Source of the DNA: Vulcanimicrobiales bacterium
Lineage (GTDB): Bacteria; Vulcanimicrobiota; Vulcanimicrobiia; Vulcanimicrobiales; Vulcanimicrobiaceae
Direction: 5' to 3'
Assembly: GCA_038231455.1 (NCBI GenBank)
Contig: JBBRLI010000003.1
Span: 1 to 64,000, forward strand
Length of the DNA stretch: 64,000 nt
Of this stretch, positions 1-64,000 are shown piece after piece. Each line of letters begins with the position of its first letter. The first letter of the stretch is position 1. The translations under genes and the position numbers were made by a program. A model generated the notes under the pieces. That model was given only the letters and a program-made list of their open reading frames with translations, ran no database searches and was not told where the DNA came from.

Positions 1-1109
1 ACCGGCATCATTAAATTGATTTCGAAGTTACCGGCCGCACCGCCGAATGCGATCGTTGCGTCGTTGCCGATGACTTGCGCGCACGCCATCATCACCGATT
101 CGCAGATGACCGGATTGACTTTGCCGGGCATGATCGAACTGCCGGGCTGCACTTCGGGAAGGTTGAGCTCGCCGATGCCGGCGCGCGGTCCCGACCCGAG
201 AAAGCGCACGTCGTTTGCGATCTTGTAGAGTGAGACGGCGATCGTACGCAGCGAAGCCGATGCCTCGACGAGATTGTCGAGTGTCGCTTGCGCTTGGAAG
301 TGATTCTCCGTCTCGATGACCTTGGCGCCGACGGCTTTGGTCAAACGCGCCGTTGCCTTCTTCGAGAAGTCGGGGTGCGTGTTGATGCCCGTACCGACCG
401 CCGTGCCACCAAGGGCGACTTCCGCGAGTTCTTCGAGTGCGTGTTTCGCACGCGCGATGCCGCGGTCGATTTGACCCGCGTAGCCATGGAATTCCTGACC
501 CAGCCGAATCGGCGTTGCGTCTTGAAGATGCGTGCGACCCGTCTTGATGATCCCGTGCCACGCTTTGGCTTTCGCTTCGAGCGCATCGCGCAGCAGCGTC
601 AGGTTCGGCAAAAGGTCTTCCGTAATCGCCATGATCGCCGAGACGTGAATCGCCGTCGGAATCACGTCGTTCGATGACTGACCGAAGTTAACGTGGTCGT
701 TCGGGTGAACGGGTTTCTTCGAACCGAGCACACCGCCGAGCTTTTGAATCGCGCGATTGGAGATCACTTCGTTTGCGTTCATGTTCGTCGACGTGCCGGA
801 GCCTGTCTGGAAGATGTCGAGGACGAAATGATCGTCGAGTTTTCCGTCGACAACTTCTTGCGCGGCATCGACGATTGCGGCGGCGACGTCCGCGGGGATC
901 AGCCCGAGCTCGGCATTCGTCTGCGCGGCGACCTGTTTGACAAGGCCAAGCGCTTTGATGAAGCGGCGGTGGAAGCGCAGGTCGCTGATCGGGAAGTTGA
1001 GGACCGCGCGCTGCGTGCCGGCACCCCAGAGGGCGCTCGCGGGCACGTGCATCTCGCCCATCGTGTCTTTTTCGACGCGCGTCTCGGCGCCGTTGAGCAC
1101 AGTGCTCAT
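1..1109 (-). CDS. fumC: Class II fumarate hydratase (3' end runs off the window)
   Basis: Manual translation from ATG 1109 gives MSTVLNGAETRVEKDTMGEMHVP...QTGSGTSTNMNANEV...HPNDHVN...GRTHLQDA...GSSIMPGKVNP. RBS AAGGAG upstream. Absent from the ORF track because no stop lies in the window. Confidence 0.95.
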   Translation of the reverse strand, partial: MSTVLNGAETRVEKDTMGEMHVPASALWGAGTQRAVLNFPISDLRFHRRFIKALGLVKQVAAQTNAELGLIPADVAAAIVDAAQEVVDGKLDDHFVLDIFQTGSGTSTNMNANEVISNRAIQKLGGVLGSKKPVHPNDHVNFGQSSNDVIPTAIHVSAIMAITEDLLPNLTLLRDALEAKAKAWHGIIKTGRTHLQDATPIRLGQEFHGYAGQIDRGIARAKHALEELAEVALGGTAVGTGINTHPDFSKKATARLTKAVGAKVIETENHFQAQATLDNLVEASASLRTIAVSLYKIANDVRFLGSGPRAGIGELNLPEVQPGSSIMPGKVNPVICESVMMACAQVIGNDATIAFGGAAGNFEINLMMP

Positions 1110-1286
1110 GGTTCTCCTTAAAAGTGAGTCGTTCGGAGGGTCGTCCGCAGAAAGCGGAACCCGGATCACTTCGCACGCGCACGGTGCCTGCCCTCGACGA
1201 TTTATGTCGCTGCCAGTAGGCGCCGGAGTCTCAGAAAAAGAACACCCGGCAACGCCTTCCGTGGCCCGAAGGCCTAGAGGTTAAGC

Positions 1287-2456
1287 ATGATCTTTCGTAT
1301 CGTCCGTGCCCTTGCCGTATCCGGGGTGCTCGCACTCGCATTTCCATGCCTGGCGCAAGCCCAAGTGCACCCTGTCCCGGCCGTCACCGCCTCGCCCTCG
1401 CCGCCCGCGGTTGAGGCGGCCCGCCAGAAGTCGATTGCCGGTGACACGACCGGCGCAATCGCGGAGCTAGCGCCGTACTTTGAGAAAAACCCGGGTGATA
1501 TCGCCGCCGGGCGCTTGCTCGGCGATTTGTATTACCGCGTTCCCGATTTGAAGCTTGCGGAAAGCACCTACCGGCGCGTCCTCAAGATTTCTCCGGACGA
1601 CCGCGATACGCACAACCGGCTTGGCGGCATCTATTCTGCGCAAGATCGGATCCCCGAGGCGATCGCAGAATTTGAGAAGTCGCTTCCCGTGCGTGAAGGC
1701 TTCATTGGCCTGGTCGAACTGCATCGACGAAACGGCGATCTTCCCGCTTTCGAACGCGTCGTGGAGCAGCGCGCGGATAACGATCGCTTCGATCCCAACG
1801 CCCAGTCGAATTACGGCAACGTGTTACGAGCCGAGCGTCGATTCCCTGAGGCAATCGTGTACTTCAAACGCGAACTTGCCCTGCGGCCGAGTTCGTGTTA
1901 CTCGCTCAACGATTTAGCAAACGCGTATCTCGACGTCGCCCGCGTCCAAGATGCCGTGCCGCTCCTGGACAAGTGCCTTGCGGGCGAGCCGGGCTTCTAT
2001 CCGGCGCTCGTCAACATCGGCGAAGCGAACATCGAGATCGAAAAGTACGATAAAGCACGCGAGTATTTACAGAAGGCACTCACGATTCGGCGCGACGGCC
2101 CCGAAGCGCTCGTCGACCTCGGCTACATTGCCGATGTGAAGCAACAGTGGCGCACCGCGATTCAATACTATCAGCAGGCGATCTCGGCCGACCCCCTCGC
2201 GCGCGACGCGTATGTCGATCTTGGCTACGACTACAACGAGCATCAACTCTACCCGCTCGCTGAAGCCGCGTTCCTTAAAGGCCTCTCGGTCTCACCGGGC
2301 GACGGCCGTCTGCACTACATGCTCGCGGTCACGTACAACGTGCAAGGCAAAGTGACACTCGCCCGCGCGCAATACCAGAACGCGCTTGCGTGTGACGAGC
2401 CGATCGTCGTGCGAGCAGCAACAGCCGAACTCGCGCTTTTGCCGCGCGCACTCTAA
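1287..2456 (+). CDS. Secreted tetratricopeptide-repeat protein
   Basis: N-terminal signal peptide (ALAFPCLAQA), then many TPR-like helical repeats (HNRLGGIYSAQ, LVNIGEANIE, LVDLGYIAD, YVDLGYDY). Confidence 0.85.
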   Translation: MIFRIVRALAVSGVLALAFPCLAQAQVHPVPAVTASPSPPAVEAARQKSIAGDTTGAIAELAPYFEKNPGDIAAGRLLGDLYYRVPDLKLAESTYRRVLKISPDDRDTHNRLGGIYSAQDRIPEAIAEFEKSLPVREGFIGLVELHRRNGDLPAFERVVEQRADNDRFDPNAQSNYGNVLRAERRFPEAIVYFKRELALRPSSCYSLNDLANAYLDVARVQDAVPLLDKCLAGEPGFYPALVNIGEANIEIEKYDKAREYLQKALTIRRDGPEALVDLGYIADVKQQWRTAIQYYQQAISADPLARDAYVDLGYDYNEHQLYPLAEAAFLKGLSVSPGDGRLHYMLAVTYNVQGKVTLARAQYQNALACDEPIVVRAATAELALLPRAL

Positions 2457-2866
2457 GAAGACTCTGGGGCATCCCACTCGACGGGCAACGGCACGTCGGT
2501 AAATGCAAGTGCGAGTGCCATTCGAACGAAACGCTGGCTGGTGAGAACGGAAAAAACGTTCTGACCGGCTAGCGTCTTGACGATCACCGCGCCTTCGATC
2601 GTCGAGATCGTCAGCGTTACGTCTTTGCTTTTCCCCGAGTACATTTCGCGCAGCTCCGCGAGCGTTTTCGCATCGCGTGCATCGTCACCCATGGTAACCC
2701 GTATCGGCTTGTGAACACCGCCAGCCGTGTGGACTTCGACGGCGAATGCGCGCGCGAGCTCTTCGGCGATCGCTGCTGCGGGCACGCCCGCGTGGGCGGC
2801 CGTAATCGTAACGGTCCAACCATCGCCGTTGAAGTCGCGGGCGAGGATGCGAGCGCCGTTGGCCAC
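2453..2866 (-). CDS. Hypothetical protein
   Basis: 137-aa ORF with GTG start immediately after the ridA stop, so probably operonic. No recognised motif. Confidence 0.6.
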   Translation of the reverse strand: MANGARILARDFNGDGWTVTITAAHAGVPAAAIAEELARAFAVEVHTAGGVHKPIRVTMGDDARDAKTLAELREMYSGKSKDVTLTISTIEGAVIVKTLAGQNVFSVLTSQRFVRMALALAFTDVPLPVEWDAPESS

Positions 2867-2867
2867 C

Positions 2868-3251
2868 TTAGCCCTCGCGCGTCGCGATTGCTTCGATTTC
2901 GACGCGTGCGCCCAGCGGCAATGCCGCGACGGCGATCGTCGATCGTGCCGGTGGCACCTCGCCGAAGAACGATCCGTAGACCGGATTCACGGCCGCAAAA
3001 TCGTTCATATCGACAAGAAAGATCGTCGTCTTCACGACGTGTTTGAACGAAACACCGGCCGCATGTAAGACGCGGCCGAGGTTCTCCATCGCAAGTTTCG
3101 CTTGCGCCGCGACGTCGCCGTCTATCAGCTTTCCAGCGGCCGGATCGATCGCGACTTGGCCGCTGCAGAAGACGAAGCCGGCGGTGCGAATCGCTTGGTT
3201 ATACGGACCGATCGGCTTCGGCGCATCGTCGGCATAGACGCGTTCGATCAC
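2868..3251 (-). CDS. ridA: RidA/YjgF family reactive-intermediate deaminase
   Basis: APKPIGPYNQA, VFCSGQ, VVKTTIFL, PARSTIAVAALP and VEIEAIA motifs. Confidence 0.92.
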   Translation of the reverse strand: MIERVYADDAPKPIGPYNQAIRTAGFVFCSGQVAIDPAAGKLIDGDVAAQAKLAMENLGRVLHAAGVSFKHVVKTTIFLVDMNDFAAVNPVYGSFFGEVPPARSTIAVAALPLGARVEIEAIATREG

Positions 3252-4300
3252 GCATTTGCCGTTTCGAGCGGCTTCTGCGCGTCCTCGAGCGTCATGGTGC
3301 CTTTGTAACGGCTCGGCTCATCACCGATGCCAAAGTTGGTCTTGCGGAGTTCTTCGATGCGCGCGAGTTCGTCGTGCGTGAGCGGACCCTGATCCGATGC
3401 CTCGGCGAACTCTTTGAGCTGATCGCGGTCGTAAATGTTCGGCAACACCGTCATCGTACGCGGTTCGGCGAGCAGCCACGAGATCGAGGCTTGGCCGAGC
3501 GTGCGCTTCGCATTTTCGAGGAAGCGTAGCTGTTCGACTTTCTTCACGCCGTTGATCAGCCACCAGCGCGGGCGATGGATGCGGTGATCGGTCGCGGCAA
3601 ACGTCGTCTCTTCCGTATACTTGCCTTCGAGCATGCCGCTGGAATGCGGCACGCGCACTTGAAAACCGGTGTCGGCATTCGCGGCATCCGCGGCATCGAT
3701 CATGTTCCGGCCGGGGAAATTCTCGAGCATGTTCCAGATCATTTGGACGTTCGTGACGTTGCGATCGCGCGCAGCCTCGATGCCCTCGTAGAGCCAACCG
3801 ATCGCCGGCCCAAGTGCCGCGCCGTAACATTTGATCTTGCCTTCGGCTTTGAATTCTTCGAGTAAACCGAAGAGTTCGTCGGAGCGGACCTGCGGCAAGT
3901 GCGCGTTGTGAATCGAATAGATATCGATGTAGTCCGTTTTGAGACGGCGCAGCGAGTTCTCGAGTGCAAAGCGGATGAACTTCGGTGAGAAATCTGCGGG
4001 AATCTCTTGCTGTCCGCGCCGTTCGCCCGAAAAATTGTAAAAATCGTAGCCGAACTTGGTCGAGTAGACGACCTGCTCGCGGCGGCCGACGAAGGCTTCG
4101 CCGAGCTGTTCTTCACTGCGCCCGTCGCCGTAGGTGTCGGCCGCATCGAAAAGCGTAATTCCGAGATCGAAGGCGTACTTGATCATATCAATCGCCTCGG
4201 CGTCGGTGTACGTGCCCCACCAGCCGGTCGATGTCGTCCAGAGGCCGAAGCCGACCTCACTCACTTTAATGTCCGTCTTCGGATAGGTCCGATATTTCAT
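3248..4300 (-). CDS. Aldo/keto reductase
   Basis: VSEVGFG, FDAADTYGDGRSE, STKFG and SLRRLKTDYIDIY motifs. Confidence 0.92.
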   Translation of the reverse strand: MKYRTYPKTDIKVSEVGFGLWTTSTGWWGTYTDAEAIDMIKYAFDLGITLFDAADTYGDGRSEEQLGEAFVGRREQVVYSTKFGYDFYNFSGERRGQQEIPADFSPKFIRFALENSLRRLKTDYIDIYSIHNAHLPQVRSDELFGLLEEFKAEGKIKCYGAALGPAIGWLYEGIEAARDRNVTNVQMIWNMLENFPGRNMIDAADAANADTGFQVRVPHSSGMLEGKYTEETTFAATDHRIHRPRWWLINGVKKVEQLRFLENAKRTLGQASISWLLAEPRTMTVLPNIYDRDQLKEFAEASDQGPLTHDELARIEELRKTNFGIGDEPSRYKGTMTLEDAQKPLETANA

Positions 4301-4362
4301 GCGTATCTCTCCCCCAAGCCAAGGTCGGCTTCGCCAACCTCCCGCCCCAGCCTACGCCCGCG

Positions 4363-4388
4363 GGAACATCGCCGCCGTGACTAACGTC
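4363..4388 (+). promoter_or_regulatory. Putative ECF sigma promoter (GGAAC-N17-CGTC)
   Basis: GGAAC at 4363-4367, 17-nt spacer, CGTC at 4385-4388, about 30 nt before the ATG at 4419. Confidence 0.5.
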
Positions 4389-4418
4389 CCATTGGGGAAC
4401 GCTCGCAGGGGGACACAT

Positions 4419-4628
4419 ATGGTGGCATTCAGCATCGCCGCGCTCCAGGAGCTAGCCGGGGTCCCGGTCCACGTTCGCTTGAGCGATGGGACCGAACACC
4501 GGGGATTGCTCCGTACCGATCTGCTCTCGGATCGCTCGCTCTCCGTCTATATCACGGGCTCGGGCGACGACGGGGCTACGCTCTATATCGATCAGATCTC
4601 CGAAATTATCAAGACCGAGTCCGTTTGA
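4419..4628 (+). CDS. Small hypothetical protein, possible Sm/LSm-like fold
   Basis: RBS AGGGGG then ATG 4419. 69 aa containing VHVRLSDGTEHRGLL...LYIDQISEI. Overlaps the start of the next gene. Confidence 0.65.
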   Translation: MVAFSIAALQELAGVPVHVRLSDGTEHRGLLRTDLLSDRSLSVYITGSGDDGATLYIDQISEIIKTESV

Positions 4629-6064
4629 ACGACGACGCCGGCACCGCCGGTTTTGAAGAGCGGTTCCGACGTGTCGGCGACTGGATCGCCGACTACTACC
4701 GCGAGACCCGCAAACACCCGGTCCTCTCGCGCAGCCTCCCGGGCGAACTGCGCGACGCCCTACCGAGCGAGGCGCCCGAGGAACCCGAGAGTTTCGATAC
4801 GATCTTCGCGGATTTTGAACGGCTGATCGTTCCTGGAATCACGCACTGGAACCACCCGCGGTTCTTTGCCTACTTTGCGATCTCGGCCGCGCCGATCACC
4901 GTGCTTGCAGAAGCCCTTGCCGCCGCACTCGATGTGAACGCAATGCTCTGGCGGACCTCGCCCGCGGCAACCGAACTCGAAGAAGTGACGCTCGGCTGGC
5001 TGCGCTCGCTGCTCGGTTTGCCGCCCGCATATAGCGGCGTCGTGTACGATACGGCCTCGATCAGCGGCTTTACGGCGCTTGCGACGGCTCGCGAATCGCT
5101 CGATCTCGACATCCGCGCCCGCGGTATGGCCGGTCGCAGCGACTTGCCGACGCTGCGCGTCTACATCACCGAGCACACACACTCGCACATCGAAAAAGCC
5201 GCGATCGCGCTTGGCGTTGGACGCGAAAACGTCGTCCGCGTGCCGGTCGACGAGGCCTTTGCGATGCGTCCGGATGCGCTAGCGGCGGCGATGGATGAAG
5301 ATATCGCGCACGGGATGCGCCCGATGTGTGTCGTGGCAACGGTCGGTACCACCTCGACCACATCGAGCGACGACGTTGCGGCGATCCGAGCCGTCAGCGC
5401 CAAACGTAGCGTGTGGCTGCACGTCGATGCGGCATACGGCGGCCCCGCTGCGATTTTGCCCGAGTTCCGGTACTTGCTCGACGGCGCGCACGACGCCGAT
5501 TCGATCGTCGTCAATCCGCACAAATGGCTCTTCGTCCCCGTCGACCTCTCCGTGCTCTACGTGCGCGATCTCGAACTCGTGCGCAAGACCTTTAGCCTCG
5601 TCGCCGACTACCTTGTGACGAACGACGGCGACGTTCGCAACTACATGGATTACGGACTACAGCTCGGTCGCCGCTTCCGCGCGCTCAAGCTCTGGTTTGC
5701 GATGCGCGCGTTTGGTGCGCGTGGGATGCGCGAACGCTTGCGCGACCATATCGCGCTCGCACAGGCCTTCGCCGGCTGGGTTGAAGCGGCACCGGGTTGG
5801 GAAGTCACCGCACCGCATCCGCTCTCCGTCGTCTGCTTTCGGTACGTCCCGGAGGGTGCGGACGACGCGCGTGTCGAGCGCTTGAACACGGCGATCATGG
5901 ATGCGGTGAACGCCGACGGCGAGATTTTCATCAGTTCGACGAAGCTCTACGGCCGCACCGTCCTCCGACTTGCCATCGGGAACGAACGCACGATCCTCGC
6001 GGACGTCGAACTCGCGTGGACGCTCGTGCGCCGTGCCGCGGAGCGCCTCGCGACCCACGTCTGA
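4625..6064 (+). CDS. Group II PLP-dependent decarboxylase (aromatic L-amino acid decarboxylase-like)
   Basis: PGITHWNHPRFFAYF, SPAATELE, HVDAAYG, NPHKW (PLP lysine) and GRRFRALKLW motifs. Confidence 0.92.
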   Translation: MNDDAGTAGFEERFRRVGDWIADYYRETRKHPVLSRSLPGELRDALPSEAPEEPESFDTIFADFERLIVPGITHWNHPRFFAYFAISAAPITVLAEALAAALDVNAMLWRTSPAATELEEVTLGWLRSLLGLPPAYSGVVYDTASISGFTALATARESLDLDIRARGMAGRSDLPTLRVYITEHTHSHIEKAAIALGVGRENVVRVPVDEAFAMRPDALAAAMDEDIAHGMRPMCVVATVGTTSTTSSDDVAAIRAVSAKRSVWLHVDAAYGGPAAILPEFRYLLDGAHDADSIVVNPHKWLFVPVDLSVLYVRDLELVRKTFSLVADYLVTNDGDVRNYMDYGLQLGRRFRALKLWFAMRAFGARGMRERLRDHIALAQAFAGWVEAAPGWEVTAPHPLSVVCFRYVPEGADDARVERLNTAIMDAVNADGEIFISSTKLYGRTVLRLAIGNERTILADVELAWTLVRRAAERLATHV

Positions 6065-6099
6065 GGGGACTGGGCGGCCCGACCGCCGATGTACCGTTC

Positions 6100-7068
6100 A
6101 TGCTTCACGTGACGAACGGTGACTCCGCGCTCGAGACGCTCCGCGAGGCCGGTCTCCCGGGGACATCGATCGCGTGGAAAGACGTTTTGCACGAAGGTCC
6201 GGTCCCGGGCCGCGTTCCACGAGATGAGTTGCGCCGCATCCGTGCCGACTACATCGCCGCTCAAGGCTGGGTGACGTTCGATTCGGCGTTGCATGATTTC
6301 ATCGAACGCGATGCAACGCTCTCGGGCGCGCACCACGGTCTCACGCTGTGGTTCGAAGCCGACCTCTACGATCAGCTCCAGCTCTTGCAAGTGCTCGCCG
6401 ATCTGCAAGCGTTCCACGTTCCCGCGCATTCGATTTCGGTTGTCTGCATCGACGCGCATCCGGAGATCGTTCGATTCGTCGGTTTAGGTGAACTTGCTCC
6501 GCGCGACTTTGCCGATCTCTACGAAGAACGGTGGCCGATGACCGATAGTGGCATGGCCTTCGCACAGCAAGCGTGGAAGGCGTTCACAAGCGACGATCCA
6601 AGCGGCCTTGCCGCGATCGCCAGGACGAAGCGCGACGATCTGGGCTTCGTCGCCGCCGCGTTCGATCGGCTGATGCACGAGTACCCGTCGCTCTCCAACG
6701 GCTTAGCGCTGACGGAAGCCCGGATCTTGCACGCGATCGATCGCGGACTCCACCGCGCGGGCCAGGTCTTCGCGCGCGTCAACGCTCAAGAGCCGCGACC
6801 GTTTCTTGGCGACTGGCAGTGCTGGTCGCGCATGAGCGAGCTTGCCGGCGCAAGCGAACCGTTGATTGCGATGACCGACGACGGCGGCGATTTTTCCGAC
6901 CGTCACGTGGCGCTCGCCCCACTCGGTCGCGCGGTGCTCGCATGGGAAGCCGATCGCGTCGCGCGCGTCGGCCTCAACCGCTGGATCGGCGGCGTTCAGC
7001 TCGACTCCGGCAACATGTGGCGCTACGATGAGGAGAGCGGCACGATCTTACGGGCGCTCGATTCGTGA
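6100..7068 (+). CDS. DUF1835-like protein
   Basis: MLHVTNGDSA...WKDVLHEGPVP...LWFEADLYDQLQ...GLNRWIGGV. Start trimmed to ATG 6100. Confidence 0.75.
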   Translation: MLHVTNGDSALETLREAGLPGTSIAWKDVLHEGPVPGRVPRDELRRIRADYIAAQGWVTFDSALHDFIERDATLSGAHHGLTLWFEADLYDQLQLLQVLADLQAFHVPAHSISVVCIDAHPEIVRFVGLGELAPRDFADLYEERWPMTDSGMAFAQQAWKAFTSDDPSGLAAIARTKRDDLGFVAAAFDRLMHEYPSLSNGLALTEARILHAIDRGLHRAGQVFARVNAQEPRPFLGDWQCWSRMSELAGASEPLIAMTDDGGDFSDRHVALAPLGRAVLAWEADRVARVGLNRWIGGVQLDSGNMWRYDEESGTILRALDS

Positions 7069-7925
7069 TGGTCGCGACGATTGCGACCGTCCTCGCCCTC
7101 CTGACGGCGCCCCAAACGACGCCCGACTTTCAAACGCACGATCGAGCTGCGCCAAAGCTCACCGTCGTCTCATCGGTGATCGATCGCGGCGTTCGCGTCG
7201 CCGAGGTCACCTACACGTTTCGGGGCAAGCCGATCCGCGCGCTCTTCGTCGAGCCCATTCATGCACGTCGTCACGCACCCGGCGTGCTGTTCGCTCACTG
7301 GCTCGGCGATCCGGCGACGACCAACCGAACCGAATTTCGCGCGGATGCGATGTGGCTCGCGCAGCGCGGCGTCGTCTCGCTCTTGCCCGACGAGCCGTGG
7401 TCGCAGCCCAACTGGTTTGAAGCCGTCCGAACGCGCGCCTCGGATGCAGCGGAATCGGCAGCGGCGGTTGCCGGACTACGCCGCGCGCTCGATGTCCTGA
7501 TCGAGACGGGCTCGGTCGACTCCAAAAAAGTCGCCTTTGTCGGACACGATTTTGGTGCGATGTACGGGGCATTGTTTGTCTCGACGGATCGACGCGTTCG
7601 CGTTGCCGCATTCATGACGCCGACGACGACGTTTCGAGAATGGTTCGATCTGGACACGAAGCGGCCGCCGACCGATCCGGCAGCCTACGAACGCGAGCTT
7701 TCGCAATTCGATGTGCCGCCCTACCTCGCGCACGCGCGGCTCCGTGCAAGTCTCGCGCAATTTGCGCAGCGTGATCCGTATGTAAGCGCGACGAAAGCGC
7801 GGGAATTTGCGACTGCGTTACCGGCTCGCGATCGCACGGTGCGCACGTATACTACCGGTCATGCATTAGGAATAGAACGAGCCACGAACGATCGTCGTTC
7901 GTGGCTCATCCAGCATCTTCGCTAA
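7065..7925 (+). CDS. Secreted alpha/beta hydrolase
   Basis: Signal-like N-terminus, nucleophile elbow VGHDFGAMYG, QRDPYV, and C-terminal TGHAL. Confidence 0.75.
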   Translation: MMVATIATVLALLTAPQTTPDFQTHDRAAPKLTVVSSVIDRGVRVAEVTYTFRGKPIRALFVEPIHARRHAPGVLFAHWLGDPATTNRTEFRADAMWLAQRGVVSLLPDEPWSQPNWFEAVRTRASDAAESAAAVAGLRRALDVLIETGSVDSKKVAFVGHDFGAMYGALFVSTDRRVRVAAFMTPTTTFREWFDLDTKRPPTDPAAYERELSQFDVPPYLAHARLRASLAQFAQRDPYVSATKAREFATALPARDRTVRTYTTGHALGIERATNDRRSWLIQHLR

Positions 7926-7928
7926 GAA

Positions 7929-8624
7929 CTACGCGGGGTTGTTGAAGTCGCCCGGACTCTTCGCTGTCCCCGTCCAGTCCGCTGTGCGGCCGGGCTTTGC
8001 ATCCGCGAGCGCCTTACGTAAGTCTGCAGCGTGGTAATCCGTCCCATACACGGCGGTACCGGGCTGCTGACGCCACGATTCATCGAGCGAACCGGCATCG
8101 ACGCCGTCGAAGCCGATCTGATCCAGGAGGCCGATGATAACCGCTTTTGCTTTGGTGTCATCACCCGCGACCGGTAACGCGATGCGGTCGGGTGTGCCTG
8201 CGGGTTTGCCCTTTTCGAGTAAGTGCTGCGCGTAGATGTTGTTGAATGCCTTGACGACGGGGCGCCCGAGCGTGTTTGCGACCCAGTGGCTTTCGGTCAT
8301 CCCGCCTTCGATGTCTTCAATCCGTCCATCGCGCTGTCGGGGGTAGTAGTTGCCGGTATCGACGACGACGACGCTCTCGGGCACGTTCGTAAAAAGATCT
8401 TTGGCCAATTTTGTGACATTGATCTGAGGGATCGTCACGATCACGACGTCACCGGCGCGCGCGGCCTCGCTGACGGTCACGGCGTTTGCGCCGGTCTCAG
8501 AGGCAAGATCTTTTAGCGACTCCGGTCCGCGCGAGTTAGCAATCGAGACCTGGTGCCCGACTTTGGTGAATCGTCGCGCAAGCGTGCCGCCGATATTGCC
8601 TGTTCCAATAATTGAAATCTTCAT
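7929..8624 (-). CDS. NADPH-dependent F420 reductase-like oxidoreductase
   Basis: MKISIIGTGNIGG Rossmann motif, ANSRGPE, DTGNYYP and VVKAFNNI. Confidence 0.88.
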   Translation of the reverse strand: MKISIIGTGNIGGTLARRFTKVGHQVSIANSRGPESLKDLASETGANAVTVSEAARAGDVVIVTIPQINVTKLAKDLFTNVPESVVVVDTGNYYPRQRDGRIEDIEGGMTESHWVANTLGRPVVKAFNNIYAQHLLEKGKPAGTPDRIALPVAGDDTKAKAVIIGLLDQIGFDGVDAGSLDESWRQQPGTAVYGTDYHAADLRKALADAKPGRTADWTGTAKSPGDFNNPA

Positions 8625-8676
8625 CGCTTCCTCGAAACCCACTCCGTTACAGGAGAGTTTCGAGGAAGCAGGCGAG

Positions 8677-9966
8677 CTAGAACGTGCGCAGGTACGCGTC
8701 GTGCTCCCAGGGATGCACGGCGCGGCGGTAGCGTTCGTATTCGGCGGTCTTTGCGTCGTGGAACGCGTGATAGATGTGGTCGCCGATCGCGCCTTTCACG
8801 ATCGGATCGCGATCGAGTTCATCGAGCGCAAGCGCGAGCGCGGTCGGCAGTGTCTTGATACCGTGCTCTTGGCGGAAGCGTTCGGTGAGGTCGTACGACG
8901 AACCGGTGAACGGATCGCCGGGCAGGCGGCGCTTGCGAATACCGTCGGCGACCGACTCCATCACGGCCGCAAGCGCAAGATACGGATTGCACGATGCATC
9001 CGGGCTGCGTAATTCGATCGCGGTCTTCGCTCCCGGTGCAACCGGCGGCACGCGTACGAGCGCGTTTGCGCTGCGATGCGACCACACCGTGTAGATCGGT
9101 GCGTCCCACGCGGCGACGAGCCGCTTATACGAATTCACCGTCGGGTTGCAGATGGCCGTGAAACCGGGCGCATGCTCCAGCAGACCGGCAATTGCGTGCA
9201 GGCGCACGTCTTCATCGTCGCTTGGAAGCTGAATGTAGACGTGCAGACCGCTGCCCGCTTGCGCTTCGAGGGGCTTCGGCATGAACGTCGCGTGCGAACC
9301 TTGGCGGTTGGCAATTTGCTTTGCTACGCCGCGCAGGGTCGTGAGTTCGTCTGCCGTGGCAAGCACGCTGCGCGGTGCGAGATCGATCTCGTGTTGGCCG
9401 GCACCGTGCTCGTGGTGCGCGCTTGAAACGGGAATGCCCATCGCTTCGAGCGCAGAGACCATCGACGTACGCGCATCGTAGCCGCGGTCGCTTGCGGAAA
9501 AATCGAAATACGAGCCGGAATCGATCGTCGTCGTCGAGGGACGCCCATCGGCGGTGCGGTCGAAGAGATAGAACTCGACTTCGAGCGCCGTCGTGACGCC
9601 TTTGAGGACGTCGTTTGCATCTTCGAGTACGCGGCGCAGCGTCGTGCGCGGACAGCCTTCGAACGGCGTACCGTCGGCGACGGCGATATCGCAGAGCATG
9701 CGCGCCTCGACTTCGCCGCCGATCGTCCACGGCAAAATCGCAAACGTCGCGGGATCGGGACGCAGCATCATGTCGACTTCTTCGCCGCGCACGAATCCGT
9801 CGATCGATCCGCCATCGAAACTCACGGCGCCGTCGAGAGCGTGGTCGAGTTCGCTAACCGGGATGGTGATGTTTTTCTCGATACCGAGAATGTCGACGAA
9901 GGCTAGGCGGACGTAGCGCACGTTTCGTTCTTTTGCCGTGCGCAGAATTTCGCGTCGCGTCTGCAC
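8677..9966 (-). CDS. Glutamine synthetase family protein (divergent)
   Basis: FDGGSIDGF, LEVEFYLF, HHEHGAGQHEI, ATFMPKP, NSYKRLV and IELRSPD motifs. Start is GTG 9966 or ATG 9987. Confidence 0.88.
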   Translation of the reverse strand: MQTRREILRTAKERNVRYVRLAFVDILGIEKNITIPVSELDHALDGAVSFDGGSIDGFVRGEEVDMMLRPDPATFAILPWTIGGEVEARMLCDIAVADGTPFEGCPRTTLRRVLEDANDVLKGVTTALEVEFYLFDRTADGRPSTTTIDSGSYFDFSASDRGYDARTSMVSALEAMGIPVSSAHHEHGAGQHEIDLAPRSVLATADELTTLRGVAKQIANRQGSHATFMPKPLEAQAGSGLHVYIQLPSDDEDVRLHAIAGLLEHAPGFTAICNPTVNSYKRLVAAWDAPIYTVWSHRSANALVRVPPVAPGAKTAIELRSPDASCNPYLALAAVMESVADGIRKRRLPGDPFTGSSYDLTERFRQEHGIKTLPTALALALDELDRDPIVKGAIGDHIYHAFHDAKTAEYERYRRAVHPWEHDAYLRTF

Positions 9967-9970
9967 GCCG

Positions 9971-11143
9971 TTAGTTCCCGAGTGCATCGAGCGCGATCGC
10001 CGTGCGCAAGGTGAGCTGATCGTGCGGGCTATCGAGATCGAGGCCGCCGATCTCACCGATCTGACGCAAGCGATAAAAGACCGTGTGTCGGTGAACGTTG
10101 AGCGAGGCGGCAGCCACTTTGATATTCTGTCCTACATCGAAGAAGAGGCGGAGCGTACGAATGAGTTCCGTCTGGTGTTTGTCATCGTAATTGCGCAGCG
10201 GCTCGAGGACGCGTTCGGAGAACTTCTGCAGTTCTTCGCGCGTGCCGCCGCCACGCAGCAACAACGGATAGATGCCGAGATCCTCGTACGGCATGATGCG
10301 CGCGCCGCCGAACATGCGTCGCGCGATCGTGAGCGCTTCGCGTGCCTGATCGACCGACGTTGCAACGCTCAGCATTTCGTGATGTGTGCCGACGCCGCCA
10401 ACGATGCGAACGTCGGCATGCGCGCGGGTGAGGGCTTTAGGAATCATCGTCGCGGCGGTACGGGCGTTTGCCGCATCGACTTCGAGCGGGGCGGGGACGA
10501 GGAAGAAAAATCCGCCGCCGCGCTCGATGACGACGACTTCGCCCGAGCGCGACCCCAGCACGTCCAAACACACGCGCCGAATCTCGGCCATCTTTTGAGC
10601 GGCCGCCGATTCATCGAGCCCTTCGGGTTCGATCGCCACGGCCACGTATCCGGCCGAAAGCGTGATGCCGCGGGCGCTTGCGTCTTCGCGTGCCTCGGCC
10701 GGGTCGTCATAGGCGCGCGCGAGCAGGCGGTCCCAAAAAGAACGCCGTCGGCCTTTGCTGCCGCCGGTATCGCGCGAGAGTTCGACGGCGATGGTCGCTG
10801 CGGTGAGACGGACGTACCCGCTCGAGGGCGGCTTGCCATCGCCCGGAAAAATCGTCAGCCAGCCCAGACGCGTGTCGCCGACTCGGATCGCAAATGCCCG
10901 CGCGCCGGGCCCGGCGTTCGCGGAAAGCGTCACGCCTTCGCCTGCATCCACGGCCTTGCGGTCGAGCAAATCACGCACGGATGGCGGCACCGATCGCGTT
11001 CCCGCGCCGGCAAGAGCCAGATGGCGCCACTCGGCGTCTTCAACTAAAACGGCCGCGCCGAGCGTCTCGGCGAGGTGCGCGGCAAGGGCTTTTGCACCGC
11101 CACCCGAGGCAGCGATCCGCGCCGAAGCCTCGGCGAAGGTCAG
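9971..11143 (-). CDS. PucR/CdaR family transcriptional regulator
   Basis: C-terminal LIRTLRLFFDVGQNIKVAAASLNVHRHTVFYRLRQI helix-turn-helix with a GGDEF-like middle region. Start uncertain (CTG 11143 or GTG 11242). Confidence 0.85.
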   Translation of the reverse strand: MTFAEASARIAASGGGAKALAAHLAETLGAAVLVEDAEWRHLALAGAGTRSVPPSVRDLLDRKAVDAGEGVTLSANAGPGARAFAIRVGDTRLGWLTIFPGDGKPPSSGYVRLTAATIAVELSRDTGGSKGRRRSFWDRLLARAYDDPAEAREDASARGITLSAGYVAVAIEPEGLDESAAAQKMAEIRRVCLDVLGSRSGEVVVIERGGGFFFLVPAPLEVDAANARTAATMIPKALTRAHADVRIVGGVGTHHEMLSVATSVDQAREALTIARRMFGGARIMPYEDLGIYPLLLRGGGTREELQKFSERVLEPLRNYDDKHQTELIRTLRLFFDVGQNIKVAAASLNVHRHTVFYRLRQIGEIGGLDLDSPHDQLTLRTAIALDALGN

Positions 11144-11218
11144 AAGATCCGCTGCGCTGGTCGGTGGAATCTGGGCGCCCGAACGGACGCGCGAGCGTCC
11201 ATCCCGAACCGGCTTGGC

Positions 11219-11548
11219 ATGAATCCCATTCTCATCGTGCACTACGTTCTTGGTATCCTCGTCGCGCTCGTTGCAGCCCTTTGGGTTTGGCAACAGTTGG
11301 GGCGCCGGGTGATGCTCTATTTGTTGACTCTCCAGATTGCGATCGGGGTCTATCTGATCGTGAGCGGCCTCAAAGCGCCATCGGTTCATTATGCTCTTGC
11401 GGTAGTCGCGTGGATTGGCTACATGGCCGCGAACGCAATGTTCCGCAAACCCGAGCGTCGTCAGTTGGCCCTTGGAATCACCGGGCTTTCCACCGTACTC
11501 GTTTTGGTCGCGTTTTATATCGGCTATCGCGCAGTAGCACCCGGGTAA
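11219..11548 (+). CDS. Small four-TM membrane protein
   Basis: ATG 11219, 109 aa with four hydrophobic segments, abutting the diguanylate cyclase gene. Confidence 0.7.
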   Translation: MNPILIVHYVLGILVALVAALWVWQQLGRRVMLYLLTLQIAIGVYLIVSGLKAPSVHYALAVVAWIGYMAANAMFRKPERRQLALGITGLSTVLVLVAFYIGYRAVAPG

Positions 11549-13399
11549 GTGGACGACTCCTCGCGAACCGACGGACCTAGCGGTATGGCCTCAGACATGC
11601 GTGGTTCCTCCGTTGGTCGCGGGGAAAACACTTTCGAAGATTCCGTCAACGGTCTCACGAGCACCGGTTTCGTTGAGTCTCTCTTTTTGCGTTCTCTCGA
11701 CGCCATCATGGTATACGACTGCGATGGGTTGGTGCGTCAAGCAAACCCCGCTGCCGAACAGTTGATGGGCGCAACGGAAGCGGAATTCGTGGAGACGAAA
11801 CTCGGCGACCGTTTGCACCCGGACGATATTGCACGAGCGCGCGAAGCGTTCGACCGCGCGCTGGACGATCGCACCACCGAGTTTGAGGGGCGCCTCCGTC
11901 GCGGCGACGGCTCGATGTTCGAAGCGGCGATCATGCTCATCCCGATCGCTAACGCGGGAAAAGTGACCGGCATCTGCGGGATCGCACGCGAAATCTCGGC
12001 GCGCAAAGACATCGAGCGTGCGCTCTTCGAGGCGACGCAAAAATTCCGCTCGCTCTTCGAGTACTATGACGATCCTGTTGCGCTCGTCGATCTCGAAGGT
12101 GCGATTACGGCGGTCAACGCGGCGACCTCGACGATGACGGGGCACTCGCCCGAAGACTTGCTCGATCGACCGTATACGGATCTCCTCGTGCCGATCAATC
12201 CGGAAGAAGCGCGGCAGCTCTTCCCGCGCATCGCGCACGTGCGCGCCGTCTCCACGCCCGCAGTGCTCTTGTCGCGCACGCAGCAAAAACTCGACGTGCT
12301 GCTCAAGGCGATTCCGGTGCTCGTCGACGAGCGTGTCGTCGGCGCCTATTTAATTGCGCACGATCTCACCGCGGAACGTTCGGCCGAGCGCGATGCTCGC
12401 GAGCAGGCCGAGCGCCTCCGTTCTCTCCACGCGGTGACGGTCTCGGCGGGTGCGACGGTCCTCGAACAATTGCACGCGACCCTCGATGCCGGACGGCTGC
12501 TCCTCGAGTGCGATTTTGCCTCGATCTCGATGCTCGAAGAAGACGATCTCGTCGTGCGTTACGCCAGCGGTTCGATTCACGGACTCGGCGTCGGATCGCG
12601 CGTCGGGGCGCACGAATCCTTCGTCGGACGCATCTTTACGATCGATGATGTGCTGATCGACGAAGACGTGAACGGTCACGACTTCGGCGCGCATGTCGAT
12701 GCACCGCAGGATGCGTTCAAATCGTATATCGGCGGACCGATCCGGCTGAAAGGCCGAACGGCCGGCTCGATCGCCTTCTTGCGTTCGACCGAACAAGAGC
12801 GTTTTCGAACGATCGATGTCGATCTGGTGCGGCTCGTCGGCGCGCTTTGCGCCTCGGCGATCGAACGGATCGAACATGAAGCCCGCCTCGATCAGTTGGC
12901 ATTCACCGATCCGCTCACGGGATTGCCGAACCGGTTGGTGCTCGACGATCGTCTGCGCTATGCAATCGCCACTTCACGCCGTCAGAAGCAGCGCTTCGCG
13001 CTGATGTTCCTCGATCTCGACCACTTCAAGTCGATCAACGATACGTACGGACACCTCGCGGGCGACGCCGTGCTGCGCGGTGTTGCGAGTCGCCTGCAAT
13101 ACGTGTTGCGCGATAGCGATACGGTCGCGCGCATCGGCGGCGATGAATTCGTCATCGTGCAGCCCAATATCGGCGCGACCTCGGATGTCTTCGACCTCTC
13201 GCGCCGTTTGCTCAGTGCCTTCGAAAAACCACTAACCGTCGACGGGCGCGAATTCCCGATCGGTGTGAGTATCGGCATTGCGATCTATCCGGACGATGCC
13301 GCTGATGCCTCCGCCTTACTCGAACGCGCGGACTCCGCACTCTATCGCTCCAAAGCCGACGGCCGCGGACGCGCGAGCGTTTTTACGACGGGTTCGTAA
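11549..13399 (+). CDS. PAS-PAS-GAF-GGDEF diguanylate cyclase
   Basis: Two PAS domains, a GAF domain, TDPLTGLPNR, DLDHFKSINDTYGH, and RDSD I-site followed by ARIGGDEF. Confidence 0.93.
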   Translation: MDDSSRTDGPSGMASDMRGSSVGRGENTFEDSVNGLTSTGFVESLFLRSLDAIMVYDCDGLVRQANPAAEQLMGATEAEFVETKLGDRLHPDDIARAREAFDRALDDRTTEFEGRLRRGDGSMFEAAIMLIPIANAGKVTGICGIAREISARKDIERALFEATQKFRSLFEYYDDPVALVDLEGAITAVNAATSTMTGHSPEDLLDRPYTDLLVPINPEEARQLFPRIAHVRAVSTPAVLLSRTQQKLDVLLKAIPVLVDERVVGAYLIAHDLTAERSAERDAREQAERLRSLHAVTVSAGATVLEQLHATLDAGRLLLECDFASISMLEEDDLVVRYASGSIHGLGVGSRVGAHESFVGRIFTIDDVLIDEDVNGHDFGAHVDAPQDAFKSYIGGPIRLKGRTAGSIAFLRSTEQERFRTIDVDLVRLVGALCASAIERIEHEARLDQLAFTDPLTGLPNRLVLDDRLRYAIATSRRQKQRFALMFLDLDHFKSINDTYGHLAGDAVLRGVASRLQYVLRDSDTVARIGGDEFVIVQPNIGATSDVFDLSRRLLSAFEKPLTVDGREFPIGVSIGIAIYPDDAADASALLERADSALYRSKADGRGRASVFTTGS

Positions 13400-14687
13400 T
13401 CGTCTGATAGACCGAGAGTAAGGTGATACTGCCGACGACGATCGCCGTCGCCCAGGCGATCGCGTTGAACGTTCGGCTGTTCTTGTACGTTCCCATCAGT
13501 GAGACTTTGTTTACGAGAATGATCATGAAGATCAAGAGAAACGGCAAGAGAACGCCGGAGAAAATCTGCGAGAAGTTGATGAGCCGTAGCAGTTGCTCCG
13601 TCGGGATGAGCATCACGAGCGTTGCGCCGATCGCAATCACCGCTGCGTAGAGCGAGAAGAAGACCGGTGCCTCGCTAAAGCGGTGATCGACGCCGCTTTC
13701 GAATCCGCCGGCTTCGCAGACGAAATACGCGGTCGAGAGCGGCAAGATCGACGCGGTAAAAATTCCGGCGTTGAGGATACCGAACGCAAAGAGAAACTGC
13801 GCGAAGTTGCCGGCCAGCGGTGCGAGCGCGCGTGCCGCGTCGGCAGCCACCGTGATCGTGATCGGATGCGCCGAGCCCACATTCGAGACGTAGATGGTCG
13901 CTGCCGTGCAGAGGATCATGAAGAATGACATGAAGTCCGTGACGAGGCAGCCGAAGATGACGTCGATGCGCGAGAGGGCATAGTCGCGCGCGCGGATGCC
14001 TTTCTCGACGATCGCGGCCTGGATGTAAAAACACATCCACGGTGAGATCGTCGTTCCGATGAGCGCGATGATCATCCAGAGATAGGACGAGTTGCCCTGC
14101 ACGGTCGGAATCAGAAATCCGCGCCACACGTCGTGCCAATGCGGCTGCGCTTTGAAGCCCGAGACCACGTAGGTAAAATACACCGCCGAGGCGCCGAGGA
14201 AGATGCGTTCGGTGATCTTGCGGTTGAGTCGCAACACCATAAAGAAGACGCCGATCGCGACGATCGGAACGGTAATGTAGTGACTGTTCGGCCGGAAGAT
14301 ATCCGAGGCCGTTGCGACACCGGCGAACTCTGCGGCTGTCGTAAAAATATTGGATCCGACGAATGCGACCATGACGAAGAACGTCCAGCGCACGCCGAAG
14401 TTCTCGCGGATGAGTCCGGCCAGCCCCTTGCCGGTAACGGCGCCCATGCGCGCGGCCATTTCTTGCACGACGATCAGCGCGATCGTGATCGGGATGAGCG
14501 TCCAGAGAATCGGGTAGCCAAATTGCGCACCCGCCTGCGAGTAGACGGTGATACCGCCGACATCGTTATCGGCGCTTGCGGTGATAATCCCCGGTCCTAA
14601 GATACCGAGAAAGAGCACGAGGCGCGCGCGCAGAGAGAGGCGTCGCGGCGAGCGGGCCGTCGCGATATCGGGGTTCGGCTGATTCAC
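13383..14687 (-). CDS. Nramp-family divalent cation transporter (Mg2+ NrmT-like)
   Basis: LGPGIITASADNDVGGI, QEMAARMGAVTGKGL and GTTISPW motifs. GTG start overlaps the upstream stop (GTGA). Confidence 0.88.
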   Translation of the reverse strand: MNQPNPDIATARSPRRLSLRARLVLFLGILGPGIITASADNDVGGITVYSQAGAQFGYPILWTLIPITIALIVVQEMAARMGAVTGKGLAGLIRENFGVRWTFFVMVAFVGSNIFTTAAEFAGVATASDIFRPNSHYITVPIVAIGVFFMVLRLNRKITERIFLGASAVYFTYVVSGFKAQPHWHDVWRGFLIPTVQGNSSYLWMIIALIGTTISPWMCFYIQAAIVEKGIRARDYALSRIDVIFGCLVTDFMSFFMILCTAATIYVSNVGSAHPITITVAADAARALAPLAGNFAQFLFAFGILNAGIFTASILPLSTAYFVCEAGGFESGVDHRFSEAPVFFSLYAAVIAIGATLVMLIPTEQLLRLINFSQIFSGVLLPFLLIFMIILVNKVSLMGTYKNSRTFNAIAWATAIVVGSITLLSVYQTITNPS

Positions 14688-15967
14688 GTCGGTTGCTTCC
14701 GCTGACGGTGCGTAAAGCGCGGCAGCCGGTTTTTGACTTTCTCGGGAATGATCGCGTCGATTGCATCGTCGACCGTGACGATGCCGAGCATGCGGTGGTT
14801 CGCGTCGACGACGGGACACGCAAGCAGATCGTACTGCGCGATCATCGCGGCGACGTCTTCGCCGGGTGTGAACGGACTTACGCTGACGATCTCGGTGTCC
14901 ATCACTTCACTGATCGACGTGTCGGGTGAGGAGAGCAACAGCGTTCGCAGCGAGAGAACGCCGAGCAGCGTTTTCTCGTGATCGGTGACGTAGAGGTAGT
15001 AGACGAACTCGCTTTCCGGGCCGATCTCGCGAATTTTCGCAATCGTCGCGCCGATCGTGCGATGCGGATAGATCCAGACATAGTCGGTCGTCATCAAGCC
15101 ACCGGCCGTGTCGTCTTCGTAGCGCACGAGATCCCGCAACTCGCCGGCCGTCTCGGGTTCCATCTCCGCGAGAAGCTCGGCCTGCTGTTCTGCGGGAAGA
15201 TCGCCGAGCAGATCGGCTGCGTCATCCGCGTCCATTTCTTCGATGATATCGGCGGCGCGCTCGGTGCCGAGATCCTCGAGAATCGAGCGCTGGGTATCGG
15301 CATCGAGATGTTCGAGCGCGTCGGCTGCCGTCTCGTCGTCGAGTTGACGCACGATGCGCGAGGCATCGCTTGCGGAGAGATCCGAGATGATCGCGGCAAG
15401 TTCGGAGGGATGGAGACGCGCGAGGCGATTCTCTTCGACTTCCAACCGGATTTGGTTCGGATTCATGTCGTCGATCGGCGCGACGTTGTTCCAGGCGATG
15501 ATCGTGCGCGGGACGCGATCGAGCAGGCGCGGTGAAAGTTTGCCGACGCCCATACGTCGCAGCAATCCGGAAAGGCCGATGTCCGCAGCGACGACGCGCA
15601 GCGCCCCGCCGGTCTGGGCGATCTCGATGTCGTTGATGCGCACGACTTTGCGACCGTGGACGTCGACGATCTGTTTGTCGAAGAGATCCTCGACGAGGAA
15701 GAGGGCTTCATCGGCGGCAGCCGTTGCGTTCGTCGGGGCCCGGGCGACGACGAGGTGGCCGTCGCGATCCACATCGACCACGTCCTCGATCGGTGCCACG
15801 CGGTTGCCGTCGCGCGTTTTTACAACGATGCTCGAGACCTTGGGGAAATGCTCACCCGGCTCGTTCACGACAAAATCGACGAGCCGCCCGACCGTCGTCG
15901 TGCGTTCGCCATCAACGATCACGCTGCGCCCGATGATCTCGGACAAGTAGCCGGACTGGAAGGGCAT
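14684..15967 (-). CDS. PRC-barrel/MgtE intracellular N-domain/CBS-pair protein without TM domain
   Basis: DKQIVDVHGRKVVRIND, acidic MgtE-N repeats, YEDDTAGGLMT, YYLYVTD and GIVTVDDAID. Confidence 0.88.
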   Translation of the reverse strand: MPFQSGYLSEIIGRSVIVDGERTTTVGRLVDFVVNEPGEHFPKVSSIVVKTRDGNRVAPIEDVVDVDRDGHLVVARAPTNATAAADEALFLVEDLFDKQIVDVHGRKVVRINDIEIAQTGGALRVVAADIGLSGLLRRMGVGKLSPRLLDRVPRTIIAWNNVAPIDDMNPNQIRLEVEENRLARLHPSELAAIISDLSASDASRIVRQLDDETAADALEHLDADTQRSILEDLGTERAADIIEEMDADDAADLLGDLPAEQQAELLAEMEPETAGELRDLVRYEDDTAGGLMTTDYVWIYPHRTIGATIAKIREIGPESEFVYYLYVTDHEKTLLGVLSLRTLLLSSPDTSISEVMDTEIVSVSPFTPGEDVAAMIAQYDLLACPVVDANHRMLGIVTVDDAIDAIIPEKVKNRLPRFTHRQRKQPT

Positions 15968-15990
15968 AAGGCGCGCGTTCGCCTCGGAGG

Positions 15991-17331
15991 TTAGCGGCCT
16001 CCCCCAAAGAGCTTCAAAACATCTTGGGCGTTGAGGTTAACGGTCTTTAAGAGTTGGTTCTGAACGCTGACCAGAATCTGGTCTTTCGTATGCGCGGTCG
16101 CCTCGGCGGCTAAATTCGCATCGCGGATGTTACTCTCGCTTGCGGTGATGTTCACGCCCTGAAGTTCGTTGTTCGAAATCGCGTTCTCGACGGCGACCGT
16201 TTGCGCGCCGACCTGTGCGCGTGCGTAGCCGATTGCCTCTAAGGCCAGATCGATTCGATAGAGACCGTCCGTCGCGGCGGCATCGACGCTGGTCCCGGGC
16301 ACCGGCGGATTCGCCGTATCCGAGACGTCGGGTGTCGGATAGACCGAGACGTACGAAATCCCGAGCGCCGACGTGCTCACGTTCGGCAGACCGACCGGAA
16401 GCACGTCGCCTTCGACGTGGCCCGAACTTATCTGCAACGGTTGTCCGCCGTCGGGCGGCGTGTCGCGCACCGTCTGGAACGATTGCGCTACACCGACGTC
16501 GGCTTGCGAAAAGTTCGGCAGATCGAATTGGAGGATCGATTGCGCGGGTGTGCCTTGTGTTGTAATCGAGGCGCTTGGGATCGGGCCTACACCGGTCGCG
16601 AACGCTGAAGTTGCAACGATCTGCGGTCCGAACGCGGGATCTCCGCCGTACGCGATAACGTTGAGATAGATACCCGGGCCCGGAGGCACCACCGGAAGTC
16701 CGGTCGTCGGATCGAACGCGGGATTTTGATAGTCAGTGATTTTGAATTGAAGCCACGACGCCGAAACACCATTGCCGACCACGGGATTTGCGATCAACGG
16801 GCCAGGGTTACCGAAAGTATCGGCATCGGTCACGAACCGTGGCGGCAGCAGTCCGGTGGTCTCATCGAGCTTCGCGGGCCGCTCGATCACCGACGCGTTT
16901 TGCGCACCTTTGTTCGAGAGCGATCCGTCAAGCAAGCTGATATTGTTGAACTTCGCGTTACCCGAGATCCGATTGACCTCTTGGAGTAATTGAGTGACTT
17001 CCGTCTGGATGTCCGAGCGGTCGCCCGCGGAGGTGATGTCGGAGTTCGATTCGACCAAAAGCGTCCGAACGCGCTGGAGAATATCGGTCGTCGTCGAGAG
17101 CGCGCCGTCGCCGACGGTGAGCAGGTTGTTCGCGGTGCGCAGATTTTGGGCGCCCGTATCGACACCGCTCGCGAGCGCGCGAAGGCTCTCGGAGATCGCA
17201 AGGCCGCTCGGGTCGTCTTGAGCATTGTTAATGCGCAGACCGCTCGAGAGGCGTTCCGTTTCCGACTTCAGCCGCTGCTGCGTGATGTTGCTGTGGAGCG
17301 AGATTTCGTTCCCCAGCCGCGAGACGTCCAA
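15991..17331 (-). CDS. fliC: Flagellin (divergent)
   Basis: TTG 17331 after RBS AAGGGA. ERLSSGLRINNAQDDPSGLAISESLR, KFNNISLLDG, RAQVGA and SESNIRDANLA motifs. Confidence 0.88.
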   Translation of the reverse strand: MDVSRLGNEISLHSNITQQRLKSETERLSSGLRINNAQDDPSGLAISESLRALASGVDTGAQNLRTANNLLTVGDGALSTTTDILQRVRTLLVESNSDITSAGDRSDIQTEVTQLLQEVNRISGNAKFNNISLLDGSLSNKGAQNASVIERPAKLDETTGLLPPRFVTDADTFGNPGPLIANPVVGNGVSASWLQFKITDYQNPAFDPTTGLPVVPPGPGIYLNVIAYGGDPAFGPQIVATSAFATGVGPIPSASITTQGTPAQSILQFDLPNFSQADVGVAQSFQTVRDTPPDGGQPLQISSGHVEGDVLPVGLPNVSTSALGISYVSVYPTPDVSDTANPPVPGTSVDAAATDGLYRIDLALEAIGYARAQVGAQTVAVENAISNNELQGVNITASESNIRDANLAAEATAHTKDQILVSVQNQLLKTVNLNAQDVLKLFGGGR

Positions 17332-17360
17332 GTAATTCCCTTTGCACCGGTTCTCTTTAC

Positions 17361-17388
17361 GTGTCGGTCCTTTTTGCGTCCGACTTGA
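17361..17388 (-). promoter_or_regulatory. Putative sigma-28 promoter of flagellin (TCAA-N16-ACCGACAC)
   Basis: Resembles TAAA-N15-GCCGATAA and lies about 30 nt upstream of the flagellin start. Confidence 0.5.
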
Positions 17389-17464
17389 ATCCTCCGTGTA
17401 AGGAAGCAGCGTTTTTACGTTGTCTTGATAATGATACGGAGCCCAATCGTCGATGCATTGATGA

Positions 17465-20400
17465 ATGGGATCGCTCGGTCCACGGATGCGCGCTCGCTTG
17501 TATCGCTCCGGTTTATTGTGCCTGGCTCTCGCGCTGGTGATCCTTATCGCTCCGGCGGCGCGAGCATTTCCCGGTGCCGGTCCTATCGCGCGAGCGGTGA
17601 TGGTACTCGTGTCCGCCTCGCCGGCTCCGGTCCAGACGCCCGCGCCACGCGACACGTTCTTTGATAAACCGATTATCTTCGGCAACGATCCGGAGGTTGC
17701 TCCGAGCGCAAAGGCAAGCGCGGCGCCGACCCCGGTCGCACGTCGTCGCCGGGCGGAGGTTAAATTCGGACTTTCCGGCAGCGCGTCGTCGGGTGCCTCG
17801 GTCTCGAACTCCACGCATCAGTCGGCGAACGGCCAGACCTCAAATACCCTCGGACTTCAGGCATCGATCGAACGCCGGAGCGACCGCAGCGATCTGCGGC
17901 TATCGCTGCCTGCCTCGATCAATACGCGCGGGAGCTACATCGGCGCCGCGAACGCCGAATTCGTGACTTCGCGCGGCGTCTTCTCGTATGGATTTCTGTC
18001 GCTCACTCCTTTCGGGTCGCTCCCGTTTTCGCCGATCGATCGCGCCTACTCGTTCGCGCGTCCGCTCGGTCGGGGAGCCGAGCTTTCTCTTTTCTCGGGG
18101 TCCAGCATCTTTGAGGGATCGCGCGCGTTCGATACAACCGGCATGCGCTACCGACGAGGATTCCGCCGCGGAATCGGGTCGATTGAGGGGTTTCAGGCGC
18201 GTGCAACCGACGGGAATGGTTTTGCAAACGTCCTGCTCGGCGGTTTCGCGAGCCGACCCAATCGATTGACCGTGGCGAGTGAATTTGCGCTCGAGCAATT
18301 GCATTCACTTGGCGATGTCAGCGATGGTGGCGCGTTTGCCTACCAAATGCGGGGCGACTACGCGCTGCCGTTCGCCGATCTCACGATCACGAAACGTTTT
18401 GTGACCGATCGTTTTATCGGCCTTGGCGGGACCGGCGGCCGACCAGAGTCGCTTACGCAGGCCGGCTTGCGAACGGCGGTCGGCCGAACCCAAATCGACG
18501 TGCAAACGACGTTTGATTTGCTCTTTGCAACCTCACTCCAGAGCGCGAGCAATGAACGACGACACGGCTTGACGCTTTCTCGTCCGATCGGCGCGTTCGC
18601 CGTGGGGCTGTCGCTCGCCGACGATCAAAACATCAGTGAAACGGCGACGACGTGGAGCGGGAACGGGTCGCAGAGCCTGGGATTTACAACGCGCGGCTTC
18701 ACCGTGATCGAGAGCCTGCAAGGGACGCGATCGACATCGACGGGTACGACGCCTTCCTCGAGTGTAACGGGCGGAATTGACATTTTCAAACCGACGCGCG
18801 CTGCGACGTTACAAGCGCAGTTTTCACGGACGCATCAAACAGGTGAGGGCAATTCGGGTCTGGTCGACACCGCGATGGTGGGCGCATCGCGAACCGAGCG
18901 GCGCTATCTCTTCGGCATCTCGGACACGCTAACGCGCACGACGCAACTTGCAAACGTGCAAACCACCAATGCGACGACGGTCTCGTTTGGACGGAAACTC
19001 TTCCGCGACGTCCTCGTGCAAGTCCAGTACGGTCGCCAAACCGTTCGCAGCACGTCCGCGCATTCCAACGGAACTTCGTCGCTGCTGAATTTTTCAGTCG
19101 GAGCTCCCTTTGCTCTTGGATCGGCCGGCACGATCGGGAAGCCCGACCCGCGAGCGCCCGCGACGATTCTTGGAACCGTGAACGACGAGGCCGTCGATCC
19201 GCAGTTTGCGAGTTCACTCGGTGGCGGGGTCGCTAATCTTGCCGTGACGCTCGACGGAATCGAGACGCAGCACACGGACGCACGTGGTCGATTCCAGTTC
19301 CGTTTCGTCACTCCCGGGCGCCACGAAGTTCGGATTGAACCGGCCGATCTTCCGCGCGGGTACACCGTCAACTATCCGTTCGTCACGATCAATGTAGCCG
19401 GCGGCCAAACGGCGCAGATCGGTATGAGCATCGGCGGTACGAGCGGGGCGATCGCCGGGCGGATCGCGCAGAAACTCACCAGCGGTCAAGATCGCGGTGT
19501 CGAAAATGTCGCGGTCCGCCTCGACGGCGGCGATATCGCGATTACGGGCCCGCTCGGCGATTTTGGTTTCGGGCGACTTAAGCCCGGTCCCCATTCGCTC
19601 GAAGTGCTGGACGCCTCGCTCCCGGCGGACCTCCAGCTTGTCGATCGGAAGCGGACGGTCGCAACGCAAGCCGGCGTGACGTCACGCGCCGACTTCTTCA
19701 GCGCCGCGCTCGGTTCGATCAGCGGAAAGCTTGTCGCAAGCGCTGCTGGGAGAGACGTCCCCGACGGTCCCATCGCAAATGCGTATGTGGTCGCAAACCC
19801 GGGCGAGCGCGCCGTCATCTCAAACGAAGACGGCACGTATACGATTGACAACTTGCCTGCTGGAACGTATACGCTCGCCGTCGATGCCGACTCACTTCCG
19901 CCGGATACCGATGCGAACGACGGCGCGCGCACGGTCGAAGTTCACTCGGGCGAACGGATCGAGGGCGTGCTTTTCACGATCGGCGAGAAGCTACGCGCGA
20001 TCGACTTTACGTTTTCAGCCGGTTCAAAAGAAACGCCGCTCTCTCTCAGTCTTGCCGCAAGGAAGCTTCCGCCTGGCGGCGTCACTGGCGTCACTGCGCG
20101 TGTAAGCGCAAACGTGGCCGAAGTCACGTTGCGGGCATTCGGCAACACGGTCGCCCTGATAAAAACGGGGAAGCAGAACATCTATAGCGGTCGCTTGGTC
20201 GTTCCATTCGATGCAAAGCCAGGCGTCGTAAACGTTATCGCCTCGATCGGTGGAGCACATCCCACGACCGCCAGTGCAACCGTCGAAGTTGACAAAAGTC
20301 TGCCTCTGGTTCGCGTCGATATCGATCCCAGGCGCCCGGCTATCGGACAGTATGTCCGCGTCCGTGCAGGTTTCATCGCCGATGTATCACCCGGCGATGT

Positions 20401-20548
20401 CATCACCTGGCAAGACGGAACGACGACGAAAATCCCCGTGTTTACGGGCTTGCGCATTGCCACATTCACCGTAAAGGTTAGCGCAGTTCCGTTCCACGGA
20501 ATTATACGCACCAAAACTTTACCGATTCCAATTACGATCGGCATGTAA
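17465..20548 (+). CDS. Putative outer-membrane usher-like protein with three carboxypeptidase-regulatory/SdrD-B-like repeats
   Basis: Signal peptide, about 500 aa of amphipathic Ser/Thr/Gly-rich beta strands, then repeats TDARGRFQFRFVTPGRHEV, TGPLGDFGFGRLKPGPHSL and SNEDGTYTIDNLPAGTYTL, and a C-terminal Ig-like region. Confidence 0.65.
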   Translation: MGSLGPRMRARLYRSGLLCLALALVILIAPAARAFPGAGPIARAVMVLVSASPAPVQTPAPRDTFFDKPIIFGNDPEVAPSAKASAAPTPVARRRRAEVKFGLSGSASSGASVSNSTHQSANGQTSNTLGLQASIERRSDRSDLRLSLPASINTRGSYIGAANAEFVTSRGVFSYGFLSLTPFGSLPFSPIDRAYSFARPLGRGAELSLFSGSSIFEGSRAFDTTGMRYRRGFRRGIGSIEGFQARATDGNGFANVLLGGFASRPNRLTVASEFALEQLHSLGDVSDGGAFAYQMRGDYALPFADLTITKRFVTDRFIGLGGTGGRPESLTQAGLRTAVGRTQIDVQTTFDLLFATSLQSASNERRHGLTLSRPIGAFAVGLSLADDQNISETATTWSGNGSQSLGFTTRGFTVIESLQGTRSTSTGTTPSSSVTGGIDIFKPTRAATLQAQFSRTHQTGEGNSGLVDTAMVGASRTERRYLFGISDTLTRTTQLANVQTTNATTVSFGRKLFRDVLVQVQYGRQTVRSTSAHSNGTSSLLNFSVGAPFALGSAGTIGKPDPRAPATILGTVNDEAVDPQFASSLGGGVANLAVTLDGIETQHTDARGRFQFRFVTPGRHEVRIEPADLPRGYTVNYPFVTINVAGGQTAQIGMSIGGTSGAIAGRIAQKLTSGQDRGVENVAVRLDGGDIAITGPLGDFGFGRLKPGPHSLEVLDASLPADLQLVDRKRTVATQAGVTSRADFFSAALGSISGKLVASAAGRDVPDGPIANAYVVANPGERAVISNEDGTYTIDNLPAGTYTLAVDADSLPPDTDANDGARTVEVHSGERIEGVLFTIGEKLRAIDFTFSAGSKETPLSLSLAARKLPPGGVTGVTARVSANVAEVTLRAFGNTVALIKTGKQNIYSGRLVVPFDAKPGVVNVIASIGGAHPTTASATVEVDKSLPLVRVDIDPRRPAIGQYVRVRAGFIADVSPGDVITWQDGTTTKIPVFTGLRIATFTVKVSAVPFHGIIRTKTLPIPITIGM

Positions 20549-20553
20549 CCGAA

Positions 20554-20580
20554 TCAAGTTCTCCGCTCGCTTGCCGATGC
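20554..20580 (+). promoter_or_regulatory. Putative sigma-28 promoter (TCAA-N15-GCCGATGC)
   Basis: Close match to the FliA/SigD consensus with the exact 15-nt spacer, in the gap before the major pilin-like gene. Confidence 0.7.
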
Positions 20581-20638
20581 TAACAGTGGACAACACGCAG
20601 CGACTCGAGTTCGAGCGCTCACACCGAAAGGATTCTCC

Positions 20639-21352
20639 GTGAAGAAGCTACTCTCGATCGCCGCGGCCCTCATCGCCATCGGCGCAGTTGCCTCCCCGTC
20701 CTATGCGGCCGTTACCTCAAGCGCCGCGGTCACCGTGAAGTGGAACGTCCAAGTCAACGCAACGCTCACGCTGGCAACCAACTACGATAACACCGGGACG
20801 TTCAACGCGGTCCTCCATACGATCGACGTCAATGCCAACGGGGGCACGGGTACGTGCGCCGGCGCTGGTGCCGTGACCGGCATCGTCGACTACGGTAACG
20901 TCACGACGGACCCGGCGAAAGTCACCTGGTGCGGATACGAAAATGCCGTCGTTGCTAAGGCGATCACGAACAGCTCGATTGCGGCCGGCTGGAACATCAG
21001 CCAGGCTCTCGCAGCGATCCCAACCGGCGGTTTCACAATCTGCCCCATCGGCAACGGTGGCCTCGCAGGCTTCGGCGCCGCGGCAGCACCGGCCACGTAC
21101 ACGGCAGCCACGGCATTCAATGCGGCAAACCAAACTGCAGCATTCGGCGCGACGACGGCCTGCACGGGTACCTCACTCGGCGGCGCGGCTGGCCTCACGG
21201 CAGCCGCCACCAACATCGCAAGTTCGCAGTTCGTCGGCGCAACGCCGGCTGCCGGGTCGTTCTTCGGTGAAGGCTACGTCCTCGGCGTCCCGGCAAACGC
21301 CGCGGCCGGCGCGCAAACCATCACCGTCAACTACGTCCTCACGGCAAACTAG
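20639..21352 (+). CDS. Putative major pilin/fimbrial subunit
   Basis: RBS GAAAGGA, Sec signal, Ala/Gly/Thr-rich sequence, N-terminal strand AAVTVKWNVQ, VDYGNV, GWNI, 4 Cys, and C-terminal strand TITVNYVLTAN. Confidence 0.7.
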   Translation: MKKLLSIAAALIAIGAVASPSYAAVTSSAAVTVKWNVQVNATLTLATNYDNTGTFNAVLHTIDVNANGGTGTCAGAGAVTGIVDYGNVTTDPAKVTWCGYENAVVAKAITNSSIAAGWNISQALAAIPTGGFTICPIGNGGLAGFGAAAAPATYTAATAFNAANQTAAFGATTACTGTSLGGAAGLTAAATNIASSQFVGATPAAGSFFGEGYVLGVPANAAAGAQTITVNYVLTAN

Positions 21353-21361
21353 TTCGGAGGC

Positions 21362-21396
21362 GGAAGGTGCCGCCGCGTAGGCGCACGGCACCTTTC
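21362..21396 (+). terminator. Stem-loop after the major pilin (terminator or mRNA-stabilising hairpin)
   Basis: GGAAGGTGCCG (21362-21372) pairs with CGGCACCTTTC (21386-21396). No long U tail. Confidence 0.5.
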
Positions 21397-21415
21397 TGCC
21401 GATGATACTAGTAAT

Positions 21416-22204
21416 ATGAGAACTACGCTGACGGCCGCCTTCATCGGCGCCGTACTCGCTCTCGTCCCGGTCGGCTCGAGCGCCGAACTTGGACTCGACG
21501 TCTCACCGGCAAAACTCGAGATCGTCTTCACCCCCGGCTCGTCCTACAATCTCCCGGTGACGGTTCACAACAACGGCCAAGCCGCGGTTCACGTCCTCAC
21601 CTCGATGTCGGACTTTACGCTGAATCTTGCCGGCGATTATCAGTTCACGAAGCCCGGGACGAACGCATACTCGCTCATGAAGTACGCGACGGTCAACCCT
21701 CGCGAATTCGATCTGCCGGCCGATCAATCGCAACAAGTTCGGCTCACGATCACGATCCCGAACTCGTCCACGATCAGTGGCGAATTTCCCGGAGTCGTCT
21801 TCTTTCAAACGCGACCCGAGCGCCACGGTGGTATCGGGGTTGCGTTCTCCGCCAAAATTGCAACGAAGATCTACGCGCAAATAAAAGATACGGTCAAAGC
21901 GAGCGGTCGGGTTGAGAAATTCTCAACCGAACGCAGCGGCCCCGGCCAACTCTACCGCGTGATGTTCCATAACACCGGAAACGGTCATGTCTACCTCAAC
22001 GGCCGCGTCGAAGTTCGCAAAGCAGGCGTCCTCGTCGAAAAAGTACCGATCGGTCCGAGTCTGCTCGTCGAGCGCGGCGGTGAACGACTGATGGAAATCC
22101 CCGGCAAGAAACTCGAACCCGGCCACTACGACGCGATCGCCGCGGTCGACTACGGTGGCGAGAAATTAGTTGGCGGTCAATTGGCGTTCGACGTAGCGCC
22201 GTAG
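21416..22204 (+). CDS. Putative pilus assembly chaperone (PapD/DUF916-like, two Ig domains)
   Basis: Signal peptide, LDVSPAKLEI, VTVHNNG, VNPREFDL...QQVRLTI and FHNTGNGHV motifs. Confidence 0.75.
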   Translation: MRTTLTAAFIGAVLALVPVGSSAELGLDVSPAKLEIVFTPGSSYNLPVTVHNNGQAAVHVLTSMSDFTLNLAGDYQFTKPGTNAYSLMKYATVNPREFDLPADQSQQVRLTITIPNSSTISGEFPGVVFFQTRPERHGGIGVAFSAKIATKIYAQIKDTVKASGRVEKFSTERSGPGQLYRVMFHNTGNGHVYLNGRVEVRKAGVLVEKVPIGPSLLVERGGERLMEIPGKKLEPGHYDAIAAVDYGGEKLVGGQLAFDVAP

Positions 22205-22233
22205 ACCACGAGCGGCACACGGAGGGCCGAAGC

Positions 22234-22908
22234 ATGATGAGCAAAGCAAACCGCACGATCGTCGCCCTCGGCTTCGCCGCAGCGCTCGGTCTCCTACCGG
22301 CGCTCGCGCAGGCAGCCCCGACAACGGTGAACGGATCGGCAACCGCGCACTGGAAAGTGCAACCCACGCTCAAGTTCACGCTCACGCCCAACTATGCCAG
22401 CGGCTTCGGGACGGTCAAAGCCGTGTTCGGCGCGCAGCCCGCACCCGCTCCGGGCGGCGGCGCAGCATTCGGCGCTGGCGCCGTGGATTTCGGCAACGTG
22501 CAAGCCGGCACGAACTATCTCTATAAATATGCCGCGCATTTGAATGTGATTTCGAACGCCCCCGGATTCAACGTCTACGGTGAAGGAACGGCCGACTTCA
22601 CCGGGACCGGCGCGAACACGGGCAGTATCTTGCCGATCAATCAGACCATCTTCTTTTTGAAGTCGACGGACGGCGTCACGCCGGATTCCAATACCGGCTA
22701 TTCACCCGCGCAACCGTTCTCCGCGACCGGCGCTGCGGGTGCCACGTATAACAATCCGGCGATCACCTACACGACATACCCGATGCCGCTTTTCATGTCT
22801 CCAATGGGTGCCGGCGATCTCTATTATGACTACCAGTTGAAGGTCAATAGTGGCGCCAATCTTGGAACCTACTTCGTCTATGTGACGTACACGGTCGTTA
22901 CGACATGA
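22234..22908 (+). CDS. Putative minor pilin subunit
   Basis: Signal peptide, SATAHWKVQPTL, VDFGNV, and C-terminal GTYFVYVTYTVVTT. Confidence 0.65.
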   Translation: MMSKANRTIVALGFAAALGLLPALAQAAPTTVNGSATAHWKVQPTLKFTLTPNYASGFGTVKAVFGAQPAPAPGGGAAFGAGAVDFGNVQAGTNYLYKYAAHLNVISNAPGFNVYGEGTADFTGTGANTGSILPINQTIFFLKSTDGVTPDSNTGYSPAQPFSATGAAGATYNNPAITYTTYPMPLFMSPMGAGDLYYDYQLKVNSGANLGTYFVYVTYTVVTT

Positions 22909-23552
22909 TCCATCGCCGCCGCTGGACGAGCGGCGTTCTTGCGATGCTTGCGCTGTGCCTCGGGCTGCCACGAAGCGCCGATGCCGCCTTCATTCAAGTG
23001 CAGCGCACGCAAGCGGCGATCTACATTTTGGTCAACGTCGCGCCGGCGCCCCTCGCTCGCCGCCCGGATCCGCGGGCGATCGCCTACGAAGGCGCGCCAT
23101 TTGACGTCGCGCAAGTGCAGAAGCAAAAGGGCATTCCCGTCCAGGCGAACGTCATCGCCAACCCGTACGGCAACTTGCTCACAACGAGTACCAACACGCT
23201 CGTCTATTCGCAGACGGCGGGAACGACGGTTCTCTATCCGTGCGCTTATCATGTCAAAGTGACGACCGCGATTGCGTCGTGGACGCTCTACACCGGCCTC
23301 TCGAACGACTTCGATCCTTCGTTTAACGGCAACGATCTCTCGTGGGTCGATTATCCAGGCGCGCCGCCGACGCCGCCCGCGACACCCGTCTTCCAAATTT
23401 TTCGCGTCTATCCCGACAACAACAATGCGTGGCAAGCCGACCGTCGCGGGTCGGGGAACTACGATGAGTGCGTCGACCTCTCGCTTGCGATACCCGCTTC
23501 TGTCCCGGGCGGTTCGTATTCGAGTAACGCGATTTACTCGATCTATTACTGA
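22905..23552 (+). CDS. Putative minor pilin-like subunit
   Basis: ATGA-coupled, signal peptide, ASWTLY, Cys pair, and C-terminal PGGSYSSNAIYSIYY. Confidence 0.6.
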   Translation: MIHRRRWTSGVLAMLALCLGLPRSADAAFIQVQRTQAAIYILVNVAPAPLARRPDPRAIAYEGAPFDVAQVQKQKGIPVQANVIANPYGNLLTTSTNTLVYSQTAGTTVLYPCAYHVKVTTAIASWTLYTGLSNDFDPSFNGNDLSWVDYPGAPPTPPATPVFQIFRVYPDNNNAWQADRRGSGNYDECVDLSLAIPASVPGGSYSSNAIYSIYY

Positions 23553-26500
23553 TGCGTAACCTTCGGATCTTCTTGCTCGTCGCGATCGCATTCGTGGCCT
23601 CGGTGCTGGCTGCAAAAGCAACCGTCCAGCAGATTATCGTTCCGGCGCGAGCCGTTGCCACGGCAACATCTGCTCCGCTGCCGAGTCCTTCTCCGGGCAG
23701 CATTCTGCGCACGTTTTCGACGCCGCAACCGCGGGCTTCAGCGGAAGCCGTCATTCCGCGCCCGCAACCGCCGCGATCGAGCGGACGGAACACGAGCGGT
23801 GCCGTCCGCTATATCCATTCGGCGACAGGATCGGACATACAAATCACCTACGTCTCGGGTTGCGGCGGCGGCGCGTATCCCGGCATCGTTCCCGTCAACT
23901 GCCAGATCACGTGGAAGCCGATCAATGTTTCGGCCCCGAACGGTCACGATTGCTTCTATGCGCCGTTCTACAATAACGCGGCCGCAGCCGATGGTTCTGC
24001 TAACTGTCAGAACGGGAACAGCGGCGTCGCGCATACGATTACCTTGTTCATTCAGGGGACGTGGATATTAGGTTCGTTCAATAAAGTAACGAATCGTTGG
24101 GACGAACTTGCCTTTATCACCGTCGGTACGCCGCCGACGATCGGCACGTACGATAGCTCCGCGGATACGACCCCGCAGTCGAGTTTCATCGCGAACGGTT
24201 CGAATACGGTGTACTTTGCGGCCACCGGTCTGATCACGCTCGATAAAATCGTCTTCGACATCAGCTACGCGTCGCTCAAAGGCAACTGCGTCTATATGTT
24301 GGGCGGCGTTTCAGCGGATGGCTACGGCGGGTGTAATCCCTTTGCAAATCCCGGCGTGAATGCTGCCGGCGGACAGGCAAACGCAAGTTGGACGCCGCCC
24401 CCCGGCACGCCGACGGGAACCTATATTCTCACCGTCACCGATATCAGTCAGGGTATTCGACTCGCCTCGCGACAATTTTCGATCGTCTCGAGCGGTACTC
24501 CGCCGACGGTCACGTTTGTCCCCGGAGGCGGCAATCCGTCGCCGGCGCCTGCATTTACTACGCCACCGAGTACGGATCTCGGATCGTATGCCTACGATGG
24601 CAACGATGCATCGACTTCGAAAATTACGGTGAAGACAACCGCTCCGCTTTTGACGCCTACCTCGACCTATATTCGAACGTTCTCGGATCCAAACGGCATT
24701 ATCAATAACAATTTTGGACTGACGACGAATGCCCTCACTGACGGGACGGGGAAAATCGCCGATGCGACACTGACCCTTGCCGTCGCGCAGACTCCGCTCA
24801 ACTTTTCCACCCCAACGTACACGTATTCGCTGCTCGGTCCGCTTGCAACAGGGCCAATCGTCTTCGCGAACTCGTTTCAAATTCTCGGGTATGCAATGTC
24901 GACCCAGTTTCTCAATCCACAAGGGACGGCTTTAACGGTCGGGACGGGCACGGCGACCAGCAGCCTGCAATTCACCAATACGAGCGACACCGTCTATGGG
25001 TCGGGCAACGGCGATCTGATTCAGTTCATGGAACTCAAAACAGCCGGTGACGGATCGGTCATCTCGCTGAATTGCGGGGCGCTTTGCACATCGGAAATCG
25101 TGAGCGATTCAGCGGGCAATCTGTGGACGGCAAGCGTTACGCTAACGGGCGCGACGTATCGCCTCTTCCTCGCGCCCCAAGCGAATGCGCTGCCCGTGGG
25201 GGCGACCTTGACGGTTCCCAACATGACGTGGACCGGACCCGTGACGAACTGCGGCGTAGCCGGCTGCAAACTCACGACGTCATTCGTTCCACAACACGGC
25301 CTAACGTGGACCGACACCACGAAGAATGCGTCGAACCCGGTTTACCTGGTCGATAACGGCGCCGTCTCGCCCTCGGCGACCGGCAGCATCGTGTTGGTCG
25401 GTAACGAGGCTCACGGATACACACCGCGATCCACGCAGTCCTTTTACGAGTACGCCCAGCCTTTTGCGCAGACGCAACAGCTCTCGCTCAAATACACGCT
25501 CACCAACGTCAACAGCGGCGGCATCAACCTTAAAGCGTTCCGATTGACCATGCCGGTCGGTTTTCTCTACAGCACCATGACGGTCTCAGCCGGCGGAACG
25601 GCTGCATGGGCATCGGATGCGGCCTCTTGCTCGGGCCTCGCTTCGAACGTTTTTTGCTTCAAATCAGCGGCCGGTATCGCCGCAGCCGTGACCGATTCTG
25701 TTACGTTTAGCGTCGATGCCCCAAAGGTCGCTTTCTCCTATACCGACGTGCTGGGTCAAGTCACGAGTCCCGGTAACTACGGAATTACCGCGGCGAATAC
25801 ACCATCGCAAAAAACGATCGAAGTCGGTCCATCGAATCCGTATCTGGTCGATACGACGGCACTCGGCTCGTATTCGCTCAACGCGACCTTGATGACGTTC
25901 GGTGTGTCATCGACCGGAGCCGGGCCGACGTACGCAATGACGGTCAACTATACAAATACGTCGTCGTCCGCCGACCCGTTTCCCGACTATGTCGATGCGC
26001 TTCTCCTCCAAGTTATTAACGGTGCTGGCGCGTTTTCCGCAATCACGACGAGTAGCGCGGGCTTTACCTATGAAGGCCCTGCGCAGACAAATCAGGGCAG
26101 CGCATATTTAGGTGGCTCGAACGCCGATGACTACTGGTTCGGCACGTGCGTCGCGCAACGTGCCAGCGCCCAGCCATTCTTCGGGAACGTCACGCCGTGT
26201 ACGTTAGCGCAAGAACAAAATTCGATTGCACCGGGTGGTGCGCTTACGATCAATGCGACGTACACCGACGCAACCGGACAATCGACGGCGATCCTCTGGG
26301 CACATGGCGCGAATTCGAACGGCTGGGCGGCGTACTACATCAATTTGCCGCTGAGTGGTTCGGCGGCGTACGGCGGATTTCAGGCGGTCGGAACGTACGG
26401 TGCTCCAACCACGTTGTCCTCAGGGACGGTGCCGACGATTGGACTCGATACGGACCCGACCAAAGGGAATTCGTATGTGTACCGTTTCAACAATCAATCC

Positions 26501-27406
26501 GGTGCCAATGTCGCACAATTCAGTATTCAAATTCCGGGACTGGACAACGGCGGCTCAAATGCTATCGATACCGAGACGACACCCGTCCCCTGGACGTTGA
26601 CCACCACGCCGTCCTTTGCCGCAACCGGTTCGAGCGGGACCAACTACGGCTGTGTCTATAACCGATCGGCTTCAGCGACGACCGGCGGCGTGTCGGGCGG
26701 AATCCTCATCACCGGCTGTACCATTCCGGTCGGTGGCTGGGTCGATGTCGCCTTTGCGATGAAAGGCCCGTATAATGCGGGCGACAAGTACACGTTCACC
26801 TCGCAATATACGACGAAGGTGGCGAGTCCGTGCAGTACCACGGTGCCGTACCCGTGCGCCAACAACGGAGCGACGACCGAGCAATGGATCGGCGATCAGT
26901 CGATCACCAACGTTCTCGCCGCGAATCTGTCGATTGTCGTTAATCCCGGTGCGATTACCGGGTCCACGCCGGTCGTCGTTTGCGCCGGTTGCACGTTCAC
27001 CGCGAACTCGATCGATTTTGGGACGATTGTTTCGGATAACACAACGCACAACTACAGCGATGTCGTGCGTGTCGATCTCACCACCAATGCCTCGGCGCCG
27101 GAAGGCTGGAAGCTCTACGAATCCGTCGCTACCAACCCTACCAACGTCTCCGGCGCGCCGACAAACGAACTCCAGACGCTCTTCGATGCGACGCATTCCA
27201 ATCCGACGGGTGGTGCACTCACGTACACGACCGTCGCAACGGTCGTTCCGACCAGCGGCAATGGCGCGCTGATGGTTCAGACCGGTGGGACGAACGCGCA
27301 GCGAACCGCGTTCAATATGATCGATTCGTTCGCTCTGAACGTGGCCGCAGGCGATGCGCTGGGCGCACGCACACCCGCCGTCACCTTCTTATTTATCGCG
27401 AACTAA
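23552..27406 (+). CDS. Large Cys-rich beta-sandwich adhesin with C-terminal pilin-like domain
   Basis: TGATG-coupled, signal peptide, Thr/Ser/Gly/Asn-rich, many Cys, and a C-terminal domain IDFGTI...GWKLY...AVTFLFIAN. Confidence 0.7.
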   Translation: MRNLRIFLLVAIAFVASVLAAKATVQQIIVPARAVATATSAPLPSPSPGSILRTFSTPQPRASAEAVIPRPQPPRSSGRNTSGAVRYIHSATGSDIQITYVSGCGGGAYPGIVPVNCQITWKPINVSAPNGHDCFYAPFYNNAAAADGSANCQNGNSGVAHTITLFIQGTWILGSFNKVTNRWDELAFITVGTPPTIGTYDSSADTTPQSSFIANGSNTVYFAATGLITLDKIVFDISYASLKGNCVYMLGGVSADGYGGCNPFANPGVNAAGGQANASWTPPPGTPTGTYILTVTDISQGIRLASRQFSIVSSGTPPTVTFVPGGGNPSPAPAFTTPPSTDLGSYAYDGNDASTSKITVKTTAPLLTPTSTYIRTFSDPNGIINNNFGLTTNALTDGTGKIADATLTLAVAQTPLNFSTPTYTYSLLGPLATGPIVFANSFQILGYAMSTQFLNPQGTALTVGTGTATSSLQFTNTSDTVYGSGNGDLIQFMELKTAGDGSVISLNCGALCTSEIVSDSAGNLWTASVTLTGATYRLFLAPQANALPVGATLTVPNMTWTGPVTNCGVAGCKLTTSFVPQHGLTWTDTTKNASNPVYLVDNGAVSPSATGSIVLVGNEAHGYTPRSTQSFYEYAQPFAQTQQLSLKYTLTNVNSGGINLKAFRLTMPVGFLYSTMTVSAGGTAAWASDAASCSGLASNVFCFKSAAGIAAAVTDSVTFSVDAPKVAFSYTDVLGQVTSPGNYGITAANTPSQKTIEVGPSNPYLVDTTALGSYSLNATLMTFGVSSTGAGPTYAMTVNYTNTSSSADPFPDYVDALLLQVINGAGAFSAITTSSAGFTYEGPAQTNQGSAYLGGSNADDYWFGTCVAQRASAQPFFGNVTPCTLAQEQNSIAPGGALTINATYTDATGQSTAILWAHGANSNGWAAYYINLPLSGSAAYGGFQAVGTYGAPTTLSSGTVPTIGLDTDPTKGNSYVYRFNNQSGANVAQFSIQIPGLDNGGSNAIDTETTPVPWTLTTTPSFAATGSSGTNYGCVYNRSASATTGGVSGGILITGCTIPVGGWVDVAFAMKGPYNAGDKYTFTSQYTTKVASPCSTTVPYPCANNGATTEQWIGDQSITNVLAANLSIVVNPGAITGSTPVVVCAGCTFTANSIDFGTIVSDNTTHNYSDVVRVDLTTNASAPEGWKLYESVATNPTNVSGAPTNELQTLFDATHSNPTGGALTYTTVATVVPTSGNGALMVQTGGTNAQRTAFNMIDSFALNVAAGDALGARTPAVTFLFIAN

Positions 27407-28283
27407 CGCTAACGTAGACGTCTTCGAGTGAGACGGCGCGCGTTGAGACGGCGGAGGCACGGATGCCGCTCAGCCAGCCAACGACGACGTCGATCGCCGG
27501 TTGTCCGAGGACTCCGGCTTCGACGGTACGGTCCACGATTCGCGCGGTGGTGGCGTGATCGGCAAGCGACGAACGCGTGCCCTCGATGTCATCGGAGGCC
27601 ACCGTAATGACCGTATCGTACCCGAGCGCCGACTTCAATTCTTGCGGCGTGCCCTCTGTTGCGATTCGCCCTGCGACGAGGATGCCGACGCGATCGCAGA
27701 GACGGTCCGCTTCCTCGAGATAGTGCGTCGTGAGTAAGATCGTCGTGCCCCGGGCACGCGCGTCGCGCATCATGCGCCAAACACCGTCGCGCGCTTCGAT
27801 ATCGAGTCCGACGGTTGGTTCGTCGAGAATCAACAGCGGCGGATCGTGTGCGAGGGCGATACCCAAATTGAGTAGGCGACGTTGTCCTCCGGAGAGCACG
27901 CTTGCGAGTGCATCGTTTTGCCCCGCAAGTCCGATCGTCTCCAAAACCGCGTCTGCGCGACCGCGTGGGTTGCGGTCACCGTAGAGGTCGGCGAAAAATG
28001 CGATATTTTCGCGCGCTGTAAGGTCGGGATAGACGGCAATCTCTTGCGGCGCGTGACCGATCGAGCGGCGATTCGCGCGCGGCGGTTTCCCAAAGATCGC
28101 GATCGTACCGCCATCGGGTCGTGCCAAGCCAACGATCGTTTCGATCGTCGTCGTCTTCCCGGCGCCGTTTCGACCGATCAATCCGTACATCGTGCCAGAT
28201 TCGATTTGGAAACACAGATCTTCCAGCACACGTTTGCTATCGAACGAGCGTTGCAGGTGGTCGACGACCAGCGGCACTATCAT
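27393..28283 (-). CDS. ABC transporter ATP-binding protein (drug-exporter type)
   Basis: GRNGAGKTT, LSGGQRR, LILDEPTVGLD and TTHYLEEA. Start trimmed to ATG 28283. Confidence 0.92.
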   Translation of the reverse strand: MIVPLVVDHLQRSFDSKRVLEDLCFQIESGTMYGLIGRNGAGKTTTIETIVGLARPDGGTIAIFGKPPRANRRSIGHAPQEIAVYPDLTARENIAFFADLYGDRNPRGRADAVLETIGLAGQNDALASVLSGGQRRLLNLGIALAHDPPLLILDEPTVGLDIEARDGVWRMMRDARARGTTILLTTHYLEEADRLCDRVGILVAGRIATEGTPQELKSALGYDTVITVASDDIEGTRSSLADHATTARIVDRTVEAGVLGQPAIDVVVGWLSGIRASAVSTRAVSLEDVYVSVSSR

Positions 28284-29041
28284 ACGCGCTCCGCCGCTGC
28301 GATGCTGCGATACGAGAGCGCCGCAAGGACCGTCGCGCCCGCTGCGAAGAGCGTGAGGTAGAGAACGTCGCCGGCAATCGGTACGAACGTCGCCCGGTGC
28401 GCGGTTACGGCGGTCATCGCGCGGATCATGTGATAGATCGGCGTGGCTTCGGCGAAGCGCTGCATGAACGGCGGCATGATCGACACCGGGAAGAACGTGC
28501 CGGAAAGGCAGAGGAGCGGCACGCCGAACGCCGCAATCGGCGCTAGGATCTCGCCTTCGCGTCGGGAGAATGCGGCCGCACAAGCGATGCCCGCCGCGAC
28601 GTAGCACGCGATCGAGAGCACGAGGACCAAGATCGCTAGCGGGTAGTCGAAGCGCATGTTGCCGTGAAAGAAAATCGCTAGGCCGTACACGATGAGCGCC
28701 TGGATCGCCCCAACGATCACGTAGGTTCCAAGCGTGCCAAAAACAACGGCGATCGGTCCCGGCGGTGTGAGGAGAAGGCGTCGAAACGTACCGTTCTGCC
28801 GTTCGGCGACGACGGCCGTCGCCGGACCGCCGAGGCATGCGAAGAACAGCGCAGCGCCGACGAGAATCCCCGGCGGAATTGCATCGAACGGGATGTTTTT
28901 CGCAAATGCCGGCGCGGCATACATGGTGCCGAAGAGCACGAGCATCATTGCGGGAAAGGCAAACCAGAAAAGTAGCTCGCGTCGATTGCGCACGAGTTGC
29001 AGCAGCAGACGGCGCGTGCATGCAAGTGACGCGTGAATCAT
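28280..29041 (-). CDS. ABC-2 type permease
   Basis: Six TM segments, ERQNGTFRRLLLTP and LSGTFFPV. Confidence 0.9.
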   Translation of the reverse strand: MIHASLACTRRLLLQLVRNRRELLFWFAFPAMMLVLFGTMYAAPAFAKNIPFDAIPPGILVGAALFFACLGGPATAVVAERQNGTFRRLLLTPPGPIAVVFGTLGTYVIVGAIQALIVYGLAIFFHGNMRFDYPLAILVLVLSIACYVAAGIACAAAFSRREGEILAPIAAFGVPLLCLSGTFFPVSIMPPFMQRFAEATPIYHMIRAMTAVTAHRATFVPIAGDVLYLTLFAAGATVLAALSYRSIAAAERV

Positions 29042-29526
29042 TCGAGCGGCCGCATTGCCGCCATCGCAAGCACGACGAAGCCGATCAGCAGCGCTCCGCC
29101 GACGACGTAGGTCGACTGTTTATGGAGACCGTCATAGGCGATGTGGCGGGGATCGTCTTTGGGTAGCGTTGCATCGAGGGTCGCGCGTTCCATGCGCGGC
29201 TGGATCGCCTGCGCCTGAAATGCAACGAGCACGAGCATGGCGAGAACCAGTGCCGCGCGGGCGAAATCCGGGGCGCGTTCGGCGGCGCCGATGCTGCGCG
29301 CGAGGGCAGCCAGGATCGCGAGCGTCCCGCAGACGTAACCGACGATCGTGAGCGCGTGCAGATTGCCTGCGGTAAGGGAAGCAAAGAGCGGCAGATCGTG
29401 GACGGTGTGAAAGGCGATGGGTGCGAAAATGAGGGCAAAGGCCGCAAGGCCGCCAAGCCAGACCGTATACGCCCAGATTTCGATCACCGCTGCAATGCGC
29501 GGACCGATCGCTATCGTTCGTCTCAT
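29038..29526 (-). CDS. DUF4149-like membrane protein
   Basis: WLGGLAAFALIFAPIAF and IQPRME...YDGLHKQS, four TM segments. Confidence 0.75.
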   Translation of the reverse strand: MRRTIAIGPRIAAVIEIWAYTVWLGGLAAFALIFAPIAFHTVHDLPLFASLTAGNLHALTIVGYVCGTLAILAALARSIGAAERAPDFARAALVLAMLVLVAFQAQAIQPRMERATLDATLPKDDPRHIAYDGLHKQSTYVVGGALLIGFVVLAMAAMRPLE

Positions 29527-29552
29527 GCCTCACCGTTTGGCCAAGGAGAACC

Positions 29553-30317
29553 GTGGACCCGCTCAATTTTGCCGTCGCGCTCGCGCGCGATGCCGGAGCG
29601 CTCTTGCGCCGAAAGCTCGACGAGCCGCGCACGATTTCGGAGAAACGTCCGCACGACCTCGTGACCGACGCCGATGCCGCAAGCGAGGCACTCATCGTCG
29701 CGCGCATTCGTGCAGCCTTTCCCGCCGCGTCCATATTGGGCGAGGAAGGCGGCGAATATGCGGGGGACGCGACCGAGCGCTGGATCGTCGATCCGCTCGA
29801 TGGCACGACGAACTACGCGCACGGCTACCCGCTCTTTTGCGTCTCGATCGCCTACGAGCTTTACGGAGTGGTCGAGGCCGGGGTTGTTTATGCGCCGCAA
29901 TTCGATGAGTGTTACGCAGCGCGACGTGGCGACGGTGCGACGCTGAATGGGCGCGCGATTCGCGTTTCGTCGCGTCAGCGGGTCGGTGAGAGTTTAGTTT
30001 GCACGGGTTTCATGCCGGCGTCGTACGAACGCAACGGCCGCTATTTTGCGGCCGTCTCGCAGGTCGCTCAAGGCGTGCGGCGCGACGGTTCGGCCGCGTT
30101 GGATCTCGCGATGGTCGCGGCGGGCCGGTTCGATGCGTTTTGGGAACGCGACCTCAAAGCATGGGACGTTGCGGCCGGTTCCCTGATCGTTACCGAAGCC
30201 GGTGGGATGGTGAGCGCGATGGACGGCACGCAACTTGCGATCTCCGCAGGCTCGATCCTGGCAAGCAACGGCAGCGTGCACGATGAGATGCGCGCGCTGC
30301 TGGGATCCGTCGGCTAG
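29553..30317 (+). CDS. suhB: Inositol monophosphatase family protein
   Basis: DLVTDAD, ILGEEG, WIVDPLDGTTNY, GSAALDL and WDVAAG motifs. Confidence 0.9.
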   Translation: MDPLNFAVALARDAGALLRRKLDEPRTISEKRPHDLVTDADAASEALIVARIRAAFPAASILGEEGGEYAGDATERWIVDPLDGTTNYAHGYPLFCVSIAYELYGVVEAGVVYAPQFDECYAARRGDGATLNGRAIRVSSRQRVGESLVCTGFMPASYERNGRYFAAVSQVAQGVRRDGSAALDLAMVAAGRFDAFWERDLKAWDVAAGSLIVTEAGGMVSAMDGTQLAISAGSILASNGSVHDEMRALLGSVG

Positions 30318-31921
30318 TACGCAGCGTAGTACGCGTAGGTGAAGCGCTGCATCGTGCGCAGCGTTTCGATCGTCGTGATTGCGAGGAACGTGAAGATCCC
30401 CGCATCGAGTGCGAAGACGCACGATGCGGCCGGCTGGTGGAAGAAGACGACGGCGAAGGAGCCGAGCGTCACAACTCCGGCACCGGCGAGGCTCGCGTTG
30501 ACTGCAGCCGCCGGGCGGCTCAAGAAGAAGAGTAACTGACAGTTGAGTAAACCCAGCATCAAGAGGCCATAGCCGACGGTCGCGTAGCGCAGGACGAATG
30601 CTGCTTCGATCCCCGCCGCACCGCCAAGACCGAGCACGGTGTGTTCGAGAACGAAGACGCCGACGGTTTCGGCAAGGGCGACGGTGAGCGCGGTTGCTGC
30701 AAAGACGCCAAGGGCCCCGATCAAATAAAAACGCAGCATCGCGCGATCGAACGGCGCCCCCGCTTCGATACCGGAGGCCGCGCCTGCCAAGATGCGGCGC
30801 GGAAGATTTTCGAGCATTACATTAATGACGCCGACGACCGGCACGATTGCGACGAGCCCAAGATCGCAGCCAAGTTCGTATCCGGAACGGTACGAAAACG
30901 GAAACCCGTGGGTGAGACCCGCAGCGATGTGATCGATGACGATCATGAGGAAATACGCCGCCCCGAACACCGCATACGGCGCGGCAGCAGCCGCAATCGA
31001 ACGCGGTGTCGGCGGGACTAAATCGCGCGAACCGCCAGCGGCATTTGCGCGTCTTCGCATCCACACGACCGTGGCAAGCATGACCAGGCAGCCGATGGCG
31101 GCGATTTCGATCGCGAGCGTTGCGGGTTCGAACGGCAGCGAGACCTCGCGGTGAAAGAGCACGAGAAACGTGATGCCGGTGACGATCGCGGCGATGAGCG
31201 AAACGCCGATGATCCACGCAAACTTGCGCATCGTGTACAGCGGCGCAAGCGAGGTCTGAAAGATCCCCGAGCCAACGAAGAAACTTGCCGCAAGCCACGC
31301 ATCGGGATCGCCGTACATGGTACGCAGCACGAGCCACCCGATCACGCCGAGCACGACAAACGTCCCAACCGAGAGGGCGATAAAGCGATCGAGCGTCCAG
31401 AGCATCAGCGGTGCATTGTCTTGTAAGAAGTAAAACGTGAGCCGGCGCGCGATGGCTTGCGAAAACGCGCCGGAGAGTACCAGTGCGCCGTACACGCCAA
31501 GCGCGATCGCGGTTGCTAGGTGCAGCGGCGTCGAGAGACTCGACCACAGCGCCGCACCGAAGACCGCAAGTCCGATGACGGCGATGATCCACGGTCCGGA
31601 ATACAGCGCTCCAACCGCGTAATCGCGGCACGCGCGGGTGAACCAGTTCGTGTCGGTTTGTTCGCTGCGCTCTTGATCGCTGACATAGCGGTCGACGATC
31701 AGCGAGACGTCCGAGGCAAAAGCAAAGAGATTGGGATACCAGAGTTCCGCGACGATCTCCGGACTATAGCCCAGCGACTCTAAGAGAATCGCGACTTCGT
31801 CAACGCCTTTTGGGCGCCAGCCTCGGCCGAATTGATCGTCTCGACAGAGAGCGACGATGCTGCGCGCCGCCGATTCGATCTTTGCATCGCGATCCTCGAA
31901 CGCACCGAATCCCGCGGTCAT
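30314..31921 (-). CDS. PelG-like exopolysaccharide exporter (multi-TM)
   Basis: ATGA-coupled to PelF. About 12 TM segments, N-terminal EVAILLESLGY domain, C-terminal YAYYAAY. Confidence 0.65.
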   Translation of the reverse strand: MTAGFGAFEDRDAKIESAARSIVALCRDDQFGRGWRPKGVDEVAILLESLGYSPEIVAELWYPNLFAFASDVSLIVDRYVSDQERSEQTDTNWFTRACRDYAVGALYSGPWIIAVIGLAVFGAALWSSLSTPLHLATAIALGVYGALVLSGAFSQAIARRLTFYFLQDNAPLMLWTLDRFIALSVGTFVVLGVIGWLVLRTMYGDPDAWLAASFFVGSGIFQTSLAPLYTMRKFAWIIGVSLIAAIVTGITFLVLFHREVSLPFEPATLAIEIAAIGCLVMLATVVWMRRRANAAGGSRDLVPPTPRSIAAAAAPYAVFGAAYFLMIVIDHIAAGLTHGFPFSYRSGYELGCDLGLVAIVPVVGVINVMLENLPRRILAGAASGIEAGAPFDRAMLRFYLIGALGVFAATALTVALAETVGVFVLEHTVLGLGGAAGIEAAFVLRYATVGYGLLMLGLLNCQLLFFLSRPAAAVNASLAGAGVVTLGSFAVVFFHQPAASCVFALDAGIFTFLAITTIETLRTMQRFTYAYYAAY

Positions 31922-33372
31922 GCGACGAGCGACTTGCGCGCCGCGAGTTCGGCGAAAAGATCGTGGTAGATCGCGAGAAACTTCGACTGCGTGAAGTTGG
32001 CAAGCGCGAACGCGCGGCCGTCCTTCCCGAGCAAACGGGTTTGCGGCAGATCGGAAAGTAAATCGGCAATCGCAGTCCCCAAACGTTCGGGACGTTTGGG
32101 CGGAACGACGGCGCCATAGCGGTCGACCGCCTCGCGAATGCCGCCGACGTCGGTTGCGACCACGGGTTTCGCGCACATGAGCGCCTCGATGATCGAGAAC
32201 GGAAAGCCCTCGGAGATACTCGAGAGCGCGCACACGTGCGCATCGGAATACGCAGAAGCCGGGTCGCGCGTCGGTCCCATCAAGTGGACGGTCGCACTGA
32301 GGTCCAGGTCGGTGATGAGTTTCTCGCAGAGCGCGAGATAGTCGGCGTCGGGCGCGGGTCCCCAGATTTTATATTGGACGTTCGGAATGCGCGCGCGCAC
32401 GGTCGCTGCCGACGCAATCATAGTCGGCACGTCTTTGAGGGGGTCGATGCGTAAGACCGCGCTTACGGTCGGTACGTCGGGTGAGAGATCGCGGTCGGAG
32501 AAACGCGTTTCATCGACCCCGTTGTAAATCACGCGCACGCGATCTTCCGGGACGCCGTAGTAACGCTCCCACGTCGTATTGTAGTTGCAGACCGGGGCGA
32601 CCACATCGGAGACCGCGTACGTCGCGCGCGCGATCGCCGAGAACAGGTTCTTTTTGATGATGCGGTCGGAGAACGGAAAACCGGCGCGCGCGAGGGCGAG
32701 CACGCGCTCGCGCAAGTACACCCCGTGCTCGGTCAGCAAAACGGGCGTGTCGTTTACTTCCTTTGCCGCGATTGCCGCGATGCCGGTCAAGCCGGCAACC
32801 GAGGTATGATACACATCGCACACCGGGAGTTCGATTGCAAGTGGAATGAGATAGCGGTAGAGCGAGCGCACGAGTTCGATCGCTTCGAGCGAACTCATGA
32901 ATCGTGCGTGGAACGCCTGCGCGGCAAAAAGCTCCATTGCCATCTCCCAGGTCTCGGAGCGGCGCATCGTCCAATCGTAATCGTGCTCGCGAAAATAGCG
33001 GTAGAGATCACCAATCGTCGTGGTGAGAAGCTTGGGTTCGGCATGTTCGATGCCGCGCAGCATCTGTTCGAGAAACGTGCGGAAGAGCGGCACGAACGTT
33101 TTTCGGAGATCGCCGATGGAACGCGCGCGACGGCTGCCGCCAATGTCGCCCGCGTTGTATTCGGTAAGCCGCTCGTGTCCCCACAATGGTACGGCGAGCA
33201 GTCGCGAGACGTTTTTCGGCAACTGGTATTCGAGATGGCCGGTCGGATTGCCGACGATCGCGTAAATGACGAACTCCACGTCGGGCAAGCCGCGAACCAG
33301 ATCGTCGCACCACGTCGAGACACCGCCGCGCACGTACGGATACGTGCCTTCGGTGAGCAGACAGACGCGCAT
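31918..33372 (-). CDS. pelF: GT4 glycosyltransferase PelF (DUF3492)
   Basis: EGTYPYVRGGVSTW, LLTEHGVYLRER, IYNGVD, RIDPLKD and SSISEGFP motifs. Confidence 0.88.
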   Translation of the reverse strand: MRVCLLTEGTYPYVRGGVSTWCDDLVRGLPDVEFVIYAIVGNPTGHLEYQLPKNVSRLLAVPLWGHERLTEYNAGDIGGSRRARSIGDLRKTFVPLFRTFLEQMLRGIEHAEPKLLTTTIGDLYRYFREHDYDWTMRRSETWEMAMELFAAQAFHARFMSSLEAIELVRSLYRYLIPLAIELPVCDVYHTSVAGLTGIAAIAAKEVNDTPVLLTEHGVYLRERVLALARAGFPFSDRIIKKNLFSAIARATYAVSDVVAPVCNYNTTWERYYGVPEDRVRVIYNGVDETRFSDRDLSPDVPTVSAVLRIDPLKDVPTMIASAATVRARIPNVQYKIWGPAPDADYLALCEKLITDLDLSATVHLMGPTRDPASAYSDAHVCALSSISEGFPFSIIEALMCAKPVVATDVGGIREAVDRYGAVVPPKRPERLGTAIADLLSDLPQTRLLGKDGRAFALANFTQSKFLAIYHDLFAELAARKSLVA

Positions 33373-34685
33373 CAGGCGAGCGAGGGCGGACGGTCATCGG
33401 CAATCACCGACTCGTAACTATGGGCAAAGTCCGTCGCCTTTTTCGCGAGTTTTAAGTTGCCCGCGGTAAGGAAGCACCGTGCAGCGCCAAGGTAGCCGTC
33501 TTGAATGCCGCGTGTGTCGTTCGCGGTCTCCGCCCACGACAGATACATTTTCCCAGCCAACCGCAAGAGCTTATTCGACAGATCGAGATGTTGCATCTGG
33601 CCAGCGGCGATCGATGCGCTGCGATAGGCAATCGCCGCGCGCGGAAAGAGCTTCTGCGCATCGCAGCGTTCGGCTTCGTGTAGATAGAGAGCGAGCGCCT
33701 CGCGATGTTTGCCAAGTTGCGAGGCCTCCACGGCTTTCGACCAGACGTCTCCGGTGAAGAGGTCGCTTGGGAGGGGGGCGTCGTTCTTTGGCGTCGTCGC
33801 CTGGGCGGCGGGCGTCACGGTGGATGTCGCGGTCGTCGCGCCGACCGCGACATCTGCGACCGAAGCAGCAACTGGTTCGACGTCGGCGAGGAGTCTGCGC
33901 CAGCGCATTTGCTGTTCGACGCGCGCGACGAGTTCGCGGCTCTCGAACGGTTTGGTCAGAAAGTCTTGTGCGCCCGCTTCGAGTGCGGCGACTTTGTCAT
34001 CGACTTGTGATTGACTCGTGAGCATGACGACGGGGATATTGCGTGTGATCGGATCGGCTTTGAGTTTCGTGATGGTCTCGCGGCCGTCCATGATCGGCAT
34101 GACCCAATCGATGAGAATCAAATCGGGGGGCTGACGTTTCGCGCTCTCGAGCGCGAGTAAGCCGTTGGAAACGTCGTCGACATCGAAGCCGCGACGCGTG
34201 AGCAATAAGCGCAGTAGCGAGCGAATACCGGAGTCGTCGTCGGCGACGAGAATGCGGCCTTTGCTCGGACTCTCGAGTTCCGCAGTCGACCGCGTGAGCG
34301 CGAGCATGGTGGCGAACGCGACCGTATTGGTTTCCAGTTGTGCTGCAAGACCCGGCGAGAGTGCGCCGCTGCCGTACGTTTCGATGAAGCCGTAGCAAAC
34401 GCCATCGGCAAGAATCGGAAGACCGATGAACGCGCCGCCCGGCCGATCGCCTTCAAATCGCTGATCGCCCGCCGTCGCCGCGAGCATCAGTGCCCCCGGA
34501 TCGTTTGCCGCAAGACATTCCGCGACGGCGGCCTGGCGCATTCCGCCTGACTCCGGCGCGTTGCTTTGCGATGCAACGAGTGCCAGTCGGGCACCCGGCG
34601 GTTCGAAGAGCCAAATGCGAACGGCCGCAAGGCCGAAGCTGCGGACTAATTCACGTGCATGCTCGTTTACCGGCGTGTCGATCAT
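33372..34685 (-). CDS. GAF-REC response regulator with C-terminal TPR/SNAP-like helical domain
   Basis: ILVADDD, ILIDWVMP, MLTS and KPF receiver residues. GAF-like N-terminus, Ala/Thr linker, helical-repeat tail. Confidence 0.8.
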   Translation of the reverse strand: MIDTPVNEHARELVRSFGLAAVRIWLFEPPGARLALVASQSNAPESGGMRQAAVAECLAANDPGALMLAATAGDQRFEGDRPGGAFIGLPILADGVCYGFIETYGSGALSPGLAAQLETNTVAFATMLALTRSTAELESPSKGRILVADDDSGIRSLLRLLLTRRGFDVDDVSNGLLALESAKRQPPDLILIDWVMPIMDGRETITKLKADPITRNIPVVMLTSQSQVDDKVAALEAGAQDFLTKPFESRELVARVEQQMRWRRLLADVEPVAASVADVAVGATTATSTVTPAAQATTPKNDAPLPSDLFTGDVWSKAVEASQLGKHREALALYLHEAERCDAQKLFPRAAIAYRSASIAAGQMQHLDLSNKLLRLAGKMYLSWAETANDTRGIQDGYLGAARCFLTAGNLKLAKKATDFAHSYESVIADDRPPSLA

Positions 34686-35635
34686 AAACTGAATCCGATG
34701 CTGATGGTCGGACGGAAGTCCGCATAGGTGGACGTCACGCCAAGTGGAAGCGGCGAACGTTTGATGTACGCACCTTTGAGGGCTTCGACAGAGATAATCG
34801 GCCCGGCTGTACCGAGCGGATGCGCGCGCACGCCGACGGTGAGTTCGACCAGATTGGAGTAGTAGAACGAGCGGGTATCCAGCGTTAGAACGCCGCGCGC
34901 GAACGGTTCGATCGGCCGCGCAAACGTGCCGATGTTGCGCGCCGTTTCAGCCTGGAGATAAGCGACCGTATCGGAGTAGCGGCTGTAGTAGGTGGTGCTT
35001 CCGTAGAAATTGCCGTAGTCGCGTTTACGCTGTGAGGTTGGGCCCCATTCGCGGTAGAGTTGCGCGCCAGCGCGCAGGTCACTGCCGGATGACTGGGCGG
35101 CGAGGGGACCGACGGTAAACGAACGGCCGCCTTGCGCGAAGAGCCGCAGGCCGCTGTGGTTCGTATATTGGAGACCGGCGCTCACAAGACCGTAGTTGTC
35201 GCTGAGCACGAGCGGCGTCGGCGGTTTGCCGTCGGTGCCGTTTCCGGGTGACGTGCGCGAATCTTTTACCAGCGCACCGTCGATGAATGGCCGGATGGTC
35301 GCGTTCGGACTGCCGAGCGGTTTATATGCATCGATCGAGACGATGAGATCGTTGTAACGCGTATCTTGCAACGCATAATTATACGAGTAGCCCGAACGAT
35401 CCGGGACGCGCGAGTGTGGCGATTCCGAGGCGACCGCTGCGGTTGGTGCGGGATCGGGCGATGCGGGAGCGTCCGTCGCGCTCGGACTAGGCGTTGCTTT
35501 CGGCGACGCCGTCGGCTCGACCGGAACGCTTGCGACGACGTCCCCCGTTTCGGTGTCGTCGGCGCGCGCGTAAAGAGACGGCGCAAATGCAAGACCCGCG
35601 ATGAAGACAAAGGCGATGATTTGGCGGAGCGTTAT
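34682..35635 (-). CDS. Putative outer-membrane beta-barrel (polysaccharide export porin-like)
   Basis: The frame stays open upstream of the tracked TTG and encodes a signal peptide (TLRQIIAFVFIAGLAFAPSLYARA) and a Pro/Thr linker. Tyr-rich beta strands, C-terminal TISIGFSL. Inferred start is ATA 35635. Confidence 0.6.
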   Translation of the reverse strand: MTLRQIIAFVFIAGLAFAPSLYARADDTETGDVVASVPVEPTASPKATPSPSATDAPASPDPAPTAAVASESPHSRVPDRSGYSYNYALQDTRYNDLIVSIDAYKPLGSPNATIRPFIDGALVKDSRTSPGNGTDGKPPTPLVLSDNYGLVSAGLQYTNHSGLRLFAQGGRSFTVGPLAAQSSGSDLRAGAQLYREWGPTSQRKRDYGNFYGSTTYYSRYSDTVAYLQAETARNIGTFARPIEPFARGVLTLDTRSFYYSNLVELTVGVRAHPLGTAGPIISVEALKGAYIKRSPLPLGVTSTYADFRPTISIGFSL

Positions 35636-37311
35636 GATGGCGGGTTCACCCGAAAGCGCTGGAGGATGTGCCGCGTTTGTTGGTAGTCGACCGCGACGAG
35701 ACGGTCGCCGCTGGCCGCAAGCGTACGCAGGTTACCCGCGAGCGGAAGACTGGCACCCGTGACGCCCGATTCGCTCGTTGCGATCAAGGCGTGTGCGATC
35801 CGGTCGAACGCGTAGAGCGTACCGTCGATGACGACCGGCCCTGCGAAGCGATTCTGGCGAACGGCATTCCGTTCGGCAAGGACGATTTGGCCGAGCGGCT
35901 CGGCGCGTTCGACATCGATGAGCGTGCCCTCGTCCGTCATGCCGATCGTCTTGCCGTGGTATGACGCCGTTCCGACGAGCCAGTTGAGGACGGGCGGCAA
36001 CGCGCGGCGCGAGACAACGGTTGCCGTCGCACCGGTGAGATGCACGTGGGTAAGATGGGGCGTCGCATGCGGCCACCAACCCGCTTGCTGCACGATCGTG
36101 ACGTCATCACCGCGAACGCTGATCGCGCTGATGAGCGCCGGATATCCGCGCCGATCCGACATGAGTTCATCGATTCGCCACGTACCGAGCACGCGGCCGT
36201 CGGCGTCCAGGTGGTAAAGTTCGGGTTGCACGGACGAGGCGAGATACATCGTCTCTCCGCTGATCGTAATCGGCCCGGGGTCGGCAAAACGGTCGTTTGC
36301 GATCTCGGGTAAAATCGTTCCCGTCGTCTGCAACGCATCGATCGATGCGAACCGGAAATTTGCGCCGACGCCGAGGCGGGGGATTGCGAGGAGATCGTTC
36401 GCGCGCTCGGCCGGAGCGGTGTCGCCCGGGATCGACACCACAAACGCGGCGCTATAGCCTTCCTTGCGCAGCGCATCGAACAGCCGCGACTTGAGATCAG
36501 GTGCGTTCGAGTGACCCGCCTCGAGCTTGGTGAGTGGATCGCCGCCGGCAAGCAATGCGCCATTTTGCCCGAACTCGCCGCTCGGATACGCGAAGAGCGA
36601 GATCGTTGTTTTCAGTTTGGGTTCAAACGTCTGGCGGAAGCGGCGCAGATCCATACGAATGCGCGTTTCGAATTCATCCCCGGTTTCGAGGCGGCGCTGA
36701 TCGGCGAGCCACATTTTGTTGGCGTACCAGTACGGATTTTTCGTGCCGCTCGCATCGACGATGATATTACTGTGGCCCATCCAGCCATGCGACTGAAGCG
36801 TCCACACATCGCCGGTTTGCATCTCTTGCAATTGTGCCGTCGTCAGTCGGCCGGGTTTCACATCCGTGAGGATGCCTTCAAAAAACATCGTCGCCGTCGC
36901 ATGATGTTTTTTCAAGACCGGTGTGCCCTCGGTATACGCGCTTGCATATCCGTCATCGAAGGTGAGGAGCAGGGGCTTTGCAGGCAACGCCGCGGCGTTC
37001 GTCCGATGCGATAAGTATGCCATTGCCGTCTCGAGTGAGATGACGTGATAGCCGTGGGCTTCGGCGTCCGCGAGCACCGCGTCAAATTCGGTCGGCGAAA
37101 TCCACGGCTTTTTAACCTGGTCTTCTCCACCGTTCGCACTGACGATCGGATCGCTCGAAATTTGATGGAACAGCAGTGTCGTGATGGCGATGTCCGGTAC
37201 CGGCACGATCGTCGGTGCGGCCGCCGCCACTTCAAACGGGAGCGCAGCAAGAAGAACGCCCGCAGCAAGCGAGCGCACGAGATGGAGGCTGCGGTCGAGT
37301 CTCACGATCAT
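35632..37311 (-). CDS. Secreted polysaccharide deacetylase (CE4, PgaB/IcaB-like) with C-terminal beta-rich domain
   Basis: LLFHQI, LLTFDDGY, QSHGWMGH, FAYPSG and IPRL motifs, plus a signal peptide. Confidence 0.85.
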   Translation of the reverse strand: MIVRLDRSLHLVRSLAAGVLLAALPFEVAAAAPTIVPVPDIAITTLLFHQISSDPIVSANGGEDQVKKPWISPTEFDAVLADAEAHGYHVISLETAMAYLSHRTNAAALPAKPLLLTFDDGYASAYTEGTPVLKKHHATATMFFEGILTDVKPGRLTTAQLQEMQTGDVWTLQSHGWMGHSNIIVDASGTKNPYWYANKMWLADQRRLETGDEFETRIRMDLRRFRQTFEPKLKTTISLFAYPSGEFGQNGALLAGGDPLTKLEAGHSNAPDLKSRLFDALRKEGYSAAFVVSIPGDTAPAERANDLLAIPRLGVGANFRFASIDALQTTGTILPEIANDRFADPGPITISGETMYLASSVQPELYHLDADGRVLGTWRIDELMSDRRGYPALISAISVRGDDVTIVQQAGWWPHATPHLTHVHLTGATATVVSRRALPPVLNWLVGTASYHGKTIGMTDEGTLIDVERAEPLGQIVLAERNAVRQNRFAGPVVIDGTLYAFDRIAHALIATSESGVTGASLPLAGNLRTLAASGDRLVAVDYQQTRHILQRFRVNPPS

Positions 37312-37375
37312 ACGAACGGTAACATTGGAAGGCTAGATGGCGCTTCCCGCACGCTTTGCAAAAACTAAACCTCGG

Positions 37376-38716
37376 CTATGCCGCGAGCGGACGTCGCTCC
37401 CAGTCTCCGCTTCGGAGACGCAGCGAGGTGATGAGTGCCCGCGTCCCCCACGCCGCGAACCACGAGATCGGGACTGCCCAAAGGCCCAAATGGGCGACCG
37501 CGATCAAAATGTAGAGCAGCGCAAACACGACGGCGCTCGCGCCGATCCCGACCCACATCGAAAACGTCGTATCGCCCGCGGCGCGGATCGGCGCAAGCAT
37601 CGTCATCCCGTAGCCTTTGAGCGGGAGCGAGATCATGTGGAGCGCGAGCGGTCCGGCGGCCATCGTTGCGAGGGCTCCGTTAAGTGTGAAAAGTGCCGCG
37701 ATCGGCCACGCTCCGGCGGCGACGACAAGTGCGACGCTCCCGCAGACGATGACCGAGAGGCGCGTCGCGCTGCGCCGGAATGCTTTGGCCCCGGCAAGGT
37801 CGCGCGCGCCAAGGCGCTGGCCGATGACGATCTGCGTTGCATCACCAAGGGACCCCGGGAGCGCCCAGGTCATGTCGGAGACGATCGTAAGTGCGCGAAA
37901 TGCGGCAATCGTTTCGGCGCCGTACGGTGCGAGCAGATAGATCGTGACCGCGTCCGGTGCGACGATCAGGGTCAGAAAAACAAACTCCGGAAAACTCAAT
38001 TTTGCGCTCGCGCGTACGAGCGACCAATCGATGCTCCAACTCGCGAAGAGCCGGTATTGCGGACGCCGCGCGGCTTGCCATAAACTGTATCCGAGTCCCG
38101 CGAACTCGGCGACGAGCGAGGAAATGCCCGCGCCGACGATGCCGAGCGGATGGTGCGAACCCAGGCCCAGCGCGAGTACCGCCAGGAGCGGCAAATGGAC
38201 GGCGTTGATCACCAGCAGCGCGCGAATCGACATACGCGCCTCGCCGACCGTTCCAAAGGCAACGATCACCATACCGGTGATCACCATCGGCACGAGTGAG
38301 AACGCGCGCAGCGTGAGGTAGGCCGCGGCGTCGCTGCTCGTCGCGAGTCCGCCGAGCATGAACGACATAAGCGCTTTTCCGAAAAAGAGCGCCGCCAGCG
38401 CCGCGACGAGCGCAATCGAGAGTGGCACGACCACGCCCGCGCGCACGATGCGTCCGAAGCGATCGGGATCGCCTGCGCCGATTGCCTGCGCGCCCAAAAT
38501 GCGCACGCCGCTGCCAAAGGCGAAAAGCCCGATGCCAAGGGTGATGAAGACGCTCGTCGAGGCGCTGATCGCCGCAAGCGCTCCCGCGCCAAACGTGCCG
38601 ATCACGATCGTATCGGCGATGCCGAGAAGCTGATCCGCGCCGATGGCGAGACCGTCGGGCACGGCAAGTCGCCGCAACGCCGCCGCGACGTTGCGGTGAT
38701 CGACGATCATTGACAT
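37376..38716 (-). CDS. MATE family efflux transporter
   Basis: 12-TM pattern with DTIVIG, GAQAIGAGD, IGQRLGARD and IRAAGDT. Confidence 0.88.
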   Translation of the reverse strand: MSMIVDHRNVAAALRRLAVPDGLAIGADQLLGIADTIVIGTFGAGALAAISASTSVFITLGIGLFAFGSGVRILGAQAIGAGDPDRFGRIVRAGVVVPLSIALVAALAALFFGKALMSFMLGGLATSSDAAAYLTLRAFSLVPMVITGMVIVAFGTVGEARMSIRALLVINAVHLPLLAVLALGLGSHHPLGIVGAGISSLVAEFAGLGYSLWQAARRPQYRLFASWSIDWSLVRASAKLSFPEFVFLTLIVAPDAVTIYLLAPYGAETIAAFRALTIVSDMTWALPGSLGDATQIVIGQRLGARDLAGAKAFRRSATRLSVIVCGSVALVVAAGAWPIAALFTLNGALATMAAGPLALHMISLPLKGYGMTMLAPIRAAGDTTFSMWVGIGASAVVFALLYILIAVAHLGLWAVPISWFAAWGTRALITSLRLRSGDWERRPLAA

Positions 38717-38718
38717 CG

Positions 38719-39870
38719 CTAGCGCATCAGCTCGTCGAGCGCGCGGAAGAGCGCGTAAATTTCATCGGCGGTCGAATAAAAATGCGGTCCGACGCGAATA
38801 CCGCAGCCCGGCCGGTAATCGACGAAGATACGCCGCTCGATCAGCGCGTGCGTAATACGGGCGCCATCAGAAACGTCGAGGCCGACCCAACCGGAACGTT
38901 TACTCGGATCGCGCGGCGTCGGCGTGCGAATATCACGCGCGTCGGCTTCGGCGAGGAGCAGCGTCGTGAGCGCAATGTTATGCGCGCGAATCGCCGGTAG
39001 TCCGACCGATGCGATCAGCTCGTGTCCCGGCGCTGCAACCAGATACGCGAGCATCGATGGTGTTCCGTTCGTGTAGCGCATCATCGAGTCGGCGTATCGC
39101 ATCGGCGCGGGTTCGAATGCGAATGGCGCCGCGTGGGCCATCCAGCCCGTCGCCGTCGGCGCGAACTGCAGACGACGGTCGGCGCGGACATAGAGAAACC
39201 CGCAACCCGGTCCGCCGCAGAGCCACTTGTGACTCCCGCCGACGGCAAAATCCACATCGAGTGCGACGAGATCGATGGGAATTGCGCCGGCGGTCTGATA
39301 CACGTCGAGCATGACGAGTGCACCGACTTCGCGTGCGCGCTTGACGATGGCGGCCACATCGACGAGCGCACCCGAGACGTAATACGCGTGCGAAAGCACG
39401 ACGAGAGCCGTGCGCTCGGTGATTGCCGCAGCGATGCGTTCGGTTGGGATTGTCATGCCGTCATCGGAGGGCACACACCGGACACGCGCGCCGTGCCGTT
39501 GCCACGCATCCCACACATACGCGAGGGTTGGAAACTGCAAGGCTTCGTAGACGACTTCATTGCGCTCGCCGGAAAAATCCATCGCCGATGCGATCGTCTC
39601 TTGAAATGCTGAGACGTTGGGCCCGAGCGCCATCGTATCGCTCGGCGCACCGAGCAACGATCCAATGCCCGCAGCGATCGTCTCGATCTGCGGCAGCCAA
39701 CGTTCCCACGCTTCGGGACCGTCGTACGACCAATCACTCCAGTACGCCACGAGCGCATCGCGCGCCGCGAGCGGAGCGGCACCCATCGAATGCGAGATCA
39801 GATACGTTGAGCCATCGAGATTGGCAAAGCGGTCGCGCAGAACGGGGGCGGATGGCTCGGTACGGATCAT
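38719..39870 (-). CDS. kynU: Kynureninase (aminotransferase class V)
   Basis: YLISHSMGA, LDVYQTAGA, GGSHKWLCGGPG and GWMAHAAPF motifs. Coupled to kynA. Confidence 0.82.
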   Translation of the reverse strand: MIRTEPSAPVLRDRFANLDGSTYLISHSMGAAPLAARDALVAYWSDWSYDGPEAWERWLPQIETIAAGIGSLLGAPSDTMALGPNVSAFQETIASAMDFSGERNEVVYEALQFPTLAYVWDAWQRHGARVRCVPSDDGMTIPTERIAAAITERTALVVLSHAYYVSGALVDVAAIVKRAREVGALVMLDVYQTAGAIPIDLVALDVDFAVGGSHKWLCGGPGCGFLYVRADRRLQFAPTATGWMAHAAPFAFEPAPMRYADSMMRYTNGTPSMLAYLVAAPGHELIASVGLPAIRAHNIALTTLLLAEADARDIRTPTPRDPSKRSGWVGLDVSDGARITHALIERRIFVDYRPGCGIRVGPHFYSTADEIYALFRALDELMR

Positions 39871-40646
39871 ACGTGCGGTATTCGCCCGAGGACGGTCCGA
39901 ACTTCCCAGAGTTCGGGAAAGAATTTCTTATCGAGAGTGGTGTGCAGGTAGCGCGCTCCAAGGGAACCGCCCGTTCCGGGCTTGTCGCCGATCATGCGCT
40001 CGACCATGCGAACGTGCCGTCCGCGCCAAAGCAAGAATCGTTCGTCGAATTCAATGAACGATTCGAGCAAGAGATAGAGATCGTAGTGTTGCGGAGCGTG
40101 CTCGTAAATAATGCGATAGCTCTCGATGAGCGCGTCGTGTTCGGCGCTTGGAAAACCGCGCCGCGCGAGCACCGCTTTTAGTGCGTCGTAAAGTGTCGGT
40201 TGAACGAGGCGTGCCTCGAGTCGCACGCGCTCGTCGCTCGTCGGTTCGAGGAATTTGAGATAGCCCGTTTTTTGTGCACCGCAGAGAAATTCGATCTCAC
40301 GGAATTGCGCGGATTGGAAGCCGCTGGCGGGATTGAGCAACTCGCGAAAAGCGTTGAACTCTTGCGGCGTCATCGTCTCGAGCACATCGACCTGCGTCTC
40401 GAGGATGCGCTGAATCGTGTGAATCCGCTTGAAGTGTTTGCCCGCGACGAGCAGCTCGTCTGCATCGAGGGCGCGCATCGCCGCTTCGATTTCGTGCAGC
40501 GTTTGCCGGAACCACAGTTCGTAGACCTGATGGATGATGATAAAGAGCAACTCGTCGTGATGTGGCGGATTGCTCTGTGTGACTTGCAGCGATAGCAGCT
40601 CGTCGATTTTCAGGTAGGACCCGTAGGTTAGGCGTAAATCATCCAC
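39867..40646 (-). CDS. kynA: Tryptophan 2,3-dioxygenase
   Basis: YGSYLKIDELL, HDELLFIIIHQVYELWF, SGFQSAQFR and ERMIGDKPGTGGS motifs. Confidence 0.95.
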   Translation of the reverse strand: MDDLRLTYGSYLKIDELLSLQVTQSNPPHHDELLFIIIHQVYELWFRQTLHEIEAAMRALDADELLVAGKHFKRIHTIQRILETQVDVLETMTPQEFNAFRELLNPASGFQSAQFREIEFLCGAQKTGYLKFLEPTSDERVRLEARLVQPTLYDALKAVLARRGFPSAEHDALIESYRIIYEHAPQHYDLYLLLESFIEFDERFLLWRGRHVRMVERMIGDKPGTGGSLGARYLHTTLDKKFFPELWEVRTVLGRIPHV

Positions 40647-40726
40647 ACGCCGAGGTACGCCGCTGGCGCACGCGATCTCTTGAAATCGCGTGAAACCTCG
40701 TTCCGCAATAACGGCGCGGGTGCGGG

Positions 40727-40957
40727 TTAGCCCTTGGCGGAGAGCGCTTCGAGGGCCGCGAGCCGGAGGCTGAGGCGGTCGGCGTCGAGGGACTCTTTGC
40801 GTTCGGCAAGTCCTTCGCGGATCTCGAGGGCTTCGATGCGTTCTTCGAGCTGGGTGATTACCAGACGCAGAACCGCAACTTCCCCAGGGGTATCATCGAG
40901 CGGAATGCTCGGAATTTGGCGGGCCATAGCGTGCATGGGAACCTGTGGAATCGGCAT
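40727..40957 (-). CDS. Small hypothetical coiled-coil protein
   Basis: 76-aa ORF with heptad-like LRLVITQLEERIEALE, filling an intergenic gap. Confidence 0.45.
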   Translation of the reverse strand: MPIPQVPMHAMARQIPSIPLDDTPGEVAVLRLVITQLEERIEALEIREGLAERKESLDADRLSLRLAALEALSAKG

Positions 40958-41105
40958 TTCGGGCCGCTCAGGCGGCTGCCGGTTCGTCTTTCTTCTGTTA
41001 TACTACCCGCTTTATGACCAACGTGTCGGTGACCTAAGGCGTTCCCAAGCGGTTTTGGGCGCAGGGTAGGGCCAAACTTCGGTAAAGATGGCTTCGCGCC
41101 GGCCC

Positions 41106-41195
41106 GGAGAGATGGCAGAGCGGTTTAATGCAGCAGTCTTGAAAACTGCAGAGCCTTCACGGGCTCCGAGGGTTCGAATCCCTCTCTCTCCTCCA
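41106..41195 (+). tRNA. tRNA-Ser (anticodon TGA)
   Basis: Acceptor GGAGAGA/TCTCTCC, anticodon arm GCAGT-CTTGAAA-ACTGC, long variable arm, T arm GAGGG-TTCGAAT-CCCTC, encoded CCA. Confidence 0.97.
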
Positions 41196-41218
41196 TATTC
41201 GCCTCGATTGGAAGCCGC

Positions 41219-41602
41219 TTGGCTGACCGCTACACGTCCGATCAACGCTATCTGCTGGACCACATCCAGTTAGCAATGCCCTCGGGCGAGGAGGATCGCG
41301 CTCGGGCGTTCTTTGTCCAGGCGCTCGGATTCGAAGAGATCCCGAAGCCCGATGAACTTGCAAAACGCGGCGGCGCCTGGTTTCGAAGCGGCGCCGTCAG
41401 CATCCACTACGGTGTTGATCCCGCTTTCGTCCCGGCGAAGAAGGCGCATCCGGCGCTGCGCTGCGTAAACTACGAGGTTCTCACGGTGCATCTCCGGGGG
41501 CTTGGCGTGCGAATCACGCCCGATTCAATGCCGCTCGATGGTAAGGCGCATTGCTACATTGAGGATCCCTTCGGGAATCGCATCGAACTGATCGCAATTT
41601 AG
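41219..41602 (+). CDS. VOC/glyoxalase family protein
   Basis: LDHIQLAMP, GGAWF, KKAHPAL and DPFGNRIELI motifs. Confidence 0.88.
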   Translation: MADRYTSDQRYLLDHIQLAMPSGEEDRARAFFVQALGFEEIPKPDELAKRGGAWFRSGAVSIHYGVDPAFVPAKKAHPALRCVNYEVLTVHLRGLGVRITPDSMPLDGKAHCYIEDPFGNRIELIAI

Positions 41603-41644
41603 CCGACCAGGGATGAGCGATTCTGAGGAGCTACTGAGTCGCGT

Positions 41645-44083
41645 ATGATTCGGCGCCTCGTCTTCGTCTTGGTTTTCTTTGCTTTTGCAACTCCCGCTAC
41701 GCGCTTAGTCGCGCAAACCGCGTTGCCCACGATCGCGGAAAAGACGGCGGGCCTCGAGCACAAAGACGGGTTCATCCCCGAATACTGGGATGTGCGGACT
41801 GGGAAACTCTGGCTTGAGATTCCGCAGTTCGATGCGGATCTGATCTACGCGGTCTCGCTGCCGACGGGTATTGGCAGCAACGACATCGGCCTCGATCGCG
41901 GACAGCGCGGCGAGACGCGGATCGTGCGGTTCGAGCGTGTCGGACCAAAAGTGTTGCTCGTCCAGCCCAACCTCGATTTTCGCGCGAACAGCAGCAATCC
42001 CGATGAAGTGAAAGCCGTCGCTGAATCGTTCGCGCAGTCGGTGCTCTACGGATTTACGGTGAGCGCCGAGAGCGGCGGCCACGTGCTCGTCGATGCGACC
42101 GATTTTGCGCTGCGCGACGCACATGGCGTGATTGCGTCGCTCAAACAAACGCAACAGGGCGATTTTCGTCTCGATCAGACACGCAGCGCGCTGTATCTGC
42201 CGAACCTCAAGGCGTTCCCACGCAATAGCGAGATTGAAGCGACGCTAACGTTTGCAAGTGAGAATCCCGGCCGCTACGTGCGCGATGTAGCGCCGACGGC
42301 AACTGCCGTGACCGTGCGCGAACGCCAGTCGTTCATTCAAGCACCCGAACCGGGTTTTGTGCCCCGTCAGAACGACCCGCGTTCCGGATTCTTCGGCATT
42401 TCGTACGTCGATGAAGCCGTGCCGCTGGGCGCACCGATTCAGCAGCGTTTCATCGCCCGTCATCGTCTGGAGAAAAAAGACCCGAGCGCAGCGATCTCCG
42501 ATCCGGTCAACCCGATCGTGTATTATGTCGATCGCGGAGCACCGGAGAATATTCGCACGGCGCTCATCGCCGGCGCAAGTTGGTGGAACGCAGCGTTCGA
42601 GTCGGCAGGCTACCGCAACGCGTTTCGCGTCGAGTTGATGCCGGTCGGCGCCGATCCCGAAGACGTTCGCTATAATACGATTCAATGGGTCCATCGCATC
42701 ACCCGCGGTTATAGCTACGGGGCGTCGGTCATCGATCCGCGTACGGGCGAAATCATCAAAGGCAACGTGACGCTCGGCTCGCTGCGCGGCCGCCAAGATT
42801 ATCTGATCGGTGAGGGCATGCTCGCACCGTATCAGCGGGGCACAGAACACGCAGATGAGGTCGAGCGATTCGTGCTCGCGCGCATTCGCCAACTGGCCGC
42901 GCACGAAGTCGGCCATACGCTCGGTTTAGTGCACAACTATATTTCAAGCGCCCAGGGACGTTCGTCGGTCATGGACTATCCGCAGCCGGCGATTACGCTG
43001 ACCGTGAACGGTGTGCTCGATCTGCACGCGCCGTATCCCGAGGGGATCGGCGCGTGGGATAAAGTCGCGATCACCTATGGGTACGCCACATTTCCTACGG
43101 GCACCGGCGAGCGCAGCGGACTGAACCGCGTGCTGAGCGATGCGCGCGCGCGCGGCCTCTATCTGCTCACGGACCAAGACGCGCGTCCGCCCGGTAGCGC
43201 GCACCCGCAGACCCATCTGTGGGACAACGGCACCGATGCGACGCGCGAGCTTGCTCGCGTGATGACGGTGCGACGAGCCGCGCTCGACCGTTTCGGCGAG
43301 CACGCGATTCCGCTTGGCATGCCGATGGCGACGATTGAAGACGTGCTCGTCCCCGTGTATCTTTATCATCGCTATCAAGTTGAGGCGGCAACCAAAGTCG
43401 TGGGTGGTCAGTGGTACAACTACGCGATGCGCGGCGATGGCGTCGAGCCGCTTCGCCCGGTTGCCGCTGCGGATCAGCGCCGCGCGCTTGCGGGCATCCT
43501 CGCTACGATCGCCCCGCGCGAACTCACCTTACCGCGCTCGGTGATCGCGAGCATTCCGCCGCGACCCTTGGGCTACGATTCGCATCGCGAGTTGTTTGCC
43601 CGATCGACGGGCTTGGTATTCGATACGGTCTCGCCGGCCGCTGCTGCGGCGGATCTGACATTCGCGCTCCTCTTCAATCCCCAGCGCGCAGCGCGCCTCC
43701 TCGAACAGCATGCGCTCGATGCGCGACTGCCCGACCTTGCCGAAATTCTCGACGCAAGCGAACGCGCCGTTTTCGCCGCGCGCATTTCATCGCCGTATGA
43801 GGCGGAGATCGGGCGCGCGGTCGAGCGCGCGATGACCGAACGCCTGATGGAACTCGCCCGAACCGCTCCCCTCTCGCAGGTGCGAGCGGTAGCGAATCGC
43901 GAGCTCGAAACGCTTCGCGCGCGCCTTGCGGCGCGACGTTCGCGCGATGCTGCAACGCGCGCAAGCGATACGTTGTTGGTCGGTGACATTGGCCGTTTCT
44001 TCGCCCGACCGTGGCAGCAAAAGGACATCATCCCGGTGCCCGAGCCTCCGCCCGGCGCACCAATTGGAGAGGACGAGGAGTGA
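41645..44083 (+). CDS. Secreted Met-zincin metalloprotease (DUF5117/DUF4953-like)
   Basis: Signal peptide, DPRTGEII, HEVGHTLGLVH zinc motif and SSVMDY Met-turn. Confidence 0.9.
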   Translation: MIRRLVFVLVFFAFATPATRLVAQTALPTIAEKTAGLEHKDGFIPEYWDVRTGKLWLEIPQFDADLIYAVSLPTGIGSNDIGLDRGQRGETRIVRFERVGPKVLLVQPNLDFRANSSNPDEVKAVAESFAQSVLYGFTVSAESGGHVLVDATDFALRDAHGVIASLKQTQQGDFRLDQTRSALYLPNLKAFPRNSEIEATLTFASENPGRYVRDVAPTATAVTVRERQSFIQAPEPGFVPRQNDPRSGFFGISYVDEAVPLGAPIQQRFIARHRLEKKDPSAAISDPVNPIVYYVDRGAPENIRTALIAGASWWNAAFESAGYRNAFRVELMPVGADPEDVRYNTIQWVHRITRGYSYGASVIDPRTGEIIKGNVTLGSLRGRQDYLIGEGMLAPYQRGTEHADEVERFVLARIRQLAAHEVGHTLGLVHNYISSAQGRSSVMDYPQPAITLTVNGVLDLHAPYPEGIGAWDKVAITYGYATFPTGTGERSGLNRVLSDARARGLYLLTDQDARPPGSAHPQTHLWDNGTDATRELARVMTVRRAALDRFGEHAIPLGMPMATIEDVLVPVYLYHRYQVEAATKVVGGQWYNYAMRGDGVEPLRPVAAADQRRALAGILATIAPRELTLPRSVIASIPPRPLGYDSHRELFARSTGLVFDTVSPAAAAADLTFALLFNPQRAARLLEQHALDARLPDLAEILDASERAVFAARISSPYEAEIGRAVERAMTERLMELARTAPLSQVRAVANRELETLRARLAARRSRDAATRASDTLLVGDIGRFFARPWQQKDIIPVPEPPPGAPIGEDEE

Positions 44084-45081
44084 CCGACACGATTCGATGG
44101 GGCATCTTGAGCACGGCGAACATCGCCCTCAAGCGCTTTATCCCGGGTGTGAAATTGTCGCGGAACGGAACCCTTGCGGCAATTGCCAGCCGCGATCTTA
44201 AGCGCGCGCAGTCTGCCGCAGGCGAACACGGGATTCCAAAAGCATACGGGTCGTACGAAGAACTGCTCGCCGATCCCGAGATCGACGCCATCTACAATCC
44301 GCTTCCCAATGCGCTGCACGCGGAGTGGACGATCAAAGCGGCCGCAGCCGGCAAGCCGATCCTCTGCGAGAAGCCGATCTCGATCAATACGGCTGATGCT
44401 CTGCGGATGATCGAGGCTTGCAAATACAACGACGTGCTGCTTATGGAAGCGTTTATGTATCGCTTCCACCCGCAGCACGCGCGCGTGCGCGAACTCATCG
44501 CCGCTGGCGCGATCGGCGAATTGCGGTCGGTCCGCGCCTCGTTTTCGTTCTTGCTCGAACCGTTTTCACGGAAGAACGTGCGTTTACAGCACGATCTTGG
44601 GGGCGGTGCGCTTGCCGATGTTGGTTGTTACGCCGTCAATGCCGCGCGCATGCTCTTCGGTGAGGAACCGCTCTGGGCGTCGGCGCAGTGGGATGTGCGC
44701 GAACAATTCGGCGTCGACGTTGCGACCTCCGGCGTCTTGTGTTTCTCCGATCGACGATTTGCCAGTATCGACTGCGGCTTTCGCGCGTCAACGTACGGCA
44801 CGTACACGGCGATCGGAACGAAGGGCCATATCGACGTGCCTGAAGCATTCGTCCCCGACGATGATGTCGTGCTCGTGATTACCGAAGGCCGCGAGCGGCG
44901 CGAAGAGCGGCTACCGAAGGTGCATCAATTCGCGCTCGAAGCCGAAGAGTTCGCGGATGCCCTCCTGACCGGCCGGCCGCTAACCATGGGTCCGCTCGAT
45001 GGCGTCGCCAACCTGCACGTCGTCGATGCGCTCGCACGTTCGGCGACGGCGCTTGGCTTGCGGCAAGACGTGCGCCGCTAA
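44080..45081 (+). CDS. Gfo/Idh/MocA oxidoreductase
   Basis: IRWGILSTANIA, LCEKP, EAFMYRFHPQ and GGGALADVGCY motifs. GTG start overlaps the upstream stop. Confidence 0.92.
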   Translation: MTDTIRWGILSTANIALKRFIPGVKLSRNGTLAAIASRDLKRAQSAAGEHGIPKAYGSYEELLADPEIDAIYNPLPNALHAEWTIKAAAAGKPILCEKPISINTADALRMIEACKYNDVLLMEAFMYRFHPQHARVRELIAAGAIGELRSVRASFSFLLEPFSRKNVRLQHDLGGGALADVGCYAVNAARMLFGEEPLWASAQWDVREQFGVDVATSGVLCFSDRRFASIDCGFRASTYGTYTAIGTKGHIDVPEAFVPDDDVVLVITEGRERREERLPKVHQFALEAEEFADALLTGRPLTMGPLDGVANLHVVDALARSATALGLRQDVRR

Positions 45082-45084
45082 GGT

Positions 45085-45744
45085 ATGCGCCCCGTCGTCA
45101 CTCAGGCGGCTGGGAAAACGTACGCGAGCGGTGTCGTCGCGCTGCGCGGGGTCTCGTTTGCGATCGGCGCGGGCGAGATGGTGGCGATCTGTGGCCCCAG
45201 TGGCTGCGGAAAGAGTACGTTGCTCGCGCTGCTGGGGTGCGTCGATGTTCCGAGCACGGGGACGATATCAATCGACGGCGCGATAACTTCGCGACTGAAC
45301 GATCGCGCGCTCACGCGTCTCCGGCGCCAGCGGATCGGCACCGTTTTTCAATCATTCAATTTGTTGCAAACGCTGACGATCGCCGAAAACATTGCCGTGC
45401 CGCTGGTTTTAGCCGGCTGGAAACTCGCAGCGGTGGAGCGCCGCACGATCGACGTTCTGGAGCGCGTTGGGATTCGCGAGCAAGCCGATCGTTTGCCGTC
45501 GCAAATCTCCGGAGGACAGGCACAGCGAGCGGCGATCGCGCGGGCGATCGTCCACGAACCCGCGATCCTTCTCGCCGATGAACCGACCGGAAATCTCGAT
45601 TCGAAAACCGGCGCTGAAATTTTGTCGCTGCTTCGCGAGCTCGCGCGGGGCGGTCAGACGATTGCGATGGCAACGCATGACATGCGGGCGGCGGATAGCT
45701 GCGATCGGACGCTGGTTTTGCGCGATGGAGCGCTTATCGCATGA
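45085..45744 (+). CDS. ABC ATP-binding protein (LolD/MacB type)
   Basis: [17 protein letters not shown] and [10 protein letters not shown] motifs. Confidence 0.92.
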
Positions 45745-48188
45745 TCTTCGATGCGCTCTTTTTCCGTCAATTTCGGCGCAACGCGCTGCTCTCACTCGTG
45801 ACGATTGCAGCGATTGCTCTCGCCGTTGCGGTACTTACGGCAATCGAACTTGCGAACGCATCTGCAGCACGCGCATTTGCCGATGCCGATTCACACCTTC
45901 ACGACCGCATCGGCATCCAGATCGTCGGCAGCGCTCCGTTTGACGAACGGGGAATCGCGCGAATCGCTACGCAGCCCGGCGTGGTTGCCGCATTGCCGAT
46001 CACCGAGGATCAACTATTAATCGAGGGGCCGGAGCCCGAAATCGTGCGTGCGGTTGGCGTCGATTCCCTTGCACGTCTGCCCATCGATGCGGAATTCCGC
46101 AACGAACGCCCGGGCCCGTTTTCGGACGGCGGGCGCGTGCAGTCGGCGTTATTCGCCGGCGGCGCCATCGTTTCGGCGCGACTCGCCGCGCACGCGGGTG
46201 CCTCGCTCTTGGTCCGCGCGCGCGGCGCTCGCATACGTGTTCAGATTGCCGGCGTACTTCCGGCGGGTCGAGCCGGTGCCGATTCGAGTACGGTGTTTTT
46301 CGATATCGCTTCCGCGCAGCGGCTCTTCGGTAAACGTGGCGTGCTCGATCGGATCGATTTAATCGTCGATGCGGGCGAGCGTCGCGCGCTCGTCGCGCGG
46401 CTTCCCCCGCTCGTGCCGCGCGGAACGCAGGCGATCGACACCGTCGATCAACGCGCGGCGGTGGGGACGCTGCGCGATGCTTTTACACACGATCTCGATG
46501 CGCTCGCCGCGGTCGCTCTTCTCGTTGCAGCATTGCTCGTGGCCAATGCCGGCGCGATTGGCGTCGTGCAACGTCGACCGGAAATCGGTATCTTACGCGC
46601 GCTCGGCGCAGAGCGCGGTCAAATATTTCGCGCATTCCTCGCCGAGGGGATGACCTTTGGCGCGTTCGGCGCGCTCTTTGGGGTGATCGCCGGTGTAGCG
46701 CTTGCGGGCTTGGCCGCGCGTGCGCTCGGTATTGCCGTCGACCCCTCGCCGGATCCCCTGCTCTTGATCTTGTGTTGGACGATCGGCGTGGTGCTGGCCA
46801 TGCTGGCAGCCGTCTACCCGGCGCTCATCGCGGCGCGGACGCCTCCGGCGATTGCCATGCGTTCGACCGGCTTTGAGGGTTCGAGCAGTAGTCGCGCAAA
46901 GGTGTTCGGCACGATCGGCGGTGTGTTGCTTCTTGCCGGAGCGACGTTCGCTGCATTCAGTAATCCGACTGCCGGTGGGTTCGCGGCGATCGCCGTCATC
47001 ATCGGGAGTGTTTGCCTTGTGCCGTCGATCGTCGATGGATCTTCGCGGGCGTTCGGACAGGTCGCGGACCGACGTTCCGCGGCGGCGCGATTGGCCGCGG
47101 CGAATCTCGGGGTGACGCCCGCCCGTATTGGCGTTGCCGTCGCGTCGCTGGCGATTGCGATTGCACTCGGAGCGAGCGTGGCGATTGTGATCGCATCGTT
47201 CCAATCGACCATGCTCGCGTGGGCGAATGCAACATTGCGCGCCGATATCGTGGTCTCGGTGCCGCCGGGTACCGGGCTTTCATCCGCGCTGCTCGGACGA
47301 TTGCGTGCGCTTCGCGAAGTTGCGCACGTCGATAGCAAACGCACCACGAACGTCCCGTTTCGCGGTTCGCTGGTCCGGCTTGACGCCCAGAATCTCGAAC
47401 GTGGCGCGTCCGGACTGCGCATTGTCTCCGGCGGTATTCCAAGCGATCGTGAGGCGATCGTTGTCAGCGAACGGTTTGTCGCGCAGTTTCACGTCGGCTT
47501 GGGCGAGCGAATCTCGCTCGTGACGTCGCGCGGGCCGGTACCGCTGCGCATTGCCGCAATCGCCGCCGACTATGAAAACGCGATCGGCGTCATCACACTC
47601 GATACGAAAACCGACCGCTTTCTCTTTGGCGAGCGTGAGGCAACATCGGCGTCTGTCGTCATGCGCAGCGGCGCGAATCCGATTGTCGTGCGCACGCAAC
47701 TCGCGCACGCTGCCGGCGAGCTTCCGATTCGCTTGGAGACGACGGCCGAACTCCGGGCATCGATCGTCGCGCTGTTTAACGGCGTGTTTGTCGCTGCTGC
47801 GGGCCTTGGATTCGTTGCAATCGCGATCGCCATTCTTGGGGTGACGAGCACGCTATACGCTCTCATCGCCGAACGTCGCACCGAGATCGAACTCTTGCGC
47901 GTTCTTGGCTTACGCGTGCGCGGCGTACGCAGCATGGTTCTCTATGAAGCGGGCATGATCGGTATCGTTGGAGCCGCGATCGGAATGACGCTTGGCCTTT
48001 GCCTTGCGCTCATCGTGCTCTTTGCGATCGACCGACCGTTGTTCGGCTGGACCATCGGCTTGCACGTACCGCTCGGGACCCTTGCTGCGATTGCCGGTGC
48101 GGTCATCGCAGCGGCGCTTGCGGCCGGATTGTATCCGGCGCACGTTGCAGCACGTTTGCTCGTGCGTGACGCGGTGCGTTCGGAATGA
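45741..48188 (+). CDS. Double FtsX-like ABC permease
   Basis: Two MacB/FtsX modules (QRRPEIGILRALGA and ERRTEIELLRVLGL). Confidence 0.88.
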   Translation: MIFDALFFRQFRRNALLSLVTIAAIALAVAVLTAIELANASAARAFADADSHLHDRIGIQIVGSAPFDERGIARIATQPGVVAALPITEDQLLIEGPEPEIVRAVGVDSLARLPIDAEFRNERPGPFSDGGRVQSALFAGGAIVSARLAAHAGASLLVRARGARIRVQIAGVLPAGRAGADSSTVFFDIASAQRLFGKRGVLDRIDLIVDAGERRALVARLPPLVPRGTQAIDTVDQRAAVGTLRDAFTHDLDALAAVALLVAALLVANAGAIGVVQRRPEIGILRALGAERGQIFRAFLAEGMTFGAFGALFGVIAGVALAGLAARALGIAVDPSPDPLLLILCWTIGVVLAMLAAVYPALIAARTPPAIAMRSTGFEGSSSSRAKVFGTIGGVLLLAGATFAAFSNPTAGGFAAIAVIIGSVCLVPSIVDGSSRAFGQVADRRSAAARLAAANLGVTPARIGVAVASLAIAIALGASVAIVIASFQSTMLAWANATLRADIVVSVPPGTGLSSALLGRLRALREVAHVDSKRTTNVPFRGSLVRLDAQNLERGASGLRIVSGGIPSDREAIVVSERFVAQFHVGLGERISLVTSRGPVPLRIAAIAADYENAIGVITLDTKTDRFLFGEREATSASVVMRSGANPIVVRTQLAHAAGELPIRLETTAELRASIVALFNGVFVAAAGLGFVAIAIAILGVTSTLYALIAERRTEIELLRVLGLRVRGVRSMVLYEAGMIGIVGAAIGMTLGLCLALIVLFAIDRPLFGWTIGLHVPLGTLAAIAGAVIAAALAAGLYPAHVAARLLVRDAVRSE

Positions 48189-49171
48189 GAAGCCTGGCTC
48201 TTGCGCTGGCTCTTGCGATTTTTTTCCCCTCGGCAGATGTGTTGGCGTCGACTTCCGTTCCGCGGAAGCGCGAGGTTTGGCGTTCACTCATTCACGTGAG
48301 GACGGATCGCGGACGAAACATCGATCTTGCCGCGATATTTTTTCGCTACGCCGTTTCCGCAAGCCGGGACGGCAGCGCATGGTCGACGACCGCGATCGAT
48401 CCCGCCAGCGTTGCGATCGTCGACGAAGACAACCACCAGATGTATGCTGCAAGCGCGGTACAGCGCGAAGCACTCGGCCTAGCACACGCGCGATCGGACC
48501 GTCTCGATGTTGCGGTGGGACGCCTCTGGATGCGAATGGCGAACCACGATCCTCGCGCGCATGTCGCCCTCCACCTCGAAGCCGGAGCTGCAATCGCCGA
48601 TCTCGACGAACGCGTGGAGCTTCCGCTGATCGCCCTTGGGAACGGTGCGAGTGCCTACCCCCGACTCGCGGTACGGGGCACGGTTCGGATCGGCAACGAG
48701 TCGCTCGCCGTCCGCGGAACGGGATGGATCGACCATGTGCTCGGCGATACAGCCGCAGGTGAAGATGGTTGGGACCGGTTCGTCGTTGCCTTTGATGACG
48801 GTCGCGTACTGCTCGTCGAACGTCGCCGGAATGCAAGCGGTGTCCGCACGAATGTGGACGGCGGTATCTTTGTCGATCGGAGCGGCGCCGTTCATCGACT
48901 GAGCGCCGGCGATTTTACCGTTGAAAACCCGCTTTCAACGAATTGGCTGAGCGTTCGAACGCACGCGCGCTATCCATCGCTTTGGGAAATCTCGGTTCCC
49001 AGTGCCGGATTGGATCTTGCGTTGATTCCCCCGATCCAAAATCAAGAGATCGTTGGTGAGGGCCAAGGCCAATCATTTTACGATGGCGCCCTCACGGTCG
49101 AACGATTCCCGCCGCCCGAGCATACGGATCGCGGGCGCGGCTTCGTCGAGCTTACCGGCTACGTGCCTTAA
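48185..49171 (+). CDS. AttH/CrtC-like lipocalin-domain protein
   Basis: GTGWIDH, GWDRF, W.S..T.ARYP..W, NQE and GRGFVELTGY motifs, plus a signal peptide. Confidence 0.78.
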   Translation: MRSLALALALAIFFPSADVLASTSVPRKREVWRSLIHVRTDRGRNIDLAAIFFRYAVSASRDGSAWSTTAIDPASVAIVDEDNHQMYAASAVQREALGLAHARSDRLDVAVGRLWMRMANHDPRAHVALHLEAGAAIADLDERVELPLIALGNGASAYPRLAVRGTVRIGNESLAVRGTGWIDHVLGDTAAGEDGWDRFVVAFDDGRVLLVERRRNASGVRTNVDGGIFVDRSGAVHRLSAGDFTVENPLSTNWLSVRTHARYPSLWEISVPSAGLDLALIPPIQNQEIVGEGQGQSFYDGALTVERFPPPEHTDRGRGFVELTGYVP

Positions 49172-49779
49172 GGCGCGTTCGGCGCGACGTTGGTGTAGGC
49201 GATGGTTTTTACGAGGTCGTTGCCGATGAAGCGCTGCACGCGCACGGGCAGCCCGGTTGCTATCGAGCAGTCAATGAGATCGCGCGTGTAGCCACCGGAT
49301 TTTGCGGGATCGGCAATCGCAAGCGTGAGTTCGTTTGTAGCCGTGCCATCGATCGTTGGCCCCGGCTTTTGCGTAAGAGTGCCGTCATTTTGCAAATGCG
49401 CGAGCACCCAGCCAAACGATGCCATCGCGACGGTGTCGCCGCGTAGCGTCACGACGCGCGGATCGGTGAGCGCGACTTTGATGTGCATGTGCGAGAAGAT
49501 GCCGGGCGGCGAAGCGACAACGGTCGAGCCGCCGTCCCATTCTTCGCGTCCGCCGCGCCCGGGGCCGGCGGCGACGGCGATCGTCGCGTGATGCGGTTTA
49601 CTGAAGGTGAAATCGTACGTGCGGTCCTGGACGTTGCTCCCGGCCGTCTCGTGCATGACGAGCGTGGCGTGATAGGCGGGGATCGCTGCCCACGACTGCG
49701 CGAAGCGGTCAAGCGCCGCGTTCTGCGGCGCGAGTGCCATACCGGCGGCTAGGAGAGGCAAGATCAGCAAACGTTTCAT
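49168..49779 (-). CDS. LolA-like periplasmic carrier/sorting protein
   Basis: ATG 49779, signal peptide, FTFSKP, and TGLPVRV...TIAYTNV pattern. Confidence 0.55.
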   Translation of the reverse strand: MKRLLILPLLAAGMALAPQNAALDRFAQSWAAIPAYHATLVMHETAGSNVQDRTYDFTFSKPHHATIAVAAGPGRGGREEWDGGSTVVASPPGIFSHMHIKVALTDPRVVTLRGDTVAMASFGWVLAHLQNDGTLTQKPGPTIDGTATNELTLAIADPAKSGGYTRDLIDCSIATGLPVRVQRFIGNDLVKTIAYTNVAPNAP

Positions 49780-49863
49780 ACGGCCGTGTAACGCGAAGGA
49801 CGCCGGAGAAGTTACGGATCGACGCTCGGTTGGTTTCGGGTCCAAAGTTGGGTAGAAGAACGT

Positions 49864-50292
49864 ATGAGCCGCGCGTTTATGAAAGAGCGGGACGACGTTC
49901 CCGAGTTACCGATCCTCCTGCGTGATCCGGCGGAGCCGCAACTGATGACGGCCTCGGGTCTCGAGCGGCTGCACGCGAAGCGTGCTACGGCCATGACGCC
50001 GATGGAGCGCCTGCGGATCGACAATGCCATAGCGGCTGCCGTTGTTGTCGAGCCGCCACTCGATACGAGCGTTGTCGCATTCGGTGCAACGGTCCGCGTG
50101 AGTGGAGCTGCTGCGCTGGAACGCACGTATACCATTGTTGGAACCGATGATGCCGATGTCGGCGCGGGCCGCATCAGCGTGCATTCACCGCTCGCCGACG
50201 CACTGATGGGCGGACGTGTGGGCGATCGCGTGACATGGAGTCGGCCAGCAGGGGACCGGACGCTAACGATTCTTGAGGTTGGCTACCGCTAA
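49864..50292 (+). CDS. GreA/GreB family protein (short)
   Basis: VAFGATV, YTIVGTDDAD and ISVHSPLADALMG motifs. Confidence 0.8.
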   Translation: MSRAFMKERDDVPELPILLRDPAEPQLMTASGLERLHAKRATAMTPMERLRIDNAIAAAVVVEPPLDTSVVAFGATVRVSGAAALERTYTIVGTDDADVGAGRISVHSPLADALMGGRVGDRVTWSRPAGDRTLTILEVGYR

Positions 50293-50336
50293 GCACCGGG
50301 CAAGGCCGGTCCACGCGCCGCGCGCAACTCGCTTGC

Positions 50337-50801
50337 ATGGATGAACGAGAGATCGCTGGCGTTTTCGCGCCGCCGCCGTTGATTTTTGGAACGGCACTCC
50401 TGGGTGGACTTGCACTTGGCGCGCTCACCGACCGCAACGATCGCGGCCGTGCGGTGGTGCGCGGCATCGGCGTGCTTGCCCTCATCGGCGGCGCGGTCAT
50501 CGGGGCAGCCGCGATCGCCGAACTCAAACGCGTCGGGACGAACTTGAGCCCCTTCGAGCCAACCACCGCGCTCTGCACGTCTGGCATTTTTGCACGGACG
50601 CGGAATCCCGCCTACGTCGGCGCGACCTCGATCTACATCGGCATCGCATTACTCGCGCGCTCGATCCCAGCGTTCGTGTTACTCCCCGTCGCGCTGGCGA
50701 TGATGGATAGCGGCGTTGTCGATCGCGAAGAACGCTATTTGGAGAAAAAATTCGGCGCAACGTACAAGACCTATCGCGCCGAGGTTGCGCGCTGGTTTTA
50801 A
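50337..50801 (+). CDS. Isoprenylcysteine carboxyl methyltransferase/PEMT family membrane protein
   Basis: GIFARTRNPAY and REERYLEKKFGATY motifs. Confidence 0.85.
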   Translation: MDEREIAGVFAPPPLIFGTALLGGLALGALTDRNDRGRAVVRGIGVLALIGGAVIGAAAIAELKRVGTNLSPFEPTTALCTSGIFARTRNPAYVGATSIYIGIALLARSIPAFVLLPVALAMMDSGVVDREERYLEKKFGATYKTYRAEVARWF

Positions 50802-50847
50802 CGTTTGCGGAAGGGTCGCTTCGGTTCGCTGCGGTAGCCCGGAAGGT

Positions 50848-51219
50848 ATGGAAACGTTTTCGGTTTCTCATGCGCGCGATGGCGACTATCAAGCTGGCGG
50901 CTTACGCGATTTCTTCGAATATCGCGATCTTGGCGTTGCAGCGGCCACGGGCGGGCGCGTCGGTGCACACGTCATCCGCGCTCGCGGCGCGCACGACGAA
51001 GCGGGGACGACGCATCGTCATACACTCGACGTGCAACTCGTCTACGTGCTGCGCGGCTGGATTACGTTTGCGTATGCGGGTCAGGGCGAGGTGACGCTGC
51101 GGGCGGGCTCTTGCGTCCATCAACCGCCGGGAATCGTACACACGGAACTCGGACACTCGGCGGATTTAGAGATGCTCGAGATCACGCTGCCGGCAACGTT
51201 TGCAACCGCCCCGGCGTAG
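50848..51219 (+). CDS. Cupin domain protein
   Basis: HRH...QLVYVLRG and HQPPGIVH motifs. Start ATG 50848. Confidence 0.85.
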   Translation: METFSVSHARDGDYQAGGLRDFFEYRDLGVAAATGGRVGAHVIRARGAHDEAGTTHRHTLDVQLVYVLRGWITFAYAGQGEVTLRAGSCVHQPPGIVHTELGHSADLEMLEITLPATFATAPA

Positions 51220-51223
51220 TCGC

Positions 51224-52240
51224 GTGCAACATGTTCTTACCGCGTTCGCACTTGCGTTTGGTTGCGTCCTCGCATCGGCCGTATCCGCGCAGGCCGCTTG
51301 CCCAGGCAAGGTTCCGGCGAAGGCGCTTTACTACATCACGGATCGAGCGGCGCAGAGCGGAGACGGACTTTTTTCCGGCGAGCGCGGCTATGGTATGGGG
51401 CATTTGCCACGCGTCGTGCGCGGGACGATTGCCGCGCCGGTCGGCCATGTGAGGGCGCGCGCGTGCGCATCGGAGTCAGAATTCTACTCCTCCGTTGCTG
51501 CCACGATGGCGGCGGTAAACACGTCGACGATCATTCTCTACGTCCCGGGCTACTACACCTCGTTTGCACAGGCAACCGGCGATGCGCTCAAGTTGCAGGC
51601 GATTTCGCATGTTAGCGGGCCCGTGATCGTGTATTCGTGGCCCTCGAAAGTAACGAGCCGCCTTACCTACATCAACGACGAGAGCAACGCCACGTGGTCG
51701 ATGATCTCGTTCAAAGATACCCTTGCCGCGCTACGAAAGCGCTTCCCATCCGCCCGGTTTTCTTTTGTCGCGCACAGTCTGGGCTCGCGCTTTGCGCTGG
51801 AGGGGATGGACGCTCTGCGGTTGAGTGGCTGCACCGGCTGCGTCGGTCGTACGGCGTTTTTTGCAGCCGACGTTGATTCCGACACGATGCTTGCCGAACT
51901 TCATGCCGATGGGCTGTGCGCCGGACCGCCGAAAACGAATCCGACCGTCTCGGCCCCCGTCGTGCTCTATGCAAGCAACAAAGATGTCGCTCTGCGTCAG
52001 TCACAGCAACTTCACGGACATCAGCGTGCCGGTCAAGCGGGCAACGAACTGATCCTCTGCAGTGGCGTCGACACGATCGATGTGAGCTACTTCAAGAGTT
52101 CGGATCGCGTCGGTCACACCTACCAAGTTGACGCGAAGGTCGCAAACGACGCACGCGCGGCATTTGCGGGCGTCCCGCCGCGTAAACGCGGTCTCAAATC
52201 CGTCGAGCGCGGCGGCAAGATCTACTACGAACTTCGCTAG
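51224..52240 (+). CDS. Secreted DUF900-like alpha/beta hydrolase
   Basis: YVPGY, YSWPS, AHSLG, AADVD and YASNKDVAL motifs. Confidence 0.8.
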   Translation: MQHVLTAFALAFGCVLASAVSAQAACPGKVPAKALYYITDRAAQSGDGLFSGERGYGMGHLPRVVRGTIAAPVGHVRARACASESEFYSSVAATMAAVNTSTIILYVPGYYTSFAQATGDALKLQAISHVSGPVIVYSWPSKVTSRLTYINDESNATWSMISFKDTLAALRKRFPSARFSFVAHSLGSRFALEGMDALRLSGCTGCVGRTAFFAADVDSDTMLAELHADGLCAGPPKTNPTVSAPVVLYASNKDVALRQSQQLHGHQRAGQAGNELILCSGVDTIDVSYFKSSDRVGHTYQVDAKVANDARAAFAGVPPRKRGLKSVERGGKIYYELR

Positions 52241-53184
52241 AGCGGTGTCTCGAGCCGATCTCCACCGAGCGCGGCAACGATGTTGCGCGCGGCGAGCAGT
52301 GACATCCGCTCGCGTGTTTCGTGCGTCGCGCTACCGATGTGCGGTGTGATAATGCAGTTCTCGAGTGCCAGAAGCGGGTGACCCGGGGGGATCGGTTCGG
52401 GATCGGTCACATCGAGCGCAGCGCCCGCGATCGTGCCGTTCTGGAGTGCCGCGAGCAGTGCGTCGGTATCGACGATGCCGCCGCGCGCTCCGTTGATGAA
52501 GTACGCCGTCGGCTTCATGTGCGCGAATGCGTTTGCGTTGAATTTCTTGCGGGTCTCGGCGGTGAGCGGGACGAGGACGATCACACAGTCAGCGCTTGCG
52601 AGCAAGTCCTCGAAGGTCATGTACCAGGCCCCGATGAGCGCATCATCGCTCCGTGGCTTGCGGTTGTGATAGGCGACGTGCATGCGGCTGGCTTTCGCGC
52701 GCCGCGCCACCGCAAGTCCAATCGCTCCGAGGCCGACGATTCCAAGTCGCATTTCTTCAAGGTCGGTGCCGTACGGGATCGCGGGGATGCTCGTCCACTT
52801 GCCGTCTTTGATCCACTGCGCTCCGACGACGATCCGGCGCATGAGCGCAAGCGTCAGCCCCCACACCAAATCCGCCGTCGCTTCGACGAGGACGCCCGGC
52901 GTGTTGGTGACGGGAATGCCGCACAAGCGCGCGGCCGCAAGATCGATATTATCCGTGCCGACCGACGCCGATGCGATGATTTTTAGGCGCGGTGCGTGCG
53001 CGATCAGTTCGGCATCCACGGGCACGTTCGAGGCGCAGTAGAGCGCATCGGCATCTTCGAGTGTCTCGAGCAGCACGTCGCGCGGTTCGTCGGCATTGCA
53101 GAGCACGACGTCCGCCACGGTCTCGATCAGCGACCTCGCTGCGGGATAGATGCCGGCCGCGACGACGACTTTTGCACGTTTCAC
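52237..53184 (-). CDS. D-isomer-specific 2-hydroxyacid dehydrogenase (glyoxylate/D-glycerate reductase-like)
   Basis: GIVGLGAIG, INGARGGIVD, LDVTDPEP and TPHIGSAT motifs. Confidence 0.92.
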   Translation of the reverse strand: MKRAKVVVAAGIYPAARSLIETVADVVLCNADEPRDVLLETLEDADALYCASNVPVDAELIAHAPRLKIIASASVGTDNIDLAAARLCGIPVTNTPGVLVEATADLVWGLTLALMRRIVVGAQWIKDGKWTSIPAIPYGTDLEEMRLGIVGLGAIGLAVARRAKASRMHVAYHNRKPRSDDALIGAWYMTFEDLLASADCVIVLVPLTAETRKKFNANAFAHMKPTAYFINGARGGIVDTDALLAALQNGTIAGAALDVTDPEPIPPGHPLLALENCIITPHIGSATHETRERMSLLAARNIVAALGGDRLETPL

Positions 53185-53245
53185 TCAAATGCGCTTCGCG
53201 TATGCCAGCGATGGACCCGTCATCCCCTCCGCGAACCCGATCGCG

Positions 53246-53794
53246 ATGACCTTAACGGACGAACTCGCGCGCTACCGTGGCGCGGATGAACGCGAGCGGG
53301 CAATGGCCGCGGAAGTGGCGGCGTTCCTGGACGAACACGACGATGCGTTCGAGCGCTCTCTGCTGCTCGGACACATCACGGCTTCGGCGTGGATCGTCGA
53401 TCGTGAACGCACGCATGCCTTACTTACCCATCATCGCAAGCTCGGGCGCTGGCTTCAACTCGGCGGGCACGTTGACGGCGAGCGTGACGTCCGTGCGGCG
53501 GCGCTGCGCGAGGCGCAAGAAGAATCGGGGCTCGCGGAGATCGTCGCGCTGGAAGAAGCGATCTACGATGTGGACGTGCACGTCATACCGGCGCGCGGCG
53601 CGGAACCCCGGCACAAGCATTACGATATCCGCTTCGCCTTTGAAGCCGATCGCAGAGCGCCACTCGTTGTGAGCGACGAATCGCACGCGCTAGCGTGGGT
53701 CGCGCTCGACGAACTCGACCGCTACGACACCGACGAGTCGGTCATGCGACTCGCGCGCAAGACCGCCCGTTTAGCGCGGAGCGGCGGCGCGTAA
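53246..53794 (+). CDS. NUDIX hydrolase
   Basis: GHITASAWI and WLQLGGHVDGE...AALREAQEESGL Nudix box. Confidence 0.9.
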   Translation: MTLTDELARYRGADERERAMAAEVAAFLDEHDDAFERSLLLGHITASAWIVDRERTHALLTHHRKLGRWLQLGGHVDGERDVRAAALREAQEESGLAEIVALEEAIYDVDVHVIPARGAEPRHKHYDIRFAFEADRRAPLVVSDESHALAWVALDELDRYDTDESVMRLARKTARLARSGGA

Positions 53795-54682
53795 GAGACG
53801 ATCGCGCACGGCGTGCGTGCGCGGCCCAAGGGGCGGCAACGTCGCAACGATGATGTCGACACCGCTTGCGTCGAGGTCGCGTAAACGCGCGTAGAGTTCG
53901 CGTCCCGCGGCGCCCGGGTCGTCGGGTAACTCCAGCAGCGCGACGCGTGCGCCGTCGGCGACATACCGCGCCGCCACATCGCGTCGCTCGGGCTCTTCGA
54001 CGAGTTCGACGCGGGCGCGTGGGGCGTAGTGCGAGGCGAGCATCCCCGGCGCACGTACAGCGCTCAAAGGATTGCGCTCGCCGATCGCGTGGCCGATGAG
54101 GTGCGCGATATCTTCGGCGGTGATCGCCCCGGTTCGCAGGATGACGGGGTCACCGGAGGTGAGGTCGACGATCGTGGACTCGAGGCCGAACTCCGCCTGC
54201 CCCCCGTCGACGATCGCATCGACTTCATCGCCGAGATCGGCGCGGACGTGCGCGGCCGTCGTTGGACTCACCGCGCCAAACCGATTGGCCGATGGTGCGA
54301 CGAGTCCGCCGCCGAATTCGCTTAGAATCGCATGCGCGAGCGGGTGTGCGGGTACGCGGATCGCGACGGTGTCTTGGCCGCCGGTGATCCGATCGCTCAC
54401 GCGTGACGAACGCTGCAGAACCATCGTGAGCGGACCCGGCCAAAAGCGTTCGGCGAGGACATGTGCGATCGGCGGGGCCATTTGCGTCCACTGCGCGATT
54501 TCCAGCGCGTCGGCGAGATGTACGATTAGGGGATGATCGGCAGGGCGATGTTTGATCGCAAATACTCGCGCGATTGCCGCGTCGTTTTCCGCATCGGCCG
54601 CAAGGCCGTAGACGGTTTCGGTCGGCAGTACGATAACGCCGCCCGCACGCAGGATGCGGACGGCATCGTCGATTTGGTTCAC
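53771..54682 (-). CDS. tsaC: L-threonylcarbamoyladenylate synthase (Sua5/TsaC2)
   Basis: PTETVYGL, HPLIVH, APSANRFG, ESTIVD and PGMLASHYAP motifs. GTG start at 54682. Confidence 0.93.
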   Translation of the reverse strand: MNQIDDAVRILRAGGVIVLPTETVYGLAADAENDAAIARVFAIKHRPADHPLIVHLADALEIAQWTQMAPPIAHVLAERFWPGPLTMVLQRSSRVSDRITGGQDTVAIRVPAHPLAHAILSEFGGGLVAPSANRFGAVSPTTAAHVRADLGDEVDAIVDGGQAEFGLESTIVDLTSGDPVILRTGAITAEDIAHLIGHAIGERNPLSAVRAPGMLASHYAPRARVELVEEPERRDVAARYVADGARVALLELPDDPGAAGRELYARLRDLDASGVDIIVATLPPLGPRTHAVRDRLLRAAAPR

Positions 54683-55959
54683 ATCGCGCTTCCGTCTGCA
54701 GCGATGCGCGCGAATCCGGCAAACGGCACGAGCGCGGCGGGCAAGGTCACGCTGCCGTCGGCTTGTTGGCCGTTTTCGAGCAGCGCGAGTAGCGTGCGCC
54801 CGACGGCAAGTCCCGAACCGTTGAGCGAGTGCGCAAATTCGGGTTTTGCCGTCGCTTCGCGTCGGAAGCGGATCTCCGAGCGACGCGTTTGGAAATCGGT
54901 GCAGTTCGAACACGAACTGATTTCGCGATACGACGCACTCGATGGCACCCACACTTCAAGGTCGTACGTTTTTGCCGCGTTGAAACCGACGTCGGCCGAA
55001 CACAGGAGCAACTGGCGGTACGGCAACTCGAGTTCTTCGAGCAGCGCGGCCGCATCGCCGATGAGCGTCTCGAGATTGGCGAACGACTCTTCGGGGCGCG
55101 CGATCCAGACGAGTTCGACTTTTTCGAATTGGTGTTGGCGAATGAGGCCGCGCGTGTCTTTGCCCGCGGCTCCCGCTTCTTTACGGAAGCAGGCGGAATA
55201 CGCGGTGTACTGCGCGGGTAGCCGATCGTTTGCGAGGATTTCGTTCTTGTGATACGCGGTGAGCGGCACTTCGGCGGTGGGGATCATGAACGTATCCCCG
55301 TCCGCGAACATTGCGTCGGCAAATTTTGAGAGCTGACCGGTCGACCACATCGTCTCACGCGTTACCAAATACGGAACGGCTAGTTCGAAGTAGCCGCGCT
55401 TCGCGGCGCGATCCAAGAAAAACGAAACGATTGCCCGCGAGAGACGCGCGCCCGCGCCGCGCAGTACGGCAAACCGGCTGCCCGAAAGTTTGGCCGCGCG
55501 TTCGAAATCGATGATCCCGAGCGACTCCCCGATTTCCCAGTGAGGTTTGGGCGTGAAGTCAAACGTTCGCGGTGTGCCCCAGCTACGAACGGTTACGTTG
55601 TCTTCTTCGCCTTTGCCCTCAGGGACCGCGTCATCCAAGATATTCGGCACATCCGTGATGAGCTTGTTGATCGCTTCATCGAAGCCGGGCAAGGATTCCG
55701 AGTCACGCGCGATGCGTGCATCGACTTCGGCGATCTGTGGTTTGAGGCGCGCGGCCTCGGCGGCGCGGTCAGTCGCGATCTTAATCGCGCCGGTGAGCGC
55801 GTTCTTTTCGGCCTTGAGCGCCTCGACCTCGGTGAGGGTTTTGCGTTTGAGCGCGTCAAGCTCGAGCACCCGGTCGACGAAGCTGGGATCTTGACCGCGG
55901 CGCTGAGCGGAGCGGCGAACGCGATCGGGGTCGCGCCGGAGAAGAGCGATATCGAGCAT
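54679..55959 (-). CDS. serS: Serine--tRNA ligase
   Basis: IPTAEVP, CFRKEAG, GLIRQHQFEKVE, REISSCSNC and LNGSGLAVGR motifs. Confidence 0.97.
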   Translation of the reverse strand: MLDIALLRRDPDRVRRSAQRRGQDPSFVDRVLELDALKRKTLTEVEALKAEKNALTGAIKIATDRAAEAARLKPQIAEVDARIARDSESLPGFDEAINKLITDVPNILDDAVPEGKGEEDNVTVRSWGTPRTFDFTPKPHWEIGESLGIIDFERAAKLSGSRFAVLRGAGARLSRAIVSFFLDRAAKRGYFELAVPYLVTRETMWSTGQLSKFADAMFADGDTFMIPTAEVPLTAYHKNEILANDRLPAQYTAYSACFRKEAGAAGKDTRGLIRQHQFEKVELVWIARPEESFANLETLIGDAAALLEELELPYRQLLLCSADVGFNAAKTYDLEVWVPSSASYREISSCSNCTDFQTRRSEIRFRREATAKPEFAHSLNGSGLAVGRTLLALLENGQQADGSVTLPAALVPFAGFARIAADGSAM

Positions 55960-56028
55960 CGAAGCGTGGGCGACCTTTAAGAAAGAAGAAGAAAGAAGGG
56001 CGTCTTGCGGGGCGAACGAGCCGCCGTT

Positions 56029-57291
56029 ATGCGGAATTCGCAGGCGCTCCTACCGGGTGCGGCATTCGAGCCTGAGCGCCTCCTCGCACCGACGCAGGCG
56101 GTTCACGTTTTTCGTGCCGCGGTCGCAATTGCGCTTCCGTCGATCGAAACGGTCTCGTTGAACGATTCCGCGGGACGCATTCTTGCACGCGATATTGTTG
56201 CTGATGCAGCCTACCCGACGCACGCGCGCTCGACGATGGATGGTTTCGCCCTCGCGAGCAGCGACGGCGCGACTGCGCGCCGGGTCGCGGGCGAAATTCG
56301 CATGGGCGCGCGGCCGCCGCACGCGCTCGGTGCCGGCGAGGCGATGCGCATTCCGACCGGCGGCGCGCTTCCCGAAGGTGCCGATGCGGTCGTTCCGTTT
56401 GAAGACGCCGACGTGATCGTCGCTCCGGGCGACCCGGCCGAAACCCTCGTTTTACGCGAAGCCCTCGCTGCCGGCGAAAACGTGACGCAAGCCGGCAGCG
56501 ACATGGCACGTGGCGCGTGCGTTCTTGCGCTTGGACGACGGATCGGCGGTCCGGAACTCGGTGTACTCGCGACGCTCGGCGTCACCGCGATCCCCGTCTA
56601 TCGTCGCCCACGAATCGCAATCGTGTCGACCGGCGATGAACTCATCGAACCGAGCGGTTCGCTTGAGATCGGGCAAGTGCGCGACTCCAACCGGTATGCC
56701 ATCGCGGGCTCGCTCATCGCACTGGGCGCGATTCCGGTTCACGTCCCGCGCGCCCCCGATACGCTCGACGGTTTGCTCGACGTCCTGCGGGCCGCACTCG
56801 CGGACGCCGACGCCGTATTGCTGACCGGCGGTTCGTCGGTCGGCGCACGCGATCTGACCCCCGACGCAATCGAAGCGCTCCGCGGAACGGTTCACGTGCA
56901 CGGTATTCGCGTAAAGCCAGGAAAACCGACGGTGTTCGCATCGATCGATGGAAAGCCGGTGATCGGACTGCCGGGCAATCCGACCTCGGCGCTCATGATT
57001 CTCGAAGCGGTGATCGCACCGATCGTTAGCGCTCTCGTCGGCGAAGTCGCGCCGCGTACGGACGGCGTGCGCGCCATCGCGGCCGAAGAATTCCAGGGTC
57101 GCGTGGGTTGGACGTGGTACGTCCCGGCCGAACTCCGGGCGGGTCGTGCGTTTCCGCTGCCGCTGCGCAGCGCGCATACGAGTTTACTTGCACGTGCGAG
57201 CGGCTACGTGATTCTCGGTGAGGACACGGCGCGGATCGCAGCCGGAACGGCGCTCGAAGTCGTCCGCTTTTCATCTGGAGGACGTACGTGA
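56029..57291 (+). CDS. moeA: Molybdopterin molybdotransferase
   Basis: STMDGFA, STGDEL, DSNRY, TGGSSVG, KPGKPT and GLPGNP motifs. Confidence 0.93.
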   Translation: MRNSQALLPGAAFEPERLLAPTQAVHVFRAAVAIALPSIETVSLNDSAGRILARDIVADAAYPTHARSTMDGFALASSDGATARRVAGEIRMGARPPHALGAGEAMRIPTGGALPEGADAVVPFEDADVIVAPGDPAETLVLREALAAGENVTQAGSDMARGACVLALGRRIGGPELGVLATLGVTAIPVYRRPRIAIVSTGDELIEPSGSLEIGQVRDSNRYAIAGSLIALGAIPVHVPRAPDTLDGLLDVLRAALADADAVLLTGGSSVGARDLTPDAIEALRGTVHVHGIRVKPGKPTVFASIDGKPVIGLPGNPTSALMILEAVIAPIVSALVGEVAPRTDGVRAIAAEEFQGRVGWTWYVPAELRAGRAFPLPLRSAHTSLLARASGYVILGEDTARIAAGTALEVVRFSSGGRT

Positions 57292-57857
57292 AACGCTTGT
57301 TCCCGCTTCTGATTCTCGCGCTCTGCACGGCGTGCAGTTCGACGACCACAACAGACGAGGTCAAACGTCAGATCGATAGCGCCGCATCGAGCGCACCGGC
57401 TGCGGCATTCAAGGACGGCTTGATCGCAGCAGCCATCAAAACCAAACTCGCCTCGGATGATATCGATTCTGCGACGCGGGTCCATGTCGCGGTGAAGGCC
57501 GGCCACGTGCGCATCTCCGGCGTCACGCGCAATCCCGAGCAAGTCGAGGTTGCAACGCGCGATGCAAAAGGCATCGCCGGCGTCCTATCCGTTGAAAACG
57601 TCATGACGATCGATACCAAACTTGCGAAGACGACCGACGAGGCCTCGGATTTCGGCCTGGCAGCCAAACTCACAGCAGAACTGGCAGCCCAAACCGGCGT
57701 GAACGCGGCGGGGATCAAGATTTCCGCCCACGCCGGGGTGGTCACGCTCAGCGGCCACGCGCCGAGCGCCGCCATCAAGGCGACCATGCTTGAGACCGCT
57801 CGCAACGACCACGCCGTACGCAGCCTGGTCGATAAGATCGCGGTTGTAGGATCGTAA
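57288..57857 (+). CDS. Dual BON-domain lipoprotein (OsmY-like)
   Basis: Lipobox-like LCTAC and two BON repeats (GHVRISG, GVVTLSG). Confidence 0.85.
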   Translation: MKRLFPLLILALCTACSSTTTTDEVKRQIDSAASSAPAAAFKDGLIAAAIKTKLASDDIDSATRVHVAVKAGHVRISGVTRNPEQVEVATRDAKGIAGVLSVENVMTIDTKLAKTTDEASDFGLAAKLTAELAAQTGVNAAGIKISAHAGVVTLSGHAPSAAIKATMLETARNDHAVRSLVDKIAVVGS

Positions 57858-58969
57858 TGATCCCCCGCCCCACCCCGCAAGTCGAGGCCGTCCCGGCGTC
57901 GACCCCCTTCGTCGCCCCCGAAGCCCTGGCTCGTCGCGTCGGGCGCGCCTCGCTCGTGCGCTTGGGCGCAAACGAAAGCGCCTTCGGCCCCTCGCCGAAG
58001 GCCATCGCCGCGATGCAAGCGGCGCTGGGCCGGACGAGCTGGTATGGCGATCCGGAGTCGCGCGAACTGCGCGAGGCACTTGCGTTACGCCACGGCTGCG
58101 CCTTCGAGAACATCGTTGTCGGGTCGGGGATCGACGATCTCCTAGGCCTTGTCGTGCGCAGCTATCTTGCGCCCGGCGCGACGGCGCTTGCGACGCGTGG
58201 GACCTACCCGACCTTCACGTACCATGTCGTCGGTTACGGTGGCGAGATTGCGACCCTCGATGCGCGGGCCGATGGGTCGGTCGATATCGACGGGATGATC
58301 GCCAGCGCGACGACCATCGCACCGGCGCTCGTCTACCTTGCCAATCCCGACAACCCCAGCGGCACGATGGCTGGGGCTGCGGATATCGAGCGGCTGCGAG
58401 CTGCACTGCCCACCGGGACGTTGTTGATCCTTGATGAGGCGTACGTCGATTTCATCGGTACTGCACGGGTCCTGGGAGATGCGATCGTCGAAAATATGAT
58501 TCGCATGCGCACGTTTTCGAAAGCTTACGGGCTAGCCGGTGCGCGCATCGCGTATGCGATCGCGGCGCCCGGGATCATCGCGACGTTCGAAAAAATCCGC
58601 CTGCACTTTGGCGTGAACCGGACCGCGCAAATCGGTGCGCTTGCCGCACTGAACGATACCGCCTATACCGCGTATGTTGCCGGAGAAGTCGCGCGTGGCC
58701 GCGACGAATACGTGGCGCTTGGGAAAACACTGGGAATTGCGACGCTCGCATCGTTTACGAATTTCGTCTGCTTTCGGCTCGAATCGCGCGCCCAGGCAGA
58801 AGCCATGGTCGCCGCACTCTTGGAACGCGGAATTTTCGTGCGTAAACCCGGGGCCGCGCCGATCGAGGACTGTATCCGTGTGACGATCGGCACGCCGGGC
58901 GAGCGCGCGGCCTTCGCCGACGCCTTTGCCGAGGCGCTCGCCGCCCTGCGCGAGAAGGCGACCCGGTGA
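57857..58969 (+). CDS. Histidinol-phosphate aminotransferase-like (class I/II)
   Basis: LGANES, NPDNPSG, LDEAY, RTFSKAYGLAGARI and IRVTIG motifs. Confidence 0.85.
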   Translation: MIPRPTPQVEAVPASTPFVAPEALARRVGRASLVRLGANESAFGPSPKAIAAMQAALGRTSWYGDPESRELREALALRHGCAFENIVVGSGIDDLLGLVVRSYLAPGATALATRGTYPTFTYHVVGYGGEIATLDARADGSVDIDGMIASATTIAPALVYLANPDNPSGTMAGAADIERLRAALPTGTLLILDEAYVDFIGTARVLGDAIVENMIRMRTFSKAYGLAGARIAYAIAAPGIIATFEKIRLHFGVNRTAQIGALAALNDTAYTAYVAGEVARGRDEYVALGKTLGIATLASFTNFVCFRLESRAQAEAMVAALLERGIFVRKPGAAPIEDCIRVTIGTPGERAAFADAFAEALAALREKATR

Positions 58970-59694
58970 GGTATGCCATCCTCTCCGATATTCACAGCAA
59001 TCTCGAAGCGCTGAACGTTGCGCTCTCGTTCATCGCGCCCGGCGACGGCGTGCTGTGCCTTGGTGATATCATCGGTTACGGTCCGAATCCCAACGAGTGT
59101 ATCGAACTCTTGCGCACGCGTGCGACGGCGACCGTGCTCGGCAACCACGACCTCGCGGCGATCGAAGATTTTGGATTGTCGTTTTTCAATCCGGCTGCGC
59201 GAGCGGCGTTGATCTGGACGCAAGGGATGCTCACAGCCGGGAATCGCGATTGGCTCGATACGCTCGGCTACGAATTCCGGCATGGCGAATTTCTTCTCGT
59301 GCACGGCGCACCCGGTCCGAATTACTTCGAATATATCATGGATGAAGAGGTCGCCGCGCGCGCCTTTGCCGCAACCGACGCGCGCTTGATCTTTATCGGT
59401 CACACGCATATCGCCGAGTATTACGCGCTCGATGAATCGGGTACGGTGCGCCGCAAAGGCCTTCAGCAAGGCGGCGAATTCCAGCTCGACGAAAACACAC
59501 GCTATATCGTCAACGTGGGAAGCGTCGGACAGCCGCGCGACCTCAATCCCAATGCGTCGTTTGCGTTTTACGAACCCGACGCGCGGAAGATCACCATCCA
59601 GCGCTTCGCATATCCGATCGCGCAGGTGCAAGAAAAGATCGTGTCCGCTCACTTGCCCGACGCCCTCGCGCGTCGGCTCGTTCTCGGCCGGTAA
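58966..59694 (+). CDS. Metallophosphoesterase
   Basis: SDIHSN, LGDIIGYG, GNHD, GHTH and NVGSVGQPRD motifs. Confidence 0.92.
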   Translation: MRYAILSDIHSNLEALNVALSFIAPGDGVLCLGDIIGYGPNPNECIELLRTRATATVLGNHDLAAIEDFGLSFFNPAARAALIWTQGMLTAGNRDWLDTLGYEFRHGEFLLVHGAPGPNYFEYIMDEEVAARAFAATDARLIFIGHTHIAEYYALDESGTVRRKGLQQGGEFQLDENTRYIVNVGSVGQPRDLNPNASFAFYEPDARKITIQRFAYPIAQVQEKIVSAHLPDALARRLVLGR

Positions 59695-59712
59695 CCCGAA
59701 GGAGTCTGCCTC

Positions 59713-60666
59713 GTGCCCCAGCGTTTTTTGCGTCTACTCGCCTTTGCGGTCGCGCTTGTCCCGACGTTTGCTGTAGCGGCGCCGGCCGCCGTCCCCGCCC
59801 TTCCCATCGTGCGCAATGACTACGCCAATGCGAAATTCAGCGCGGCGCTCGCGGCCGGACTCAAGGCGTTCTACACCAAGCAGTTCGGTCAAGCGGTCGA
59901 TAGCTTCAACGACGCACTTGCGATCGTACCGGACAACACGCTTGCGATCTCGTTTCTCAACGCCGCCGCCGCGCAGAATGGGACGCTCGAGTCGCTGATT
60001 GCAAATGAAGAAGACACGCTTGGCAAAAATTCCAAGAGCTATCTTCCACACGCGCGTCTCGGTTTCTCGTATCTTTTTTCGAGCCAGCTCGGACACAATC
60101 GCGATGTTGACGCGCGTGAAGAACTCAACGCAGCAGTCGCGATCGATGCGAAGAATCCCGCGGCGCACGTCGGCCTGGGTGTGATGCGCTTCAACGAACG
60201 CAGCACCAATCGCGCGAAAACCGAGTTTCTTGCCGCGCTCGATGCGGATAAGAACAACGTGCTCGCGCGCGAGTATCTCGGCCAAATCTATCAGCTCGAT
60301 CTGAAAGATCCGCAGCGGGGCCTGGCTTATGTGATCGACGTGCCGAACGTCGTACCGGGCTACGCCGACATCGATTTCCACATCGGCTCGCTGCTCTACG
60401 ATCTCGATCAAAAATCGCAAGCCATCAAGTGGCTCCAGCAAGCAATCGATATCGACATCGGTCACGTTGGCGAGGCCGGTCAACACGGATTTACCTTGCT
60501 CGCGCAAGCGTATCTCGACGAACACAAAGTCGCCGAAGCACGCAAAGTGTTGCACGAAGCGATCATCTCGAATTCCGACGCGCCGTACGCCCAAACGATC
60601 CTTGCCAAGATCGACCGTGGCGTCTACGACGAACCCAAACCCAAGGACACCAAAAAGAAGCCGTGA
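59713..60666 (+). CDS. Secreted TPR protein
   Basis: Signal peptide and TPR-like repeats (AHVGLGVM, REYLGQIY, FHIGSLLY). Confidence 0.8.
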   Translation: MPQRFLRLLAFAVALVPTFAVAAPAAVPALPIVRNDYANAKFSAALAAGLKAFYTKQFGQAVDSFNDALAIVPDNTLAISFLNAAAAQNGTLESLIANEEDTLGKNSKSYLPHARLGFSYLFSSQLGHNRDVDAREELNAAVAIDAKNPAAHVGLGVMRFNERSTNRAKTEFLAALDADKNNVLAREYLGQIYQLDLKDPQRGLAYVIDVPNVVPGYADIDFHIGSLLYDLDQKSQAIKWLQQAIDIDIGHVGEAGQHGFTLLAQAYLDEHKVAEARKVLHEAIISNSDAPYAQTILAKIDRGVYDEPKPKDTKKKP

Positions 60667-61073
60667 GCGACCAAGACCCCGTTGATGACGGGCACTGCTT
60701 TGCCTGCGGCCAGCTCAACGAAGACGGACTGAAGATGCGCTTCGAGCAGCAGCGCGACGGATCGGTCATCTCACACGTTCGCGTCTCCGCAAAATTTCAA
60801 GGTTGGCGCGGAATCGCGCACGGCGGGATCGTCATGACGTTGCTCGATGAAGGGATGGCACACGCCGCCATCGCGCAGGGCGTGCGGGGCGTCACGGCCT
60901 CCATGACGACGCGATTCCGCGCGCCGCTCGTGCTCGATACCGACCTCGAAGTGCACGGTCGCGTGAAGTGGACGCGCCGCAATGTGCTCGCTTGCGAATC
61001 GGACGTGTACGATGCCGATGGCAACGTCATCGCAAGTGCCGAGGGCAGCTTTATCTCGCGCGGAAGCACCTAG
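60663..61073 (+). CDS. PaaI family thioesterase
   Basis: CFACGQLN and FQGWRGIAHGGIVMTLLDE motifs. GTG start at 60663. Confidence 0.9.
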   Translation: MSDQDPVDDGHCFACGQLNEDGLKMRFEQQRDGSVISHVRVSAKFQGWRGIAHGGIVMTLLDEGMAHAAIAQGVRGVTASMTTRFRAPLVLDTDLEVHGRVKWTRRNVLACESDVYDADGNVIASAEGSFISRGST

Positions 61074-61573
61074 TGGCCAAGTCCAAGATCGCGCGTAAAG
61101 CCGAGCAGAAAGAGAACGACAAGAACAGCGCCGAGCCGACCTCCGATAATCGTCGCGCGCGGTTCGAATACGAGATCCTCGATTCGCTCGAAGTCGGCAT
61201 CGTGCTCACGGGTACGGAAATTAAAAGCGTGCGCGCGGGCGGCGTGAGTTTGAACGAGGCCTACGCGCGCGTCAAAGACGATGAAGTTTGGCTCGTCAAT
61301 ATGCACGTCGCGCCGTATAAAGAAGGCAGTTTCTCCAATCACGAGCCGCGCCGGTCGCGCAAACTCCTACTCCACAAAGCGCAAATTGCCGACCTGAAAT
61401 CGCGCTCGGCAGAAAAAGGTCTGACGCTCGTACCTCTGCGGATGTACTTTACGCGCGGCATGGTCAAAATACAAATCGGCCTTGCGCGCGGAAAGAAAAT
61501 TTGGGATAAGCGCAAGACGATCGCCGAGCGCGAAAACAAGCGCGAACTCCAGCGCGCGACGCGCGAGAACTAG
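61073..61573 (+). CDS. smpB: SsrA-binding protein
   Basis: NRRARFEY, GIVLTGTEIKS, RKLLLHK and ARGKKIWDKR motifs. Confidence 0.97.
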   Translation: MAKSKIARKAEQKENDKNSAEPTSDNRRARFEYEILDSLEVGIVLTGTEIKSVRAGGVSLNEAYARVKDDEVWLVNMHVAPYKEGSFSNHEPRRSRKLLLHKAQIADLKSRSAEKGLTLVPLRMYFTRGMVKIQIGLARGKKIWDKRKTIAERENKRELQRATREN

Positions 61574-61577
61574 CGGG

Positions 61578-62450
61578 ATGCGCGGCGCGCGACCCGGAGC
61601 GGCACTCGACGTCGAAATCGCGCGCGTCCTGGATCTTCCGCGCGGCAGCGGCGTGGTCGTTGCGTGCAGCGGCGGCCCGGATTCGGTGGCACTCGCGGCG
61701 CTGCTCGCGCGTTGGGCTCCAACGCGTGAGGTCGCGCTCACCATCGCACACGTGAATCACGGCCTGCGCGCATCGGCCTGGCAAGACGAATGCGTCGTGC
61801 TTTCTGCGGGGGCGCGGCTTGGTCTTCCGGTCCGCATCGCAGCGCTCGAACCGCACGGCGATGATGAAGCATCGCTGCGCGATGCGCGTTACGCAGCGCT
61901 CGCTCGTTGTGCGCGCGATGCCCGGGCCGTCGCCATCGCAACGGCGCACACCGCCGAAGATCAAACGGAAACCGTGCTGCTCGCGCTCTTCCGCGGCACG
62001 GGACTCGATGGACTCGCAGGAATTCCACCCCAGCGTCCGCTCGAACCCGGCATCACGCTCGTCCGCCCGCTGCTGCGTATCCCGCGCGCGGAGCTGATCG
62101 CGGAGGTGCGCCGCGCCGCGCTTCCGGTTGCGTACGATCCGACGAACGCCGAACAGCGGTACCGTCGCAACGCCGTCCGCGCCGCGCTCGGCGAGCTACG
62201 CGCCAGCTTTCCGGGGCTCGACCGGGCCGTCGCGCGCTGCGCGGAGATCGTGCGAGACGACCTCGACGACGCGCCGATCGCCCGCCGCCGCCGCGCCCTG
62301 CGGACGGTTTTGGCCGAACGTCGGCAAGACATCCCTTTCGAGCGTATCGAAGCGCTCTTGCGAGCTCGTCCGTCGGCCCGCGTATTTCTCAAAGCGGGAT
62401 TCGACGCCGTAGCCGGAGAGCTAGATGTTGACGCACGACCCGACGATTGA
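61578..62450 (+). CDS. tilS: tRNA(Ile)-lysidine synthase (short form)
   Basis: SGGPDS PP-loop, HVNHGLR, AHTAEDQTET, RPLL and DPTN...RNAVR motifs. Confidence 0.9.
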   Translation: MRGARPGAALDVEIARVLDLPRGSGVVVACSGGPDSVALAALLARWAPTREVALTIAHVNHGLRASAWQDECVVLSAGARLGLPVRIAALEPHGDDEASLRDARYAALARCARDARAVAIATAHTAEDQTETVLLALFRGTGLDGLAGIPPQRPLEPGITLVRPLLRIPRAELIAEVRRAALPVAYDPTNAEQRYRRNAVRAALGELRASFPGLDRAVARCAEIVRDDLDDAPIARRRRALRTVLAERRQDIPFERIEALLRARPSARVFLKAGFDAVAGELDVDARPDD

Positions 62451-62997
62451 AGCCGTTCTCTTCTCCGCAGAAGAGATCGCCGCAGCGATCGAGTCCATGG
62501 CCGCAGAGGTTGCGCGCGATTATCGTGACGAGCCGGTGGTGCTGGTGGGTGTGCTCAAAGGCGCCCTCTTTGTGACGGCGGACCTGGCGCGGGCGCTCGC
62601 TCGCAGGCCGGATGGACCGAGCGAGATCCACCTGGACTTCATCACCGTCTCGAGCTACGGCAACGCGAATCGTTCCAGCGGCGAAGTGCGTTTATTAAAA
62701 GACACCGCTCAGAGTCTGGAAGACCGAAACGTGGTCATCGTCGAGGACATCATCGACAACGGCCTCACGCTCGATTACCTCCAGCACCTGCTCGGCGGTC
62801 GCCGGCCCCGCTCGCTTCGAACGTGCGTGCTGCTCGACAAGCCGTACCGCCGGTCGATCGAGGTCGCCGTGGACTATCGTGGGATGCTCTGTCCGGACGA
62901 ATTCATCGTAGGGTACGGTTTGGACTACCAAGAACGCTATCGGACTCTGCCCTACCTCGCCAAGCTCCGCGCGGACGCGTTTCCGACCGATTCCTAA
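62425..62997 (+). CDS. hpt: Hypoxanthine phosphoribosyltransferase
   Basis: GVLKGA, VEDIIDNGLTL and FIVGYGLDY motifs. Confidence 0.95.
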   Translation: MLTHDPTIEAVLFSAEEIAAAIESMAAEVARDYRDEPVVLVGVLKGALFVTADLARALARRPDGPSEIHLDFITVSSYGNANRSSGEVRLLKDTAQSLEDRNVVIVEDIIDNGLTLDYLQHLLGGRRPRSLRTCVLLDKPYRRSIEVAVDYRGMLCPDEFIVGYGLDYQERYRTLPYLAKLRADAFPTDS

Positions 62998-63189
62998 TCA
63001 AAGCGTGCCACGTTAGTCCCGAACGCGGTGTCAAACGAGTAGAAACAGAAGCAAACTTCCACAGTAGTCGGTCGGTGTGACCTGCACCCTCGTGTTCCGG
63101 ACCCCTCAGCGGGGTATTGTGAACATCCACCCAGGTGGGCGTCCCCACACAAACGCCCCATCTACCCCGAGGCCAGCAAAATTACGTTT

Positions 63190-64000
63190 ATGGGCAAGCA
63201 TCTCAAGTCGATCCTGATCGTTCTCGGCATCTTCATCCTGGTGATCTTCGTTGTCGACAAGCTCGTCTTGACGCAACCGAACTCCACGAAGATTTCGTAT
63301 AGCGCCTTCCTTGGTAAAGTGACCGACGATCAAGTCAAAAAGGTCACGATCGCCGGGACGGAAGTAGCGGGCGAATATGTCGGCACAACCGCCGATAAGT
63401 TCACCACGACCCTGCCGGCGAACGATCATCAGGCGATCGACCTCATGGAGAAGCATAAGGTCGACATCACGAACGAAAGCGGCGGGTCGACGCCGCTCTT
63501 CGGCTGGCTCGTCCAGCTCGTGCCGTTCATTTTGATGGCCCTGCTGCTCGTCTTCATTTTGCGCCAAGCGCAGAGCGGCGGCAGCCAGGCGCTCTCGTTT
63601 GGCCGCTCGCGGGCCAAGTTGCTCTCGGAGAACCGTCCGAAAGTGACCTTCGCCGATGTTGCCGGTGTCGAGGAAGCAAAAGAAGAGCTGGGCGAAGTTG
63701 TCGAATTCCTGAAATACCCGAAGAAATTTCAGGCGCTCGGCGCGCGTATCCCCAAAGGCGTTCTGCTCTTGGGCCCGCCGGGATCCGGTAAAACGCTCCT
63801 CGCTCGCGCGATCGCGGGCGAAGCCGGCGTGCCGTTCTTCTCGATATCGGGTTCGGACTTCGTGGAAATGTTCGTCGGCGTCGGCGCATCGCGCGTCCGC
63901 GACCTCTTCGAACAGGCGAAGAAATCAGCGCCTTGCATCGTGTTTATCGACGAAATCGACGCGGTCGGCCGCCAGCGCGGTGCGGGCCTCGGCGGCGGTC
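63190..64000 (+). CDS. ftsH: ATP-dependent zinc metalloprotease FtsH (3' end runs off the window)
   Basis: Manual translation from ATG 63190 gives two TM segments, [30 protein letters not shown] and [13 protein letters not shown]. Confidence 0.96.

Follow-up and report, generated by a model that had tools for sequence, protein, structure and literature searches.

Described donor-strand pili and the gene cluster analysed

The closest described counterparts of the gene cluster considered here are the Elr/WxL pilus of Enterococcus faecalis and the WxL-WxLIP (Csc) clusters of Bacillota (PMC9772566; PMC10599100; bioRxiv 10.64898/2026.10.17.759780). In the preprint among these sources, the WxL clusters are reported to specify pili that are assembled by chaperone-guided donor-strand exchange, their chaperones are described as forming a family of sequences separate from the chaperones of the chaperone-usher (CU) pathway, and the system was detected by a screen in Bacillota only, in 48 of 4,698 genera (bioRxiv 10.64898/2026.10.17.759780). 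We describe here a six-gene operon from Eremiobacterota, lying in a window (the whole stretch of DNA that was analysed) of 64,000 nucleotides. We consider, with a probability of about 0.7, that it encodes a CU-type donor-strand-exchange pilus made from parts of the WxL-pilus type in this double-membraned phylum, a reading that is based upon metagenome-assembled genomes and predictions. The genes and their principal features are as follows:

17465..20548, + strand: P1, 1027 aa; signal peptide (aa 1-34, approximately), disordered Pro-rich linker (aa 35-97, approximately), barrel and five beta-sandwich domains
17756..19117, + strand: predicted barrel of P1, aa 98-551; 24 DSSP strands of at least 10 residues (AF2)
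19160..20539, + strand: C-terminal beta-sandwich domains of P1 (Pfam, AF2, hhalign)
20639..21352, + strand: P2, 237 aa; candidate major subunit, most variable family, four conserved Cys
20708..20746, + strand: N-terminal extension of P2, aa 24-36; donor-strand-like G29-x-V31-x-V33-x-W35-N36
21416..22204, + strand: P3, 262 aa; predicted soluble periplasmic WxLIP (DUF916) chaperone, two beta-sandwich domains, no membrane anchor
21821..21868, + strand: predicted donor (G1) strand of P3, aa 136-151 (P3-P4 complex model)
22234..22908, + strand: P4, 224 aa; subunit paralogue (alignment A3, column counts, predicted complex with P3)
22905..23552, + strand: P5, 215 aa; divergent subunit paralogue, candidate adaptor or terminator (hhalign, A5 versus A3)
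23552..27406, + strand: P6, 1284 aa; candidate tip adhesin, in 43/43 full-context loci
26999..27403, + strand: C-terminal subunit (pilin-type) domain of P6 (hhalign, conserved W-x-L)

The six co-oriented genes for secreted proteins that an earlier note on this DNA had described were all found, on the + strand and at the coordinates given above, and the translational coupling that it had proposed for the last three of them is borne out by overlaps of 4 nt (P4/P5) and 1 nt (P5/P6). The remaining genes are separated by gaps of 90 nt (P1-P2), 63 nt (P2-P3) and 29 nt (P3-P4). Each of the six proteins has a signal-like start, charged and then hydrophobic, with Kyte-Doolittle 12-mer maxima of 2.4-3.5 within the first 40 residues, and by the same scale none of the six contains a second hydrophobic segment above the membrane-helix cut-off of 1.6. 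The public gene call for P1 begins at M46 and gives a protein of 982 aa; the longer ORF includes the signal peptide, and the homologues of P1 are 999-1076 aa in length. The composition of the region is ordinary, with a GC content of 0.57-0.62 versus 0.57-0.66 for the whole window. Standard annotation (Pfam, NCBIfam) leaves the subunits unnamed and labels P1 by its repeat domains only.

Distribution of the locus and the envelope of its host

A total of 80 related loci were collected from public genomes, 43 of which had full context (at least 9 kb on both sides), and the presence of genes in them was scored by BLASTP (E <= 1e-5). Genes for P1, P3, P6 and a P4-type subunit were present together on one strand in all 43 of the full-context Eremiobacterota loci, and this linkage of P1 with P3, P6 and a subunit holds across three gene orders. 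The complete set of six genes was found in 25 of these loci and P5 in 33, and six variant loci retain P1-P3-P6-P4 alone. A relative of P3 was detected in 122 of 401 genomes of this phylum, or about 30% of the Eremiobacterota genomes sampled.

The host lives in soil or sediment, is uncultured and has two membranes. Its genome encodes Omp85/BamA, and the sole cultured member of the phylum is described, in the accessible part of its report, as showing under the electron microscope an outer membrane that has LPS (PMC9758169). No sortase was found in the genome, which is 93.67% complete, and none of the six proteins carries a C-terminal sorting signal (LPxTG). The same genome harbors a separate canonical sigma-type CU locus, for which the Pfam matches are SCPU (1.7e-28), PapD_N (3.9e-10) and Usher (3.9e-20); the two SCPU pilins of that locus are shorter than P2, P4 and P5 by about 60-80 aa.

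A predicted chaperone of the WxLIP type

P3 had been singled out in the earlier note as a two-domain chaperone-like protein, and it indeed shows a chaperone fold and a match to DUF916. For its AF2 model (pLDDT 90.1), the nearest fold is that of WxLIP, followed by the CU chaperones; the best CU chaperone trails WxLIP by 3.5 Z units, and the WxLIP match covers the whole protein, the two structures superposing over 231 of 251 residues with the second domain included. The Pfam model WxLIP_PGBD (PF06030) matches P3 with 27.7 bits, a small margin over the gathering cut-off of 27.3 (29.4 bits in a six-frame search of the genome). It also matches 29 of 36 P3 relatives (E <= 0.01), none of which is matched by PapD_N (PF00345) at the same threshold. 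The second WxLIP model, WxLIP_HBD (PF11797), is absent from P3 (E <= 1), from the 36 relatives (E <= 0.01) and from the genome (E <= 10). The chaperone motifs that had been pointed out in P3 (VSP...NNG...NTGN) are present and conserved, V29 and P31 being invariant, NNG lying at positions 52-54, and N186, G188 and N189 being invariant or nearly so. A membrane anchor in the form of a C-terminal membrane helix was found in none of the 116 members of the P3 family.

P3 is also related to CU chaperones, as its comparison with a 17-sequence PapD-like alignment by hhalign gave 96.3% (E 1.7e-9, 215 columns, both domains), and 12 mismatched pairs used as controls gave 0.1-12.1%. Some relatives of P3 are labelled "P pilus assembly chaperone PapD" by JGI. 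The homology of P3 to PapD-like chaperones, and likewise of P1 to ushers (97.2%, see below), both from the same phylum, along with this labelling, would favor a view of the locus as a very divergent classical (archaic, sigma-type) CU pilus, whose likeness to WxL and DUF916 proteins is due to chance among Ig-like folds. We regard this as quite unlikely, since the true sigma-type locus of the genome was detected at once by Pfam models, none of which match P1-P6, and since both the lead of WxLIP over the CU chaperones in the fold comparison and the PF06030 matches among the relatives of P3 stand against it. The same is true of the subunit profiles, which gave 5.3% or less against an SCPU alignment (hhalign), and of the way in which small subunits are combined with a giant protein that ends in a subunit domain, which is the layout of a WxL cluster.

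The pairing of P3 with a subunit was examined by complex prediction. P3 and P4 gave an ipSAE of 0.75 (0.73, 0.77 and 0.75 in individual runs) as compared to 0.01 for the best control; this passes a mark that 116 of 157 solved complexes also attained, as against 2 of 215 mismatched pairs, and the pass may reflect the model's memory of the many solved chaperone-subunit complexes. The runs share at least 73% of their contacts and the pLDDT of the partner is at least 76. In the complex model, residues 144-147 of P3 pair in parallel with residues 217-221 of P4, residue 146 of P3 additionally contacts residues 48 and 50 of P4, and residues 27-30 of P3 pair with residues 46-48 of P4. The predicted geometry is that of donor-strand complementation of P4 by the G1 strand of the chaperone.

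The subunits and the candidate adhesin

As judged from profile comparisons, the P2, P4 and P5 families and the C-terminus of P6 are homologous. By hhalign, the P2 family matched the P4 family with 99.1% (E 9e-19), P5 (alignment A5) matched P4 (A3) with 94.6% (E 7e-8, 134 columns), and P6 (A6) matched P2 (A4) with 95.9% (E 5e-9) and P4 with 87.5%. P2 is the most variable of these families, with a mean column identity of 31% in A4, in which C73, C98 and C135 are invariant; it has no Pfam match. In the motif of its N-terminal extension, the consensus residues G, V, V, W and N are found in 40, 49, 45, 56 and 54, respectively, of 58 sequences. P4 has a similar extension (aa 28-42; G34-x-[VTA]36-x-[VLI]38-x-[W/Y]40), and the N-terminal strand of P5 is all-aliphatic and amphipathic. 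The motif of P2 and P4 resembles the donor-strand consensus of Elr, [S/T]-x-[G/A]-x-[V/I]-x-F (bioRxiv 10.64898/2026.10.17.759780). P6 is without a Pfam, NCBIfam or PDB sequence match, and its N-terminal portion of about 1100 aa fits no family. Its C-terminal domain contains a near-invariant W-x-L (W161 and L163 at least 90% conserved in A6) and shares with P2 the ending ...T-x-[LF]-[TI]-A-N.

The WxL-like motifs that had been claimed for the subunits are partly confirmed: GWNI occurs in P2, SWTL in P5 and GWKL in P6, but P4 has GFNV instead, and the Pfam WxL family itself (PF13731) was found neither in 65 + 58 subunit homologues (E <= 10) nor in the genome. The same 65 + 58 homologues yielded no Fimbrial/SCPU Pfam families. 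In a comparison by protein-language-model features, the nearest named family of the subunits was WxL (0.93, 175 shared features), which serves as a lead only. The first motif is preceded by 117 residues in P2 and 111 in P4 and is followed, after 114 and 107 residues respectively, by a second motif, which in these proteins is [YF]-x-[LVF] and not W-x-L. These spacings are near those of the small WxL proteins, for which about 110 residues before the first motif and about 106 between motifs are given in the available portion of the source (PMC9772566). Taken with the complex interface, the motifs and the feature-based lead suggest a putative incomplete Ig/WxL fold for the subunits.

The gene set is also open to a second interpretation, according to which the product is nearer to a static platform than to a fibre, with P1 exporting the giant adhesin P6 and anchoring it on a stalk that consists of one to three small subunits, as a short surface-display complex and not a polymer. 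Consistent with this, the operon codes for a single 1284-aa protein alongside three small subunits that differ from one another, with no sign of homopolymerization in the gene set, six variant loci retain no more than the four genes named above, and the WxL clusters have long been read as static platforms, as far as the accessible text of the sources goes (PMC9772566; bioRxiv 10.64898/2026.10.17.759780). We nonetheless consider it rather unlikely. The Elr WxL cluster polymerizes by donor-strand exchange (bioRxiv 10.64898/2026.10.17.759780), and P2 and P4 keep the donor-like N-terminal strand with its terminal aromatic residue that drives polymerization in Elr and in CU pili. The variability of P2, moreover, is as expected of the exposed, repeating subunit of a rod.

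A candidate usher

The 1027-aa barrel-like protein of the earlier note corresponds to P1, in whose AF2 model (pLDDT 84.3) a barrel of 24 long strands is predicted; the prealbumin/SdrD-B-like repeats reported in it are likewise recovered by Pfam as three CarboxypepD_reg stretches (E 5.4e-15) and SdrD_B (1.2e-7). Three of the sandwich domains are CarboxypepD_reg-like (aa 566-841) and two more occupy aa 859-1025. The barrels of ushers are 24-stranded. In a Foldseek search with P1, ranks 1-8 were taken by FimD chains (E 2e-15 to 4e-13, about 753-778 columns) and PapC was matched with an E of 2.5e-12. By hhalign, P1 matched 20 canonical Eremiobacterota ushers with 97.2% (E 4.2e-11), the significant part of this match falling partly in a CarboxypepD_reg-like domain, a widespread fold, so that the signal is possibly generic. 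Residues 502-738 of P1, comprising the barrel end and the first two C-terminal domains, are collinear with residues 521-763 of the usher from the same genome, these two domains aligning with CTD1 and CTD2, and the C-terminal part alone gave 94.8% (E 5e-8). P1 thus shows the architecture of ushers, a large barrel followed by CTD1/CTD2-type domains, by AF2, Foldseek and hhalign. The Pfam Usher model (PF00577) is absent from P1 at E <= 1, and in the whole genome it matches solely the C13 locus. The description of P1 as an usher without recognizable PapC motifs therefore holds in respect of the Pfam model, but P1 is not unrelated to ushers, and it is most likely a very divergent outer-membrane usher.

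In the AF2 model, no folded domain (NTD) precedes the barrel, aa 42-92 having pLDDT < 50. Nor does the barrel show an insert as large as a plug, the sole insert being of about 37 aa with three short strands (aa 156-178); a plug derived from another part is possible. These features, and a barrel-only profile match to ushers that was not significant (hhalign), would accord with P1 being not the pore for the other five proteins but a porin, a tether or an uptake channel of the outer membrane that merely shares their operon, the small proteins remaining periplasmic or reaching the surface by another route. This seems to us highly improbable in view of the strict linkage of P1 described above, and of the collinearity of the end of its barrel, together with the two domains that follow, with usher sequence. 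The barrel family of P1 has 32 relatives in 1.84 billion representatives, and as these are mostly of about 1000 aa, the barrel is found solely as a P1-type protein, which likewise speaks against this alternative.

Proposed mode of assembly

In the pilus that we propose, all six proteins would be exported by Sec, as their signal peptides indicate. In the periplasm, soluble P3 is predicted to complete the incomplete fold of the subunits by inserting its G1 strand in parallel between their first and last strands. P1, whose barrel of 24 long strands would be inserted by BAM and whose C-terminal domains are of the usher type, would take up the chaperone-subunit complexes, and the fibre would exit through its lumen, as its fold, remote homology and strict linkage suggest. 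By analogy with Elr and CU pili, the N-terminal G-x-V-x-V-x-W strand of the next subunit would then displace the chaperone strand in donor-strand exchange. As the subunit domain of P6 is confined to the C-terminus, this protein would enter the fibre first, as its tip adhesin; P5 and P4 may serve as adaptors or as minor subunits, and the rod may be formed by P2, which is variable and disulfide-bearing, an order that is derived from gene order and variability only.

The proposal of a pilus pathway joining CU and WxL/DUF916 features is thus upheld by the fold and DUF916 match of P3, the usher matches of P1 and the N-terminal strand of the subunits, and no strong full-length match to a described pilus family was seen. 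The further claim that the system is undescribed stands for its double-membrane, usher-equipped form only, of which no WxL-type example was found in published literature, and not for the rest. For mechanistic studies, the locus provides an usher of minimal form, in which neither an N-terminal domain nor a plug is visible, and it supplies a candidate adhesion organelle for an abundant, almost uncultured phylum of soil and peat.

Comparison with known systems

The Pam pili of CPR bacteria are likewise donor-strand pili with PapD/FimC-like chaperones that were recently found outside the classical hosts. By their description in the available part of the source, a membrane helix lies at the C-terminus of their chaperones, an usher is not involved, and their pilins are two-domain proteins reported to be exclusive to CPR bacteria (PMC13278184).

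With the CU systems (Fim/Pap, Csu) the locus shares a soluble two-domain periplasmic chaperone, here predicted, that lacks a membrane anchor; an outer-membrane barrel as large as that of ushers, with beta-sandwich domains after it; an N-terminal extension on the subunits; an adhesin with a C-terminal pilin domain; and remote homology of both chaperone and usher, FimD and PapC being the top Foldseek matches of P1. It differs from them in that the Usher, PapD_N and SCPU models of Pfam are all unmatched, in the lack of a visible usher NTD or plug in P1, in the five instead of two C-terminal domains of this protein, and in subunit sequences that are unrelated to SCPU.

The Elr/WxL systems resemble it in their small subunits accompanied by a giant protein with a C-terminal subunit domain and in an N-terminal donor strand that terminates in an aromatic residue. 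The predicted chaperone strand is, as in Elr, parallel to the last strand of the subunit, and its residue numbers are almost those of Elr (140-151 in P3, 141-152 in ElrE). Unlike in these systems, sortase and LPxTG anchor are lacking, PF11797 and PF13731 are unmatched, the C-terminal membrane helix seen in 96.7% of WxL chaperones occurs in 0/116 of the P3 family, the host has an outer membrane, and a dedicated usher-like barrel is encoded in addition by the operon.

The locus and its relatives would thus extend the WxLIP-type chaperones to a double-membraned phylum, in which the chaperone is soluble instead of membrane-anchored and is tied to a dedicated, very divergent usher. We tentatively suggest, as one possible history, that it would have kept a chaperone of the WxLIP type with homology to PapD, an usher with homology to FimD/PapC, and subunits resembling WxL, and that the single-membrane WxL/Elr systems descend from such a double-membrane ancestor within Terrabacteria, having lost the usher and acquired both a membrane anchor and attachment by sortase. 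Through this locus, two pilus pathways so far regarded as separate would be linked, and their common origin becomes directly testable.

Organization and genomic setting of the operon

The six co-oriented genes that the earlier note had described as a fimbrial system are all present as open reading frames (ORFs) on the plus strand, and their products are referred to here as P1 to P6:

17465-20548, +, P1, usher-like barrel protein, 1027 aa
20639-21352, +, P2, small subunit, 237 aa
21416-22204, +, P3, chaperone, 262 aa
22234-22908, +, P4, small subunit, 224 aa
22905-23552, +, P5, small subunit, 215 aa
23552-27406, +, P6, giant candidate adhesin, 1284 aa

In a hydrophobicity scan each of these proteins opens with a signal-like segment, in agreement with the secretion proposed for all six, and a second hydrophobic segment above the membrane-helix threshold of 1.6 was absent from every one of them. 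The genes for P4 and P5 overlap by 4 nt and those for P5 and P6 by 1 nt, which bears out the translational coupling suggested for the last three genes. The start of P1 at 17465 is favoured because it gives the longer ORF and the homologues are 999-1076 aa long; the public gene call starts at M46 (982 aa), which leaves out 17465-17599 and with it the signal peptide. A lipoprotein anchor for P5 was considered and rejected, since in the consensus the signal-region Cys is not a conserved position. Pfam matches in P1 consisted of three CarboxypepD_reg stretches and SdrD_B, and P3 matched WxLIP_PGBD (DUF916) with 27.7 bits against a cut-off of 27.3. No Pfam match was obtained for P2, P4, P5, or P6 at E <= 1, and none of P1 to P6 was matched by an NCBIfam family.

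Based upon Pfam, the operon is bordered by a divergent flagellin gene on one side and a convergent ABC transporter on the other. The flagellin (Flagellin_N and Flagellin_C; 15991-17814, minus strand) lies upstream of P1, and its Flagellin_N domain begins at residue 175 of this long ORF; flagellin and flagella are reported as absent from the one member of the phylum in culture (PMC9758169). At 13383-15967 (minus strand), an Nramp transporter adjoins a 427-aa protein with MgtE_N and CBS domains, in which Pfam detected no MgtE membrane domain. The GC content of the operon is ordinary for the window, and scans for promoters and terminators yielded counts not above those in shuffled sequence. Among listed sequencing runs, the stretch is present in a single DNA run (a sediment metagenome) and in no RNA run. 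The host genome (3.71 Mb in 106 contigs, 93.67% complete) encodes Omp85/BamA, and the cultured member is described as having an outer membrane and LPS based upon thin-section electron microscopy (PMC9758169); P1 to P6 are thus products of a cell with two membranes.

Conservation and distribution

A profile of 36 P3 relatives (A1) detected 114 relatives in a species-level genome collection. Loci were fetched for the best 80 of these 114, and linkage was counted in the 43 loci with at least 9 kb on each side, the 37 loci with shorter flanks being left out. P1, P3, P6, and a P4-type subunit were encoded on one strand in 43 of 43 full-flank loci, a linkage in keeping with the unit proposed in the earlier note. 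P5 was present in 33, P2 in 28, and all six proteins in 25 of the 43 (BLASTP, E <= 1e-5); P2 is probably under-detected because it evolves fast.

Gene orders in the 43 full-flank loci
P1-P2-P3-P4-P5-P6: 19
P1-P3-P6-P4: 6
P1-P6-P2-P3-P4-P5: 5
P1-P6-P3-P4-P5: 5
Five less frequent orders: 8 together

When the phylum was sampled evenly, a P3 relative (E <= 1e-5) was present in 122 of 401 genomes (117 of 396 without the five positive genomes flagged unpublished, G370, G212, G247, G263, and G359), in 73 of the 247 high-quality genomes and in 37 of 116 genera. Almost all matches lie within one family (116/296), two others accounting for 4/5 and 1/30. The named P3 relatives are nearly all from the Eremiobacterota (Vulcanimicrobiota), viz. 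Baltobacteraceae, Velthaea, Aquilonibacter, and Elarobacter, and a few records are labelled just "bacterium" or are Acidobacteria-type (Acidoferrales).

Other arrangements were also observed. Locus L058 (6955-20694) contains two genes for chaperones and, in tandem, three for P6-like giant proteins, and P1 was not found inside the 20.7 kb fetched. Distant P3 paralogues (E 1e-19 to 1e-24 against A1) are present in other Eremiobacterota genomes at loci L083 (8930-13076), L084 (7779-19016), L085, L086, and L087, in clusters unlike the P1-P6 operon. In each of L083, L084, and L086, a 720-760-aa protein with a CarboxypepD_reg-like domain at its end is encoded along with small proteins that lack annotation; L084 has, in addition, another chaperone gene and genes for giant proteins rich in Big_2. 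The 720-760-aa partners match P1 in the CarboxypepD_reg-like domain only (66-86%) and gave no match to the canonical usher (<= 1.2%). Of the small proteins in these clusters, some give a weak match to the subunit profiles and others none; L084_207 scored highest, with 63.7% against the P2-family profile. No bridging system was obtained from these clusters.

P3 is a WxLIP-type chaperone

The earlier note had described P3 as a two-domain, chaperone-like protein, and this description is upheld by several lines of evidence. The AF2 model of P3, based upon the A1 alignment, consists of two beta-sandwich domains (pLDDT 90.1). In Foldseek, its first-ranked match was the WxL-interacting protein of Enterococcus faecium (9i1y, 9i25; E 3e-12 to 1e-11), followed, from 9e-10, by CfaA, CsuC, Caf1M, FimC, and other pilus chaperones. 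PF06030 matched 29 of the 36 P3 relatives at E <= 0.01, and PapD_N and WxLIP_HBD matched none of them. No membrane anchor was indicated in any of 116 P3-family members, as judged by hydrophobic 19-mers above 1.6 outside the signal peptide.

The host genome also contains a canonical sigma-type chaperone-usher locus (on contig 13; 6007-10056 of locus L082), which serves as an internal control for Pfam detection and was matched immediately: SCPU (E 1.7e-28), PapD_N (3.9e-10), Usher (3.9e-20), and a second SCPU. When the P3 profile was compared by hhalign with the single PapD-like chaperone sequence of this genome, the match was 23.6%, but against an alignment of 17 canonical chaperones with PapD_N from this phylum it reached 96.3% (E 1.7e-9), in a match that takes in both domains (215 columns). 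The P3 profile found nothing meaningful among PDB sequences. P3 thus belongs to the wider pilus-chaperone superfamily, as a soluble protein of the WxLIP type.

P1 as a putative divergent usher

Residues 46-575 of P1, when searched with HMMER over 1.84 billion representatives, retrieved 32 proteins only, most of about 1000 aa. The AF2 model of P1 (83 sequences, pLDDT 84.3) predicts a transmembrane beta-barrel, as the earlier note had surmised, and has the following parts:

Signal helix, then disordered Pro-rich stretch, aa 42-92 (pLDDT < 50)
Barrel region, aa 98-551 (24 strands of >= 10 residues)
Three short strands, aa 156-178
Three CarboxypepD_reg-like domains, aa 566-841
Two further beta-sandwich domains, aa 859-1025

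In the alignment, a nearly invariant P-F-x-F-G closes the last barrel strand. FimD chains took the first eight Foldseek places for the model, with E from 2e-15 to 4e-13 over about 753-778 columns; PapC was matched at 2.5e-12. The genome's own canonical usher is a 766-aa protein with a weak C-terminal CarboxypepD_reg-like match. Of 151 genomes sampled from the phylum, 16 encode canonical sigma-type ushers, and an alignment was made of 20 such ushers from these 16. The whole P1 profile matched this alignment at 97.2% (E 4.2e-11, 230 columns; hhalign), with P1 502-738 collinear with 521-763 of the host's canonical usher, i.e., the last barrel strands, CTD1, and CTD2. The C-terminal part alone matched at 94.8% (E 5e-8) and the barrel alone at 22.8% (E 9e-4), and 12 mismatched profile pairs, which served as a specificity control, gave 0.1-12.1%. 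Against the single usher sequence of the genome the P1 profile gave 30%; significance for P1 and P3 appeared only with the 20- and 17-sequence alignments. From the predicted architecture and this remote homology, we read P1 as a putative, deeply divergent usher, in which an N-terminal domain and plug are not visible and which has three extra C-terminal domains.

Subunits and the C-terminus of P6

Homology links the P2 and P4 families (99.1%, E 9e-19), and P5 matches P4 over its C-terminal 134 columns (94.6%). The last ~135 residues of P6 match P2 at 95.9% (E 5e-9) and P4 at 87.5%, and the match extends to a C-terminal T-x-[LF]-[TI]-A-N that they have in common; a 49-sequence alignment was required for this, the single P6 sequence giving 10.9% against the P4 profile. 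The N-terminal motif that follows the signal peptide reads G-x-V-x-V-x-W-N in relatives of P2 (n = 58; G 40, V 49, V 45, W 56, N 54) and G-x-[VTA]-x-[VLI]-x-[W/Y] in relatives of P4 (n = 65; W 51, Y 14). This conserved N-terminal strand is of the same design as the donor strand, with consensus [S/T]-x-[G/A]-x-[V/I]-x-F, of the Elr WxL pilus of Enterococcus faecalis (bioRxiv 10.64898/2026.10.17.759780).

Pfam WxL matched 0/65 and 0/58 of the subunit homologues at E <= 10, and the subunit profiles did not match SCPU profiles (<= 5.3%). Searches of PDB sequences with the P4, P2, and P6 C-terminal profiles and the P6 sequence gave nothing meaningful, and neither in these searches nor in that with P3 were WxL chains or the orphan TLP-1 fibrils (9IKJ, 9IKK) matched. 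By language-model features, the clusters nearest to P4 (0.96-0.97) consist of 200-235-aa proteins without a family name, recorded mostly from Melainabacteria and Acidobacteriota, a hint that the subunit family is not confined to this phylum. Among named families, WxL comes first (0.93, 175 shared features) and SCPU second (0.91), and we treat this as a lead only. The first [WF]-x-[IV] motif is preceded by 117 residues in P2 and 111 in P4, and 114 and 107 residues, respectively, separate the two motifs. This spacing is near that indicated for small WxL proteins in PMC9772566 (~110 before the first motif, ~106 between motifs), although the second motif of P2 and P4 is not W-x-L.

Predicted complex of P3 and P4

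Complex prediction for the chaperone-pilin pair, from mature P3 and mature P4 each with its own alignment, gave an ipSAE of 0.75 (runs 0.73, 0.77, and 0.75), compared to 0.01 for the best control. Among solved complexes, 116 of 157 attained this mark, as did 2 of 215 mismatched pairs; these counts hold just roughly here because our own alignments were used. The contacts agreed between runs to at least 73%, with partner pLDDT of at least 76. They bring P3 24-34 and 136-151 together with P4 43-52 and 211-224; P3 144-147 is paired in register with P4 217-221 in parallel orientation, and P3 146 additionally contacts P4 48 and 50. Except for residue 37, the N-terminal extension of P4 (aa 28-42) is placed outside the interface. 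The predicted interface has the geometry of donor-strand complementation, and the model thus predicts chaperone-subunit complementation; because such complexes are common among solved structures, the result may partly reflect recall.

Proposed assembly and comparison with known systems

The pilus-assembly pathway suggested by the earlier note is supported by the affinity of P3, the architecture and homology of P1, the paralogy of the subunits, and the predicted complementation. In such a pathway, the fibre components would be exported through P1, the subunits would be joined in order by donor-strand exchange, and P6 may be the adhesive component.

In the full texts searched, no system combining a WxLIP-type chaperone with an outer-membrane usher was described, nor any such system in the Eremiobacterota. 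According to the Elr preprint, a screen with PF06030, PF11797, and PF13731 at gathering scores, using one RefSeq proteome per genus, identified 48 of 4,698 genera, all Bacillota (bioRxiv 10.64898/2026.10.17.759780); the P1-P6 locus would fail two of these three models. The Pam pili of CPR bacteria (PMC13278184) have anchored chaperones and no usher, in contrast to the soluble P3 and the putative usher P1 of the present system.
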